NCBI GenBank assembly: GCA_045837725.1
Contig: JBEWZL010000098.1
Span: 310,001 to 374,000, forward strand
DNA: 64,000 nt
Direction: 5' to 3'
Source of the DNA: Vermamoeba vermiformis
Lineage: Eukaryota
Shown: one piece after another, positions 1 through 64,000 of the stretch
How the letters are laid out: each line of letters starts with the position of its first letter
Numbering within the stretch: position 1 is the first letter of the stretch
The notes under the pieces: generated by a model
The model's database searches: none
What the model saw: the letters and a program-made list of their open reading frames with translations, nothing else
What the model was told of the DNA's origin: nothing
Made by a program: the position numbers and the translations under genes

Positions 1-404
1 AATTGTTACGGGTCCAAAAGTTACTTTAATTGACATTACACGAAGATTCTGGCCGTACTTATCGCGTATAAAATTACAAATAAATTTAAATAATAATTAC
101 CTGATAAATCTAAAAGCATTAGCCTTTCAGACAGCCACCGCTCAAAAGATAATTTTGGAACTGGCATATCAACGAGAACCAATAATAAATGTTCATAGAG
201 GCCACGCAAATTACGAATATATTCAAATCGAATAAGTTCTTTGTCCAGATCCACTAATGGAGGCAAAGTCGGTGGATTTTCTTTTGTCGCTACTAACTCC
301 TCGAGCAATGATGGTGAAAAGAGCACAATCTTGTCATTGCTCATATTACGTGGGCTCTTTTTATACGAATCATCGTGTCCATTGTGGTGCTTCCTTCTTT
401 TCAT
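1..404 (-). CDS. PCIF1: 5' part of PCIF1/CAPAM-like cap-specific adenosine methyltransferase (continues off window)
   Basis: ELIRFEYIRNLRGLYEHL..MPVPKLSFERWLSER resembles the PCIF1 helical region (EL.R..I..LR..Y..L...PP..SF.RW..ER). GT donor at about 100. The catalytic NPPF motif is not in the window. Confidence 0.55.
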
Positions 405-681
405 TGTCTGATAAAATCAAAATTTCGGTTGATTCGCATTGGATCTCACCACCAAAAAACTGCATGGCTTGAAATATTGTGCAAATCGTAGCTAGATATG
501 ACCTATAGTATTAATACGATGAAATAGGGCATTAAAATCAAACTCCAAATGAGATCCGATTTGTTTCAGTAATTATTCCGCAAAAACGAGATCTGTAGCA
601 ATCCAACACGCCTCGATACAATATATATATACTTTACTCGCACTTTTTGTCATACAACAATATTATTTCTTATTTATCGCA

Positions 682-1337
682 CTAAGCAGTGACTAATTTC
701 TTATTCTTGGACAATCGTCTAGCCTTGTATCTCTTCTTATCAGAAATCAGTCTGTAATCGCCGTCAGACAACATTTGATTGTGGCGCTTGATGCCTGAAA
801 CTCGTTCTTGCTTCAATGCTGCACGCATGCCGCTGAGTTTAGTCACATCCGGTTTGACGAATCTCTTCTTGGGAAGGTTGAGAATAGTTTTGATCCAAGC
901 AGGTTCATTGCCCGGCTTCCATGGCAGTGTAAAATCAGTTTTTTCGCCGCTGAACTTTTCCCAGGCCATCACTGTCTCTTCGAATGTTGCTGGTCCTTCC
1001 ACTGCACATCCAACACGTTAAAAAATATTCTAAAATATGCATATAGTGTATATCATATTTAATAGAGTATAGATACTATTAGAAAGCAAATACACGCAAA
1101 ACAAAATTATTGCGATTAATTAATAATAATTTTAACGACAGATTCGTAGCTATTATTGATAATAATTCGATATAAATGTAACACACTATATTTTCTAATA
1201 TATCTACAATATTATAATGATAACCTACATTTTTTACCACCAGCAGCTTTCTTTTTCTTCGCTCTTGTGATAAGAGTCATTTCACGGCTGAACAAGCCGG
1301 AACGCCTTGAAAATACACCAACAAGCGAGTTCAACAT
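682..1337 (-). CDS. Mitochondrion-targeted basic protein, mitoribosomal mL54-like (2 exons)
   Basis: Exon 1 1337-1229 (MLNSLVGVFSRRSGLFSREMTLITRAKKKKAAGGKK, presequence-like) splices in frame to exon 2 1001-682. EPAWIKTIL and ERVSGIKRHNQML resemble mL54 motifs. Confidence 0.45.
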
Positions 1338-2426
1338 ATTATAATATATTAATTATATGTTGGTGTCTGTACAATACAAAAAAATAAACAGAAAATATCG
1401 CGATCTCAGTTTTATGTCTGTCACGCCTGAAACACACCTCAGGTAACTGGTGACTGCAATACAACTATGTCACAGCATACAATATGTAGGAACGAATCAT
1501 GGAGTGCTTTGGGAAATTATCGCGGTTAGATGTGGAGATGGCCTCGCGCAACGGTAAAAATATATTAAAGCATGTATTATTATAGGCTGTCATATTTTTT
1601 TATATTCTAAGCGTAATCGGCGAGTAATTATTAAGTATACCGTGCAATTTATTCATATCATATTGTGGATATCTCCATTTTCGTATTTACGACCTCTAAA
1701 AGCCCATTTTGAATCCTAAACAGTGAAAACATCTTACATCCTTAATCTTAAAATTAGGATGAAGAATAACACCAAGCTTTACATACCTTGGCGAATGGTA
1801 ACCCATCCATTCCATTCGTTTGGAATAGTTTGGTAGAACGATTATACATTAGCAAATGACTCACAAATATTAGTCTTGACCTCAGAATATATTTTATTCG
1901 TGCCGAACGCCTGTTAAATCTCTTTAAGTAATTTGACGTCAAGAGGATTGATTTAATTGTTCCGCCATCGTTCGATAAGCTTGTAAAGCGTTTACTTGCC
2001 ACCATATTATGCTAGCCATAATACTATAGAGTGGTAGTATCACTTCTGCCAAGCAGATTCGGGGATCTCTTCCGAAAACAAAAAGAATTCAATTTCTGAA
2101 ATGAATCAGAACCAGAACAGTTGATTCGTATCGTGCTGAGATCTAAATTTGCTATGTAGAGTTTAAATCTGATTCAGCAAGCAGTTAAAAATAAATTGAA
2201 ATGTCAAGTGCCTGTCATGTTGAGATCTTAAAATTTATTTCTCGCTTCTTTTTCATTTTGTTCTTTTATTAACGTTATAACAACATAAGAGACAGAGGTA
2301 ATTGACTTTATTTCCTTAGCTCTTAGATAAATAGCTGAATAAAATACTCAACTGCCCTTTTTAGGAGGCGGAAAACTGCATCTGCACAAATAATATCTAA
2401 TTGATTTTATTATAGGTCCTGTAATA

Positions 2427-4859
2427 ATGTCCTCTTGGATCGTTCTCGCCCTTGTAGCCGGCGGTGCTTATTTGCTCCTCAAGAGAATGAGAAATAGCTG
2501 GAATAATATAATTAGCACTGGTAATTTAAAAATAGGACCGCAATTGCATCAATAATATTATCAATATTGCTAAGTTATTCGCTGATATTGATCTAAACGA
2601 ACAACCTTCGCTGGTAAAATTATTACTCCGCTCCTGACTGTTGTTTTGACAGATCCGAAAGGGCTCAGAGTGTTGTCAGGCTTCGAGAATTTTACGCGAG
2701 GAGTAGTCGATGTAACTAAAGTATTCAATATATCCACTGCCATCTTGCTCGAAGACCAACAGATCACCGAAAATGATCTGCGTCAGTCGCTGGATGCACT
2801 CCAAAAAAAATTCGCTTTACTACAGTGCTATGTAGCGCCTATTGGCAAGAGTAAGGGCCGATCCTAATTTTATTAATAATAATCTGCGAGAACATTTTGA
2901 TTGACACCCTTTTTTCGGGTAGGCCGCCGCTATAAATTCGTCGAATTGACGCCACCAAAGCAGATTGAACTCATTACAGTTGAATTTAAAGACGGAGATG
3001 CTAGCCATCAACGCGTTACTCATCAATTAGAGCTGGAGTTGAACAATCCGCTCGGAACTGAACAGATCTGCAGGTAAACCTCGAGTTTAGTTGCAAAATC
3101 GATTCCAATATGATGTATACTTATGTTTGTATACTTCAAGAGCCCGAGTAGTTTTTTTCCGTTCCACCAAGCAAACTTTACTAATTTGGACCATGGATCA
3201 CTGCTGCATCGATGGACGAGGCTCCTCTTACTTGTTAAAAGAATTTACTAAGATGGTCGTAAAGGTACTCTATTTAGCGTTAAATTTTATCTTCACTCGG
3301 TCGTAAACTCACCTCCAACATTACTTTCAGAACAAGCCTCGCGATCTGAATCCAAAATTAGTTCCAATTCCGCCCTCACCTGAAGTCATATTTGCAGCTA
3401 AAGGCGTGCCTAAACTGCTGCTCAAAGTCTGGAGTGTGTTCCAGCTCGCCAAACGATTCATTGGCAAGAGCTTGCACGAGTTCCCGCGCACGAACTTTGA
3501 TCAAGCGCAGTACAAGTTGCCCGATCAAGACCAGTCCTTATTGTACCACACTATTTTGTCGCTTGCCTCGCTGGATGCAGCCTCCACGGACAAAATTGTC
3601 AAAAAGGCCAAGGAGACTAACAGCACTGTAAGTACCGAAGATCATATTAATTACATACAAAATACGGGTGGGCTCTGTAATGGGCCAATGCTCGGCCGAT
3701 GACTCAACTTGACACGTGTCAAAAGTTTTCGTTTCTTATACCAGTGGTGGATCAGGACTTGTACTTTTTTACCTCGACTAATTTTGGCACAATAGGTCGG
3801 CACGGTGGTATACGCCGCACTGTCAGCAGCCATTACTGAGCGCATTATTCAAAGTAAAAAAGAAAAGAAAGAAAAAATTGAGCTGAACAAGCAACACTTC
3901 TTGGGCACGATCAACGTGGATGAACGAGCGCTGTTGAAACACATCTACGGCGATCGATTCTCCGACGATGAACTCGGTCCTGGCTACTTCACGTGCTTTT
4001 CATTGATCTTCACGCGCACATTGGGCACCTGGGCCGAAGCCATTGACAACCCGAAGAAACTGTGGGACATTGCCCCTGTTCTCCGCAATGATTGGAAGCG
4101 GGACATGAGCCGAGGTGTAAGTCGAGATTTTGATTCATTGTTAAATCTGCCGTAAGATATATGTATACTAATCAGTCGCTATTAATAGATCCAATTCGCC
4201 GTGCCTGCTTTATTAGAGTCCCGATCCCTGACAGTAGATCTAGCTCTCAAATCATTCCTTGAAAAGGGCACTATCTCGCAGCCTAACATTGCACTTATTT
4301 TCTCTAATTTGGGCAATCTGGACGGCAGTTTCAAGCTGGACAATTCAAACCCACCCAGCTTGAACGGCTCACATGAGAGACCCCTATTGACTTCTAGTCA
4401 CTCCAGCACCAACGATATCCTGAGCCGCAAGAAGAAAGAAGGCAACGCGGATCTTCGTCGCTCATCATCAACCCCGACCTCACCTGCTGTGCCGCGCACC
4501 ATCAGCAAGGTGGATGTCAGTCTGCGCACTAGTTCTATTGCCATTCCTCTGTTTGACCAGAGCGAGCAAGACATTATTAGTCGTGCGCGCGTGTTTGGAG
4601 CCGCCACTGCCGGTATGTACTTCATATTTCACACGACCCGTGCTATTAGTAATCTCGGGCCAATCTCCTGAAGTGGACTGTGTACTAACTACCAACTTTT
4701 GTTACAGGCGGAACAACAGAGTTCCTCGCATCATGCTTCACTCTCAACGGCCAATTACAGATCTCCGCAACATTTAATTCCGTAGCTCATACTCGCGAGA
4801 CATGCGATCAGCTTTTGCAACGTGTGATCGAGTTACTGAAGTTAAGTGTGCAAGATTAA
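2427..4859 (+). CDS. Membrane-anchored stand-alone condensation-domain / alcohol acetyltransferase-like CoA-dependent acyltransferase (multi-exon)
   Basis: N-terminal hydrophobic anchor MSSWIVLALVAGGAYLLL; WTMDHCCIDG (HxxxDG) at about 3187-3216; FSNLG motif; spliced last exon ends LLKLSVQD*. Confidence 0.7.
3710..3721. repeat. First copy of dispersed palindrome TGACACGTGTCA
   Basis: Exact copies at 3710, 17842, 24294, 25409, 27145 and 55555; 10-mer core at 47015. Confidence 0.85.
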
Positions 4860-5047
4860 TCACTCAAGACCCTCTCATTTTTGATATTTGTAAATAATTG
4901 TGCTATTAAAATTAAATAGAAACTCAATAGAACTGCTCGCGCGCTACCTTTACTAAATAAGGCAAAAAGGACGCTGATTATAAATTTCGCGTTGATTCTT
5001 CCGTTTGAAATTTTTGATTTTAATAGTTTCATATCCGCAATAACACC

Positions 5048-7549
5048 ATGGCTCTTGAACGATCATTGTCGCGCTTAAATAGCACTGCTAATTTGGATTT
5101 GGACACAACTTCGGAAGAAATCAAAGAGCTTTGGTTAAACAAGCAGAAAAAAGTAAGCAGAGCCATCAAATAGATTACATTTTGATAGATTGTTTTTTGC
5201 AGCAATTTTGAAGCGATAAATTCGGGTCAGATATTTTTAATTCGCACGGATGCAACTTGCAACAAAATTTTTAATATTTAAATTACAAATTTAATTAATA
5301 CCATTGTATTTAGGTATTTACCCGATGGGTTCAGAATTTATTGGACGAGCGAAAGCTCAAAGTAAACGATCTTATCGAAGACTTGAAGGACGGCTTCATT
5401 TTATGTAATTTAATGGAAATCATTAGCAACGAGAAATTGCCCTTTAAATTCAGTGCGAGCAAGGGCTCCAGACACGAGCGAATCCAATCGCTAGGCACAA
5501 TCCAACAACTTCTTCCTTTTATGCGCAGCCAGGGCTTGAAATTGACTTTAGGACCTGAAGGTAATATGAATATATTACAAAGCTCTTTAATATCATTTTG
5601 AAACCAAATTTCTTCATTACTTAATCTACAGTGCCAGATCGGCTAAAATTAATCGTCTCGTGAAACAGATATCTATGACGGCAAAGTGACCTTAGTTATG
5701 GGTCTTATTTGGACTATTATTCTCAAGTATCAAGACATCAACAAGAACGCGCTGTTAGAATGGGTTCAATCGCAGTTGAAGCCTTACACCGACCACGTTG
5801 ACGTCAAGAACTTTTCTGACAGGTAATATAGCATAGCAATAGTATTAAAGTCGCTATATTATCGATTAATCAACTATTTAAGAAAATTTAGACGATTTTA
5901 TGTTGCCGCTTAAAATTTCAAATGATTATTTAAGTGATAACGAAGGCGCATCTATTTAACTCGATTAATACGCTTTAATACTAATACGATGAATATAGCT
6001 GGCAAGATGGCAAAGCATTCGCGTACTTGATCCACAGCTTGGCACCCAATGCTATCGATATCTCCCATATTAAAACGGTACGTTCAATACTCTCTATACT
6101 CAGTATATTAACTCCTTAACTATAGGCTGATGCTCATGCACTGCTCGAAAAAGCATTCGCCGCTGCTGACTCGTCGCTGCATATTCCAAAATTGCTCGAT
6201 CCCGAAGACTTGAAGGCACCCGTTGACGAGCGTATTGTAATGACATACGTGTCTTATTTCCGCAAGGTACGATGTATATATGACACATTATTGGCTGTAT
6301 CTAACTCGATGTAACAGCTCGGCAAGAAAGAGCCAGCAGATCTGCCTGCTCCCAAGCCTACAGTCGTCGTAGATGAAGATGAAATCAAGCGTCTTAGGTA
6401 TGGTATTCTATAATTATTAATATCGCTATTAAATGCATGCTAACGAATATTTTAGAGCTGAGATTGAACGCCTAAAGAAACTTTTGGAAACAAGGGATCT
6501 GGAATTGTTCAATGTGCAACAAAGCAACCAGCAATTATTGAAGAAATACGGAGCTGAAATTTCTTACTTGCTTAATGCTCAAAAAGAAAGTCAAGTAAGT
6601 TCAATTCATTAATCGCGTACTGGATGTGGCCTCTCATTAATTATTCGATTCTAGGCGCAATTAGACCAAATGAAGAAGAAAGTCTCAGCTTATTCGAAGA
6701 AAATCATGGAGTTGAGTCTTCAAATTAAAGAGAGCTCTATGAATAACAACGTCAACTTGGAGGATGAGCTCAACAAACTTGCGATCTTGAACGAAGAGCT
6801 TCAAAAGAAGGTAAGTTCATTATTGACATTTTTTATTATCAATACTGATCGCTTGACAAGGTTGCCGCACTCGAACAACAACTTGAAGAAGCAAACAAAA
6901 AGGTAGATCTGGACACGCTATTTTGTAGCCTGTACCTCGGTCTAACTGATTGTATTAGGCGCAAGAATTATATGCCTCGTTGAAGAGCGTCGATGGCAAC
7001 GATCCTAACTTGGGTGAGAAGTTGGACGATGCTATTGCTGAAGTTTCAAGGTGCGTACCTGCATCTAGCTTTCTTTTACCTCTCGTTATTAATGTTAATA
7101 TGTATTGTTAACTAGACTTATGAAGATTAAGATGGAATTGTTGGCTGAATTAGACGATTTGAAGGATAAGAATAGGTACGTTTTAAAGACAATATTTACC
7201 TGCTCTGACCTCGATTGTTACGCGCAGAGAAATCACGACTTTTATGGCCTGGTTGAACAAACAGCTCAAGGCCCAAACAGCCAAGACCGAGGTCGTCGTC
7301 AAGAAACAAAAAGTGATCGAAGAGAAGCAACAGCTGTTCACGGACACGCAGTCCAAAGTCGAAGAACAGCTCGAGTCGTTGGTGGCAGCCAATATGCAGA
7401 AATTGGAGAACATTCGCGAGATGTTGAATCAATTGAAACAAGCGCCCAGGACTGCTACTATTACGAAGAGACTCGAAACGGAAGAACAAGAGATCGAGCA
7501 GATCACCAGCGAACCTGCCCCCAAATTACCTGAAGTGAGCGATGATTAA
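5048..7549 (+). CDS. Tandem calponin-homology (alpha-actinin/cortexillin-type actin-binding domain) plus coiled-coil protein
   Basis: KQKK|VFTRWVQ..DLIEDLKDGFILCNLMEII; IYDGKVTLVMGLIWTIILKY; NFSDS|WQDGKAF; DERIVMTYVSYF; then heptad-rich E/K/L/Q tail; about 11 introns. Confidence 0.85.
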
Positions 7550-8686
7550 GACATGGTGCTCCAATGTGCTACATATGAAATACGTATGTACGTTTTGATT
7601 TGGCTATTGATTTTTGATACGGTCAAAGTAGATTTGTTGCTTAAGTTAATGAAAGTCTTTTTGCTGAAACTAGAATCGTTAGATCTATTTACAAATACGA
7701 TTTACTGCTCATAATATTACAATAATTTCGATTTATGCAATATTTGTTTTAGAAACATTCGTAATTCTACTTCCTTTCGAAAAGATTTTTTTGTGTTCGG
7801 ATCTGATTCGTTACTATGAATTAGTAGTAGCAACCAAACACTCTTATAGTACTATTATATCATATACTCAATACATTATTACCCTTTGTGCGTAAGTTGA
7901 CGAAACGCAACGTCAACTGCTTTGAAAATCTTCACTTTTTCTAAACACAATCGGGCTATGTCATACAATATAACACGCTTGATATTACGAATAGATTTGT
8001 TATATCGATTTTGAGCTCTTTTAAGTCCGATCCGCCCGTGATCCGAGGACACACTTTTTTAGTGAAACATTTGGCGGTCTTTTAGCGATGCATCTTTGTC
8101 AGTCCTGCTACTCGAGAGTACCTCCTATAATATTGAATATTATGCGCTAATGACTCCGACACAGCGGAAACAGATCCCGAACAAAACAGCGAGTATTTGC
8201 GTAGTAATTCATATGCATTGCCAGTTCGATTGCACTAACTAAATCACTGTCAGATTTAACTCCATCTAAAAGTATTATGAATACAGACAACGTTGCTTAT
8301 TTAATTATTCATTCTTGGAAGCAAACATTGTCAGAGTGTGTACTCTTTTATACCCACGCCCGGGCGTGCAGGTGAGACAGTACTCGTGTTGTTAACTAAC
8401 ACTAATTACTCTATAATCAGATGTTATTGAAGACATAAAGAAGATTTGTGGCGCAATCTCTCGTCTCGCTAATGTCACCAAACGAATTTTCTTTGCGGGC
8501 CAATCAAAACGCTTTACGGAATATACTGAGCGCTTTTGTCTCGGTTGATGAACTTTCGTTACAACCACGTGATCATCTAGAGATACGTTTAAAAGACTGA
8601 CACGATGAATTGTTTCATTTTGTTTCACTGCAACAGTCTTGACATCACGCACACAGCAGATCTGCCTCGTAGATCTAGAACCAACA

Positions 8687-11600
8687 ATGCGTGTCAGACT
8701 ATCAACACTACTCGTGCTCGTTGCAGCATTGAGCGTCTTTGCTGCTGACGGTAAGTTTTAGAAGATTTTGTGACCCCGGATCTAATTCGATTTTATTGTC
8801 AGACAACTACATCACTATTGAGCAAGGCAGCTCTCAAAGCACTTATCTCAACAATCAGTTCGCTGAGTCGTTAATACTCGTCGTCAAGACTAATCAGAAT
8901 CAACCCGCGCAAGTTCAAGTAACGCTCACGGCACCTGCTTCAGGTCCATCTGCCCTCTTCAACTCCGCCACTGGATCGTTCACGCATGTTGCTTTTACTG
9001 ACTCCGCTGGCCGAATCTCAGTCAATATGTTTGCCAATAGCAACGTGGGTACCTATACTATTACTGCTCGCGCTCCCGGTGCTTCTCCTGGTAAGTACCT
9101 AGAAAAATCCTGGATCGGATGCACAACCCGAACAAAATCTTCCGCCTTTCCTGGTAGAATATCAAATCAAGTCTAATTCTTGTTCTATTTTAGTGCAAAT
9201 TACTCTTTACAATAATGCCAACCCTGCAACCGTCAGTGTTGTCAGTGGCAGCGGCCAATCTGCAGTCGTCAACACACTCTTTGCCAACAAATTACGCGGT
9301 CGTTTGACTGACGCCTCTGGCAAGCCCGTCGTATTTGTTAACGTCGTTCTTGAGGCTCAGGAGGTCAATGGTGCCACCGGATCTTTCCCTGGCGATCTGA
9401 GCAGTCTGAGTGTCGAAACCGACACTAACGGCTACTTTGAGACCTCTATTCAAGCTGGCAAGAAGATTGGCGCGTACACCGTTGTTTCTCGCGTGCCCGA
9501 CAACCCTTCGGCCACTACTGGCACTTGGTCCCTTGTCAACACTTACGCTGCCGGTCGCTCAATCTCTGCGCGCAGTGGTGAGAATCAAGTCACGACTGTC
9601 AACACGAACTTCAGAGCTCCACTCGTCGCGTTTGTTGGTGACGAGTTTGGCAACCCTGTGCCCGACATTACAGTCACTTTCCAAATTCCTCGTGACTCTG
9701 CTGCGTTCGGCTCGTTCTTGAGCGTGCCAGATCCAAAGACTGCCACCGCCGTTACCAACACCGATGGTATTGCCATGTCACCCTTCATTGCTGCCAATGC
9801 TGTATCTGGTGGCTACACTGCTACTGCTTCAGCTGTTCTTTCTGGATCCACCAAAACTGCCCCCTTCGCGCTGTACAACAATCCCAACTACAACACGCTG
9901 ACTTACACCGTGATCTCGCCTAAGGTTCAGATCTCAACCATCGCCAACCAGCTCTTTGCCCAAGACCTCGTCATTCAAGTGACAGATCAAGGTCTCAACC
10001 CCGTGCCCAACGTCACCATCTCCTTCCAAGCCCCGACTGATCCTCTTGGCGCCACGTGCTTCTGGGGTGATTCTAACTCATACATTGCCGTCACTAACGG
10101 CACTGGTCACGTTGTAGCCCCTGCACCTCGTGCTAGCAAGATCAAGGGCAACTTCGGTGTCTCTTACAACCCAATCTCACCTACCAGAGATCCCATCTCT
10201 TTGCTCGTCAACCCTGACGTCCCTGCTGTCATCAAGCCCGTCACTGGCAGTGCTCCTACCGTTGTCAATAGTGAATTCGAGGACCCATTGCTTGCAATAG
10301 TTCTCGATCAGTTCGGCAACGGTGTCCCTGACACTCCCGTGTGGTTCTTCCAGGAGTCCGATATTGATTCTTGTTTGGCTGCTGAAGACCCCCAGACTCA
10401 ACTCACTGATGTCCCTTCGATCCTCTTCGATAACCTCCGTTGCTCCAAGAATATTGTTGGTGACTCCATTGGTAGCGTTCTGTCCTTGTCTCCTCTGCGC
10501 ATCAATCTCGTCGCTGGTACTTACAATATTGTTGCCCTTGTTGCTTCAAACTACACCGTCAGAACTACTTTCACATTGACGAACTTGCCCGCGGAAGCCA
10601 GTTCACTTGCCATTTTTGGTAACGCAACGAAGGAGGCTAAAGTCGGCATGCCCTTTGATAACCTTGAGGTCCGAGCCTTTGATATGTACAACAATTTGGT
10701 CCCTGGCGTCACTGTCAACTTCTGGGCCCCTGACTCACCTGTCACTGCGCTCGTCCAACCCTCCGCTGTCACTGGCACTGGCACTGGTGCCTCTGGTCCC
10801 CTCGGCTTGGCACGAACCAGTGCTTTAGCCTCAGAGCGCCCTGGCATCTTTGAAGTCAAGGCCAACTCTACTGGCATTGCCAACGAAGTTACCTTCACGC
10901 TCATTAACCTCGTCAATGACCCGTACCGATTGCTCTTCCGCTCCAACTCTGCTTCAGAGACTGTGGTAGACCAATTCTTCGAGGACTCATTCGTGGTGCT
11001 CGTGACTGACCAGTTCGACAACCCTGTTAAAGGCGCACTTGTCCAATTCGAAGCCCCAGACACCGACCAGACAGCGAGCGGTTACTTCACTGGCGATTCA
11101 GTTCGCTTATCAGGCGAGGACGGCTTGGTCACTGTGCAAGGTGGACAAGACTTCAAAGCCAACACAGTCACTGGCGAGTATCAACTCAAGGTCACTGTGC
11201 CTGGCTACGCTGTTCCTGCAGTCTACTTTACCTTGACTAACACTCCTGAACTCCCGCACCACTTTGACATCTTGTATCCGAACCCAGCCGATCAGATCAA
11301 CGCTGCTGTCGTCACTGAGTTCCACTTCCCCACCATCCGTCTCTATCTCCTCGACAAATTTGGCAATGCTGTACCCAACCAAGCTGTCCAATTCCAACTC
11401 ACTCCTGGTACCAATCTCGGCGCTGGCATTCCCTCTGGTCTCTTTGAAACCAACAGCTTGACTTACGTGCCACAAACCAACGGCTCTGGCTACGTGTCTG
11501 CTCGTCAAATCCGTGCCAACGAATATGCTGGTACTTTCGTTGTACACGTCAATGTCCCGGACTTCCTTGACGTGCCTGCCCTGAACCTCGACTTTTCTTT

Positions 11601-14600
11601 CTACAATAAGCCTGCTAAGCCTTATGTCATCGAGTCCAACTATGCTGCTGTCCAGACCACTGTTGCTGAACAATTTGATGGTCTCCAACTGACTGTCTAC
11701 GACGAATACGGCAACACCGTGCTCGATGACGTCACTGTGGAGCTCTCTATTGGCACATCTGATGTTGATCCCAAGGCCACTGCCTACTTCACTGACGGCG
11801 AGGACGAGAGCAGTTTCATTGCGCTGTCAACTGACAAGGGAGGAAATGTTGTTGGCATTCCGTCTATCTTCGCTAATCACTTCATTGGCAAATACACTTT
11901 GACCATTGGCGCCAAAGTTGACCAAACAGTCTACGCCCCACTTTACATTGAGTTGACTAACATCCCTGGCCCCGTCACTCTTATTGACGTCCTCACCGGA
12001 GCCAACCAACACGTTAAAGTTACCGATGATTACGAAGTCCTCGTGATCCAATTGTTTGACAAGTTCAACAACACCGTCTACTCCAAGAGCATTACTTTCC
12101 AAGTCAACGTGCTTGATAAAGCTGCAGCTGATTTCGACGGCGCTGCTACTTACACGGCAGAATCGAATGAGCAAGGTGTCGCTACTTCTGGTGTCTTCAC
12201 CGCCAACCAGATTGCCGGCGAGTTCCGAATTTACGTTGAAGTTGACAGTACTTACATCTCGATCCCTCAATTCAACATCCCCAACGACCCTTGGTACTTC
12301 CAGTTGGATGAAGCAGGTCCTCGCGAGGCAGTCGTTGACCACGTATTTGCCGATCCGATCAGCTTATCGGTCTTTGATGCCTATCACAACTTGGTGCCCA
12401 ACACTCCCGTCACTTTCACTTCACCAGCCACAGGCGCCTCTTTGTTCTTTGACTTTGAAAACGGCGACTACACCAATTACGTGCTCAGCACCAACAGCGC
12501 GGGTCACGTCAGCACTGGTGAACTCCTTGCCAACAAGATTTCAGGTGCTTACAATGTGACTGTTGCTTGCGTCGGCTACTTTGCCCCTGAAATTATCTCC
12601 TTCACCAACAAACCCGATGCCGCTTACAGACTCGCGCTACCTTCACCCGACTACAAGGTCATGGCTTTGATCAACGAACAATCCGAGACCATTCACGTCC
12701 TCGTGCTCGACCAGTTTGACAATCCTGTCCCGGGCATCACTGTCACTTTCACTGTCGTCCCTAATCCCAGCAACAACGCCAAAGGTAGCTTCCAATCGAC
12801 AGACACGACTTCCACAGGCGTTTCTGACTCCAATGGCTTTGCTTCTCCCGTTGCTGTTTTCACTGCCAACAGCGTTGTCGGTCCCTACAAGATTGTCGCA
12901 TCAGCTGAGGGTCTCGCTGACATTGACATCTCTCTCTACAACTCAAACAACGTGCCTGACATCATTTCTCAAAGCACTCCCGATCAACTCGTCCAAGCTG
13001 GTACAGACATTACTGACCCGCTCTACGTTGTTGTTCTCGATCAAGGCAGCAACCCCGCCACTGGCTACACCGTCACTTTCAGAACACCCGAGACCGGTCC
13101 CTCGTGTTTGTTCGCTAACAACAAGCACAGCGTTGCAGTCACAATCGACGAGCAAGGTAAAGCCGTTGCTCCTGCCTGCACAGCCAACGGCAACCTCGGC
13201 AAATTCAACGTGACTGCAGACACTTACAATAGCCTCTCTGTTGACATGGGCGTCACTATTCTGGTTGGCAATGCTTCGAACATCATCGTCTCCGGTGACA
13301 AGCAAAGCGTGCAAGTCACCAATGCCTATAACCCCGTTGAAGTCACCGTCACGGACTCATTCGGCAACGTTGTCTCTGGAGCTAAAGTGACTTTCACTAC
13401 ACCCGCTAGTGGGGCCTCGGCATCATTTGACGGTCAATCGTCGCTTGTTCTTCCTACCGGTCCCGACGGCAAAGTGTCAACCTCCGTACACACCTTGACA
13501 GCCAACACTGTCGCTGGTGCTTGGAACCTCAGTGTTGCCGTTCAAGGCATTGTCTTGCCCGAGCTCGTCAAGTTCACTAACACTCCTGCTGCGGCTAGCA
13601 AGTTGACACTTGTCAGCGGTGGCAATCAAAGCACTACTGTTGCAACATCGTTCAGCAAGACCATTGTGTTCCGTGCCAACGATCAATACGACAATGTTGT
13701 TTCCGGCAGCTCGGTTACTCTCACCGTCCCCGCCACTGGTGCCTCATTGGCCTTCTCTAACAGTCAGAACACGATCACTGGCACTACTGGCACTGATGGC
13801 ACTTACACCGTCAATGCCCCTACTGCTTCCACTGTTGCCGGTACTTTCTCAGTCTCCGTGACTGGCGCTGAGAGCTTTAGCTTCTCCATGACCAACACAC
13901 CTGGCGCTGTGACTCAATTCACTCGTCAGGGCTCTGCTTCTCGCACTGCCAAGGTCAACACTGCCTACACTGAGACCTTCAAAGTTCTCGCTGCTGACAA
14001 GTACGGCAACCCTCGCGGTGGTGTTAGCGTGACTTTCTTCGCTCCCACTACTTGTGCCGCTGGATCATTCGCTGGAAGTGTCTCGTCTTACACTGCCACT
14101 ACTGACGCCACAGGTGTTGCTACTTCATCCGTTTTCACCGCCAACACAGTCGCCGGCAAGTTCAACGTGTTAGCCAACACCACTAGCGTGTCGACTTCTC
14201 TCACGTTTGCCTGTGAAAACCAAGCCGGAGATGCTGCGCACATTGAAGTGAACTCGGGCAATAGCCAATCTGTCAAGCCTGCAGCGACCATGTCTCCCCT
14301 TGCTGTGATCGTCTCTGATCAGTACTTCAACCCTGTCACTGGTGCTTCAGTCACTTTCACTGCCCCTACCACTGGCTCTCGTCTCACCTTTGCTAGCACC
14401 AACACCGCTTCAGGCACCACGGACAGCGATGGTGTCGTGTCAACTGTCGCTCCTGTTGCTGGAACTGTTGCTGGCTCGTTCAAGGTTACAGCCACTAGCG
14501 GTGCACTCAGCACTCAGTTCTCGCTGACAATTGTCGCTGGCTCACCTGCCGCGCTTGCTGTCATTTCAGGCAGCGGCCAATCAGCAGTTGTCAACACTCA

Positions 14601-15675
14601 ATTCGGCTCAGCTATCTCCGTCAACGTCACCGATCAATACAACAACCTCGTGTCCGGTGCTCCTGTCACTTTCGTTGCACCTGCATCAGGTCCTTCAGCC
14701 ACCTTTAGCAGCAACACTACTGTCTTGTCCAACGCTCAAGGTGTCGCTACTTCATCGAGCTTCACTGCCACGACCACTGCTGGTTCATTTGTCGTCTCGG
14801 CCTCAGCACCTGGCACCGCTGCGGTCAACGTTCAGTTGTTCAACACACCCGCTTCTCCCTCGCAAGTTATTATCTCTGGCAAGCCGACCACATCTGCTAT
14901 CGTTGGCACCAAGTTCAGTGAACTCGCAGTTGTTGTCAAGGATCAATACGACAACACCGTCTCTGGTGTTGAAGTCACATTCAATGCCCCTGCCTCTGGT
15001 CCTAGTGGTGTGTTCAATCAAACTCAGTCGCGCCAAGCCACATCCGTGACTGGATCCAATGGTGTCGCTACTTCACCTGTCTTTGTTGCCAATACTGTCT
15101 CGGGCAGCTATTCAGTGAACGTTACTGTCGCAGGCTCTGCTGCCACTACTTCATTCGCTTTGACCAACGAGCCTGACGTCGCCTTTGCCGTGTCAATCAG
15201 CAGCGGTGACGCGCAATCCACCAGCACTGGCACACAGTTCGCACAACCGCTCAATGTGCTCGTCAAGGACAAGTACAACAACCCTGTCGCAGGTGTCTCG
15301 GTCGTGTTCGCCATTCAAGGCAACAGCAGCAGTGTCTTTGCAAACGGTCTGACCACATCCACCGTGCTCACCACGATCACTGGCCGTGCCTCGTCACCAC
15401 TCATCACTGCAGGCACTGAGACTGGTACTTTCACCGTATTTGCCAACGTCACTTCTGTAGGCTCGGTTACATTCTCGCTCTCGATTGTTGAGCCTCCTGT
15501 TGCTACCCCGGTCCAAGTCCCTGCCGCTGAAGAACCGAGTGCTCCTGTTGGATCCGCTCCTACTTCAGGCACAACTCCTGTTCGTGATGATGCGGGCACA
15601 GTGTCTTCATCCACGACTGTTGCTATTAACTCAGCAGTTGTTCTCTTGGCTACCGTCTTCTGCATCTGCTTCTAA
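8687..15675 (+). CDS. Giant secreted, GPI-type surface protein with about 20 bacterial Ig-like (Big-1/invasin-type) repeats
   Basis: Signal peptide MRVRLSTLLVLVAALSVFA; exons 8687-8751, 8803-9090, 9194-15675; repeating ~110-aa unit SGxxQ..V...F...L.V.V.DxxxNPV..V.VTF..P..G.....TD..G......AN..AG.Y.V; P/T/S linker and hydrophobic C-terminus. Confidence 0.85.
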
Positions 15676-16011
15676 AGCACTCATAACTCGTTACCCTAAT
15701 CTGAAATTTTGTATAAACTTCGATTGACAATTGTCAATAAATAAAAGGACCGCCTATTTAATTATAATCAGCAATCATATTTGCGTACGGATGCCGGTGG
15801 CTTCAACAAAATGCGACAACTGTATTAATTTGACTAGTGCACCAAATAAGGTATTGCTGTCCAATTTTCCTTCGTGTTTCGACAAATGTCGGTGAATGCA
15901 CAACGAAAAAAAGTAAAAACGAAAAAACGAAAAAAAGCACGTGGCGACAGGAAATCAGCACACGCGCTTGTTGTCCTATTCAGTATCTGTATATATATTT
16001 CGACATTAACA

Positions 16012-18753
16012 ATGAGGCAAAATCAAATGTCGCGGCTGTTTTATTGTATTTTATTATTAGTTGCCGGACAGTTCATCTGCGTTTCAGGTAACCTTTTAAT
16101 TTACTATTGCTGATTATTATGATTTCCTATAATATTCGCAATGTGCTTAAATACCACAATAATAATTATTTATCGATAATGCATCGATAGAAGATTTTCA
16201 TAACCGAAATGATATTAATGACAAATTCCAGCTTCGCTTGCATATCACAATAATGCCCTTTATGTCTGTGGATATCCTTCTCTAGCTGTATTATATACAA
16301 ATAATGGTTCCATTCACTGGACTCAAGAAATCGCTGACCCATCTCCCAAGTAAGACTTCACTAAAATTTAGAAAATAATTTGTTATGCATATTCTATCGT
16401 GCATATAACTCAATAACGCTTAAACTAACCTATTTGTGCGTAATTATAGCAATACGAATTTTTTGGGACCCAGAGCCCAGTTCACAACCGATCAGCAAAT
16501 TCTCGCTGACGACAGTGGCGTTTATTTCTACGGTACGTATTAGCTTAACATTATGCACATTAATGCCATTACTAAATCGCACCTTGGCGATTAAAACAAA
16601 CGAAAAATTCAATTCGCTTCTTGTCAATCTGATCTCGATCTTGCGAGTTTTCTATTCTTATCATCTTGCATCTAGATTACACTGGTTCAGTGGTAGGAAA
16701 TTGCAATCTCGATGGTTCTCAATGCCCTTGGGCATATGAAGCTGCTGGCTATCCCGTCGCTGCTCCCAGCACTCAAAGTGACTCGATCTACATTGTCCAC
16801 CACGAGCCCAAGCAAAACTTGGCTAACGACCAATATGACTGGGAAACTGTCAAATTCTCCGCCATTCCCAAGACCGGTGCTACTGAAGCTAGCCGAAGCT
16901 TGCCTGTCGAAGTTATGGGTAAGTACATCCGACTTTTTGCTGACGAACCTGATCAGCTTTCAATTTCAGCGTAGTAATTTTTATTATTTTTTTTAATATA
17001 GACTTGGCTAAGATCTGGCGCCATTTCATCTATCCCGGCTATATTCTCCAAGTTATGAGCTTTGCTATCGCTTTTGTGGTTGTCGGATCTGTTTACTTCC
17101 CCATTGCTTTAGTTTACCGTCGCAATATCTATACTCAGATTAACGATGAAAGCGGTACGTACAATCTATTGCTGCTATTTACTATTAACTTATAATCTGG
17201 ATATTTATTTATTCTGAGGATCCTACGAAAATGTTGATTTAATTTGTTTTCTAATTTAGAAGTTCGATTCCGCTACTTGGGCGTGCGCAAACTCATTCTT
17301 GCTTTTGGCTTCACTCTCGCTGCCGTTGCTGTTGCATTCTTCGCCGTCGCCATTGCATTCTCAGCGACTGACCCCTCTGGCAATGATTTCTTGAACGATC
17401 CTAGCTACAATCAGTACGTGCACTTTAATATACTTATATGACTAAGTACTAATATTGTTACCGAATTTAGACCGTACTACTGGTTCCGCGTCTCATGGCC
17501 CTGGTGGATCTACTTCGCTGGTTTCGCTATTGTTGCTATCGGAAGTACGTCTTAATGTCAAATTTCTATTCACTATGCCTAGTCTAATCATCAATCACTA
17601 GCTTTGTACGCGTACTTCAAGCCCTCGTTCAGCTCCCCGATGGCCATGTTGGTGACCGTTTGTTTGTTCTTGGCCGCAATAGCCGCTGGTTTTATCGCCA
17701 TTATTGTCGTCTACAACACTTCATTGCCCTTGTCCATTAACAAGCGCATTCAAGAGACCGGTTCCTCGCTCTACTTCCGCGCCCCTGCCTTTGTTGCGTA
17801 AGTCTTCAGTGCCATAATATGAGCGAACACAAGTGCTAATTTGACACGTGTCAGTGAGGGTCAAGTCATGTACAACAACTACAACCGCACGTACGTCACT
17901 GACTTCAAAGAGGACAACAGCGAAGTTGACCCGCACCGCGACTTGTTCCCTGCTTACGTGCAAGAACAAGACCGCAAGAACTACGTCTCGCCTCCTCTCA
18001 TCTACGCCAGCACGATCAACTCTGGCACCATTTTCTTGGCCTCGCGCAAGATCAAGTTGTTGGCGTACAAAGAAACTATCTTGACTGAACTCCACTGGGA
18101 AGTTTCGACCAACAGCTCGAGCAGTGACGAGCAAGACGAGCGCTACAAGGGTCGTCCTAACTTCTGCCGCAAGTTGTACATGGCTCGCGATGAGTCTTGG
18201 ATTGCCTGCGCTGGTACCCCCAGCCCGTTGTTCCGCGTCTACAACTCCAGCGATGGCTCTAAGTGGGCCAGCAAGTTGTTCGCTGACGACGACTCCATTG
18301 TCGGTGTTGCTGTTGGTACTGTAAGTAGTTGGACACTTTGACACGCGAGTGTTCCCATTCTGACACGTGACTTGCTCAGTCTCGCTCGTACATTGTCACT
18401 CAAGCTGGCAACACTCTGAAGGTCTATTCAGTCAGCCACTCTGACTGGAGCTTCGCCGGCCCATTTTCGCTCAACTTGCCCACTGACAAGCAATTGAGAA
18501 TGACTGGTGAACCCGTGCTCAGCAGCGACGAATCCGCTGTGTACATGCACTACTACAGCACCGCTGATAGTAAGTATCCCTACGAGATTGCATTGTTAGA
18601 ATAGCACGTACTAACTTGCTCTCAGCTGATGCTGGCAATGGTATGGTCAACAGAGTTTTGACTTTCTCCGTGACTGCGATCAACACATCCGACAACACTG
18701 CTTTGTGGACTCAAGTCGTCGGAACTACTCCCTCAGTTGTCGTTTCGGCTTAA
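16012..18753 (+). CDS. Uncharacterised membrane protein: signal peptide, extracellular domain, four TM helices, beta-rich C-terminal domain
   Basis: Multi-exon model with GT-AG introns; four hydrophobic segments between 17040 and 17715; last exon ends TPSVVVSA*. Confidence 0.6.
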
Positions 18754-18928
18754 CTAACGACTAATTATTTAATACATGTTTAATTTACCTAATCTATTTA
18801 ATAAACGAATTTTGAAGTTGTACTTCTTGATCCAATTTTGGCGCGCAATTTTCAATTTACCGTTACAAACATTTTTAAAATCTAAAATGGCAGTCCTGTT
18901 TATGTTTTGACCGTGTAGTGCACAAGAG

Positions 18929-21573
18929 ATGGCGTCACTATTGAAGACTAGAATAATTGAAGTGCTCAAAGGCCTCGAAGTTTATGCTTTGACGAAAACA
19001 CTTCAATCGATCGAATCTGACTCGTCGAGCCATGAGAAAGATACTCTCGTCGACGTGTTGATGTCAGATATTATGGATATTGGACTGCAAATTGTATTAT
19101 CTCGATTACAACCAGGAACACTCAAATTAATTATCAAAAATGCTCATCTCGATCCTGAAAATCAAGAGCAAAGCCAAGCAGAGCTTGAAGAGCATATTAC
19201 AGCTATGGGCATTCGAGAATATTTATTAGAACTCGAACAAAGAGCTGTATCAATGATTATTAAGGATTTGGGCATTGAAACTTCACCACGCGAGATCGTG
19301 GCGACGGAGCTTGGTAAGTCTTACAGAGCCTCCTCGCATTTATCGATGTTAACATCACGGTGCAGAGGAAGAAGTAATTCTTTCGGGCCTCGAATATATG
19401 TTGCAGAGACTCCCCGTGCTTGTATTGCAAAAGTACTATTGCAAGAGCTTACAAATCAAATCTACCTCACGTAAGTACCTCTCCGCTTCAACCGCGCTAG
19501 AAATAGATTACTTACACGCGCATGTGCAGAAAAAAAGCAATTGTTCGTCGAAGAGATCATTAAGACGATTGTTGCTGGCTATCTGTCCTCGATCGTTCCA
19601 GACAACGAGGTTGATTCTCCTAGAAGCGCTGAAAAGGCGGCTAGAAGACGAAGCAGTGTATCCAATAAGCGACACAGCATCGTTGTGCGTCGTAGAAGCA
19701 ATGAATACTCTCCTTCAACGCAACCAGTTCAAATCTCGTCTTTGGATCCTTTGGACGACGCTCAGCCTCGTGCATTGACCTACTTTGAGTGCGAAGAGGA
19801 TGACGTGCCCATGGAAAGTGACAGTGAGGTCGAAGATCTTGCTAAAGAGTTTGGTCAGTCCTTGTCGATCAACCACGAAAGCGCATCCGAGCCTGCACAG
19901 GAAGAGAGCCCTGAGAAGACCGAGCAAAGTGTCGAAGTCCACGAAGAAACTGAACAAGAAGGTGTTATTGCCGAGGAAGCCCAATCGGCAAGCATCCAAG
20001 ATGAACCTCAATCCGAAGAGCCGCTAGCCGAAGAGCAAATCCAACAACCGGTTGAGGCTGTCATTGAGGAGGAGAAGAAAGAGGAAGACAGACCTACTAT
20101 AGAGGAAGTTGATGCTTCAGTTGCCAGCGACGAGGCTACGGTTGGCGCTGAAAGGGTTGAAGTGGAAGTCGAATCCGACCAAGACGACGAGCTGAATGCG
20201 TCAATGGAGACCTCTCAAGATGGTGCTGACGAGATGAGTATTGACGCCATCACTACTGAAGCAGCCGTAGAACCTTCAGAAGCTGAGGTGCACGAGCCAG
20301 AAGCAGCTGAACAGAAAGACGAATCTGATCAGCAACAACCTCACGAAGAAGCTCAAGAAGAGTCCGAAGACGAGGAACAAGCCGAAGGCGGTGCTGGTAT
20401 TCATGCTGGTATTTCCAAGAAAGAATTGGAATCGATGTTAGGTAAGTTGTTTGAGCTGGATTTGTTGGCTCAGTTTTCTAACGGTCCGTTACAAAACAGT
20501 GAAAGATCTCAAGAGCTACATGAAGGAGCACGGACTTAATTATAATGGTCGTAAGGCACTGCTGGTTAAGAGAATATTAGAGCACTTGGAAGAGCAACAG
20601 AACGAGCAACAAGAGGAACAAGCCGAATCTGCTCAAGATGAGGAAAAGATCGTTGTCGAAGAGGAGATTAAGCCTGTAGAAGAGGTTAAAGAGGAGACCG
20701 TAGAAGAGGTTAAGCAAGAAGAGAAGCACGAGACTGTTGTCGAAGAAGTTGTGCCTAAATCCGCTCGTAAGCGCGGACGCCCAAGAAAGAATCCGTTGCC
20801 TGAAGAGCAAGTCCATGAAGCTCCCGTGCCAGAGACTCCTTCAACAGCTAAGGGTACTCGCAGAAGAAGAGGGGCACATGAAGAAGATACTGAAAAGGAA
20901 GTCAAGCGATCTACCGCAAAGAAAATGCCCGCAAGATCCAAATCTGCTCAAAAGCGCAGAAAGAATGCCAGGACTTCCATGTCTGACGAACACGATATCT
21001 CCGAACTTCGAGAAGAGAAGTCATCACCCACAAAGACTGCTGACAAACCCGAAACCAAGGCAAATCTGGATTCAGAAGACGAAGAGAGCTACGAGTTTGA
21101 CAATAAGGAGAACGAGAACTACGAAATTGTCGTTCCTACACCACCGAGATCTAAGGTTAGAGCTTCAATGCCTATGCCCAAGCTCACTGCATTCGCCCAA
21201 CCTTACACTCCCTCATCCGACTTGAAAAGCATTTTGAAGTCACCAATGACCCCGAGAACCAAGCGAAAGTCAGTAACATTCCACGCCACAGTTAAGAGTG
21301 GATCTCCTTTGTCAATCGCTGCTCAAGTAAGTCCATCTTAGGTTGTTACGCGGATGTAGCAGAAATTTTAGTTCGTTTTAATAGGAAACTCAAGAGCCTG
21401 AAGCAACTCTTATCGATGTCAATAGTGCAGTATCAGTTCTGCAGCCTGTAAATATCAATACCATTAGCAATACGGCGCCTGAGCCTAAGACTGTTGAGCC
21501 TACCAAGCCTTCAACACTACAAAAAGCGCTTAATACCCTGAATAAGCTGCGCACTGGCAATTTGTTCTCTTAA
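18929..21573 (+). CDS. SAP-domain, AT-hook, acidic low-complexity nuclear protein
   Basis: Spliced ELESML|VKDLKSYMKEHGLNYNGRKALLVKRILEHL (SAP); RKRGRPRK (AT-hook); long E-rich disordered region; last exon ends TGNLFS*. Confidence 0.7.
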
Positions 21574-21927
21574 AAGACGCGAACTAGATCCGCTGTCTTT
21601 TTATTGTATCATAGTCCTTAGATCTGTTTTGTACTAGCCTCTAGTAGTAAAATTCGAATCCGGCGTGTCTTAAGTGATGCGCCTTTCATTGTTATTATCC
21701 AATATACTGATTAACTAAGCTACTGTTTTATTAAGCTAATCGAAGACGTCTGATTTGATTGTAGATCTGGGTTGGATCTGTACACTAGAGCACGACGGTG
21801 GTAGCGCTTCTTTGACATCGAAACTGAAAATTCGGTTTCCGCAATGCTATTCATGAACGGTTCGTTCACTGAAACACGATAAATGAACCAAGAGTTGTAG
21901 TAGTAGTACCAAGAGTGCTGGATCTGT

Positions 21928-22924
21928 CTACAACACGTATTTTTCTTCCTCTTTAATCGGTTTCTTCTTAGGCTTGCCATTGTACACTAGCGAGGTGATC
22001 TTGTCGAATGTAGCCAATAATAGTCCACCGCGTACGGATCTGATGCTCAGACTAGGAAATTTCCAAGTAGCAAATGACCGCAATTCTTCTTTAACAGCCT
22101 CTCGGTACGTAATATTAGCTGTCTTGTTGCCAGATGCCAAGAACAGTGGATGAGGCACTACTGTCGCTAAGAAAGTCGAGGCACATCCAGCCAAAAAATT
22201 CATGCTGAACCAAGATCTGTACTCTTCGTCTATAGCGTGGTGCTTAAGGGTATCGTATACTCCAAAATATATGCCTTTGTTAACAGCCACTGCAGGTGCG
22301 TTCCATCCATATTTGTAGTAAAATCCTCGCAGACCTTTCGTTTCCCAAACGGATTTGATCACTTCTCGCGGCGGCACTGGCATAAGTTGACGAGTTTTCT
22401 TGTTGATAACTTGTTGATTCGTTATAATATCTTCAGGATATAATATTGTGAACGAGATTAAGCCAGCAGCTGCGCCGGTAAGAAAATGAGTGCCGAGCAT
22501 TAGAGGCCAGATCTGATCGGGCAAGTTCAAACGGCTATTCATCGTTTCTTTCAAAGTGAAATCTAGTCCCTGAGTAATGGCATATCTGTAGCTCGATGGC
22601 AATGACGCTCGAAGCATCTGGCCACTTGCAAGCAAATCCGAGAGCACCGTCTTTCTGTCCAGTCTAAGTTGCTTTGCTTGGCGCTAAACATTTTTTTAAA
22701 TATTAGTATACCAATATATTATCTTATAGTACAATTTACAGAGTATTTGAGTGACTGTAAATAATTTTAAAAATATTTTTCGGATGTGACTTCAGTAAAC
22801 TTACAATTGCAATGTTGTTTACGGTCTCTAATGTCCCAAACACCACATTGTACGCAGCAGCTGGAATTGCAGCAGCCAAATAATCAATGGCTGGTGAGCG
22901 TGGCTTACTCTTCTTGTCTGACAT
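21928..22924 (-). CDS. Divergent mitochondrial carrier (SLC25) family protein (2 exons)
   Basis: FLTGAAAGLISFTILYPED; GLRGFY; IYFGVYDTLK; NFLAGCAST..VPHP; intron about 22804-22685. Confidence 0.75.
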
Positions 22925-23179
22925 CTGGATCAGATCTGATCTTAGTAAGACATTCAGCTCAATACAACTAATTTATTGGTTGCTAATATATATAGCTTCA
23001 GTCTTATTAATAAAAGACTGTGTTGTGGTGTTGCGGTGCACACAACAAAAAAATAAACACGATCGAGAGACACAACCACAACAACGCAATAAGGTAACAG
23101 AATTTGCACATGCACCTTAACTATTTTAAAATTAATAACAAGTAATCCGGAAACACATAGCAGCGGAAAGCTCTGAAGA

Positions 23180-23209
23180 GATCTAGATCTTAATATTAAG
23201 ATCTAGATC
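23180..23209. repeat. 30-bp perfect palindrome GATCTAGATCTTAATATTAAGATCTAGATC
   Basis: Equals its own reverse complement; lies between the divergent start codons at 22924 (-) and 23331 (+). Confidence 0.85.
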
Positions 23210-23330
23210 GTTGATCGTCCGCTGAATTTTAAGAATTGCTATTCAACCATTTAATTATTTTGATTCACATCTTAAGCTAATTGGCACCTGTAGCAATATT
23301 TTACAATTTACTGACTTATTTTTAATGTAG

Positions 23331-24525
23331 ATGGCGAGCAATAAAGCTCCTGGAGACGTAGATGACATCAGAAAAGGTCTATCACGCATGGCTGTTGAAG
23401 ATGATGACGATGGATGGTTAGGAGGATCAACCAATAAGAAGAAGAGAAATACTAATAATAATGCCGGATCTCGTACAAACAACAACAATACTGGCGCGAA
23501 TAATAATAATAATCCTACACGTGGTCGTGGTCATGCACCGAATAATAAGAATAATAGCGGCAAAGATAAAGTCAAAATCCTCGCTGTGGCTTGGGACCAA
23601 GACGTTCTTTTGACACTTCAAAAACACGCGGATCTGGTACTTTAGCACAACTTTTCGTACAATGCCTCGCGACTTATCAAAATTATATTATAGGAATTAG
23701 ATTCTAGCCTAAAGAGGCTCATACTAGAGACACCAGAGATAGTAATAAATGCAAGTGACAGCGGTGCACAGGTGACGAAACGGTGCCTGTCAAAAGCACT
23801 CACGATGACTGAGGTGCCCAAGTCACTGGCACGATTCAAACAACTCAAACACAACGAGATTGTCGCGCAAGAAGTCAAACACAAGGGTCACGTGATCGGC
23901 TCGGTCTATTTCTGCGTGACGTCAGCGCTGCCAGATAAAATCTCGTCGTACAATCTCTTCAAGACTTATCCAATCAGAGCGTTCAAACCCAACTTTGTGT
24001 ACGAGGAGCAATTTGTTCGATTTTCAGGCCCTGTCATTCACACACAACATGAAAGCATTGAATATGTATTATGCTCCAGTAATAGAGTACGTTATATATT
24101 CTTTGTTTTGTATTGCATTTGACATTTTTTGTAGACAACGGATCCAACGCAAAAGTTAGATCTGCTCGGTGGCACGTGTAATTTTACCATCGATCAAACC
24201 CCAGCACATTCAGCTGCACGAGAATTCCTGGAAGAAATGTCTTATTTCGGCTGAAGATCTCGCACAAGTGCAACAACAGCTCGTCTCACTCTTTGACACG
24301 TGTCAAAAGAAGTACTTGTTCGGCGCACCAGCGTACAAAGTGTCGCTCGAACAATTGCCCGAACAAGTTAGAAATCACGTGCCACAAGTAGGCCAGGAAA
24401 AAGAGTTGAATGAAAATAGCGAAAAAGAAAAATTATTTTGGATGCAGCCGAAGGATATTGTCACGTCTGAGCAGTTCAGATTTGGTCCTAAAAATTCAAT
24501 CAAGGAGTTTTATGGCCTAAAGTAA
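23331..24525 (+). CDS. Hypothetical protein with Asn-rich N-terminus (3 coding exons)
   Basis: ORFs 23331-, 23772- and 24169- join through introns at about 23637-23693 and 24087-24134. No family recognised. Confidence 0.6.
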
Positions 24526-24681
24526 ACATAATCTTCATGCAATCTCTTATAATTACGCCATACGGATTTAAAATGAGAATTGGGACAAAATCGATTTTCC
24601 AATTTTCGTAATTGCATATCAAGCGTTCGGTTTACAAGAAGAGCTGTATTGAGAGTGCGTTATCATATAATCAGCGCTGCT

Positions 24682-26010
24682 ATGGAACGCAACGATGATC
24701 AAGTACTGCCCCCTGAAGTGTGGTGTCACGTCTTCACTTTTATTGACGATTTTGACGATTTTATAGCTTTAAAAATGGTAAATCAATTATTTTATCAAGA
24801 ATTGCATGCCATGGATCCACTTTCCCTCGTTGATAGTGCGATAAAAATTCCAGAAGGTAAAAATTAAATTAATTATCGTAATTATTATTTTAATGAGTTA
24901 ACAGAGATTCGAAATCATTTCAAAAGCCGTCATACAATACCTACTCTTCCAACAGAGGATTTGTTGCAAGCGTAATTACCTAATTAACATTTCAAATCGG
25001 GTTGATCCGAATCTAACTTTGACGCAGAGCTGCAAGTGAGGACTCTGGTACCAAGATGCAAGTCAATGTCTTTCGAACAGTTTTTCTCGGTTCACAGCAC
25101 TGCGGAAGGACGACATTTTTGCATAGAGTTGTTGTACGTGGAACTTGTTTGACCAAAAAAACTCGTGTACTTAATGCTCTATTAGCACGGAGATTACAAA
25201 GAGGATGTTGAACCTACTATTGGTGCTGGATTCGTAAGTCTGAATTACTAACCATGTAGTATTAACTAATGGTTGCTCTAGTGTAAGGCAACACTTACGG
25301 ATTCTAGCGGAGTTGTTTCTCAAATGGAGATTGTAAGTATCATACAAGTCTTATTAACGAATTAACATTAATTTAGTGGGAGAGTCCCGGCGTAAGTGTC
25401 GACTAGAATGACACGTGTCAAAGTGTCATTTTTGGGTATCCCTTAGTAACATTACGCCACTTGCATAGCTCGAACGTTTAGCAGTTTTAGGCACAATGTA
25501 TATCCGAGGAGCACAATCGATATTTTTGTCCTTCGGCATTGACAATCGTGACAGTTTTGTGACGACGATCAATTGCAACCTGCCACAAATCTACGAGGTT
25601 GTCAGACACTTCAAACCGGAGCGACAGCCAGTCATTTATTTGCTTGGTCTCAGGTCTGACCTTGAACGCAAAGTGCCAAAAGGCGAAGCCAAAGTAAGTG
25701 TCATACAACAATTTTGACGTCAATGAATTGGATTTAAATTGTCTTTTTTGCAGGCCCTTGCCCGAGTATTGAACATCAAGTACTTTGAGTGCTCTGCTAA
25801 ATTAAATCAAAACGTGAAAGAAGTGATGGAAGAAATGAAAGATGATTTAGTAAAATCTTTACGGTACGTATTGATAGTTCGTATCAGATGCGTTATGAAG
25901 TACTTTTGAAATTAATTTGTTTCGTTAAAATAAACAGAGTAAATTCAATTCACCGGCCCAGTTTGCCGAATCGCAACACCAATCAGGATCGCAGGTGTAT
26001 AACTCAATAA
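24682..26010 (+). CDS. F-box + Ras/Rab-like small GTPase domain + CaaX protein (copy 1)
   Basis: LPPEVWCHVFTFI..LKMVNQLFY (F-box); GSQHCGRT; PTIGAGF; WESPG; LGLRSDL; YFECSAK; spliced C-terminus RRCITQ*. Confidence 0.75.
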
Positions 26011-26019
26011 ATAAATTAA

Positions 26020-26310
26020 TGCTGCTTTCATCGCACTGCTGAACGAGTGGCTGCCAGTTCTGCACGACGCGTACAAATCAGAGACTTCACAACAACAGCC
26101 CGTGATGTACTTGTGTTGGGACTCAAAGCTGATCGCGAAGCCCAGCGCCAAGTGTCAATGAATGAAGCCAAGGTAAGTGCCAAAGTAAAGTGTCAACGTG
26201 TCACCTCAGCCAGTCATTCAATCGTACCATAACCTTAAGAACCATATTTAGTTGTATTCGACAAATATTTAATTCTTTTACAGAATATTGCACGAGCGTT
26301 GAACTGTTCG
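26020..26310 (+). pseudogene. Truncated relic of a third F-box-GTPase family copy (GTPase C-terminal half only)
   Basis: Reads LLNEWLPVLHDAYKSETSQQQPVMYLLGLKADREAQRQVSMNEAK|intron|NIARALNC, with the same intron position as its neighbours but no start or P-loop. Confidence 0.55.
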
Positions 26311-26372
26311 GTATTTAGCTTGCAATCAATTTTCAAATAAATTCAATGCGATAGTGACCACAATATCCTCAA

Positions 26373-27756
26373 ATGGAGAAACAAGCACGCGCAACACTTC
26401 CACCCGAAATATGGTACCATATCCTCTCGTTCATTGGTGAGGCGGATCAATATTTACCGGATCAAAATGCCATCAATAATTTTTTCAGACGAGAAAATCT
26501 AAAATTAGTCAATCGATTATTTTACAAAGAGCTCGCGCCTCGTACTATAAAGGCGGAATTCCTGAATTTTTATAATGACGTTAGAATTTATAAAGGTAAT
26601 AATTTGATATATACTTGCACCGGAACTGACCTGCTATATAGAAAGCTTAGAATATCTACGAAAAAGAGGTTCGTTGTATTCTAAAATGCTTGAGAATTCC
26701 GGGGGAGTGTATGTTTGGTCCCGATCCAGAATTCAATTAACGATTTGCAAGCTAGATCGCAACAGGAGACGAAAGACAACACTTCAGTTTTCAACGTGAT
26801 TGCCCTTGGAATGTCGGGATGCGGAACAACGTCTTTGTTGGCCTCTTATGCAGTACGTCAACAATTTTCGATGACCGTTGAAATTCTAACGGAAGTCTTT
26901 ATCAGCGAGGACAGTACGAAGAACAACGCAGAGGAACGGTAGGCGGTGCAATTGTAAGGTCAATTTGGTCTTTTTGAAATGAAACTAATGTTGGTTCAAA
27001 TAGTACAATAAGCAATTAGTGGATCGCGACGGGTTCACGACACAATTAAACTTCGTAAGTATTGAAGAGTCTTATATATTATTATTGGCCTAACGAGATT
27101 TTAATCTAATGTAGTGGGACTTTGCTGGGGTAAGTAGATCTGCATGACACGTGTCAAAGTGACATTCAAATACGATATTATAATAATATCTGCCGTAGCA
27201 ATCGAGGTACCAGTACTTGTTAGTGAGTCAATATAAAGCAGCGCGCGCAGTGTTATTGTGTTTCAGTGTTGATGATCGGAAGAGTTTGCGGACACTCTTC
27301 GACTACTTTGTACCGGAAATGTGTAGAGCCTATCAGTGTCTTGCACCAGACGATCCTCAGCCCGTGTTATATTTAATAGGACTCAAATCTGACTTGCAAG
27401 ACCAGAGTCAAGTGTCAACTGACGAGGCGAAGGTAAAGTGTCAAAAAGTGTCAATATCAATTACCTTCGACGGACTATAATCTGGTATACAGATCATTGC
27501 ACGAGTACTGAAAATGAAGTACTTTGAGTGCTCTGCGAAATTATATCAAAATTTGAACGAGATGATGGAAGAGTTGAAAAACGACTTGCGAGGGCCTCTA
27601 AGGTACCATTTTACCTCCGCAATTAATTGTGGATTTTCTTCAGCTAACTATAACTTTCATAGAATGTCGTGCGTGGATGTGCCACCTCAATCAGTTGTCG
27701 TTGCCGGCTCCTATCCTCAGCTGGATCGAGGTTGTAGATTTTGCTTGATCCAATAA
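26373..27756 (+). CDS. F-box + Ras/Rab-like small GTPase domain + CaaX protein (copy 2)
   Basis: LPPEIWYHILSFI..LKLVNRLFY; GMSGCGTT; WDFAG|QSRY; IGLKSDL; YFECSAK; ends RFCLIQ*. Confidence 0.75.
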
Positions 27757-28301
27757 GTCTGCATTAAATGGTATTATCATATATTTCGTATTACTCTATT
27801 TCCAACTTCTCCTTGTTTCCCGTTGTGTTGTTTTTTTTTTTTTTAAAAATTAAGGCCCAAATAAAAAAAAAAAAAATTTTTTTTTTGGTGATAAAATGCC
27901 AATATTATGTTGCTAAACGTAATGGACAAAATAATTTTTTGATGATTCGATTTATTGGTCAATAGAAAAATATTTTGGATTGCTAGCAACTTACCAAACA
28001 ATTATAATAATCCGAAATTAGTTGAATAGCGATGCAAATAATTTTTTTAATTTACTTGTGGCTTGAGGTAGGATGAGCGGTGATTCAATAGTCCCACTAC
28101 TAGTAACTATTTTAAGGATCACCACAACACCTACGTAATGTCGGTTTAGACGCTCAGCTCGGTGGTCAATAAGGCGTGGTCAAGAAGCAGTCTCACCAGC
28201 CAGAAACGAGATTTCGAAAGCTCAAAATGAATTTTTTTTTTTGTGCCATTCTTCTTTACCACCCACACAACGCAAACACAACAGCCACTTACAACAATGA
28301 C

Positions 28302-29429
28302 ATGTCTTCTATCGGTCAAGCAGTAGTGATCGACAACGGCTCTGACACGATTAAAGCAGGTTTTGCCGGCCACGACGCACCTCGTTTTGTCTTTCCAACC
28401 GTCGTTGGTCGTCCTCGCCAAGCTAATGGAAGCACTTTAATTAATTCAACTTGTACTTATGTTGGTGACGAAGCTCAAAGGAGGCGTAGTTTATTGGCTT
28501 TGAAATATCCCATAGAGAATAGAATAATTACGAACTGGGACGATATGGAGCAGCTCTGGTACCACACATTCTACAACGAGCTGCGAGTAGCACCTGAAGA
28601 ACGTCCTGTCTTGCTCGCTGAAGGGTTTTGGGCCCCCAAAGCCCGCAAAGAGAAGATGACGCAGATTATGTTCGAGACGTTCAACACACCCGCCCTGTGC
28701 ATGGCCCTACAACCTGTATTGGCTCTCTTCAACTCTGGTCGTACGACTGGTGTTGTGTTGGACTGTGGTGAAGGTGTTTCGGAGGTTAGTCTTATCTATG
28801 AAGGTTACAGTTTGCCTCATTCGGCCCTGCGTTCTCCCTTGGCCGGTCGTGATTTGACAGACTACTTGATGAAGATCTTGGTTGAGCGTGGCTACTCTTT
28901 CAGCACTACTGCCGAACATGAAATCGTTCGTGACATCAAGGAGAAGCTGTGTTACGTTGCCCCAGACTTTGAACAAGACATGGCCATTGCAGCTGCGTCC
29001 TCGCAATTAGAGCGGCACTACGCACTGCCTGACGGTCAAGTGATCACGCTCAACAACGAGCGATTACGCTGTGCTGAAGCGTTGTTCCAACCTACATTTA
29101 TTGGCAGTGAAACAACTGGTGTCCACGAGATCATCTACAACGCAATCATGAAGAGTGACGTGGATATCCGCCGAGAGGTCTACAGCAACATTGTATTGAC
29201 TGGCGGCACAACGATGTTCCCTGGTTTTGCTGAGCGATTACAAAGAGAGCTGACAGCACTTGCTCCGGTCACAATGCCAGTTAATGTTATTGCACCTCCT
29301 GAGCGACAATACTCGGCGTGGATTGGAGGCTCGATACTCGCTTCGTTGCCTGAGTTCCAAGACGAGTGGATCTTGAACGAAGAGTACGCCGAATTTGGTC
29401 CCTCGATCATTCACAAAAAGTGCTTTTAA
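28302..29429 (+). CDS. act: Divergent actin paralog 1 (intronless, 375 aa)
   Basis: [67 protein letters not shown]. Confidence 0.95.
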
Positions 29430-30344
29430 GTCAAAGTCGCTGGCCATCTTAACGCAATGAGCCAATCGTTAACACAAGGCAACCAACTAAACAAGGACGA
29501 AATGACCTAAAAAAAGATGACATCAGTTAGTATACTCGTTCAATTAGCTTCTACAACCTAATATAATAGCTATCAACTGCGCCTACTTTTATGCGGCCCT
29601 TGTGGCAATAAACTTCTTACTCGTAATAGTAAATGCTCGTTCTAAGCACCAAAGCCAAATAATGTAACGCCCTGTTTTCTTAGAGCACAAACGACGTCTG
29701 TTGTAGTCACTGTCTTTCTTCGGCCAAGTTCTGTAAGCGAAGGTTATAAATGTTTTAGATCTATCAGCGGTGTTTACCAGTGCAAGTAACGGCGTTGCGA
29801 ATTAAGTTATCCATAAATATTCTCATTACGCAGCGTAATTCCTCGTAAATAAGGTTACTGAGGCGTTTAACGCCGGCTCTAGAAAGAAATCAGTTTATTA
29901 TTTTAATTTTAATAAATTAATTGTTTTAAACCGAACTAGGGTGCTAATAGAAAGTACAATTGTTTTAAATTGCTGCACAATTATTATTAATAATATTTTT
30001 TAAAATGGTAGAATTTAATTTACCTTCTAGCAAGGCGCTTGAAAGCAGGCTTAGTCACAAATGGTTCAATATGACCACGGAGCATCTTTGGGCGTCTTTT
30101 AACACCGCCTTTGCCAAGTGCTTTGCCTTCGAAGCTACGACTCGACATTTTACACTAAATAACTGGCGCACCCAAGGTGTCTATGCTAAAACACGTGACC
30201 GCAAGCGCGTAATCACCAATCAAAGTGAGATTCCGAGTTCGGGACGAAAGAAAGCTTATTTTTTGTTTTGGCAATTTCTCACTCAACAAACAACACAACA
30301 ACACAACGGCGTTTCACAACCAGACTCGCACAACAATAACAGCG

Positions 30345-31481
30345 ATGGCGTGTGCTACCGTTGGTCAAGCGGTAGTGATCGACAACGGCTCTGACACGAT
30401 CAAAGCAGGCGTTGCAGGTCACGACGCACCTCGTTTTGTCTTTCCAACCGTCATTGGTCGTCCTCGCCACGCCAATCTGTTTGGTCACAGTGGAACTCCC
30501 ATACTAAAAGACGCTTATGTTGGTGACGATGCTCAAAGGAAGCGAGGCTTGTTGACTCTGAGATATCCTGTAGAAAGAGGTGTAATTACGAACTGGGACG
30601 ATATGGAGCAGCTCTGGTACCACACATTCTACAACGAGCTGCGAGTAGCACCTGAAGAACGTCCTGTCTTGCTCGCTGAAGGGTCTTGGCTAACCAACGC
30701 GAACCGAGACAAGATGACGCAGATTATGTTCGAGACATTCAGCACTCCCTTGTTGTTTATCGCTAATCAAGCCGTCCTCGCTCTCTACAACTCTGGTCGC
30801 ACCAGTGGTCTCGTGGTGGACTGCGGCCATGGCACGACACATGTCACTCCTGTTTACGATGGTTATCCTATACCTGGCGCGATTATCAGCACAGATTTGG
30901 CAGGTTACACTTTGACTGATCGCTTAATGCACAAATTGACTCTTCGCGGCTACAGTGAGAAATCTGTCAATCGTGAAGTCGTTCGTGACATCAAGGAGAA
31001 ACTGTGTTACGTTGCCACAGACTTTCAACAAGACATGGGAAACGCAGCTGCGTCCTCGCAATTAGAGCGGCACTACACACTGCCTGACGGTCAAGTGATC
31101 ACACTCAACAACGAGCGATTTCTCTGTGTAGAACCGTTGTTTCAGCCCACTCTCTTGGGTACTGAGACACGAGCATTACATGAGATTGCTTACAATTCTC
31201 TCATGAAGAGTGACGTGGATATTCGCCGAGAGCTCTACAACAACATAGTCGTGACTGGCGGCACAACGATGTTCCCTGGCTTTGCTGAACGATTACAAAG
31301 AGAACTGACAGCACTTGCTCCAGTCACCATGCGAGTCAATGTTATTGCACCTCCTGAGCGACAATACTCGGCGTGGATTGGAGGCTCGATACTCGCTTCG
31401 TTGCCTGAGTTCCAAGACCAGTGGCTCACTGCGACCGAGTATGCCGAGTTTGGCTCCAGCATACATAAAAAGTGCATGTAA
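30345..31481 (+). CDS. act: Divergent actin paralog 2 (intronless, 378 aa)
   Basis: Same actin signatures; tandem duplicate of 28302-29429; ends HKKCM*. Confidence 0.95.
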
Positions 31482-31665
31482 GTCAAGGCATCTGGCCATC
31501 TTAACGCATGAGGCAATCGCCAGAAGAACGAGTGACTTTGTAAGGAAATCTTGGCCAAGATTATCCGATTTCAGCGCTTCGTTAACAACACAATGGTAGC
31601 AAATATGTAAAAAAAGCCTGTTGTACAATTTCTTTGCAGTTAGAAGGAGCATTGACGCAATCAGA

Positions 31666-32930
31666 ATGGCAAGTTCGGTAGTTTGATTACCGTGCGCACT
31701 CCAATAAATTTAATATTCAACAGAGAATCAAGAAAAATACATTGTTGCTATTAGTGGCTACAGTAGGAATTATTTGGATAATTTTTCAATTTTTGGTAGT
31801 CAGCAACAAGCCAGATGTTCCTGATCAGCGCAAACAGTTATCAACCTACAGCGATTTATTCTTTATATTAACAAAAAATACAGATAAAACGTGGCAAGAT
31901 ATTCAATTTTTATGCTCTGTCGAGGCTGCGTGTCAGATTCACCCTCAAAAATCAATCGTAATTTATTACCTCGATGATTTAGCCTCAGATCCGCATCAAA
32001 ACGATTTTTGGGCTCATATGTATGATTTTAATTAATTAACATGCTTAAACACGCTAATGAACGTTGTGTAGAATCGCGAAATGCTCCGTGTCATTCAGCA
32101 GACTTTGGCTCGACGAAGAAATTTCAGAAGTTGATGAAGAGATCGCTGATTGGTGGAAAAATAATCGCAACGACATGCAATATAATCACGTGAGCGATAT
32201 TTCCCGATTAGTGCTGTTGTACAAGCACGGCGGAGTGTACTTAGACACGGACTACGTGCCGATCCGGTCACTCACAGAGCTCCGCAATACACTAGGCAAG
32301 TCAATCACTCATAATTAACACGCGATCTAATTACTATATTAGGCTATCAAGGCCCTTCGTTGCGTTATCTCGGCGAGTAAGTAGTTGAAATGTTGAACTA
32401 ACGACTAGATCTGACACCTTGTTAGAAATTCAGGCAAAGAATTGAACGGAGCAGTGATGATCTTTGATAGGCACAACAAGTTTATTAAACAGTGTTTGAT
32501 GGCGTTAATGACTGCCTGGGATCAGCGGTTGAAGGATGACGCTCTCTGGTCGTCACTTGGCCCCAAGCTACTGACACACGTATACGACCAATACGTACGT
32601 CATCTAGTATTACTATAGTACTACTCGAGCACAACTAACTTGCAATATATCAAGAAATTTCCAGAATTAGTGGTGAAGGCACTGGATGTGCAATACTTCT
32701 ATCCAATGCACTACACCGAAACGAATTTTCTAGCTGATTGGCCTAAGAGTCGTAAAGCAATGCAATTGAAGCAAATACTCAATACTACGAGCTATGGCAT
32801 TCATTTCTGGCACGCTAAGTCCGCGGATTTGGATCCGAGCCCGGATACGCTTTATGGTGATTTGCTGAATACTCATTGCCCCGTGACATACCATCAGTGG
32901 CAGGCGAATCGAGAGAATAAGAAGAATTAA
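31666..32930 (+). CDS. GT32-family (alpha-1,4-glycosyltransferase-like, DxD) type II membrane glycosyltransferase
   Basis: MASS|RIKKNTLLLLVATVGII anchor; CSVEAAC; HVSDISRLVLLYKHGGVYLDTD; LGPKLLT; FYPMHY; YGIHFW; HCPVTY. Confidence 0.85.
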
Positions 32931-33027
32931 TGAATACATGAAGAAGCGAAGAAGCGATACGCCACGTCATTTCTTAAGAAAACTCGTTCAGTTCGCCATA
33001 GATCCGGTATTTTTCAAATCCCTTGCA

Positions 33028-33796
33028 ATGAAGAGCATATTTTATGCACTGGTATTCTATTTATTATTTCTATTCTGCTCTACACCTGGAGTTGGCTTGG
33101 CATTGCTTTACTCTCTTGCAGAACGGCTCAAGCTTCGAAGAGCAGCTCATAGATTAAATATCATATCGCATTATATTATATTTGCATTGCCCCTAAAGTT
33201 AATGCCGATTTGGAAAGTAGAACAGAAGAGCAGATCGGATTTGAATCGGAAGATTATCGTGGTATCAAATCATTTATCGTTGCTCGATGCACCATTAGTA
33301 GCTTCATTTTATCAAGTATGGTTATCGTATTATTATTGTTGGTAGATCCGGTCAAGACAAGATCCCGCTAGTTGGATGGAGCTTAAAACTTCTGGGCCAC
33401 CTCTTTATCGAATTCAAACCAGGCAACAAAGCAGTTGGAAATTCTGTTCGCTCTGCGATGGTTCAATTACATAATACCCTTGCGAATTCAGCACACGTGG
33501 CAGTAGTATTTTTTGGCACTGGTTTGTTTCAGAGCCCAGATGAAGATCCGCTTACGTACGAACTCAAGAATGGTCCTTTTAGTTTGGCGGAGACAGAGAA
33601 AATACCTATAATGCCTACGTGGCTGACCGGAGCCGATCAAGCAATGTCTCCGTCAGATCCGTTACGCGCACATCCAGCTTTGTTGTCGGTACAAACAGGC
33701 GAAGAAATTTCTTGGTTAAAATCCGTAGAAGAGATGAAACACGATTGTAAAGTGCAGCTGAGTCGTCTACGAGCCCAAACTAACAAAAATAAATAA
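33028..33796 (+). CDS. PlsC/LPAAT-like glycerolipid acyltransferase, frame discontinuity at about 33307-33361
   Basis: VVSNHLSLLD (HxxxxD); KIPLVGW..LGHLFI; KNGPFSLA....IPIMP. The two halves lie in different frames. Confidence 0.65.
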
Positions 33797-33882
33797 ATGG
33801 TTTATCTCTATTTACATTTAAGTTTTTTAATCCACGTGTGTGACCGTTATTTTTTCCTACCCTATTTACAACATCAGATCTT

Positions 33883-35074
33883 CTAATTCTTCTTAACAGA
33901 CTTGATCATATTATTTTCGATAAGCATCTCGGCGACCTTGTCGAGTTCAGGCCACACATCTCGGAACTTGATGCCTAACTGTGTTTGGATCTTACTCGTG
34001 TCGAAGTCAAATGTTCTGCCAATCATGTAATGCAAGAACTGATTCTGAGGGTCGTTTGATAGGCCCATAAAGAACCGCAGCATCTTCGTCATAATCTTGC
34101 CGCTCATGTCGCGTGTCGGGATCTTCGCCTTGGGATATTTTGGTCTGAAATGTTCCGCTAGATCTTTGACGGACACGGTGTGATTGGTGCAAATGTATCG
34201 CTGTCCCTTCGCTTCGGGCGTTTCTATAGCGAGCACGGGAGCGAGGGCCACATCGTTGACATCCACCAATGACAGGCCAAAGTTGATTAGGCCCGGGATC
34301 TTGCCGTCAAACAGCTGCGCGATAACTTCATTCGACGGATTTTCAAGACCTTGAACGCTTAATGGAGCGCCAGTGATACCACCAGGCTGTCAAAAATCAT
34401 TAGTTAGTATGGACTTGTTCTAATTGCGCTAAGGAGTGCTTACGAGAATGGTGACAAGTTCTGGACAGTTTGGATCTTGCGCGTGTTGTTCAACAAATTC
34501 CCACGCGGCACGTTCGGCCAAGACTTTGCTATAGTGATAGGCATTGCGTTTGAGCGAAGACAACGTGTTCCAATCTTCTTCGGTGTATCGTTTGACGGGC
34601 TGGTCAGTGATGGCATTGATCGATGAAGTAACCACGATGCGCGTCACGTGATGCTTCAGCGCAGCATTCATCGCACTCAGAGTGCCGTTAACAGCAGGAT
34701 CTACCATGTCACGCTAATGAGACAGTATTAGTAAGTTGTTTCATGAGCTCAAAGGATGAACCTACCTTTGGATCTTTGTACTTGAAAGTGAACGGGGAGG
34801 CATTATGTATGACGTATTTGCAGCCCTTGAATGCATCGTCAAAGCAATCTTCAACGTTCAAATCGGCCTCAACCAGCTCGAGTAATTTGTCTGCGCCCGG
34901 AAGTGCTTGGAGATGGTGCGTCTTCTTCGGATCTTTGGTCGATCGGACGGTGCCTCGCACGCGGTATCCACGCTCGAGAAGCTCTTTTACGATAAATGAT
35001 CCTAAAAATCCATTTGCACCAGTAACGCAGACCAAATCCTTCTCATCTGAAACTGAAATCTTTTCTCGGCTCAT
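33883..35074 (-). CDS. NAD(P)-dependent epimerase/dehydratase, dihydroflavonol-reductase/cinnamoyl-CoA-reductase/Gre2-like
   Basis: VCVTGANGFLGS; VRGTVRS; VIHNASP; VTSS; YHYSK (YxxxK); VDVNDVA; two introns. Confidence 0.9.
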
Positions 35075-35587
35075 TTGTGTCTTCGCTTGGTTGTAATATG
35101 TTGTGTTCGTAATGTTTGTAAATAATGACATCCTTGGCGGAGCTTTTTATGGCTAATAATTGTGCTCCGCTGCACCGCTCACGGAGAAACGGCCTTCCGA
35201 TCTCTTCGACACTTTTTTGGTATTGGACCGAACAAAAAAAATCTCTAGCGACATCACTACAATCAATTAACATCCACAATCGACAACCTCTAAGCATTCT
35301 TACTCCATGCTCTTCTAGATCGTATGGTAAAATATTAGTCCTACCGAATGTGAAGACGGTGCTTCATTCCCTATTTGGCTAATTCCCCGTAATCTGCGGA
35401 CGGTAAGAATTAAACGTTTTTTTTTTTTTAAAACTTCTACATACACTTCTCCTCCTTTACAATAATAAATGATGTTTTTTTTTTTATGTTGTCTCGTGCT
35501 GAACGCCAAAAGTTAATTTTGCACGCGTCGTATTTTAATTTAGTTTATTCGCGGATTTTATGATACAAAAATGCTCAAAATTATATA

Positions 35588-38500
35588 TTACATGATGTAC
35601 ATTGCCATGGCGATCAAATACAAAGCCCAAGACCAGCTCAAGTTGATCGCGGATGCAGTTTTCATTTCCTCGTTAGGTGTGGTTACAGGAGCCACACTCG
35701 GTGTAGTTACACCAGTCGTGTCTTGACGACTCAGATTGACGCTTGCTTCGATCTGCAGAGCTTGATCGTAGCCGTCGGGGTTTTCGTCTTGCAGGGCAAA
35801 GCGTTTGGCAGCTGGCTGTGTCTGAGTATTGACGTACTTGTAGCGCACTGAGAGCGTGCCTTGAGCGGCGAAAGGAGCAACGCCGTCAACGGGGATGGGA
35901 AGGTCTGAGGGCACTATGAAGGACAAGCTGACCCAGTTCGTGCCACGACGCTCGAAGCGGGTCACAGTTGAAGTGCCTCGAGCGGTCAAAGCGCCGGCAG
36001 TGACGAGGGTGTAGGGACCAAAAGTGAAGTCAGTGAAGTTTGCGGAGCTCAGTTCAGCAGCGTTATCAGTGACAGTGACATTGGCCAAGAAATAGACGCG
36101 TTGACCAGGCAAAAAGACGTTCTTTTTGATCGTGAGAGCTTCGTCTTCGTAAGGCTCCATGTAGGCAGTCAGACCGACATCGAGTGACACTTGCGAGCAA
36201 ATGTCTTCGGACACGATGTTCATGGCGATTTGAGCCTGGTTGGTCGTGGAGTCGAGCGGGCAGTTACCTTTGAGCGCTGGGTTACAAACCACGGTGAAGT
36301 TCACTTTGTACTGGCCATCGAGTTTGCAAGCTGTGTTGGGATTGATCACAAACTTGTACTTTTGCGTGCAAGCAGTGCCTATAATGCGTTGTTAAAGTCT
36401 ATTCGTAAATGTGGGATTTAGCTGCTTACCATTGACAGTACCGCAGTTTCGACCGCCGAGGAATTCGCTGACAGTCGCAGTAAGAGGGAACGGGGTTTGA
36501 ATCACAACAGGCAGATCAAGCATGAACGGCCATTGGAGCGAGGTCGTCAGCTCGATCACACCGTTCTGAACTGTGACTTGATAGGCTTGAAATGTGACTG
36601 CGGCGAGCAAGTTGACTGAAGAGTACACATCGATTGTGGTTGTGACGGTAGTACGTTTAGGGAATCTCACTTGCATTCTGAATACGTGCCTCGTGATTCT
36701 GATTTTTGTCGTTAGAAATGACACCGAGAAGCAGTTGTAATGCCGCACTTACCGATTCAAAACGTAGCCTCTAAAATCGCCCATAAAATCGTTGTGTTCA
36801 ACGGTCAAGAAGGTCTCGTAGATGTACCAATCAGGATCGTCAATCAGAGTGAAGCCGCATCTATTGCCGATGGACCAAGGCAACGAGCTTGACCACAAAT
36901 CCTCGCAGTTGTTAGTGAAGTCCTTGTTCCAGAAGAAGCCAGGATAGTCGCACATGGCATTGCCGCCTCTGTTGTTCATCCAGTAGATCACTGTGTGCGT
37001 GCGGTTGTAGACCAAAGGACCGCGGATACGAAGCTCCATCGCACTGCAGCTGAATCCGGAAGTTGGATCGAGGACGGGGATGTTGTCAGTGGCCAACAAC
37101 TGGACAGAGTTGAATCTGTTGTTGCACGAGCTGTCGATCTTAACGTTGCAGCTGTTGCCCATCCAGCCAGAAGCGCAGGCACAGAAGTCCTTAGGACCGT
37201 CCACTGAGTAGCGAACAACACACTTGCCGTTGACGCACGTGTTAGGGCTGCAAGTAGAAGCGTAGCGAAGGATCAGTTGAGGAGGATGTTCGCCTTCCTT
37301 TGAGTCGATCAAAGTCAAGTGCGTGATGTTGGTGGTCGAAGGAACAGTGCCAACATAAGGACATTGTCTGATCACCAAGTTCTCAATGGCTTGAGTGCTC
37401 ATGGAGAGATCTTGCAAGCTCAGCGGGATTTCAATGAACTCGTTTTGGAGATTAGTCGTGATGTCCAAGCGACCAAGCAGGACGTTGGCAGTCATGCCAG
37501 AAAGAGTGCTCTGTAATAAAAAGTCAATAAGACACTCGACAACAACATCGTTTCAGTGTGACATACGTAGGTCGCAGTCTTTTCGTCCCAAGCAGTGCTG
37601 TACAAGTTATCGCGGTAGACACGCAAGCACGTAGTTTGACCGTAGGGCAAGACCAATTGACGAACGTACAACTGCAAGCTAACCTCTGTTGCGAGTTTGT
37701 TAGTACTACAATCAATGTATGTATGTATGTGCATACCGCTCAAGTAGCCGAAGCTTTCTTGGATACAGTTCGAGTCCCATTGCATTACACCAAAGGCACA
37801 TCCACCAGGGTGAGTGCGAATGTATTGGTCGTTGGTGCGAGACTGCGATTGGTTCCAGCAGCCCATAACACCAATATCTTCACCAGGGATGCGGTACAAG
37901 ACACCAATAGTGTTGGTCGGCGAAGCAATGTACAGACGTTCAACGGACGAGGCGTTGAAAGGTGACAGTGGAGTAGAGCGCAAGTCACCAGGCATTGTGC
38001 TGTAAGTGGCTGTGACTTGACCCACACTGATCAAGGGCGTGTTGACATCGGCAATAACAAGAGCCTTGAAGCTAATGACAACGTCGGCAACGGCGAGCAC
38101 TGAGTAGTACGCTGTGATGGCAGTGGGGGTAATGCTGACGTTTGTAGGATTGCCAGTAATGTTGACGCTGTTCAAATCCAACGTGAAAGAGTTGACGATA
38201 GGATTGATGATCGTGACATCGTAGGCCAAGGACTCCATGTTCGTGTACTTGACCTTGATTGCCGCTGTGATGTTTTGACCAGGAGACACAACCAATGTGT
38301 TAACGTCACGAGAGACAGCCAATGCGGGCTCAATGACGTGAGCCAATGTCAAACTTTCGGCGTCATTGCCATCAGCCCACGCGACACTGCACAGCAGAAG
38401 TTAATTCCAGCCAATAAAACAGCGCAAGCCAACTTACACAGCAGTAGCAGCACGTTCAGCACCAGAACCGACAGACGGGAGATCCAGGACAATGACAGGG

Positions 38501-41500
38501 AAGTAAATGTCCAAGTAGTCCGCAACGTCGTTTCGCATGTCAGTGTTGACCACGTTGGTGAAGTTCACTTTGAATGAATCACCGTGCGTTGACACGTTGA
38601 CGGGGCTAGAGAAGTAAGCAATCGTCTGAGTGTTAGTGCTAGTAATGGTCGGCAAGGCAACGAGTGAAAGACCCTTGGCAAGTGTGACTTCGAGTTGAAG
38701 CGTGCCAATGAACACTAATCAGGCGTTAGTAAAAAATAGAAATAGAAATGCGCAATATGTAACTCTTACTCTCAGGCAGTTTGACGCGAACGAGAACGGT
38801 GGTTTGGTTGCCAATAGTGAGCATCTGAGGAGCAGCAATGGGAGTCGTGCTACCAATAGCAGACACTAATTGCATCGAGATTTCAGGGTTCTTGCGAGGA
38901 ACAGTGATGCTAGTGTTACTGCTTAAGACGTTGCCCATAGTAGAGTTGCTGCATTGACCATATTGCAAGCGCAAGGTCTCAGTCAAAGTGACATTGGCCG
39001 AGTAGTTCCAGATGTACTCGGTGTAACGAAGAGAGAATGTTCCACCAGTCAATTCAAGTGCAGGGACGGCAATTGAGAAGCTATCTTGCGAGTAGGTGAT
39101 CGTGGAAGAAGCGTTGGTGTAAACGCTGTTGTTGAAGAAGCGCAACAGCGAGCTAGACAAACTGCTGATGGCCAAGTTGTAAGCAGGGGCCTTGGACGAG
39201 GCACTGTGTGCGATAGTAGCCAAGAACTTGACTTTGTCGCCGTTATCGAACTGTGTAAGGTACGTTAGCATTGGGCGCGATAATTTGACCTATGAACTTA
39301 CTCCACGAGCAACAGCAGAGGCGTTGACTGTTGGCATCAAGAAACCTTCGTTGGTGCTAGGTCCATCGGAGATTTCGTCATCCGCAGTGGTGTAGTCGTA
39401 CAAGTTCCAAATGTTCAAAGTAATTGCAAGACGAGGCTCGACAATTTCGAAGAACAAGTTCAACGAGCTGCTAGTGGCGGTGTTGTAAGTGAATGTAGCC
39501 GTGTTCTGCAGAGCGTTGCCAGTCTCCGAGGCAGATGACAGAACAATGCCAGTCACGTAAATCACGATATTATCGTTACTGTTCGCGACGTTGTTCGGTG
39601 CATTGGCAATGTCACCAAATGTCACCGTGAGGCGATCAGACACGACGTCGTTGTTGCTATCACTGTAAGCGATATTGACACCACCAGAAGGAGTCAATGA
39701 GGTACCGAGTGATTGAATCACTGCGTTTTGGATTTGCACGAAGGGCACGGGCATAGTGACGACTATTTGAGGAGAGACAGTGCGGCCTTCAGGGAAAATC
39801 AACGTGACTTGAAGTGTGACACTTTCACAGATAGCCAAGTCAACATAGGAAGCTAAAACGTTGTTAGAATTGAACATTAAGAATAAGTCGATGTAACTTA
39901 CGATTGAAGAACTGGCTTCCCGTTGAAGGATTCGAAGTTGACAGGACTGAGAAAGTGAAAGAGGGCGCGAGTACTGGGATAGTCACGTTGGCTCCAGTAA
40001 CTGTGTAAGACTTGGCCGCAGTCGTGACCTTGTTGCTATAGTAGGTGCCTGTAGCTCCAGGTAAAACAAACGAGGTACCCGTTTGGATGTTCGTGGCAAC
40101 TTTGACGGTGTAGGTCACAGTGAGAGTTGAGCCGAGGGTGAAGGTGGCAGTGGAGATGGAGATCACACCATTGCTCACAGATACAGTGCCAGTGCCAGCA
40201 GTGATGGTAGGATTACCTTGCAACGTTACTGTTGAAGGAACAGTGTCGGTGATGGAAATGACATAAGCAGGGGCTTTGCTAGAGGCGGTAGGATTGGTCA
40301 ACGACAAAGTAACAACAATGCTGTCGTCTGCGTCAACAGGGCCGGTGTTCGAAGTCGTCTTAGTCAACGCCAGGGTCGGCTCGACGAACTCGATGTTGAA
40401 GGTAGCACTCCTAGTGGCGGAGGTAGCAAGATACACGATCGTGGCAATAGATCCCTTCAAGGCAGCTAAACAAGACTGTTAGCACCACCAATTTTGCTTC
40501 TTTAATTGAGTTACGTACCACTACCGACATTAGATCTGTTGGGAGCAACACGAGAAGAAATGAGCACGGTTATGATATCGCTGTTGTTGGCAACGTTATC
40601 CGGTGTGTTGGTCACTGTGCCGAGGTTAAAAGTGCAAACTCCGGCAGAGATTGTAGCGGTTGCGTTCATCGGGGCACTAGTGATGAAAAGATCAGTTTAA
40701 CATAATCGGATAGGGACGTGACTTACGCATAGCTCAAGCTGGAGCCAATGAAGGCAATAGTACAGCTGAACATTTCCAAATAAGAGCCGTCTGTTTGATT
40801 GACTTGGAACTTGAGCTGAGTGTTGGGAGTAGTTCCCTCAGTGAATCGATAAGAAGCCAAAAAGTTGAGGTCTTCACCAAGTGCCAAATCGTCAACAGTT
40901 GTTGAGTATTGAGTCCTAGCAGTTTCAGTCAAGCTGGTGAAGGGAAGTGAGATGGAAACGCTCGGAGTAGCCGTTGTGATCCTAACGTTGCCAGCCAATG
41001 AGTAGGACTTGGCGGTCGCCACTTCATCAGCCGAGTAGTAGATGCCAGACACAGCGTTTGTGATCTGAGTATTGGGAGCGATGGTGTTGGAGAGCAGCAC
41101 TTTGTATAAGATCACAATCGGTGCTTCGGTGACATCGTAGACAGGCACAGTAAGACCGATTGATGTTTGACCAGTGCTGTTGCCAGAGGTAAGCGTGAAC
41201 TTGTTCGATGCAATGCCCGTGACCGTAGTTTGACCGGCAATCAACGTGTATTCAGCGGGCAAGAAATTGGTGATGACCATGCCGTAGCTGGGCGAGTTGG
41301 TTGTCGCTGTAGGGGAGATAGTGATGGTGAAAGTCAATGTATCACCACCGTCACCGCTGGTCGGGGTTCCGGTAATGGTCAGGGTGTTCGCAGGCTCCAC
41401 AATGTCCGTCAAGAAGTTGACTACTAGTTGTCTGTTGGTGTGGTAGTTCAATGTTCCTTTGAGGATTACGCCGGCATTTCTCGTGTCAGTGTTCATTACG

Positions 41501-44500
41501 ATACCAGTGACGTACACCAAGATCCTATCACCAGCATTCTGAACGTTGTCGAAGTTGTTGGTCACGTCTCCGAAAGTAATGACAACTCTGTCGCTGATGC
41601 TGTCAGCATTGGTATCGCTAACAACGACAGTGCTGCTGGCAGTTGTGATGCTGCTGCCGAGAGTGACAGTGCTGTTGAGCACTCTCATCTTGGTGCCAGT
41701 TGCAGTTGGGAAGTTGACAGTGAATGTCGAAGCAGGAGTGACTCCTTCGGGGAAGGTAATGGTGTAAAGGGCACGGAAGTACTCGCCAGGAGCCAAGTCG
41801 TCAACGTTAGCTGTGCTGAGAGCCTGCAGAGTCAAAGCAAGGGAAGAGTAGTCCAAAGAACCAACGAGGCTAGGGTTGGTAGTGGTGACGCTAATAAGGT
41901 CCGTGGAGATGTCTGGATTGGCGAAGTCAATTCCACCGTTTATCGAAGAGTAGCGCAAGAGTTGACCGAGTCCAGAGGAGTAAGTGGTAAAATCTTGGAC
42001 GGTGCTCTTCAACTGAGCGTCGTAAGTGATGACAATAATGTTTGCACCAACTGTTCCAGCGGCAGGACCCATCGAGGGAGTGATGGAAAGACCGCTAGAG
42101 AACAAATCACCGGTAAAAGCCAAGCTTTGACCGAGGCCATCGTAAACAGCGATGTTTCTGTTGGTAGGCAGCACGTAATCAGAGCCAATATTATCGCTCA
42201 CAATCACGTTGTAGGCTTGACTTCCACCAGTATTTTCTGAACAAGGATTAGCATCCAGGTAATTAATCCACAAGAGAATTAATCCGTTCCGTACCTAACA
42301 CGAGAGCAATGGTAACCAAATCACCAGCGTCAGCACCAGAAACAGTTGTGGGCAAGGTCGAGGTATCACTGGAGGTGAAGTTGCCAGTCCATCGCTTTCC
42401 GGCAGTGCCAGGAGCCGTGAAGGTCTTGCTCGGGGTAGTGTTCAATATCGCAGCGGAGTTTGACACAGCGACAACCTTCTTCGCGATAGTAACGCCTAGT
42501 CCAAGGTTAGACATGCCTTTATCGCATGAGCGTGGTACTTACTAGGCATAGCAAGTTTGTAAGCGAGCCAATCGACTTGAATACCGACTTGATCTTCGGA
42601 GGACTTGGCCAAAGTAGCAATTTGAAGGTCATTAGGGAACTTGTTGTCAGTAATTTGAAGCGTGCACATAATATCAACCATTGTTTGAGTGTTGTTGGGA
42701 TCAGCTTTGGAACCAAAGTCGAAGTAAATGTTGTTTTGGACAGTGGAAGTTGTAACGGTAGGAGTCACGGGCAGTGTGTGCAAGGGACCTAAACCGCAAG
42801 AGTTGATTGCAGGGATTCCCGAGGCACTAAAGTGGTTGTCAGTACTCGGTAGCTATACGTATTGTTGTGCTTACCTCCAGCCCATTGAAGCAGGGACAAC
42901 AAACACGGGGTGAGGAGGATAGAGCTCGAAGTTCAAGCTATTGAAGTCGGTCGTGGGTGTCGCGTAAGTGACTCTCAAAGTCACCACTTGGGAAGGGAAG
43001 AGAGTCAAAGTCTGCGTGCTGAGTACAGCTCCATCAATAGCGTAGGTCGTGAGGTCTATGATACCGTTGATCATTTTGATGGACGACTGCGATGACACTG
43101 TGCCGTTGAATCCAACACTTGTGTCGCTGAAGTTACAGCTGTACTGGAACAAGTTGATAACAGACGACGAGCTGAGCTTAGTGCCGTGGACGACTGAAGT
43201 GCCATCAAGGTACTTGTCCTTGACTTTACCGCTGTATTGGAACTGCAACGAGACTGGGCCACGTAAGCGCGTGTTAGGGTGAACCAACCTGGACACGTTC
43301 AACGACGATTGCAACGTGTTGGTGACCGTGTCCCAGATCATTGCTAGAAGATTAATTAATCAGGATATAACGTATATATTCTCCACGTACTGTTGTCAGT
43401 GAGGACTGTGTTGAGGTTCGAGGCATTGACCGCGATCTGGAAATTGCTTACGTTGACTAGCAAACCATCGTTGAGTGTTTCATAGAGGCGCAATTGATTG
43501 AAGCAGTAGTTGGGATCGGAAATCAAGAAGTTGATGGTCTTCAGAAAGGAGTCTCCAGGAGTGTTTCCCACCGCATTAACATCCACACTGCGCGATATCG
43601 CGGAAGTGAGCGTCAACGGAACTGCGGTAATTGAACCACTTTGTCCAGGGAGGTATTGCTGTAACACGAATAAGACGTAAGTTCATGAACAACTTTTGAG
43701 GGAGGTGAAAACTTACGCGAGTGCAATTGCACGACGGTTCGAAGAAGTTGTAGTTGAGATCAAACGACCAATTGTAGATGTAAGGAGACCACGCATTAGT
43801 TCCATAGCCGCACTTAACGGTGTCGTTGTAATCAATGTAGAAACTGAACGTAATGTAGACGTTATCGAGACTGCTCAGACTATTGTTCAACTTCAACGTG
43901 ATGCTGTCCTTGTAGTTTTGAGAGACGTTAAAGGAACCGCTGGATAGAGTGAGATTGCCAACAGTAGCGCTCTCAATCTTGTTGAGACGAATACCACAAG
44001 GAATGTCTATGGGGAATTTAGGATTAGCGCGTGCTCGTGCAGTACGAAGTGTCACTTACAAATGATGAGAGTTCCGTTGAGAATCTGAAGAGCAGATTTG
44101 AAGGTAACCATGTGCGTGCAATTGTAGATGTATTGAGGACCGATCATGAAATCTTTGCTACTGAACGTGATCTGAGTTTTGAATTCACCAACAGAAACAG
44201 TCGAGTTAACCCAAGCACCAATGATCGAAGGGTTGGTATCGACAGGCTTGTCACCGTAAGTAAATCCAGCGCGAGTTTTCATTAAGAGCGAGGAGAGAGT
44301 AATGTTCCTGTCGGAAGTTGCTGAGATGTCGAGGCTGATCGTGGGCTGAGTAGCAGCGAAGGACAAGAATGGCAGACGGTAGGTGTAGAATACTTCATTA
44401 GCAGCGAGAGCCGTGGAGATTTTTGCTCCTTTAAAAATAGATGAGCTAATCCGCGGAAGAATAACACGAGTGATCTTTACCTGAAGTGTCTTGGGCGTAG

Positions 44501-44817
44501 GGATGAATGAAGCTAGTGACGCCTTTAAAGACCTGTGGGGAGATCGTCATGTCCAAAAATGTTGCCAAGTTTATATTGACTGCTTGGCGATTAGAGGTTG
44601 TGTCAAAAGGCACGATCACATCCACGTAGGGGCCGTAGCCGAGAACATCGCCTCCATTACGAAATTCGATCTTAAAATTCAAGCTATCTCCAAATATAAT
44701 TGAGCCAGAGAGTGAATTGAAATTTGAGACTGGAGCCGGTGCCGCGTACACCGATCGCAGAACACAAATCCAAAATAATATAAATAAATGGCTTTTTAGC
44801 CTGGCATGCGTTAGCAT
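35588..44817 (-). CDS. Giant secreted GPI-type surface protein: DUF11/isopeptide-like Ig repeats, DNRLRE-like domain, EGF, unnamed C-terminal module
   Basis: Signal peptide (HLFILFWICVLRSVYA); repeated DLAxGE..TFPEG..P and GD...T.T.....PAY...I.D units; LQLYV..W.E.TATY..S.EG..PPQL; EGF CSPNTCVNGKC..CACASGWMGNSC; hydrophobic tail; many short introns. Confidence 0.75.
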
Positions 44818-45495
44818 GAGTTGTGGTGATATGTACAAAAAATTGATTGGAAGGAGAAATAAATTTGGCAATTTGGTGGTTAACTAACCCACGAAGCGGA
44901 AAAATTAAGCTGGGCCGTGGAGATATTAAGAAAAGTTGCCTTTTAAGGCGAAATTGATTACAGGTTGCCAAAGGAGTACGCACCCGGTTGAACTGAAACA
45001 TAAGCAGATTCTCCATAGCCCCGCTATTTGTGTCTTGCACGGGTGCCACCATCCTGGATGGGCAGGGACTAGTTGAGTTGGCTCAAATTCAAATTCATTA
45101 TGAATTATTTTCTTCGGTATCTAAAAATAGTGCGACAACGGAACGGAATTCTGGTCGAATTACTATGAAGGGTATAGGTAAGGGTCTCCTCATCAGATTA
45201 AAACCAGCGCTTTAAAAAATTATTAATAATTATCCTTACCAGCGACTTAAATATATTAGATTAATGATATTATAATGAAATAAATTGGTGGATTAGCCTT
45301 GGAATTTATTTACCTCGAAAGTCTCCTTGTTGCCGCAACATTCTAATCCTTGAATCGCGGGCTATTTATGTACAAGACGCGCATAGTATCCTATCAGCGG
45401 TGTTACTATGCTCTTGCGTGTCAGGTGTAAATAATAAAGTGTTTTTGTGCGGGTATTATTTTTTGTTCGATCAACGGTCCACAACAGCTCCTTCG

Positions 45496-48400
45496 ATGTC
45501 AAACATTCATGATACCGAACTAGACCCTTGGGGAGACAGTAGTACTTATAATAAAGTTCAGTGTTGATGGAAGTTAACAAGTTTTACCAGCGCCACTCGA
45601 AGATGTTCCTTTGTCTGCCCGAGCTCGACCACTGAGAAGGGAGCAAAAAAGAAGAATTATTATTGCTGTAATTACATCCGTATTAATAGCTTCGGTTGCC
45701 TTCGTAAGTAATTTGCAATTTTCCAGATTTCAGTAAATTGCTTCAAGCTCTAATGAGCTCGCATTTGTTGATCGTCGTCGGCAATAATATTCATAATTTA
45801 ATTTACAATTAAGGCTGTGATCGCTTTTTCAATTGCAGCAAAACGAGATGACGACCGACCTTCCGAGCCGTCAGAAATTAAACCTGCTTGGGCCGGTATC
45901 GTAGCCGAAGTAAACAGAAATATGGACAGGTACGCATAATCATAATAATAGATGCACATATTTATCTGTTCTTAAGATCTGTAGATCCGTGTGATAACTT
46001 TTATCAATACTCTTGTGGTGGTTGGTTGAAAAATACCCAATTACCCGGCGATCGAGCATCTTATGGCAGATTTACTGAGCTTGCCGAGCTCAACACTAAT
46101 GTGAGTAAAGGAGCTTTAAATTTGGAATTATTCGGAAATTTACTGACCAATCGTTCAGCGCCTCAAATCTATTCTCGAGGGTAACTGGCCGGTAAGGATT
46201 ACAATACTTAAGATTATATTTTGATTTTTGTAAAATTAATTGAATACAGATGCTCGGAAGATTTTATCAAAATTGCATGGATGAAAACCAGATCGAAACT
46301 CTTGGCTTGGCTCCTTTGTCACCTCTTCTCGACCTCATCAACAGCTACAAAAATAGTTCTGCGACATTGGAAACAGTGCTGAGCGTCCTTCACTCTGTTG
46401 GTGTTCGGTCACTTTTCAACGTGTACACCAACATTGACACGTACAACCCGAGCCACGTCTTCTTGAGCGTGGATCAGGGAGGCATGACCTTGCCTTCTAA
46501 GGACTATTACTACGCGGATAGATATGCTTCAGTGCGGTAAGGGTCGCAGATAATCACAACTGGCAGTTTTAACCCCAATGTTAGACAAGTCTTTGCAGCG
46601 CACATTCGACGCATGTTGCAGCTCCTCAACGATCCTTCTATTCCAATTGACGAGGCAGTATGTTTTAATAGCCTTAAACACAATAGAGATACTCATAATC
46701 GTCACAGGCTAACGCGATCTACCAACTCGAAATGGATCTTGCTTACGGCGCTTTGACCCGTACTGAGCGACGCGGTGCGTTGGTGACTTACCATCCAATG
46801 TCGCTTGCTAGCTTGAAGGCGATGGTGCCCAACTTCAACTGGGACAATTACTTCAGTAAGTGGCTTGTGAGCCATCAATCATCACGGCTACCAAACTAAA
46901 GTCTTGCAGGTGGCTTAAACATCAGCACATCTAACCTCGATGTCATCAATGTGGCCGTCCCTGTATTTTTCGGAAACGTTTCAAAAGTGTTAACAGCCGT
47001 ACGTATTAGAGAGAGACACGTGTCGAGTATAGGATCTGACCTCAGTGCATAGACTTCTGCCGATAAAATCAGCTGGTACTTGACTTTCCGTTTACTCTCC
47101 GCTCATGGCTCGTACCTCACTGCAGCCGTGCGCAACGAGAAGTTCACGTTGAGCCAAGCCCTGACCGGTGTGACTGAACAACCTCCTCGCTGGAAGTTCT
47201 GCTCGTCAGCTGCAGACAGCTACTTGGGTGAGCTCGTTGGTCGTTACTTCGTATTGCAGTACTTCTCCGTAAGTAACATCAGGTTATTATACTAAGCGTA
47301 CCAATGATAATTTGACTTAGCCCGATGCACTCAACAAATCTCGCTCGATGATTGGACGCATTGAAGAAGCTTTTGCGGATAATATTCGCAGCTTAGAGTG
47401 GATGGATGAACAGACTAAGACTTATGCTCTGAAGAAGCTGAATGCTATCTGTAAGTGGTCGATCCAAAAAATTATTTTTTTTAACAAAAAATGTAGTTAA
47501 CAAGATTGGGCACCCCGATAAGTGGACGGATTATTCACCAATGGAATTGAAGTCCAACCAATTCTACCAGAACGTTTTTGCAGGTAATTTAAGTTTGATG
47601 CCAAATAAGGGAATTGATGAAACTGACTTCACCCACAGCTTCTAAATTTGGCTTCGATCTTGATATGTCGGCCCTCGGCAAACCAGCAGACAAATCCATG
47701 TGGTCGATGCTACCCCAAATAGTCAATGCTTATTACAGTCCACAATGGAACGAGATTGGGTTCCCAGCCGGCATTCTCCAGCCTCCATTCTTCAGCGACA
47801 AATTCCCTACTGTTATGAATTTTGGTGGTATTGGCGTAAGAAAAGAAATGCAGTTTCATTCGTAGTTACACATTTGCTAATATTCTTCAGACGGTTATTG
47901 GACACGAGTTAACCCACGGATTCGATGATCAAGGAAGACGCTATGATAGGTACAATAGCTTATATATTTTTATAACTGAGCTAACTTAATTCATAGCACC
48001 GGTAATTTCACTGATTGGTGGACCGCTAATGTCGCTGAAAAGTTCGAGCAAAAAGCGAAATGTGTAAGCGATCTGTACAGCTCATACGAAGTCGAACCTG
48101 GATTGCATGTTAATGGTGATCTTACTTTGGGCGAGAATATCGCTGATATGGTTCGTAAATTGAATTTATGACGTCACGCAACGTTGACTGATCCATGGAT
48201 CTTAGGGAGGATTGAAAGAGGCGTTCAAGGCTTGGAAGAGCTTGAAGAAGGCCGATGATAATGTCGATGAGGAAGATGATGATATTAAGGACTCCTTTGG
48301 CTTGAAAGCTGAGCAGCTGTTCTTCGTTTCCTACGCGCAGATCTGGTGCAACAAACAGACTCAGGTACTGGCTATAATATTTTTGGGTTGCCTTACTTAT

Positions 48401-48665
48401 GGTTGAATACAGGAATATACGAGATTTCTAGTCACCACTGATCCTCATAGCCCAGCTGCCTACGTAAGTAATTCTTAGAATTATTCCGTTAATGTCGGAT
48501 TGGCTCCCTAAACAGACGGATTTCATAAATCTAAATTATGATATAAACTAATCCACTTTATAGCGCGTACTTGGCCCACTCTCGAATAGCGAGGACTTCG
48601 CTAAAGCTTTTGAGTGCAAATCCGGATCACGAATGAACCCTCAGAACAAATGCACTGTGTGGTAA
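45496..48665 (+). CDS. M13 (neprilysin/endothelin-converting enzyme) zinc metallopeptidase, type II membrane
   Basis: TM anchor; [68 protein letters not shown]. Confidence 0.95.
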
Positions 48666-48737
48666 AGTGATTCTTGTAATAAATAGTATGATTCGCAAGG
48701 TTTATGTTACAGGATATATATAATACACTAGTGGTGG

Positions 48738-50498
48738 TTACAAAATTACCAACAGCACAGCCGCGGTCACGTAGAACCACTGACCCGCTGTTAGTAGCCA
48801 CCCAGAATTGACTTGGCCTATTGGTTCGGGAAGAAGAGGGTTGATTGGGGTGTCGCCGTTGAATGATGCGATGTTAACGGGAGTCGCGAACATCTTTGTT
48901 TGAGCTCCTGACAGTTCGGCTGCTTGCATGATGAAGCGCGCACGTCGTTGTTGAGCGCCGAACGTGTTGGACACAGCCCACGTGACTTCAACTTCAGCAA
49001 AGAATTGGAACTCTTCAATGCTGTCTGGTGAGACTGTGAACAACACTTCTTCTGCAGAGCCCGTGTGCGTGGTCAGTTCGAATGTCGCGGTTGTTTGTCC
49101 AGGTGGATCCAGCTTGAATTTGTTTTCTCTTGCAAGCACGGTGGGTACTCCTCCGATGAGGAGTGATTTGGAGGTGAGGGTGTTGGTGGGTTTATAATAA
49201 ATGTTGGTGATATTGGTGGTAATAATCGCTGCTTTTGTTGATCCAACTGTGACCAAGAAGTACATGACTTGACCGTCTAAAAATGCGGACTTGGGTTGTA
49301 AATGATTTACGTCTTGAAAGATTTGCAATGTGCCCGACAAATCAATATCGAACACTAGAGCGTTGCAAAAGTCTTCTGATTTGATGATCGCATTGATGGT
49401 TGCGTTGTTGGTGGTGTTGTCAAGTGGACAAGGATCTGACCCTCGACACGCAAGCCTGAAGACCATTTGATAGTCTCCCGTCAATTGACAAGCTCCATTA
49501 GGAATAATATCCATGGTGACCTTCTGTGAGCACACGGTACCTGAACTTGAGCTGCATCCGTTGTCTGCAACACTGGAATTAGCCAACATGTTTCCTGGAG
49601 CCTAAAAAACATCATTAAGGACACGTTATAATACTATTACATGAATTAAACTTACTTTGGTGCTAACCACTTGCATGAGCTTGTAGGGCCATTGCAAAGA
49701 GGTCGAAAGCTCGATCCGACCATGGAACGTTAGAGCATCGACCGCTTGATAGGTAATGGCCGCTAGTAAATTAACGGAACTCGATACTTCAATGGCTGAA
49801 TAAATCTGATTTATGAAATGGAGTTAGAATCCAGCTTGGAGTTAAGAAATCCGAATTTATCCGCGTACCGTCAAGGACTTTGGAAACCTTAGTTGAATGC
49901 GCATGGTACTCTCCGTAAGCCTAGTAATAGGCGTATCTCTTAGTTCTCCAATTTTGTCTCTTTGTCCGATTGAAGCAGCGATCGTCAAATAAATGTACTC
50001 CGCATCTTCGGTCCTTGTCCATCCACATTGGCTGAGCTCAGCTAATGTGACTTCAAAAATAAACATATCGTTGCATGTGCTAACATCTTTTTTCCAATAA
50101 GGTCCTGGGTAGCTGCATATTGAATTATCAATATTCGTGTCTTCTGAAACAAATCTAATTGATGCATTTAATCTATCCGTGACGAGTGGTGACTGTATAA
50201 CGACTCGTAAAATATTATTTTGTATAAAACTGTCTTTTTCTACTAATTGTGGAATATAATCTGTTGATAATGTTGAGGTTGGGTTGAATTCGCAGTCGAT
50301 GGGGACTCGTTCAGTGCAATTTTGAAAGTTGTATCCTCCACTTGAATATCCAGAAAAACAACTGCATATATCGTCTACTCTTTCGCCAGAAACAGTTCCA
50401 TCAGGCGCTATACAAGAGCTGTTGGCAGATACGCCGATCAGCGCACTCCCCATCAATAGCAAAAATATATATACGACAAACTGTATTGTCTGTGCCAT
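48738..50498 (-). CDS. Secreted GPI-type protein: EGF-like domain plus the C-terminal module shared with 35588-44817
   Basis: Signal peptide; CSCFSGYS..NC; CSYPGPYWKKD; SVNLLAAITYQ; STSLQWPY; CPLDNTTN..SEDFC; hydrophobic C-terminus; three exons. Confidence 0.8.
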
Positions 50499-50719
50499 AA
50501 AACTATTAAAATTCCCAACTACTATCGTATTCGCATCTCTCTCTGTTGTGGTCGTGTGAGATAAGAATCAAAAAATTAACTAAATGCGGAATTTTAGGCA
50601 CCGAATGCAAAAAAACTCTCCGAAGGAGGATTAATTATACTATTACGGAAGTAATACACGCAAAGCTATAAATACACGTAATTAGAGGCGGCACACTCCG
50701 ACGATGTTCCGCTAGACTT

Positions 50720-51997
50720 TTACTTGGCTTTAAGTGTGTTGGGGAGCTGTAAGACCTCCAAAATCTCTCCGGCCATCTGCGCTTTGGTGTTAGCTTTGAA
50801 TTTGTAGCCAGATTTCTTCGCCCAAGCTTGGTAGTCAAGCATCTTCAATTTAAGCAACGCCTCGCGAGAAATGCCCTTCTGGATAATTGCACAGCCAACT
50901 GAGGTCGATCCAGCAATCGAATTTCGCACGTTTTCTTTATCTTCGTCCATTTTACCAGCTCCAGAAGCGATCGAAAGCACATCTGAGTGACGAACCGATC
51001 TGTTTCTTGTATTAGTTACCAATAGAGCGATAGAACGTCACTTACTTAGCAAGGGACAATCTTGTGGCCATCGCTGGTTTGAGCTGTAAGGCGAGAATTA
51101 AGTTGTTTGAAAATTCACCAAATAAGGAAATTCCTACCGATTGGGTGATTTCAGCGAGCTTGCCTTCCAGTTCATCAATCTTCAATTGTTTCTCGAAAAC
51201 TTGTTGCTTTAGCGCTGCAATCTGTTAAACGAAGGGTTAGCCGACGTCCGAAGGCGTGTGTTACAAGTTGACGTACCTCTGGTTCGGATGAGGTGTTAAA
51301 GCTCATTTGGTCCAATTCCATCTTCGTTTCTTCCAAGGATTTTTGCAGCGAAGCAATCTGCGATAGTTAGTTTCACTGCCATGGATTACACTATCTAATT
51401 TTGTACGTACCTTAGAGTCCTTTAAGTTGACTTGCGCCTCTAAGTGGCTCATTTGATTCTTGTGCAAGGCTTTGAGTTCGCTGAGTTGGTTTGCGTGACG
51501 CGCGTGCAAGAGATCAATGTACTTCTTTTTGTCCTCGAGCTGACTCTGCGCAAGAAAACACTAATTAGTCGCTAATCCTATTAATTATTCTTGATTATAC
51601 GTACATTAACGCCTTTTAACTGCGCCTCAATTGTCTCTCGACGAGAGACTTCCTTTGTCATGTTTAACTGCCAGTTTTGCTCTGTTTTGTTCAATTTGTT
51701 CTCGTACTCCAGAACAGATTCGCTCATAGACTGTATTCTTTCCTTCTCTTTGTAGAGTTCCTGGAGTATTTGTTCTTCTTGTGCCTTAGCTCGTTGAATT
51801 TCTGTTTTGTAGTGCGAAATCTGTGACTCGATCGCAGTTGATTTGCGTTCAGTTCGCCGATATAATACATAGATAAATACACATTGAAGTATAGCTAAGA
51901 TACGAATTAGTAATCTAACCAAGCCAGCAATAATGAAATAGTAGATCGATCTTGCAATGTCGAACGTACCAATTATTAGATAAGTGATTGGTGCCAT
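50720..51997 (-). CDS. N-terminal TM + coiled-coil + C-terminal SAP/HeH-like protein
   Basis: Hydrophobic N-terminus, long heptad region over several exons, tail IQKGISREALLKLKMLDYQAWAKKSGYKFKANTKAQMAGEILEVL. Confidence 0.6.
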
Positions 51998-52322
51998 GTT
52001 ATGCTATTTTTTGTTTTCAACTATACAGTTATAGGGTATATAAATATTTACAAAGCGTCAGATCTTCGATCGAATGCCAAAGTCTGACGATTATTTACTG
52101 GTAAGCTTAATCACCAATAAATAATGTGTAGTTCTTACTGACGTAGACTAACAAAATGAATCGGGACCGAAAATTTAAATTTTGAGTTACAACGGCTAGT
52201 AGGAAATGCGCGGTTCCGGTCATTCTATTTTTCCGCACGAGTGTTCTACATCCAACGCGCTCGTTGCTTAATTTTGCATTTATTGGTCAAAGGCGTGAGA
52301 GGAGGCTTCTCTTGGATTAAGG

Positions 52323-53993
52323 ATGGTGATCCAGAACCTGCGTACGTTTCAGAAATTCAATACACTTTCTAGAGGCATTAATAACATGACGTAATTTTAA
52401 ATAATTGGTTTCGTAATTTTATCATCCCGCGCGCTGTAGTTTTGACGGCATCTAAGTTCGATCACATTTTTAATGTTAATTAGGATCAGCCAATTAAATT
52501 TGATACTGTTACTAATATTGTCCTAGATTATATATTTGTTTTTGTATGCACGGTGACCTTAACATCTGGATTTTTGCTCAACAAACCCGATCTGTCGAAC
52601 TTAAAAACGTTCAACATTCTAGATTATGGAGCTAAAGGCGACGGTAATACATCAAATACAAGAGCAATTAATATGGCGTTAATGGAGGCTCAGCGTAACG
52701 GTGGTGGCATCGTACTCGTACCTGAAGGCAGATTCGTCTCTGGCGCGTTTCAAGTGACTGGTCAGAACATCTATTTGCAAGTAGAGGGCGAACTCCTCGC
52801 TACTGACGATGCATCTCAATACTACTGCTTGCCTTCCGTTACCTCCGACACAGGGCCATGCGACTATCCATTCATCGCGGTATTGAACGGCAATGGCATC
52901 GGTATCATTGGCAGCGGCAGTATTAATGGCGGGGCGAACAGTCCACCCGGTCATTTGGTCGCGAAATATCTGCCCGACTTGAACTTCTTGGTGCCGAGTG
53001 AATGGAAACTGCCCAATTGCACGGGCTATTCGTGCAGACCCAAGCTGCTCGTGATCAACAACTGCACTAATGGTAAGCACATATTGTCATTGCGTAGTCG
53101 TGTGCTAACAATTGGTAGCGCTGTTCAAGTCAGTCTCGTTGCTGAACAGCCCGTTATGGACGGTGACTCTCATCGCCTCACATCACGTGGAATTTGACGG
53201 CGTGAAAATTATCGGCGACAAGCGCTGGCCCAACAACGACGGCATTGATCCAATTTCAGGCTCGTTTATCACCATCAAGAACTCCAAGATTATTGCGGGC
53301 GATGATTGTATTTGTCTCATCACGCACACGCACGAGGACATTCATGACGTGCTGGTTGAAGACTGCGAGTTTGAATCGAGTTCTGCGGCACTAAAGATTT
53401 CAGCCTTTGAATCGACAGCTACTGGTGCCATCTTCAACGTCATGTTCAGAAACAGCAAAATTACTGATACGAACAGAGGTCTCGCGATTATGCCGCGATG
53501 GGGCACTGGTCAGATCTCGCAAGTTGTCTTCGCTAACCTTACGATGGAAACGCATTACTTCTCCAATGCGTGGTGGGGCAGTGCTGAGCCTATTTATATT
53601 ACGAGCATTGACTCGTCTACAACGCACTTTTGGAATGGCGCCATCTCTGACATCAAGTTCTACAACGTTACGGCACACAGCGAGAACGGCATTGTGATCC
53701 GCACTCAAAAAGGCAAAGAACAGATCCAAAACGTGTTTTTCGATCAAGTGCGCGTGACTATAGACAAATTCAGTAATATTTCTAACCCAATGCACGACTG
53801 GCGCCCGTCTCCTCCGCCAGAAGTGGAGCCGTGCAAAGTCGATGGCTTTTACATTGACAACGCGGACTACGTTATCATCACCGACAGTACTGTCACCTAC
53901 ACGCAACCTTCGCAACCGTTCTATGGCGAATGCATGAATCGCACGAGCTCTGTGCACCACGTTGTCGTTAGCAACTTTTTCTGCACAGAGTAA
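52323..53993 (+). CDS. Secreted GH28 polygalacturonase-like glycoside hydrolase
   Basis: Spliced signal MVIQNL|HYIFVFVCTVTLTSG; FNILDYGAKGDG; PNNDGIDP; GDDCI; intron about 53073-53119. Confidence 0.85.
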
Positions 53994-54441
53994 ACTAAAT
54001 ATTGTGGTGAACACAACGCGACAAATGATATCACATCATATCATTTACATCTTTGTTGTAAAATCAGAAGAATTTAGAGTCGACATGTAATTTGGCATGA
54101 CTTTGTAAACCAAGTATCTTCCGAATCCAACAGCGGCCATTACTAAAACGTAGTGCTAAGCCTAAATAGACGAAGTGCTAGGGCCTTAGGTACATGAAGA
54201 CAAGTCAATCGGAGTCATAAGAAATTTTCTTTTTTTTTAGATTTTTATTTAATTGCATCTGCGTAGGCTGGGCATCCTGTATAATTAATTAAATATTTAA
54301 TTCGTCGAAATTACAACGCAGCAATATTTAATAAATAATTTTGCTCGTGGAATAATGCGTATTCCAAATTTAAAACTCCAATTAATTCCCAACGGCCATT
54401 TCATTTCAAATCATCAATTCAAGTTGTCAACCACATTTGAT

Positions 54442-57400
54442 ATGAAATTATGTATTTTATTTGTATGCTTGTTATTTATTCATGTTGCACGAGCAGTTGG
54501 TAAGTTACACTGAAGGCCAGTAAGATCCGTTCAAACTTACCATTACAGATTCAACTCCTGGTTTTATAAAGCAGCAAATACAACAGCTCGATAATGCACG
54601 ACCACGAGCACTAATGTCATATGCAACTGGCACAGCTCATTTAGTGACAGCAATTGAAAACAAACTTGACACGAAACGTAACGCAGGTACACCACTTTTT
54701 TAGTATAACGCAAGCGTGTATGAATTATTTATTAACCAAGTACCAACCGATTTTATTAGTAAAATCAGTGGAGGAAGCGTTGGTAACATTTTTAGCATCG
54801 CATCCGTAGATTGGGATAACCGATCCAAGAAAAGAATTAATAGAAGTTGGAAGACAGGCAGATACCCACATTAAACAATGTACTTATAAGCTATCAGCAG
54901 GTACCTACGGACATCGTATAATTACATTGAATTATTCCGTCCCTTTCTAATTCATGAATGTTGCAGTTGTACGAAGGTTTAATTGTCGAATCAGCTCTAT
55001 TAAAAGTCACATTTGATGCTGATAACACGGTTGTATCGTCATCCAGCACCATCATTCCGGATCTGAATTTATCTATCGTCCCATCGATTATCGAAAAACA
55101 GGCCATCGAAATCGCAAGACAAGCGTTAACGAATAGCATGTAGGTTAGGGATAATACAAAGACATCGTATTAACAGTTTTATAATAAGGCAATTCGATGC
55201 TGGCCATGCGGAGTTGAAGATCTACCGAACGGATCTGGCACGCGGAGTTGCGGGCACAAACCATCTAGCCTATCACGTTATATTGAGCTGCATAGAACAT
55301 CATCGCAAGCACTTTGCCTACGTCGATGCGCACAGCGGTGTTGTGCTTAATGAATTCAATCCCATTCACCACGCACTCAGTCGCCAAGTCAACCAATACA
55401 GCACTTCGCAGCGCTTGTTCAGCGAAGGAGATGCGACACCTGTGAACGGCGAAGTGAGAATGTTGACAGACACGGTGTGTCAGCAGTACAACATGATGAA
55501 AAACGTGGCCGGTTGGCGCAGTTGGGACTTGAGAGGTTCGTAATTTTGTCCTCGTGACACGTGTCATTAACTCACTCGCATGACAATAGACGGCACGTTC
55601 ATTATGGAAGTGAACGTCACTACGAATTCTATGGACGGCTGGGCCTGTCCTAACGCCATGTTCTACATTGATCGCTCGTATTATTGCCCTGGCATGGGTA
55701 TGGTGCCGATGTTACTGGTCACGAGTGGGGTCATGGCTATTCGGACATGGGTAATGCAGCACACAGTACTACCCGAGCACGTCTCAGAACTAACATTCCG
55801 TTATTAGTAGTTGGCTCGGGTGGATTTTTCTATCAATATCAAAGTGGTGCTTTGAGCGAGTCGTTCGCCGACATCATTGGCGAGACTGTGCAGCTCTTGT
55901 GGAAGCAGCCGCGAGAGTACACGCCGAGAACTAATCGTTCGTGCACTTTGACTGACCCCAACCGACGCTGGATCATTGGGGATCAGATCACAGGCGTGTT
56001 GCCCTTGTTGAACTCCGATGGAAAACTTTACGGTACGTCTGTTAGACTAGCACCAAAAGCAGTGCGTTTAATGTCAATTCAAAGGTCTCCGTGACATGTA
56101 CAATCCTAATTGTTACGGTGACCCAGCCACAACTGACGATGAACACGTGTGGTGCAATGGTGCTGATGGCGGTGGAGTGCACGCTAATTCAGGCATTCCC
56201 AACCAAGCCTACGCGTTGTTCACTGACGGCGGTGCATTTAACTCGGCAACGTTTACCGGCGTTGGATTGGTCAAAGCGTTTCACATCTACATGCGTGGCT
56301 TGTCCAAGCACGTCCCTTCAACGACCTTCAGTCAACACGCTGATTTTGTCATGGCAGTACGTAGTGGAGTAGTGCCACTTGAATATGTTCTAATCCGTAC
56401 TAGGCTTGCAATGAACTCGTCACGAACAATGTCAATCTCACGGATCCATTGACCGGCCAACCTTCTGGCCTAATTGTTAGTGCAGCTGATTGCTCCACGT
56501 TAGGTGCGTTGCATAACGATAATACTGAATGCTCATTCGTATGTTAACTTTAAATTACAGCGGACGTGTTCAGTGCTACTAAGATGAAGGCTACATCCTT
56601 CTGTGGTAAGTATTAGCGCTTTAACTAGGCGAAGATGATCAGTGCTGATCTCGTTGACAGGTGTCGGTGGAGTGCCAACTCCAGGTCAAGTCGAGCGAGG
56701 TCCATTCCCGTCAGTCATTTTGCCCATTGGTCTGGACAACGTCTATTGGTAAGCCAAGCTCTTCTTTAATTAACCACGAGTAACATCGTGCTCAGGGAGA
56801 CGTCACATTTCCTCGAGTACCAAAATGTTCAGTGCCGCATTGACAATGGAGCATCGTTCAGTGGCGGTGTCTATCAAACACAATGGAGCGAGTACTCTTA
56901 TTGCCCAATGCCCGCGCTAACTGGCGTGCAATCCGTTCAGCTGTACGTTAGCTACAACGGCACTGAGTGGTTTGGTCCCTACGAAGTTGCAGTCAAAGGT
57001 ACGCGTAGTGTTGTTAGTCTCGTCATTCGCTTGTTAACAGTTTCCTCACGCAGGTGTTTATCGTGTCAGCTCGTACAATCCGGGCAGCGGATCATTCGAG
57101 GGAGGTACAACGCTCACCATCAACGGCCAGGACTTCATAGAAGGGTTCACTGGTTGCAATCCTGCAGCACAATCAACGAGTGATCCTGATTGCGCTGTTT
57201 GTTTCTTCGGCACCAGCGTGACCTCCGTTGCAGTGCCAGCGACTGTGGTATCATCCACGCAAATCAAGTAAGACTCGGTGACAAGTCTTGATTTCGCTCG
57301 TTCTTATTCAAGTGACAGATGTACTTCGCCTCCGTGGCAATCTCTCGGCACGCCGGACACGACGATCAGTTTCTCAATTGCAATGAATTACTATTTAGCT

Positions 57401-57694
57401 CTCGGACCGTTTGAATTCACTTACACTGCACTTGGTAGTAAGTCAGACACTGCTCGACAAAAATATTAACCGTACACAGGTACGCCGATAGCACAAGCAG
57501 TCAACGTGACACAAACTCCGATTGATTTGTATCCACAACACGGTGCACCAGTAGCGTCAACTGCTCCAGTACCACCAACGGACACGGGCTCATTGCCCAA
57601 TGTGACTGTCAGTGCGCCACAGGCGAAGCAAGTCTCTTCGGCCTCCAACGTCATTTTCAAGCTGTGGTTGTTAAGTTTTATTATGTACATTTGA
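54442..57694 (+). pseudogene. M4 (thermolysin/bacillolysin) metalloprotease with propeptide, IPT/TIG-like domains and GPI-type tail; disrupted as assembled
   Basis: SYQQ|LYEG and YVDAHSG.VL propeptide motifs; CPNA; HEWGH; GALSESFAD; GGVHANSGI; P.SG..EGGT.LTI.G. In-frame TAG at 54807 and frameshift at about 55699. Confidence 0.7.
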
Positions 57695-57715
57695 TAAACA
57701 ACTGCTTTACGACGA

Positions 57716-60700
57716 CTAATCGTCTTTTTTCACTTTTTCAACGACTTGCATCATTTTGCGCCACTCGTGCAACAATGAACTGATGGTGTACAAAAACGCG
57801 TTGAATTTGAGCATTTCAGGGTGCCATTTGTGCAATTGTTTTGAATCGATTTCGTTCTGTCTCGTCATTCGATGACGTTTTTGAATCTTTTTCAACGTTG
57901 CCTTGATTTTCTTCGTGGCGATGTGATACGTGGGATGCAACGCACTCGTCGTCATAAATCCGCGGAATAAGTGCACTTGAATCTCCGCAATTTTGGAGAT
58001 CTGTTGGAAGTCCTTTTCTAACGGTTCGAAGACGCCTTTGACCATCTCGGTGCTGAATCCGCCGTGCAGAGCTCCTTCAGCGGCGCTCAGTAAAAACACC
58101 AAGTTCGACATGTGCTCCATGAATGTAATGTACAGGTGTCGCTTCAATTGTCGAAAATACAGTTCTGACTTGGCTTCCTTTAACCACCTATTTTCAACAT
58201 CAGTTGGATAACTCAAAGAAGACATTTCGTAATACTCACTTGCTCTGCACTTGTATCGTCGAATTGAGCTCAGCGACTTGAGCCGAGACGTCAATGTGAT
58301 TGATTTGGACTTCAGAGACAGACAGAATTGAGTGCATGATGTCAGCGCACTTCGATATGGTCGTCAAGTAACTTTCTTTCAATCGTCTGTACGTTAGAAC
58401 GGGCCACGGCAAGCTCGTCAGAATACCCAGAATTACACCTAGGAGATGCGTTATGTAAGTCCAAAAATAGCTCTTTTACTTACCGGCCAGAATATTCAAG
58501 AATCGATACAACACGGTCCAATCCATCCAATTAATATTTGGATACGAGGGATAGGCAATGATCAAGAACGTAAGTACGGCCACCACCCTGAAGTAGTCGT
58601 TATTAACTAAAGAAATAAATATTGAAGAAGCGACTTACATCGAGTACGGTTTCTGATAGAACTCGCTGTACTGAATGTACGTGGCAAGGAAGCAGAACAC
58701 GAATGTGAATGCGATCAATATTGCCAGTGGATTGGCGTACGTGCCTGCAATCATCGTCACGAGTGCCACTGCAGCACCGATTAACGTGCCAATAATGCGA
58801 TGTACGCCGCGCTTGAAAGTGGCCCCAACAGTTGGCGTCAGAATGATAATGAATGTGATCATCGTCCAATACGAGCGCACGTTGGGCAAGATCATTGCCA
58901 CTGCACCATCGGTCAGTCATTAATATTGTTTCGCCGTTACACTTACCGTACACGGACGCCACGCTGATGATGGCTCCGAACACGGCCAATCTGATCGGAT
59001 ATTTCCACTGTTGATTGTGCCATATTTGTTTGAAGTTTTGCAAGTATTCTTTTTGGGGCTTGCCAGTCTCTGCAATAATTCGCGTTAGTGCGGAACACGA
59101 CATTAAAATACTTACTGTTGGTGATGTCTTTGAACACTAAATACACGTCCACGAACGGATACGCCAGGACACTTCTGACCGCGTAATTGTAGTGCCACGT
59201 CTTGTCGTGGTGAATCAGCTCGCTGAACTTGGTGACTGCCTCTTCGAGTGCTTGCAACTTTTCGACGAGCGTGATCAATTGCCATAAATAGAAATTCATG
59301 CGCGTGACTTCGGCGGTCGGAGTGACTCTCAATTCACCGTTGTACTCCATGTCTTTAATCTGCTCGAGATACTCTTCGGAAATTATGTCAATCAAACTGC
59401 GCAGCGTTGGTTTTCTGCTCGGATCTGCTGCGAACTTTGGGTGGCCAGCTTCAATGAGCAACATGTCTTCTTCTTCCAGCTTTGCGTAGTCTTTTGCTTT
59501 TGAAGTGAACACGTAGTGAAGTTTGTCGCGTGTAACGTCGACGTGTGCATAAAACTAAATATTAAAATAATTATAAATGAAATATTATAAATTAGTCGTA
59601 ATAAAAATGAAATATTTAGCAAATGAGTAATTTAATTCGTCTTACTCGGTTCTGCAGCAATTCGATCTGCGGCATTAATTTCGGCAATATATCGTGCACA
59701 GTATTACTTCGTTTTACGAGGCCGTGTCCCAACGATATCTTCATCGTCACCAAGTTCGCGACGAGTGAGTCGAGTTTCTTGATGATCTCTTCTTCTGCAG
59801 CGAAGATTTCGGGATTGACCCACCTGGCAGGATATCAATAAATGAAAATAAATAGCGTAGAGTATAATAAAAATACGATACCTCTCTAATTTGCTCTCCT
59901 CTAACATCGAATACAGCCAACGAATATTCTTGATTAATTTGTTCGAAATGTGCGTCAGTTTTCGCGTGTCTGCATCGCGTTCCAACTCGGCTTTCAAAAT
60001 TTCTTTGTCCAATTCAGTCATTGCATCGCCGTGCACGATGAGCTCTTCTAATTTTTTGATTTTCATCGTCAATCTCGGCTTCTTTGACAGGCGCAGCAAG
60101 ATCAATAACATTTTATTGCACCGCTTCAGTGTCAACGAGAATTCTCGCGGCAACTTGATCACCCACCGCGCTGGAAATAAGAGCAAGGACACGATGCAGA
60201 ATATATATCCGATGACAGACAGCATGACGTACTGCACTGGCGGCGAGTAATAGTAATTCCGCTGAAAGTCAAACGGAGGCGGGAAAATCAGCACTAGCAG
60301 CAAACTCCAGCCAATGAATCTGACGCAAGTGACATGCAACAGTTTTGGATCTGCGGCGACGTACAATAATCCGATCAACGCTGTCCAAAAAGTAAACATT
60401 GCGATCCCGATCCAGACATTGTCGTGAGTGATCGGGTAAAATGCTAAATTTGGAATTGCTGCAACAATACCTGTATAATAATGAATAAATAACTTACAAA
60501 TAAATAATATTTATATTTACGAACCAGAAGCCAGCAAATATTTAGCGGATTGGATAGAGCCACCGAGGCTATGACTGGCGGACATCAAGATCCCGACTAA
60601 AATTGTCATCCAAACGGGCCAAGCCCCAGCGGGATCTAATATAACGTAAGTTTGTGGTACGAACCAAAATACGGACGATGCTAATATGGCACTGGTGACA

Positions 60701-60771
60701 CGCAATGCCGTCCGAAGTCGAATGAGCGAGATCGAACAGTGCTTCGTGAGATGAATTTTATCTTTGTAAAG
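57716..60771 (-). CDS. ALMT/FUSC (aromatic acid exporter-like) membrane transporter, multi-exon, 5' end uncertain
   Basis: RTALRVTSAIL..SLGGSI N-terminal TM bundle; WKYPIRLA; YWTMITFIIILTPTVGATFKRGVHRIIGTLIG; YRFLNILAG. Confidence 0.8.
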
Positions 60772-61876
60772 CCTGCAATATTTAAGTGATAATTAGTTAT
60801 TAGACGTGAAAACGATTTCCATAACTTCGATCGAGCGTTTATTTTGCCGGCAAAGCTTTATTATTATTATTTTTATTGATAACCGCTCGAAGTATGTAAA
60901 CTCACCGTAGTAAAATAAATTACTAATAATTAAATTTACCTTTTCTTGGGTTCCATACGGTAAGTGCAAAGTTAAGGATCTGCTTGGCTTGGCGCGAATT
61001 GACGCGTGGTAGGCTGAATCACTGTTACTTATTAATTCAACAATTGTTGTCTCATGCGAGGTTTTGAACGTGGATAAACAAGTAAAATAAATTCCCGTCC
61101 AATTTTCAAAGGACGGACGTGCGCCGTCCCAAGTTCTTAAAATCCGACAAACTGTGCACAACATGAGAGATTTTGTATATGGATGTTACAAGCTCGATGC
61201 GTAAAGCTCCTCGTTGAGACTGTAATTCCGGCCTTGATTCCGAGGTAAATTCAAACTAATTCTAAAAATGAATGGTTTAAATCGTTTAAAAATACTAGAA
61301 TTATTTTGATTAATTTTCCATCATTTCTAGGCTTCAAAACTGCATCATCCAAAATTTTGGACCGAATCTGCCCAATCAGGCTAATTCGAGCAAACACGCG
61401 CCTTGTGCAAATCTTCGGGACTATTTTTAATACGAAAGAAATCATCACGGCGAAGAGGTTCAGCCGTGTAAGCGCGTAAGTTTATTATAACCTATTTTGA
61501 TCTATTTATTAAACAAATATTGATTGATAATACGCCAACACTGACTGCTTATAGATCAGGATTGGGCGTGCGGTTGATGGGAAGCCAACATAATTTAATA
61601 AGGGGCGTCAAGTTCAGGCCACTTCAGTGATTCCAAACGTGTCGCGTTAGGCGAAGGTACTTCCTTCCAGATATTTTAAGTGCCGAAGGTTCGGGAATCG
61701 AGCAAAGAATATTCTAGGTGACATTTTAATGCGCTGTCAAAGTGAGTAGTTGAAAGATTTTTCTTCTTCTTTCAGAACTTGCGCGTCCTCTTGTGAATCA
61801 AAAAATATACAAAGTGATTCGCAATTAACAAATCATTTTATATTTAATTGTTAACAACGCTACCAGCAATATCATT

Positions 61877-63046
61877 ATGTTGGCGAAGTCCATCGTTCTT
61901 GCCTTCGTGTTGCTCTGCGGATCTACTTGGTCGACCCGAACCTTTGAGCGAACCGTAAGTATTACGCTATTTATTACACTTAAAATATACTGATGTTTAT
62001 TAGAAACTTTATACGACCCGAAACAGCCCAGCGTTTCAATGCCCACATTTAATTGGAGACATTGCTGGATCCGGTCGAAATGTTTCTGCCCTTGACGGCA
62101 ATGGCGCTAGCGTGCGCATATTCCAACGTCAATCGGACTCTAACGATTTTTACAACAATGTCACCAGTATGTCAGTGGATGCGGGAGGCTACGTCATCGA
62201 CACTAACAGCAAATGGTTCTCGTGCTTGCATCCGTCCGGCTACTCTTTACTATGGCAGGTCAGTTCGCATGGCTTCGTCTACAACGAACAGAAGTTTCAA
62301 ACTGGTGGAATTTTCTCTCTACTTTTAACGGATGGCAGCTACATCACAGTAGTGACGGCTAATTCATTGGACACATATCGCTACAACTCTTCTTATTTAT
62401 GGAGCCTTGACAACTCGTTTGCATTCCAGAGGATCCTGCTTTACCCCTGTTTGGAATTTCAACAACCGAAGATTCTTTTGCAATCCTTGATGCGGTCTAT
62501 GCCAGAGTTCAATTATACGCTAGACGTGGTTGGTCGTGGTATTATATGGACGTTGTGCCTTTAGTCACCACTTTGGGCATTCCTCGAGTTATTGTTCCCA
62601 TCAGCAATGGACGCAAGACTTTGATCGTCTCTTATGCTAATACCGTTGAAACTCCTTCAATTCCTTCTGGTGCTGTCGTCGTGCACACGAAAACAATTGG
62701 ATACTGGCAACCCTCTGTCATATTAGCGACAGATCTCAGTATCAAACCAACCGCTGAATTTGGATCTGCACTTCTAGCACTGGATGATAAAAGAGTTTTT
62801 ATATCAGCACCTAAAGCAGGATATGATGCCGATCATCAAACTGGTGGCCAAGTCTTCTTATTGAACCAATTATTGAATGGCACATGGGCAGTGACAAGAG
62901 AGATTGTAACAACAGAGCAGCCCAAAGTGTTGTTTGGCACTGGCCTTGCACGAACTGACATGGATGTTATCATTGCTGCTGGCCAAAGTACATTTGCCCA
63001 GAATTATTGCTATTTGTACACTGTGCCGTTTTATCAACTTTCATGA
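61877..63046 (+). CDS. Secreted beta-propeller-like (FG-GAP-like C-terminal repeats) protein, apparent frameshift at about 62425
   Basis: Signal peptide MLAKSIVLAFVLLCGSTWS; intron 61955-62003; AEFGSALLAL..VFISAP..GQVFLL and LFGTGLA..VIIAA repeats. Confidence 0.5.
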
Positions 63047-63865
63047 TTTTAAAATGATCTGAAAATTATCATTGAATAAAACTGTTAAATTAAAACAACA
63101 ATTAATGAATTGAGTCACACAACCTGCCTTTGGTACCAACTTAGTGGTAAAGATACATGTGTGGTTAATTATTTTCTGAAACCAAAAATGCAAAAGTTTA
63201 TTAAAATAAACTAAAACACAGTGCTTAGGATACTATGAGTCCCTAGCAACTTTTCAATTGATTTTCAATACAATCAATTCTCAACAACAGAGCCATTCTT
63301 GGTTCATTGACATTGGCATTGTTCTTTTTTAGTACATTTTTGTAAGATTTGTTTCCAATGACAGTTGCACTCATTGCAAATGATCTGAGGAAATTTTACT
63401 TTCAGGTTCAACTAAAGATTGTCCATCAGATAACTGTAATGGATGGTTATGGAACCTGTGGAAAGTTGTATTCCTCTTTAATTTGGTGATTGACCTTGGC
63501 CCACACATCAAGGATGAAAATGAAGAAACTTTCAAGTATGGTACCTTCCATTGGTTGCTTTCATTTGCTGTTTTTGACTGAAAGATGAAGATTAGAATAG
63601 AGTTAAAATAGACATGATTCAAGCCACTTACATTGGATATGGCAAGGTCCACGAGTCTCAGTCCTGAAGAAATTCAATTTTTCGAAGAAATGTTCGGAAA
63701 CTGTAATAATTCATACAACTAAATTAAATAAATAGTACGTTAAAAACAAACAGAGCATGCTAGAGAAAAAACAAAGTTTATGAAAAAGAATTTTGCATAT
63801 GAAAAAGATGTATTTATTGTAAAACAAAACCTGCTACAGGCAAAAAGTTTTACAAGTCAAATGCC

Positions 63866-64000
63866 CTACTTGGCATTAGATTTGGACTTCTTGGTGAAGT
63901 TTGTAGGTGACGAAGGTTCATCACGTTTGCGCTTTTTGGAAGTTGCCGGGGTTTCATCCATGATGCCAGGCACATAAGGAGTCTCAGGCAAATCCTCATC
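63866..64000 (-). CDS. 3' end of an unidentified CDS entering from the right edge
   Basis: DEDLPETPYVPGIMDETPATSKKRKRDEPSSPTNFTKKSKSNAK* with NLS-like KKRKR. Confidence 0.4.
   Translation of the reverse strand, partial: DEDLPETPYVPGIMDETPATSKKRKRDEPSSPTNFTKKSKSNAK

Follow-up and report, generated by a model that had tools for sequence, protein, structure and literature searches.

Two tandem paralogous genes lie on the forward strand of the 64-kb window, the whole stretch of DNA analysed here. Gene 1 runs from its ATG at 24682 to 26010, and gene 2 from 26373 to its stop codon at 27754-27756; both models were built by hand. With its 5' UTR, gene 1 occupies 24641..26010, the UTR start being at least 24641, where an RNA contig of a close relative begins. 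Each gene has nine exons. Those of gene 1 are 24682-24856, 24905-24971, 25028-25133, 25186-25233, 25282-25332, 25377-25391, 25469-25693, 25754-25863 and 25938-26010 (stop codon included); those of gene 2 are 26373-26595, 26642-26708, 26756-26852, 26906-26953, 27004-27054, 27115-27129, 27199-27432, 27493-27602 and 27663-27756 (stop codon included). The encoded proteins, of 289 aa and 312 aa respectively, are 36% identical (102 of 283 aligned residues). Every one of the 16 introns is GT..AG, with a length of 44-77 nt; their phases run 1,2,0,0,0,0,0,2 in the same order in both genes, and five exon lengths are common to the pair (67, 48, 51, 15 and 110 nt). The G domain is split across exons 3-8 in both genes, with a 15-nt microexon bearing the DxxG position. 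Rfam gave no match anywhere within the window. Hints as to the lineage pointed to an amoebozoan as well as to a small invertebrate, and a PDB search with actin did not decide between them, two chains named 'Actin' being almost level with insect and human actins.

The last four residues directly precede the stop codon in each gene and form a CaaX box: CITQ in gene 1 (25996..26007, forward strand, with the stop codon and an overlapping AATAAA after it) and CLIQ in gene 2 (27742..27753, forward strand), which has an extra Cys three residues upstream. A Rab-type CC/CxC C-terminus is found in neither. All four relatives whose C-terminus is known also carry CaaX (P0005, P0026, P0010 and P0025; their endings are CLIQ, CLIQ, CSIL and CSIQ). 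A CaaX box whose last residue is Gln is of the farnesyl type.

The fold of the G domain is that of the Ras family. Exon 7 exceeds the PF00071 gathering score of 21.6 in both genes (26.7 bits in gene 1, 38.0 bits in gene 2); exon 8 does so in gene 1 (24.1 bits) and falls below it in gene 2 (18.0 bits). A family profile matched 667 small-GTPase chains in the PDB at E <= 0.001, among them chains of Ral, Rab5 and R-Ras with E-values from 1e-13 to 1e-10, with Ral, Rab5, R-Ras and Rab9 so nearly tied that no Rab subfamily is assigned. The nucleotide-binding motifs are eroded. Neither P-loop fits the consensus GxxxxGK[ST]: gene 1 has GSQHCGRT (25089..25112, forward strand; Lys to Arg) and gene 2 GMSGCGTT (26808..26831, forward strand; Lys to Thr). 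The forward-strand microexon reads WESPG in gene 1 (25377..25391), where the Asp of DxxG is Glu and Leu follows in place of Gln, and WDFAG in gene 2 (27115..27129), where DxxG is kept and Gln comes next in exon 7; relative P0025 has the canonical WDTAGQ. Leu takes the place of the NKxD Asn in 11 of the 12 family sequences, with Lys/Arg and Asp retained; LKxD also occurs in the more distant G proteins P0009 and P0014, whose P-loops are intact. The SAK motif (G5) is retained in gene 1 and gene 2. Judged from these motifs, with the P-loop Lys lost and Leu in NKxD family-wide, both G domains are probably not normal switches. The earlier note had described tandem paralogs with a G domain on small exons and a CaaX terminus, and the gene models, the PF00071 matches and the CITQ and CLIQ endings bear this out.

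Upstream of the G domain lies an F-box-like motif, encoded on the forward strand at 24703..24798 in gene 1 (residues 8-39; PF12937 E 0.011, PF00646 E 0.021, both sub-threshold) and at 26394..26534 in gene 2 (residues 8-54 by alignment; PF12937 E 0.062 over residues 8-25, sub-threshold), where a 13-residue insert stands ahead of the last helix. F-box models are the sole Pfam matches in four of four exon-1 sequences, at E 0.0016-0.062 and in the same N-terminal register. All four fall short of the gathering score, with best values of 16.0, 13.5, 18.6 and 16.1 against 24.3 bits for PF12937; the best PF00646 score is 15.2 bits against 20.5. The Atlas language-model look-up ranked an F-box cluster first for both genes (0.94 for gene 1, 0.91 for gene 2), and its ten best named matches all belong to the F-box family. 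The pattern L-P-P-E-x-W-x-H, K-x-V-N-x-L-F-Y-x-E-L is invariant in the three exon-1 sequences compared (the two genes and P0024), and these columns are those typical of the F-box consensus. An AlphaFold model of the region has three helices at a low pLDDT of 65.5; Foldseek with this low-confidence model gave no match at E <= 0.001, and PDB sequence searches with exon 1, whether as a single sequence or in profile form, gave no chain at E <= 10. No Skp1 gene lies within the window. We regard the N-terminus as likely an F-box on this profile evidence. The N-terminal F-box of the earlier note thus stands in that only F-box profiles match and Atlas places F-boxes first, but every match is below its Pfam gathering score.

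The F-box part meets the G domain at intron 2, which in gene 1 is a forward-strand GT..AG intron at 24972..25027. It measures 56 nt there and 47 nt in gene 2, similar to the remaining introns, so that a terminator and a promoter cannot fit in it. Starting at the ATG of exon 1, the frame stays open across exon 2 (67 nt) and on into the G domain, and is kept in both paralogs despite their 36% identity.

RNA-derived contigs of the close relative (run X7) were aligned to both genes. Gene 1 is expressed in that relative, at an even depth of about 5 across exons 1-9, and is mostly spliced as modelled: seven of its eight introns are removed, including the one between F-box exon 1 and exon 2. GT..AG joints were found for introns 1, 3, 4 and 7, and a further joint lies at most 3 nt from intron 8. 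The removal of introns 5 and 6 is seen from contig loose ends, one of which, at 25469, consists of the exon 5 end and the microexon fused to exon 7. The joint of exon 2 to exon 3 (24971 to 25028) was not found among the relative's RNA contigs: one contig with exons 1-2 stops close to where exon 2 ends, and a second one spans 24983-25099 unspliced, from inside intron 2 into exon 3. Nor is there a spliced-leader-type loose end at the exon 3 acceptor (25028) in these contigs. For gene 2, intron 5 is spliced (a loose end at 27115 has the exon 5 end joined to the microexon), one contig keeps intron 6, and exon 7 has coverage. A look-up of sequencing runs containing this DNA listed no RNA run. Three further RNA runs (X13-X15), labelled with the species of the best-matching DNA run, gave no read lying wholly on gene 1 or gene 2, which says little on expression because the neighbouring gene was barely covered too. 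Small-share metagenome runs do not enter this evidence. The proposed joining of F-box and G-domain exons in RNA is thus supported in part, by the removal of seven of eight gene 1 introns, that at the exon 1-2 joint among them, but the exon 2-3 joint itself was not seen.

The family is real, small and lineage-restricted. A profile search with exon 7 gave 46 matches in public data, about 16 of them family members and all of these fragments; among the collections searched there is no full-length annotated relative. When 1.84 billion representatives were searched by phmmer with exon 7 of gene 2, 22 matches reached E <= 0.001, none with an F-box plus Ras layout, and a word-index search with gene-2 exon 1 for longer proteins gave no match. 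Scans of metagenome contigs (with alignment A1, then P0008) confirmed no relative's locus. Among genome contigs, the exon-1 profile gave 54 pattern matches, of which one was confirmed: an F-box protein of Legionella sp. whose likeness does not go beyond the motif. The search for an F-box plus Ras architecture thus recovered some 16 family fragments but no full-length protein.

Gene 1 is the most divergent member of the family, its exon 7 being 33% identical to that of gene 2, and it differs from the relative's transcripts by nine non-synonymous and five synonymous changes, which fits relaxed constraint. Gene 2 has no non-synonymous and two synonymous differences from the relative. Between gene 1 and gene 2, at 36% identity, synonymous sites are saturated. 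A relic of a third paralog lies between them at 26020..26340 on the forward strand, comprising the 3' part of exon 7, an intron and a decayed exon 8, frameshifted between frames 0 and 2. It matches by tblastn at 52% over 25 aa (26113-26187), and its repeats D2 and D3 have 74-80% nucleotide identity to gene 2. This decayed copy supports the tandem turnover that had been proposed for the locus. A further shared feature is a palindrome, TGACACGTGTCA, which with AAGTG forms a 17-mer in intron 6 of gene 1 (25409..25425) that gene 2 repeats at the equivalent position of its own intron 6 (27145..27161); a literature search for the 12-nt palindrome returned unrelated primer matches only.

Rab40 couples a GTPase fold to CUL5 through a SOCS box, and RhoBTB to CUL3 through a BTB domain; the G domain of RhoBTB is atypical. 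The likeness to our genes is a GTPase fold tied in each case to a cullin-ligase docking motif, and the earlier note's comparison is apt in this respect. The docking motif of Rab40 and RhoBTB is C-terminal to the G domain, whereas here it is N-terminal and F-box-like and would serve Skp1/CUL1. No SOCS or BTB Pfam match was found in exons 1, 3, 7 and 8. One report mentions, in its available part, a complex of Rab40A with Cullin 5 (PMC4657161).

Prenylated F-box proteins form another point of comparison. Legionella AnkB is one of them. Yeast Rcy1 is described as an F-box protein with a CAAX box that acts in endosomal recycling (PMC2175155), and FBL2 as an F-box protein for which a conserved prenylation site is predicted (PMC1847700), in the parts of those papers available. 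With our genes, in which the F-box is a probable one, these three share an F-box and a C-terminal CaaX, the layout of a membrane-anchored Skp1 binder, but their target-binding parts are LRR, ANK or Sec10-like whereas here the part is a GTPase fold. Roy1 is presented as a non-SCF F-box protein which, together with Skp1, binds a GTPase resembling Rab5 (PMC3084679), and according to the available portions of both accounts Rcy1 and Roy1 work alongside Rab GTPases, in Skp1 complexes that are not SCF (PMC2175155, PMC3084679).

Among the closest architectures that we found is TbFRP of the Euglenozoa, described, in the part of the paper available, as a FYVE-F-box-Ras-like GTPase of about 64 kDa whose N-terminal FYVE binds PI3P and directs its targeting (PMC3593210). 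There, as is probable for our genes, a single polypeptide has its F-box ahead of a Ras-like G domain and is both membrane-targeted and lineage-restricted (PMC3593210). The comparison is one of architecture, not sequence: the proteins here lack FYVE (there is no match in exon 1) and begin their F-box-like motif at residue 8-9, with CaaX instead of FYVE and with the P-loop Lys missing. TbFRP is reported to be rapidly cleaved, and its authors proposed that the F-box couples its own turnover to SCF (PMC3593210, as far as the available text goes). The ARF family is likewise described, in the available part of its account, as having lineage-specific fusions to F-box or BTB, as well as TRIM23 (PMC8358228), so that small-GTPase folds have been recruited into ubiquitin-ligase adaptors, F-box ones included, in a lineage-specific way (PMC8358228). 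Their G domains are of ARF/ARL type, whereas ours are of the Ras family (Ral/Rab5/R-Ras-like) and would be CaaX-anchored. In the literature, judged mostly from titles and the beginnings of abstracts, we found no description of an F-box-Ras-like-CaaX family. The architecture is less new than the earlier note implied: this CaaX-bearing Ras-like form is new, but F-box-GTPase fusions are already in print (PMC3593210 and PMC8358228, in the parts available), and prenylated F-box proteins are known too.

We put at about an even chance the reading that the gene pair encodes lipid-anchored F-box adaptors whose substrate-binding domain is a pseudo-GTPase. Such a protein would begin with an F-box-like helical motif (from residue 9). 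A linker of about 50 residues with little conservation would lead from there into a divergent G domain of Ras/Rab type, and a CaaX box with Gln in last place would close the chain. The CaaX would be farnesylated and act as membrane anchor, and the F-box would dock Skp1, whether as part of an SCF (CUL1) ligase or, as with yeast Rcy1 and Roy1, within a non-SCF Skp1 complex. Because the P-loop Lys is lost in both copies, and DxxGQ in gene 1 too, the G domain may no longer cycle as a switch. It might instead serve as a constant protein-binding module, selecting targets that normally recognise Rab/Ras-like GTPases. A bolder form, which we think somewhat unlikely, is a membrane-anchored SCF(CUL1) receptor in which a farnesylated F-box protein uses a nucleotide-dead Rab/Ras-like fold to capture GTPase-recognising proteins for ubiquitination; candidates for capture would be GAPs, GEFs and effectors, or GTPase-targeting effectors of pathogens. 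That such proteins might serve as decoys against pathogen effectors, as the earlier note suggested, would be a further conjecture.

As a rule, F-box proteins act as adaptors and are themselves auto-ubiquitinated. The fusion could be real and yet have no other substrates, its F-box acting on its own protein as a built-in degron or regulator for rapid SCF-coupled self-turnover; we think this somewhat unlikely. The same idea was put forward by the TbFRP authors for their rapidly cleaved protein, in the available part of the text (PMC3593210), and expression here looks low (the X7 depth of ~5, and no whole reads in X13-X15), but the present observations fit substrate recruitment equally. Rather less probable in our judgement, the N-terminus may be F-box-like by chance or descent and bind no Skp1, leaving atypical prenylated Ras/Rab-like proteins with a helical extension. 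The unreached Pfam gathering score in all four exon-1 sequences, the empty PDB sequence and fold searches, and the insert within the gene 2 motif would fit that. Against it stand the F-box models as sole matches in one register in all four sequences, the first place of the Atlas F-box for both genes, and conserved columns that are typical of F-boxes.

Two further alternatives we consider quite improbable. Perhaps F-box and GTPase are separate products: retention of intron 2 would yield an F-box peptide of about 81 aa from gene 1, and the GTPase would start at an internal ATG or come from an mRNA begun at, or trans-spliced to, the exon 3 acceptor. The unspliced contig and the missing exon 2-3 joint favour this, as do the read-through of gene 1 intron 2, which meets a stop after one codon, right at the donor, and the ATGs just before the G domain (five codons ahead of its first strand in gene 1, and within exon 2 of gene 2), from which a stand-alone GTPase might start. 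But exon 3 of gene 2 has no ATG upstream of the P-loop, the phase and frame of exons 1-3 are conserved in both old paralogs, neither intron 2 is unusual in its length or its splice sites, all exons are evenly covered, and no leader end marks 25028; unspliced pieces are moreover expected from pre-mRNA, because gene 2 intron 6 is also unspliced in the same low-depth data. It is just as doubtful that decay towards the relic state is under way in gene 1, and perhaps in gene 2 as well, leaving a duplicate that is transcribed but non-functional. For gene 1, the loss of the P-loop Lys and of the Asp and Gln of DxxGQ, its position as most divergent member, its nine non-synonymous against five synonymous differences and the adjoining dead copy would agree with decay, but its frame is intact over nine exons, its splice sites are canonical and used in the relative, and CaaX and SAK are kept; gene 2, for its part, has no non-synonymous differences.

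In the collections searched, the family is absent from annotated proteomes and present as exon-sized fragments only, which shows that such architectures are missed by prokaryote-style gene calling on eukaryotic contigs. Links between small GTPase folds and cullin ligases have arisen several times, in SOCS-box Rab40, BTB RhoBTB, TRIM23, the ARF F-box fusions and TbFRP. With a CaaX-anchored F-box-Ras/Rab-like family whose P-loop has no Lys, these examples would be joined by one where the GTPase fold probably serves as bait and not as switch. If the bolder SCF(CUL1) receptor reading is true, these proteins would be a CUL1 counterpart of Rab40/CUL5 and RhoBTB/CUL3 and, being encoded by an amoeba, would offer a model, on the host's side, of how Legionella effectors combine F-box and CaaX.

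The tandem F-box-small GTPase-CaaX genes are real and were correctly described in the earlier note; they are unannotated and narrow in range, and one key joint in them is unproven. Manual modelling, based on translation in three frames and on splice signals, places gene 1 at 24682-26010 (+; 9 exons, 289 aa) and gene 2 at 26373-27756 (+; 9 exons, 312 aa), so that the first ATG and last stop fall exactly on the limits first assigned (24682..27756). All 16 introns are GT..AG, measure 44-77 nt and have higher AT than the exons. Because the intron phases are identical (1,2,0,0,0,0,0,2), five exons match exactly in length (67, 48, 51, 15 and 110 nt) and 102 of 283 aligned residues are identical (36%), we regard the genes as old duplicates that have kept their structure. 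Between them, at 26020-26340, lies a frameshifted third-copy relic comprising part of exon 7, an intron and a decayed exon 8; it is nearer to gene 2 (74-80% nucleotide identity), and it supports the tandem turnover that had been proposed. No further family copies were found in the 64-kb window.

Exon 7 of each gene matches PF00071 above the cutoff. A profile of 12 family sequences retrieved Ral, Rab5, R-Ras and Rab9 chains from the PDB at nearly equal E-values (1e-13 to 1e-10), which places the domain in the Ras superfamily and in no particular subfamily. The P-loop lysine is replaced by Arg in gene 1 (GSQHCGRT) and by Thr in gene 2 (GMSGCGTT), a loss that should cripple normal nucleotide handling. 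Both genes retain the Switch-I Thr and the SAK motif; DxxGQ is lost in gene 1 (WESPG, then L) and kept in gene 2 (WDFAG, then Q), and one relative, P0025, has a canonical WDTAGQ. NKxD reads LRSD in gene 1 and LKSD in gene 2, Leu occupying the Asn position in 11 of the 12 family sequences (the exception is GNKSD in P0018); since P0009 and P0014, more distant G proteins whose P-loops are intact, have the same Leu, it does not by itself mean a dead enzyme. P0009 is 527 aa long and carries a tandem of three Ras-family G domains, all with an intact P-loop and with LKSD replacing NKxD; it may be distantly related to the domain studied here. The C-terminal CaaX boxes seen earlier are present in both genes (CITQ in gene 1; CLIQ in gene 2, with a further Cys three residues upstream) and in 4/4 relatives whose C-terminus is known (CLIQ, CLIQ, CSIL and CSIQ); the signal is conserved. 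A CaaX box ending in Gln predicts farnesylation.

Exon 1 has Pfam matches to F-box models only: PF12937 (E 0.011) and PF00646 (E 0.021) for gene 1, PF12937 (E 0.062) for gene 2, and E 0.0016 and 0.01 for two exon-1 relatives from the protein collection, P0024 and P0023. All four sequences stay under the Pfam gathering scores. Every match keeps to one register (residues 8-39 against model positions 3-33), and gene 2 has an insert of 13 residues ahead of the last helix of the motif. Both look-ups in Atlas, a language-model search of protein clusters whose scores are leads only, gave an F-box cluster the top rank (0.94 and 0.91); 10/10 of the best named matches share that family. Rotifera appear in one of the Atlas F-box clusters, with just 2 members. 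Among prokaryotes the exon-1 profile matched one ORF only, of 511 aa, in a Legionella sp. genome (L001, 4641-6176, +). This ORF has an F-box-like motif below threshold (E 0.0012) and, after it, weak matches to beta-propeller models; its likeness to the window's motif (41% over 20 residues) is at motif level only.

The family is small. Searched with phmmer against 1.84 billion representatives, gene-2 exon 7 matched only 22 proteins at E <= 0.001, and the family profile 46 at E <= 1e-6, about 16 of which are family members (E <= 1e-21; 72-171 aa), all of them exon-sized ORFs or partial transcripts; two of the transcripts come from a protist-oriented source. None of the 12 longer matches scanned has an F-box, these being ordinary or tandem Ras-family proteins and one ankyrin protein, and the protein collections searched hold no full-length annotated member. 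Two fragments near-identical to gene 1, P0023 with the F-box exon and P0029 with exon 7-8, each lie on a contig of 2665 nt, so they probably derive from one locus of the close relative introduced below. No account of an F-box-Ras/Rab-like-CaaX family was found in the literature searched.

None of the sequencing runs recorded as RNA contained the stretch. Transcript evidence comes from contigs of a close relative (X7), which match the window at 95-99% and clearly derive from RNA. For gene 1, whose contig starts at 24641, GT..AG joints lie exactly as modelled at introns 1, 3, 4 and 7 and within 3 nt at intron 8, and loose ends at 25469 and 25472 carry the 15-nt microexon preceded by the last part of exon 5, which shows the removal of introns 5 and 6 as well. 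Splicing is therefore evident at 7/8 introns, including the F-box exon 1-exon 2 joint. In gene 2, one contig splices exon 5 to the microexon and retains intron 6, and exon 7 is covered. Three RNA-seq runs under the species label of the best-matching DNA data (X13-X15), of which about 46-48% each was read, gave no whole reads on either gene; 77 of 80 placed reads are partial matches. These stem from other, spliced transcripts of the family (at least two), and the letters inserted in them agree with P0005 and P0026. Expression of the family is thus shown, though these two copies were undetected there; coverage of the neighbouring gene was very low too (depth at most 0.65).

In this family, intron 6 may be detained in a regulated way. 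The transcript-derived P0005 and P0026 are called as 'complete' ORFs that start at a Met inside exon 7, as expected with intron 6 retained. A 17-mer holding the perfect palindrome TGACACGTGTCA is identical in intron 6 of both paralogs (25409-25425 and 27145-27161), at the same place just after the microexon, in genes whose proteins have diverged as far as they have. The 12-mer occurs 6 times in the 64 kb, the other copies being at 3710, 17842, 24294 and 55555; for its 10-mer core the count is 7, where 0.04 would be expected (core only at 47015). One of the copies is found about 390 nt ahead of the gene-1 ATG. The palindrome probably acts as a cis-regulatory site, either one for a factor of E-box-like specificity or an intronic splicing/retention element.

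Pfam identifies a SAP-domain gene, a mitochondrial carrier, a Gb3-synthase-like glycosyltransferase and an M13 peptidase among the neighbours. Directly downstream of gene 2 are two tandem intronless actins (28173-29429 and 30213-31481, +), beyond a spacer that is rich in AT and has long runs of T and of A (27840-27890). The two best PDB matches of the actin are amoebozoan chains, nearly tied with animal actins. Together with the Rotifera entry in Atlas and the protist-oriented transcripts, this gives conflicting hints to the source, a free-living small eukaryote that is either an amoeba or a micro-invertebrate. An uninterrupted 2190-aa ORF at 9103-15675 (+), with five bacterial Ig-like Big_1 domains, has 52% G+C and a strong negative GC skew in contrast to its surroundings, and looks acquired from bacteria. 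Pieces of a GH28 (polygalacturonase-like) gene at 52484-53990 (+) and of a thermolysin-type M4 peptidase at 55672-56449 (+) may represent additional genes of a bacterial or fungal kind. Long open frames (up to 523 aa; 47-50% G+C, strong GC skew) at 35591-44546 (-) had no Pfam match at E <= 1e-4 and may form one large unknown gene.

The F-box part and the G domain are very probably joined in one product. In both old paralogs one open frame leads from the ATG of exon 1 into the G domain by way of exon 2, which is poorly conserved and equally long in the two; introns 2 are ordinary (56 and 47 nt) and too small for a terminator plus promoter; gene-2 exon 3 has no ATG upstream of the P-loop; and X7 depth is even, about 5, over all exons. 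Against this, the exon 2-exon 3 joint across gene-1 intron 2 (24972-25027) is absent from the joints seen in X7: the contig with exons 1-2 ends at about the end of exon 2, and a second is unspliced from 24983 into exon 3. Read-through into this intron meets a stop after one codon, and gene 1 has an ATG just ahead of the G domain, gene 2 one within exon 2, from which a stand-alone GTPase could start; we consider separate F-box and G-domain products highly improbable. It is distinctly unlikely that the N-terminus is no working F-box. Exon 1, alone and as a profile, had no match at E <= 10 in a PDB sequence search, and its AlphaFold model (3-sequence alignment; three helices, pLDDT 65.5) had none at E <= 0.001 with Foldseek; the columns invariant among gene 1, gene 2 and P0024 (L-P-P-E-x-W-x-H and K-x-V-N-x-L-F-Y-x-E-L) fit the F-box consensus. 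By its motifs gene 1 is the more decayed copy. Compared with the transcripts of the relative it has 9 non-synonymous and 5 synonymous changes, and gene 2 has 0 and 2 (small numbers). That gene 1 is on its way to losing function seems very unlikely.

Rab40 and RhoBTB are known parallels to a GTPase-ligase fusion. TbFRP of Euglenozoa combines FYVE, F-box and Ras-like GTPase in one protein (PMC3593210); F-box and BTB fusions in the ARF family are lineage-specific innovations (PMC8358228); Rcy1 is an F-box protein bearing a CAAX box (PMC2175155); Roy1, an F-box protein of the non-SCF kind, binds a Rab5-like GTPase (PMC3084679); and a conserved prenylation site is predicted in FBL2 (PMC1847700). 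The F-box of TbFRP has been proposed to serve turnover of the protein itself, a role that we think unlikely here. We infer instead, at roughly even chances, a farnesyl-anchored Skp1-binding adaptor: the putative F-box would dock Skp1, in an SCF or in a non-SCF manner like Rcy1 and Roy1, the predicted farnesyl group on the CaaX box would anchor it, and the Ras/Rab-like fold, no longer cycling, would serve as its target-binding module.

Follow-up and report, generated by a model that had tools for sequence, protein, structure and literature searches.

Two spliced genes on the minus strand encode a common C-terminal module

The window, that is, the whole stretch of DNA analysed (64,000 nucleotides), carries two genes on its minus strand whose products end in a common module. 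Gene A (35588..44817, minus strand) encodes about 2766 aa in 17 exons, according to a greedy GT-AG splice model with zero internal stops, and its parts run in the order signal peptide, Ig-like/DUF11-like repeats, EGF, shared module and GPI-like tail. In this splice model, intron 1 (148 nt) and donor 6 (GTATTC) are doubtful. Three junctions of gene A were confirmed with spliced RNA contigs from run X7, which carries the label 'RNA?', and a homolog fragment (P0057, 1677 aa) holds the repeats, the EGF and the module in one protein, in the same order. Gene B (48738..50498, minus strand) is the short member, with 547 aa encoded by three exons (50498-49869, 49805-49656 and 49601-48741 plus the stop codon, minus strand) and a CDS of 1641 nt without internal stops. 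Both of its introns were confirmed by spliced X7 RNA contigs (joints 49805/49869 and 49600/49655) and also by the full-length ortholog P0157. Raw RNA reads under the same species label numbered 20 in X21 and 28 in X23 and were mostly partial, which makes them uninformative.

The module common to the two genes is co-linear and about 520 aa long. BLASTP of the last exons of gene A against those of gene B gave 90.1 bits (E 8e-26, 54/147 identical), and the exons for the EGF and first domain gave 62.0 bits (E 2e-16, 44/172 identical). A tblastn search of the window with P0157 returned exactly two loci: 50498-48741, which is gene B itself, and 37261-35945 in gene A (E 1.2e-54, 31% identity over 448 columns). 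These matches show that the similarity between the A and B modules is real, co-linear and far above chance, which bears out the roughly 500 aa of co-linear similarity reported in an earlier note on this DNA; all motif pairs quoted there are present in the translations. The genes are separated by 3.9 kb (gene A start at 44817, gene B stop at 48738), in line with the spacing of about 4 kb given previously, and an expressed M13 peptidase gene lies between them on the opposite strand. The two genes are homologous in their modules, transcribed and spliced.

A pseudogene or a mis-assembly was ruled out by the intact frames, the conserved orthologs and the spliced RNA. Recent tandem duplication was also ruled out, as the A and B modules share only 26-37% identity and each is 84-89% identical to an ortholog of its own. 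Two metagenome scans yielded no locus for synteny in relatives. The orthologs of A and B lie on contigs of matching sizes (133,470 and 497,656), an observation that is suggestive only.

Domain architecture of the module

The module consists of an EGF, a cysteine-containing beta domain that is possibly ZP-N-like (D1), a cysteine-rich Ig-like domain (D2) and a ZP-C-like Ig domain (D3), all features described here being on the minus strand. The EGF-like domain of gene A (37142..37252) was recognised by sub-threshold Pfam EGF matches (P0004, residues 86-133). It is followed by D1 (36640..37135, including the intron 36699-36752), with conserved cysteines and the motif CDYPGFFWNKD; D1 aligns with gene B D1, and its bounds are approximate, set via homology to the P0157 model. 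The Ig-like, cysteine-rich D2 (36200..36625, including the intron 36379-36429, bounds approximate) contains the motifs SVNLLAAVTFQ, TSLQWPF and CPLDSTTN. D3 (35729..36187), with its F-G loop and strand G, was delimited by homology to gene B D3, and its ZP-C-like fold assignment is taken from the P0157 model. Within it lie the basic site AAKR (35801..35812), followed by F and kept in the ortholog P0031 as VAKRF, and the EHP-like post-site strand QALQIEASVNLS (35729..35764). A GPI-signal-like hydrophobic tail (35591..35638) ends the protein.

Gene B has the same layout. Its EGF-like domain lies at 50292..50414, with Cys columns 31/47/49/63 conserved in 88-98% of the rows covering them, and is followed by the beta-rich D1 (49869..50300), which has conserved cysteines 130, 144 and 160 and weak ZP-N leads. 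D2 (49371..49787, including the intron 49602-49655) is a seven-strand Ig-like domain with near-invariant cysteines 278, 286, 300, 314 and 320. The ZP-C-like D3 (48855..49361, with F-G loop and strand G) contains the basic site RRAR (48936..48947), followed by F, and the EHP-like strand G KMFATPVNIASF (48861..48896); the site of the ortholog reads LRHARF, which still satisfies R-x-x-R. The GPI-signal-like hydrophobic tail occupies 48741..48800. In D3, the loop that joins strands F and G is about 30 residues long and holds the conserved K/R-R site and then a hydrophobic residue, and downstream of strand G a Ser/Thr-rich linker leads to the GPI-signal-like tail.

The EGF placed before the module in the earlier note held in homologs, where it lies above the Pfam cut-off (P0056, EGF_Teneurin, 28.0 vs 24.3 bits; P0046, EGF_2, 24.2 vs 22.1 bits), but the window's own exon stayed sub-threshold. 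Comparison of D1/D2, D1/D3 and D2/D3 by hhalign revealed no internal repeat similarity (probability <=0.6%).

The C-terminal half of the module is predicted to adopt a ZP-C fold

The AF2 model is that of the ortholog P0157 (84-90% identical) rather than of the window's own spliced protein, and has a mean pLDDT of 82.9, with 301/548 residues at >=90. Its D1 strands (93-208) exceed pLDDT 90, D3 reaches about 85-95 across most strands, and strand G (500-507) is modelled inside D3 at about 52, after a loop below 50. A single-sequence model of the window's last exon reached a pLDDT of 40.4.

A structure search with the P0157 model against 48,161 chains placed ZP-module structures at ranks 1-5, with 126-138 residues aligned vs about 100-112 for Ig V domains. 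When the 988 chains from Foldseek were re-examined, rows 1-13 were ZP-module structures; in the Foldseek list itself, uromodulin stood at rank 2 (E 5e-6) and the ZP2 ZP-C had a TM of 0.59. A comparison of this kind, by AlphaFold and Foldseek against uromodulin and ZP3, had been proposed for this locus. Alignments to uncleaved ZP-C precursors, which keep the EHP, extend to model residue 507-511, whereas those to cleaved filament subunits reach no further than 482-486, the position of the basic site. The post-site strand, whose insertion into the last Ig domain had been suggested as a test, is modelled there as strand G of D3 (pLDDT about 52). In addition, all ten named clusters among the language-model neighbours of the C-terminal exon were Zona_pellucida/ZP-C (0.87-0.81), which serves as a lead only. 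On these predictions, the C-terminal half has a ZP-C fold, a candidate basic cleavage-site consensus lies between its last two strands, and a conserved hydrophobic strand occupies the modelled place of the ZP external hydrophobic patch. The precursor is also predicted, by a sequence heuristic, to be membrane-anchored through GPI or TM.

The basic site and the membrane anchor vary together across the family

Word-indexed homolog searches retrieved only close orthologs, and the family emerged through exhaustive phmmer, which gave at least 253 clusters at E<=1e-3. All family clusters looked up were environmental, and no Pfam family covers the module itself. The language-model clusters nearest to the family bear diatom labels, a lead only. 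In a search with actin, identity to named actins did not exceed 72%. The cargo joined to the module varies among homologs and is adhesin-like (Big_9/DUF11, SdrD_B, PA14/TSP_3 and TIG).

A dibasic motif was found within <=20 aa past strand F in 66/95 homologs vs 4.1% of upstream control windows, and was missing in 29/95. K/R occupied the three site columns in 69%, 70% and 51% of cases, the column right after the site was 92% hydrophobic, and strand G columns 504 and 506 were 84% and 92% hydrophobic. The basic site is conserved in most homologs, between D3 strands F and G. The C-terminal tails of the 95 homologs, classified by a sequence heuristic, were GPI-like in 71, in agreement with the GPI-like tail described previously, a TM helix with a cytoplasmic tail in 12, and none or truncated in 12. 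By anchor class, the dibasic site was present in 54/71 GPI-like vs 3/12 TM-tailed proteins. This pattern mirrors the difference between cleaved, polymerising ZP proteins and uncleaved TM ZP receptors.

Several canonical ZP features are missing from the module

Sequence searches by Pfam and PDB profiles gave no link between the module and ZP proteins. PF00100 matched 0/75 homologs even at E<=10 and 0/4 of the window's exon proteins. For the ZP-N family PF23344, 3/100 members matched, all sub-threshold (12.7-14.8 vs 24.7 bits, best E 0.037), and these three weak matches fall in D1 (residues 114-195). Language-model neighbours of residues 60-265 were ZP-N families at 0.79-0.76 only, again a lead only. 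Whole-module structural alignments to UMOD, ZPD and ZP3/ZP1 begin at model residue 67-90, with Z not raised. In the comparison of the family profile with the PDB, only EGF domains matched (reelin, 1.6e-4; selectin); with the whole-module profile, a ZPD/uromodulin-named chain matched across the EGF and the beginning of D1 at a non-significant E of 0.16, and a profile of D2-D3 alone found zero ZP chains.

Conserved Cys columns were found in D1 (130, 144 and 160, plus 71 in P0157) and in D2 or at its border (278, 286, 300, 314, 320 and 341), and zero in D3 (residues 349-509) of the family alignment. Without conserved cysteines, D3 lacks the ZP-C disulfide signature, and the family sequences as aligned do not display the eight-cysteine ZP pattern of four in ZP-N and four in ZP-C. 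An interdomain linker of 22-26 residues is described for polymerising ZP modules (PMC7737619). In the P0157 model, a full seven-strand domain (226-335) stands between D1 and D3 and the interdomain joints are short and of low confidence (e.g., 213-217), so that a whole Ig-like D2 is predicted in place of a flexible linker of about 22-26 residues. Taken together, the reading of the two proteins as a ZP-like polymerising coat system is partly supported: the basic site, strand G and the GPI-like tail speak for it, but a Pfam ZP match, the ZP-C cysteines and the linker do not.

Discussion

The family appears, on the predicted structure, to have a ZP-C fold together with the full activation wiring of a protease site, a detachable last strand and a lipid anchor. 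We see an even chance that genes A and B encode secreted surface glycoproteins that are tethered to the membrane at the C-terminus and carry a ZP-C-like release/assembly module.

Uromodulin (UMOD) is described as running from EGF through the module and cleavage site to an EHP-bearing propeptide and GPI (PMC7737619), and the module here shares that order, including a propeptide that holds the last ZP-C strand. When UMOD in its cleaved form is aligned to the P0157 model, it ends at the basic site. Unlike UMOD, the module has no detectable sequence similarity to it and no ZP-C cysteines, and an extra Ig-like domain replaces the 24-residue strand-exchange linker that the same source gives for UMOD. 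UMOD is cut by hepsin, whereas the site here is dibasic (K/R-R) and for that reason probably of kexin/furin type; UMOD polymerises, whereas the module is known here from sequences and a predicted fold. Egg-coat ZP proteins (ZP2 ZP-C, 5bup; ZP3, 3nk3/3nk4; ZP1/ZP3 filament, 8rki/8bqu; ZPD, 28yj) likewise have a membrane-anchored precursor with a basic cleavage site and then an EHP strand. They differ in that the module lacks the canonical eight-cysteine pattern and a threshold match to PF00100 or PF23344, and its family belongs to a non-annotated protist group rather than to animals.

By analogy with uromodulin and the egg-coat ZP proteins, we infer that cleavage, release, polymerisation and A/B co-assembly may proceed as follows. 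A kexin/furin-type protease would cut the dibasic site in the F-G loop of D3, after which strand G, carried on the membrane-bound propeptide, would dissociate. Its loss would free the ectodomain from the anchor and open a strand-shaped groove in D3 that another subunit could fill. With the ectodomain freed and the groove fillable, the proteins would pass on release into a cell-surface coat, where they would probably assemble and to which gene A would bring about 2200 aa of Ig-like repeats and gene B little more than the bare module. That this is a true ZP-type module far from animals, with A and B co-assembling into coat filaments after dibasic cleavage, we consider unlikely; D1 would in that case be ZP-N-like, D2 an inserted Ig domain and D3 a ZP-C with site, EHP and GPI; the core subunit would come from gene B, and gene A would display its 2200 aa of adhesin repeats.

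The absence of sequence similarity to ZP in Pfam and PDB profile searches, of ZP-C cysteines in D3 and of a ZP-type flexible linker also fits an ordinary GPI-anchored Ig-like stalk of protist adhesins, whose beta domains hold cargo off the membrane without polymerisation, and the coupling of the module to varied adhesin-like cargo in homologs points the same way. The ZP-C resemblance would then be generic V-type Ig likeness, and the dibasic site would serve shedding or maturation or go unused. We find such a stalk a real possibility, albeit a doubtful one, given that ZP modules fill ranks 1-5 of the 48,161 chains with longer alignments than Ig V domains, that a protease site within a domain, lying between F and G with a conserved strand after it, is the specific ZP-C arrangement and would be surprising in a plain stalk, and that the site follows the anchor type. 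V-set Ig domains such as nanobodies and myelin P0 align to the model over fewer residues and have neither a long, protease-site-bearing F-G loop nor a detachable strand G. A mere artefact of prediction or alignment, with K/R-R as a compositional accident in a disordered linker, strikes us as very improbable. The low confidence of the F-G loop and strand G, the reliance on a single good model and the fact that MAFFT can bring hydrophobic residues of loose stretches into register favour it; the pLDDT of about 85-95 on most D3 strands, the agreement of two independent search routes, the site enrichment (69% vs 4.1%) and the fold-independent language-model neighbours, which indicate the same family, argue against it.

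The ZP-like module could also be a non-polymerising co-receptor or ligand-binding module like those of betaglycan (TGFBR3) and endoglin, which would remain at the membrane and bind a ligand, either soluble or on a cell surface, with the dibasic site used for shedding only. The ZP halves of these receptors are atypically connected, as in the module (PMC7737619). The TM-tailed subfamily with cytoplasmic tails (12/95), mostly without the dibasic site (9/12), resembles these uncleaved TM receptors. Genes A and B, however, have GPI-like tails and the putative cleavage site, and we know of no dibasic-site/GPI processing logic in betaglycan or endoglin. The large adhesin-type cargo, 2200 aa of repeats, also fits a matrix or adhesin role better, and we judge a co-receptor role improbable.

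Returning to the ZP-C-like release/assembly module, a 2026 review regards the canonical ZP module as having been invented in animals, allows outside them no more than incomplete ZP-like domains in a choanoflagellate, and gives none for fungi and plants (PMC13361971). The Salpingoeca rosetta domains described there, from a unicellular eukaryote, are incomplete and only remotely related to the ZP module; S. rosetta belongs to Holozoa, the animal lineage. Our literature search found no paper tying ZP modules to diatoms, stramenopiles or other protists. Should the module prove to be only an Ig stalk that carries a shedding site, it would still be a new, widespread protist surface module meriting a family model. 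If it is a true ZP-type module, ZP assembly would predate animals, or reflect ancient transfer or striking convergence. If the ZP-C-like design is real, a matrix-building ZP-C design would exist outside animals, where one could test how the ZP assembly mechanism arose, strand-exchange polymerisation could be studied in a simpler system, and many 'hypothetical' protist surface proteins would gain a working model.

Genes A and B and their common module

The window is eukaryotic DNA with short GT-AG introns. Gene B (50498-48738, minus strand) has three exons encoding 547 aa, and both of its junctions were reproduced by the database protein P0157, its full-length ortholog (548 aa, 84-90% identical). 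For gene A (44817-35588, minus strand), a greedy splice model gave 17 exons and ~2766 aa with no internal stop, the first intron and one donor being doubtful. Contigs of sequencing run X7 skipped exactly 49806-49868 and about 49601-49654 in gene B, and 36699-36752, about 37509-37566 and 39251-39301 in gene A; every skipped segment ends CT..AC, which is GT..AG on the minus strand. Therefore, both genes are transcribed in a close relative. Summed X7 contig depth, a poor expression measure, was ~26-29 for gene B and ~1.3-5.6 for gene A.

Both genes end in a module comprising EGF and domains D1 to D3, then a linker and a tail. The co-linear similarity described in the earlier note is real: the last exons matched with E 8e-26 (identities 54/147), the EGF and first-domain exons with E 2e-16, and tblastn of P0157 against the window found two loci only, the second with E 1.2e-54 across 448 columns. 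All motif pairs listed there were present, and the spacing between the genes, put at about 4 kb, measured 3.9 kb. In a FastTree tree of 98 rows, A, B, their orthologs and the homologs P0006 and P0007 formed a clade of six (support 87) with long branches. This makes A and B old paralogs rather than products of a recent tandem duplication.

Between the two genes, on the opposite strand, lies an M13 (neprilysin-type) metallopeptidase gene (about 45880-48600, plus strand), spliced at nine GT..AG joints and with X7 depth 20-43; no link with module processing is implied. Some DNA contigs from run X1 carry small indels at 42257, 42283, 45354-45356, 47863 and 50537-50597, probably allelic or strain variation; the first two (depth 412/642) fall within a gene A intron. 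Directly downstream of gene A, an ORF (34709-35146, minus strand) was judged by eye only to be NAD-dependent epimerase/reductase-like.

Elsewhere, an unbroken 2190-aa ORF (9103-15675, plus strand) amid intron-rich surroundings matches bacterial Ig-like group 1 (Big_1) repeats over 5 stretches (E 2.6e-58), with a hydrophobic tail at its end. Its G+C is ~0.51 versus ~0.42 nearby, and its GC skew is strongly negative. Possibly it encodes a third giant surface protein, which may have a bacterial origin; the A/B module was absent from it in the tblastn search with P0157. Tandem intronless actin paralogs (28299-29426 and 30345-31478, plus strand; Pfam Actin E 3e-129 and 4e-124) reached just ~60-72% identity with any named actin in a homolog search, and a mitochondrial carrier gene fragment occupies 21931-22683 (minus strand; Mito_carr E 2e-15).

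The module family

Pfam had no match to the module, and neither Pfam on window exons and homologs nor PDB profile searches returned a significant ZP match for it. The EGF domain that had been placed before the module exceeded the Pfam cut-off only in homologs, the window's own exon remaining below it. Exhaustive phmmer against 1.84 billion representatives found 253 proteins at E<=1e-3, of which 72 passed E<=1e-10 and 3 passed E<=1e-30. Many of them are ~500 aa long and consist of signal peptide, EGF, module and tail; in further homologs the module follows large cargo (Big_9/DUF11, SdrD_B, PA14/TSP_3, or TIG), and P0057, a 1677-aa fragment, holds the gene A architecture within a single protein. 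All family clusters looked up (30/30) were environmental collections or records without an organism name, and the sole taxon lead came from ESM Atlas, whose three closest clusters (0.93-0.91), themselves unnamed, mostly bore diatom labels.

Predicted fold of the module

The fold was modelled on P0157 with a 100-sequence alignment, rather than on the window's own spliced protein (mean pLDDT 82.9, pTM 0.49). The model comprises EGF (residues 30-65), D1 (strands 93-208), seven-stranded D2 (226-335) and D3 (strands 351-470, plus a further strand at 500-507 after a low-confidence loop at 477-502). Foldseek against PDB placed uromodulin at rank 2 (E 5e-6) and also listed a number of uromodulin and ZPD filaments along with ZP2 ZP-C (TM 0.59), all interspersed with generic multi-Ig proteins. 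When 48,161 chains were ranked by structure, ZP2 ZP-C came first (Z 12.4; rmsd 3.1 A, 126 aligned, 17% identity), followed by uromodulin precursor (Z 12.1), betaglycan ZP-C (Z 11.8, 138 aligned), ZPD (Z 11.1), uromodulin filament (Z 10.1) and, as the first unrelated chain, myelin P0, a V-set Ig (Z 9.7). Re-ranking of Foldseek's 988 chains gave ZP-module structures in rows 1-13. The lead over V-set Ig, 1.4-2.7 Z, is modest but consistent, and ZP-C alignments cover more residues.

Thus, of the proposed ZP-N/ZP-C-like fold, the ZP-C half found its counterpart in D3 of the model, whereas the ZP-N half yielded weak leads only. Language-model neighbours of residues 60-265 were ZP-N clusters at just 0.79, Pfam ZP-N matches occurred in 3/100 members, all sub-threshold and within D1, and whole-module structural alignments started at residue 67-90 without raising Z.

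Putative cleavage site, strand G and anchor

Strand F of D3 has the consensus Φ-x-Φ-x-A-x-Φ-x-V-x-Y/F, and K/R-K/R comes 3-9 residues after it. A dibasic pair was found within 20 residues past strand F in 66/95 aligned homologs, compared with 4.1% of control windows (upstream 20-residue windows of the same homologs), so the predicted conservation of the basic site was borne out. Three site columns were 69%, 70% and 51% K/R, and the column after them was 92% hydrophobic. About 20 residues beyond the site, two columns (84% and 92% hydrophobic) fall within the modelled strand G of D3; the hydrophobic strand is thus predicted to belong to the last Ig-like domain.

Alignments to uncleaved precursors (ZP2 ZP-C, betaglycan ZP-C, uromodulin crystal form) reached residue 507-511, strand G included, whereas those to cleaved filament subunits (uromodulin, ZPD, ZP1/ZP3) stopped at 482-486, the basic site. 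In the model, these end points behave as predicted by ZP logic. The ZP2 5bup and betaglycan chain ranges extend beyond the region aligned in filament forms, and these constructs presumably keep their external hydrophobic patch (EHP).

Strand G is followed by a linker rich in Ser/Thr and then by a hydrophobic end. On a simple sequence heuristic, the anticipated GPI-signal-like tail was present in 71 of 95 homologs, while 12 had a TM helix with cytoplasmic tail and 12 were truncated or unclear; the dibasic site occurred in 54/71, 3/12 and 9/12, respectively. The TM-tailed subfamily (P0038, P0041, P0059, P0064, P0065, P0068, P0070, P0104, P0105, P0116, P0143 and P0026), in which nine of 12 members have no dibasic site, may be a receptor-type branch. 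The split, with a small TM group, recalls that between cleaved polymerising and uncleaved TM ZP proteins.

Interpretation

According to PMC7737619, uromodulin is ordered as EGF IV, ZP module, consensus cleavage site, EHP-bearing propeptide and GPI anchor, the same order as in the protist module (EGF, module, site, EHP-like strand, GPI-like end). There, release of the EHP strand permits polymerisation, strand exchange is done by an interdomain linker of 22-26 residues, and ZP proteins with atypical linkers show no polymerisation (PMC7737619). In contrast, the protist module has a complete domain, D2, between D1 and D3. Near-invariant cysteines lie in D2 and its border (278, 286, 300, 314, 320, 341) and in D1 (130, 144, 160), and the family alignment shows no conserved cysteine in D3. 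The suggested ZP-like logic is supported for the ZP-C-like D3, site, strand and GPI-like tail, but not for sequence matches, D3 cysteines or a short linker.

The reading we consider most likely, at about even confidence, is that the module acts as a protease-activated, ZP-like device for release and assembly. A lipid anchor would tether the precursor to the membrane until a kexin/furin-type convertase cleaves it at K/R-R; the propeptide would then take strand G away with it, freeing the ectodomain with an open D3 edge into which another subunit could place a strand. That the module is instead a simple Ig-like stalk of an adhesin, carrying a shedding site, is possible, at clearly lower probability. 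Improbable is a non-polymerising co-receptor type: betaglycan and endoglin are uncleaved TM receptors, and the TM-tailed group, mostly without a dibasic site, resembles them, but genes A and B both have the site and a GPI-like tail. Still less probable is that the ZP-C resemblance is an artefact. Linkage and common X7 expression are compatible with the suggested co-assembly of A and B and prove nothing.

A full-text literature search turned up nothing on ZP-like modules in protists, diatoms and stramenopiles included; most subscription journals lay outside it, and it is therefore no proof of absence in print. As modelled, this unannotated protist family has a predicted ZP-C fold and ZP activation wiring but differs in its cysteine pattern and number of domains.
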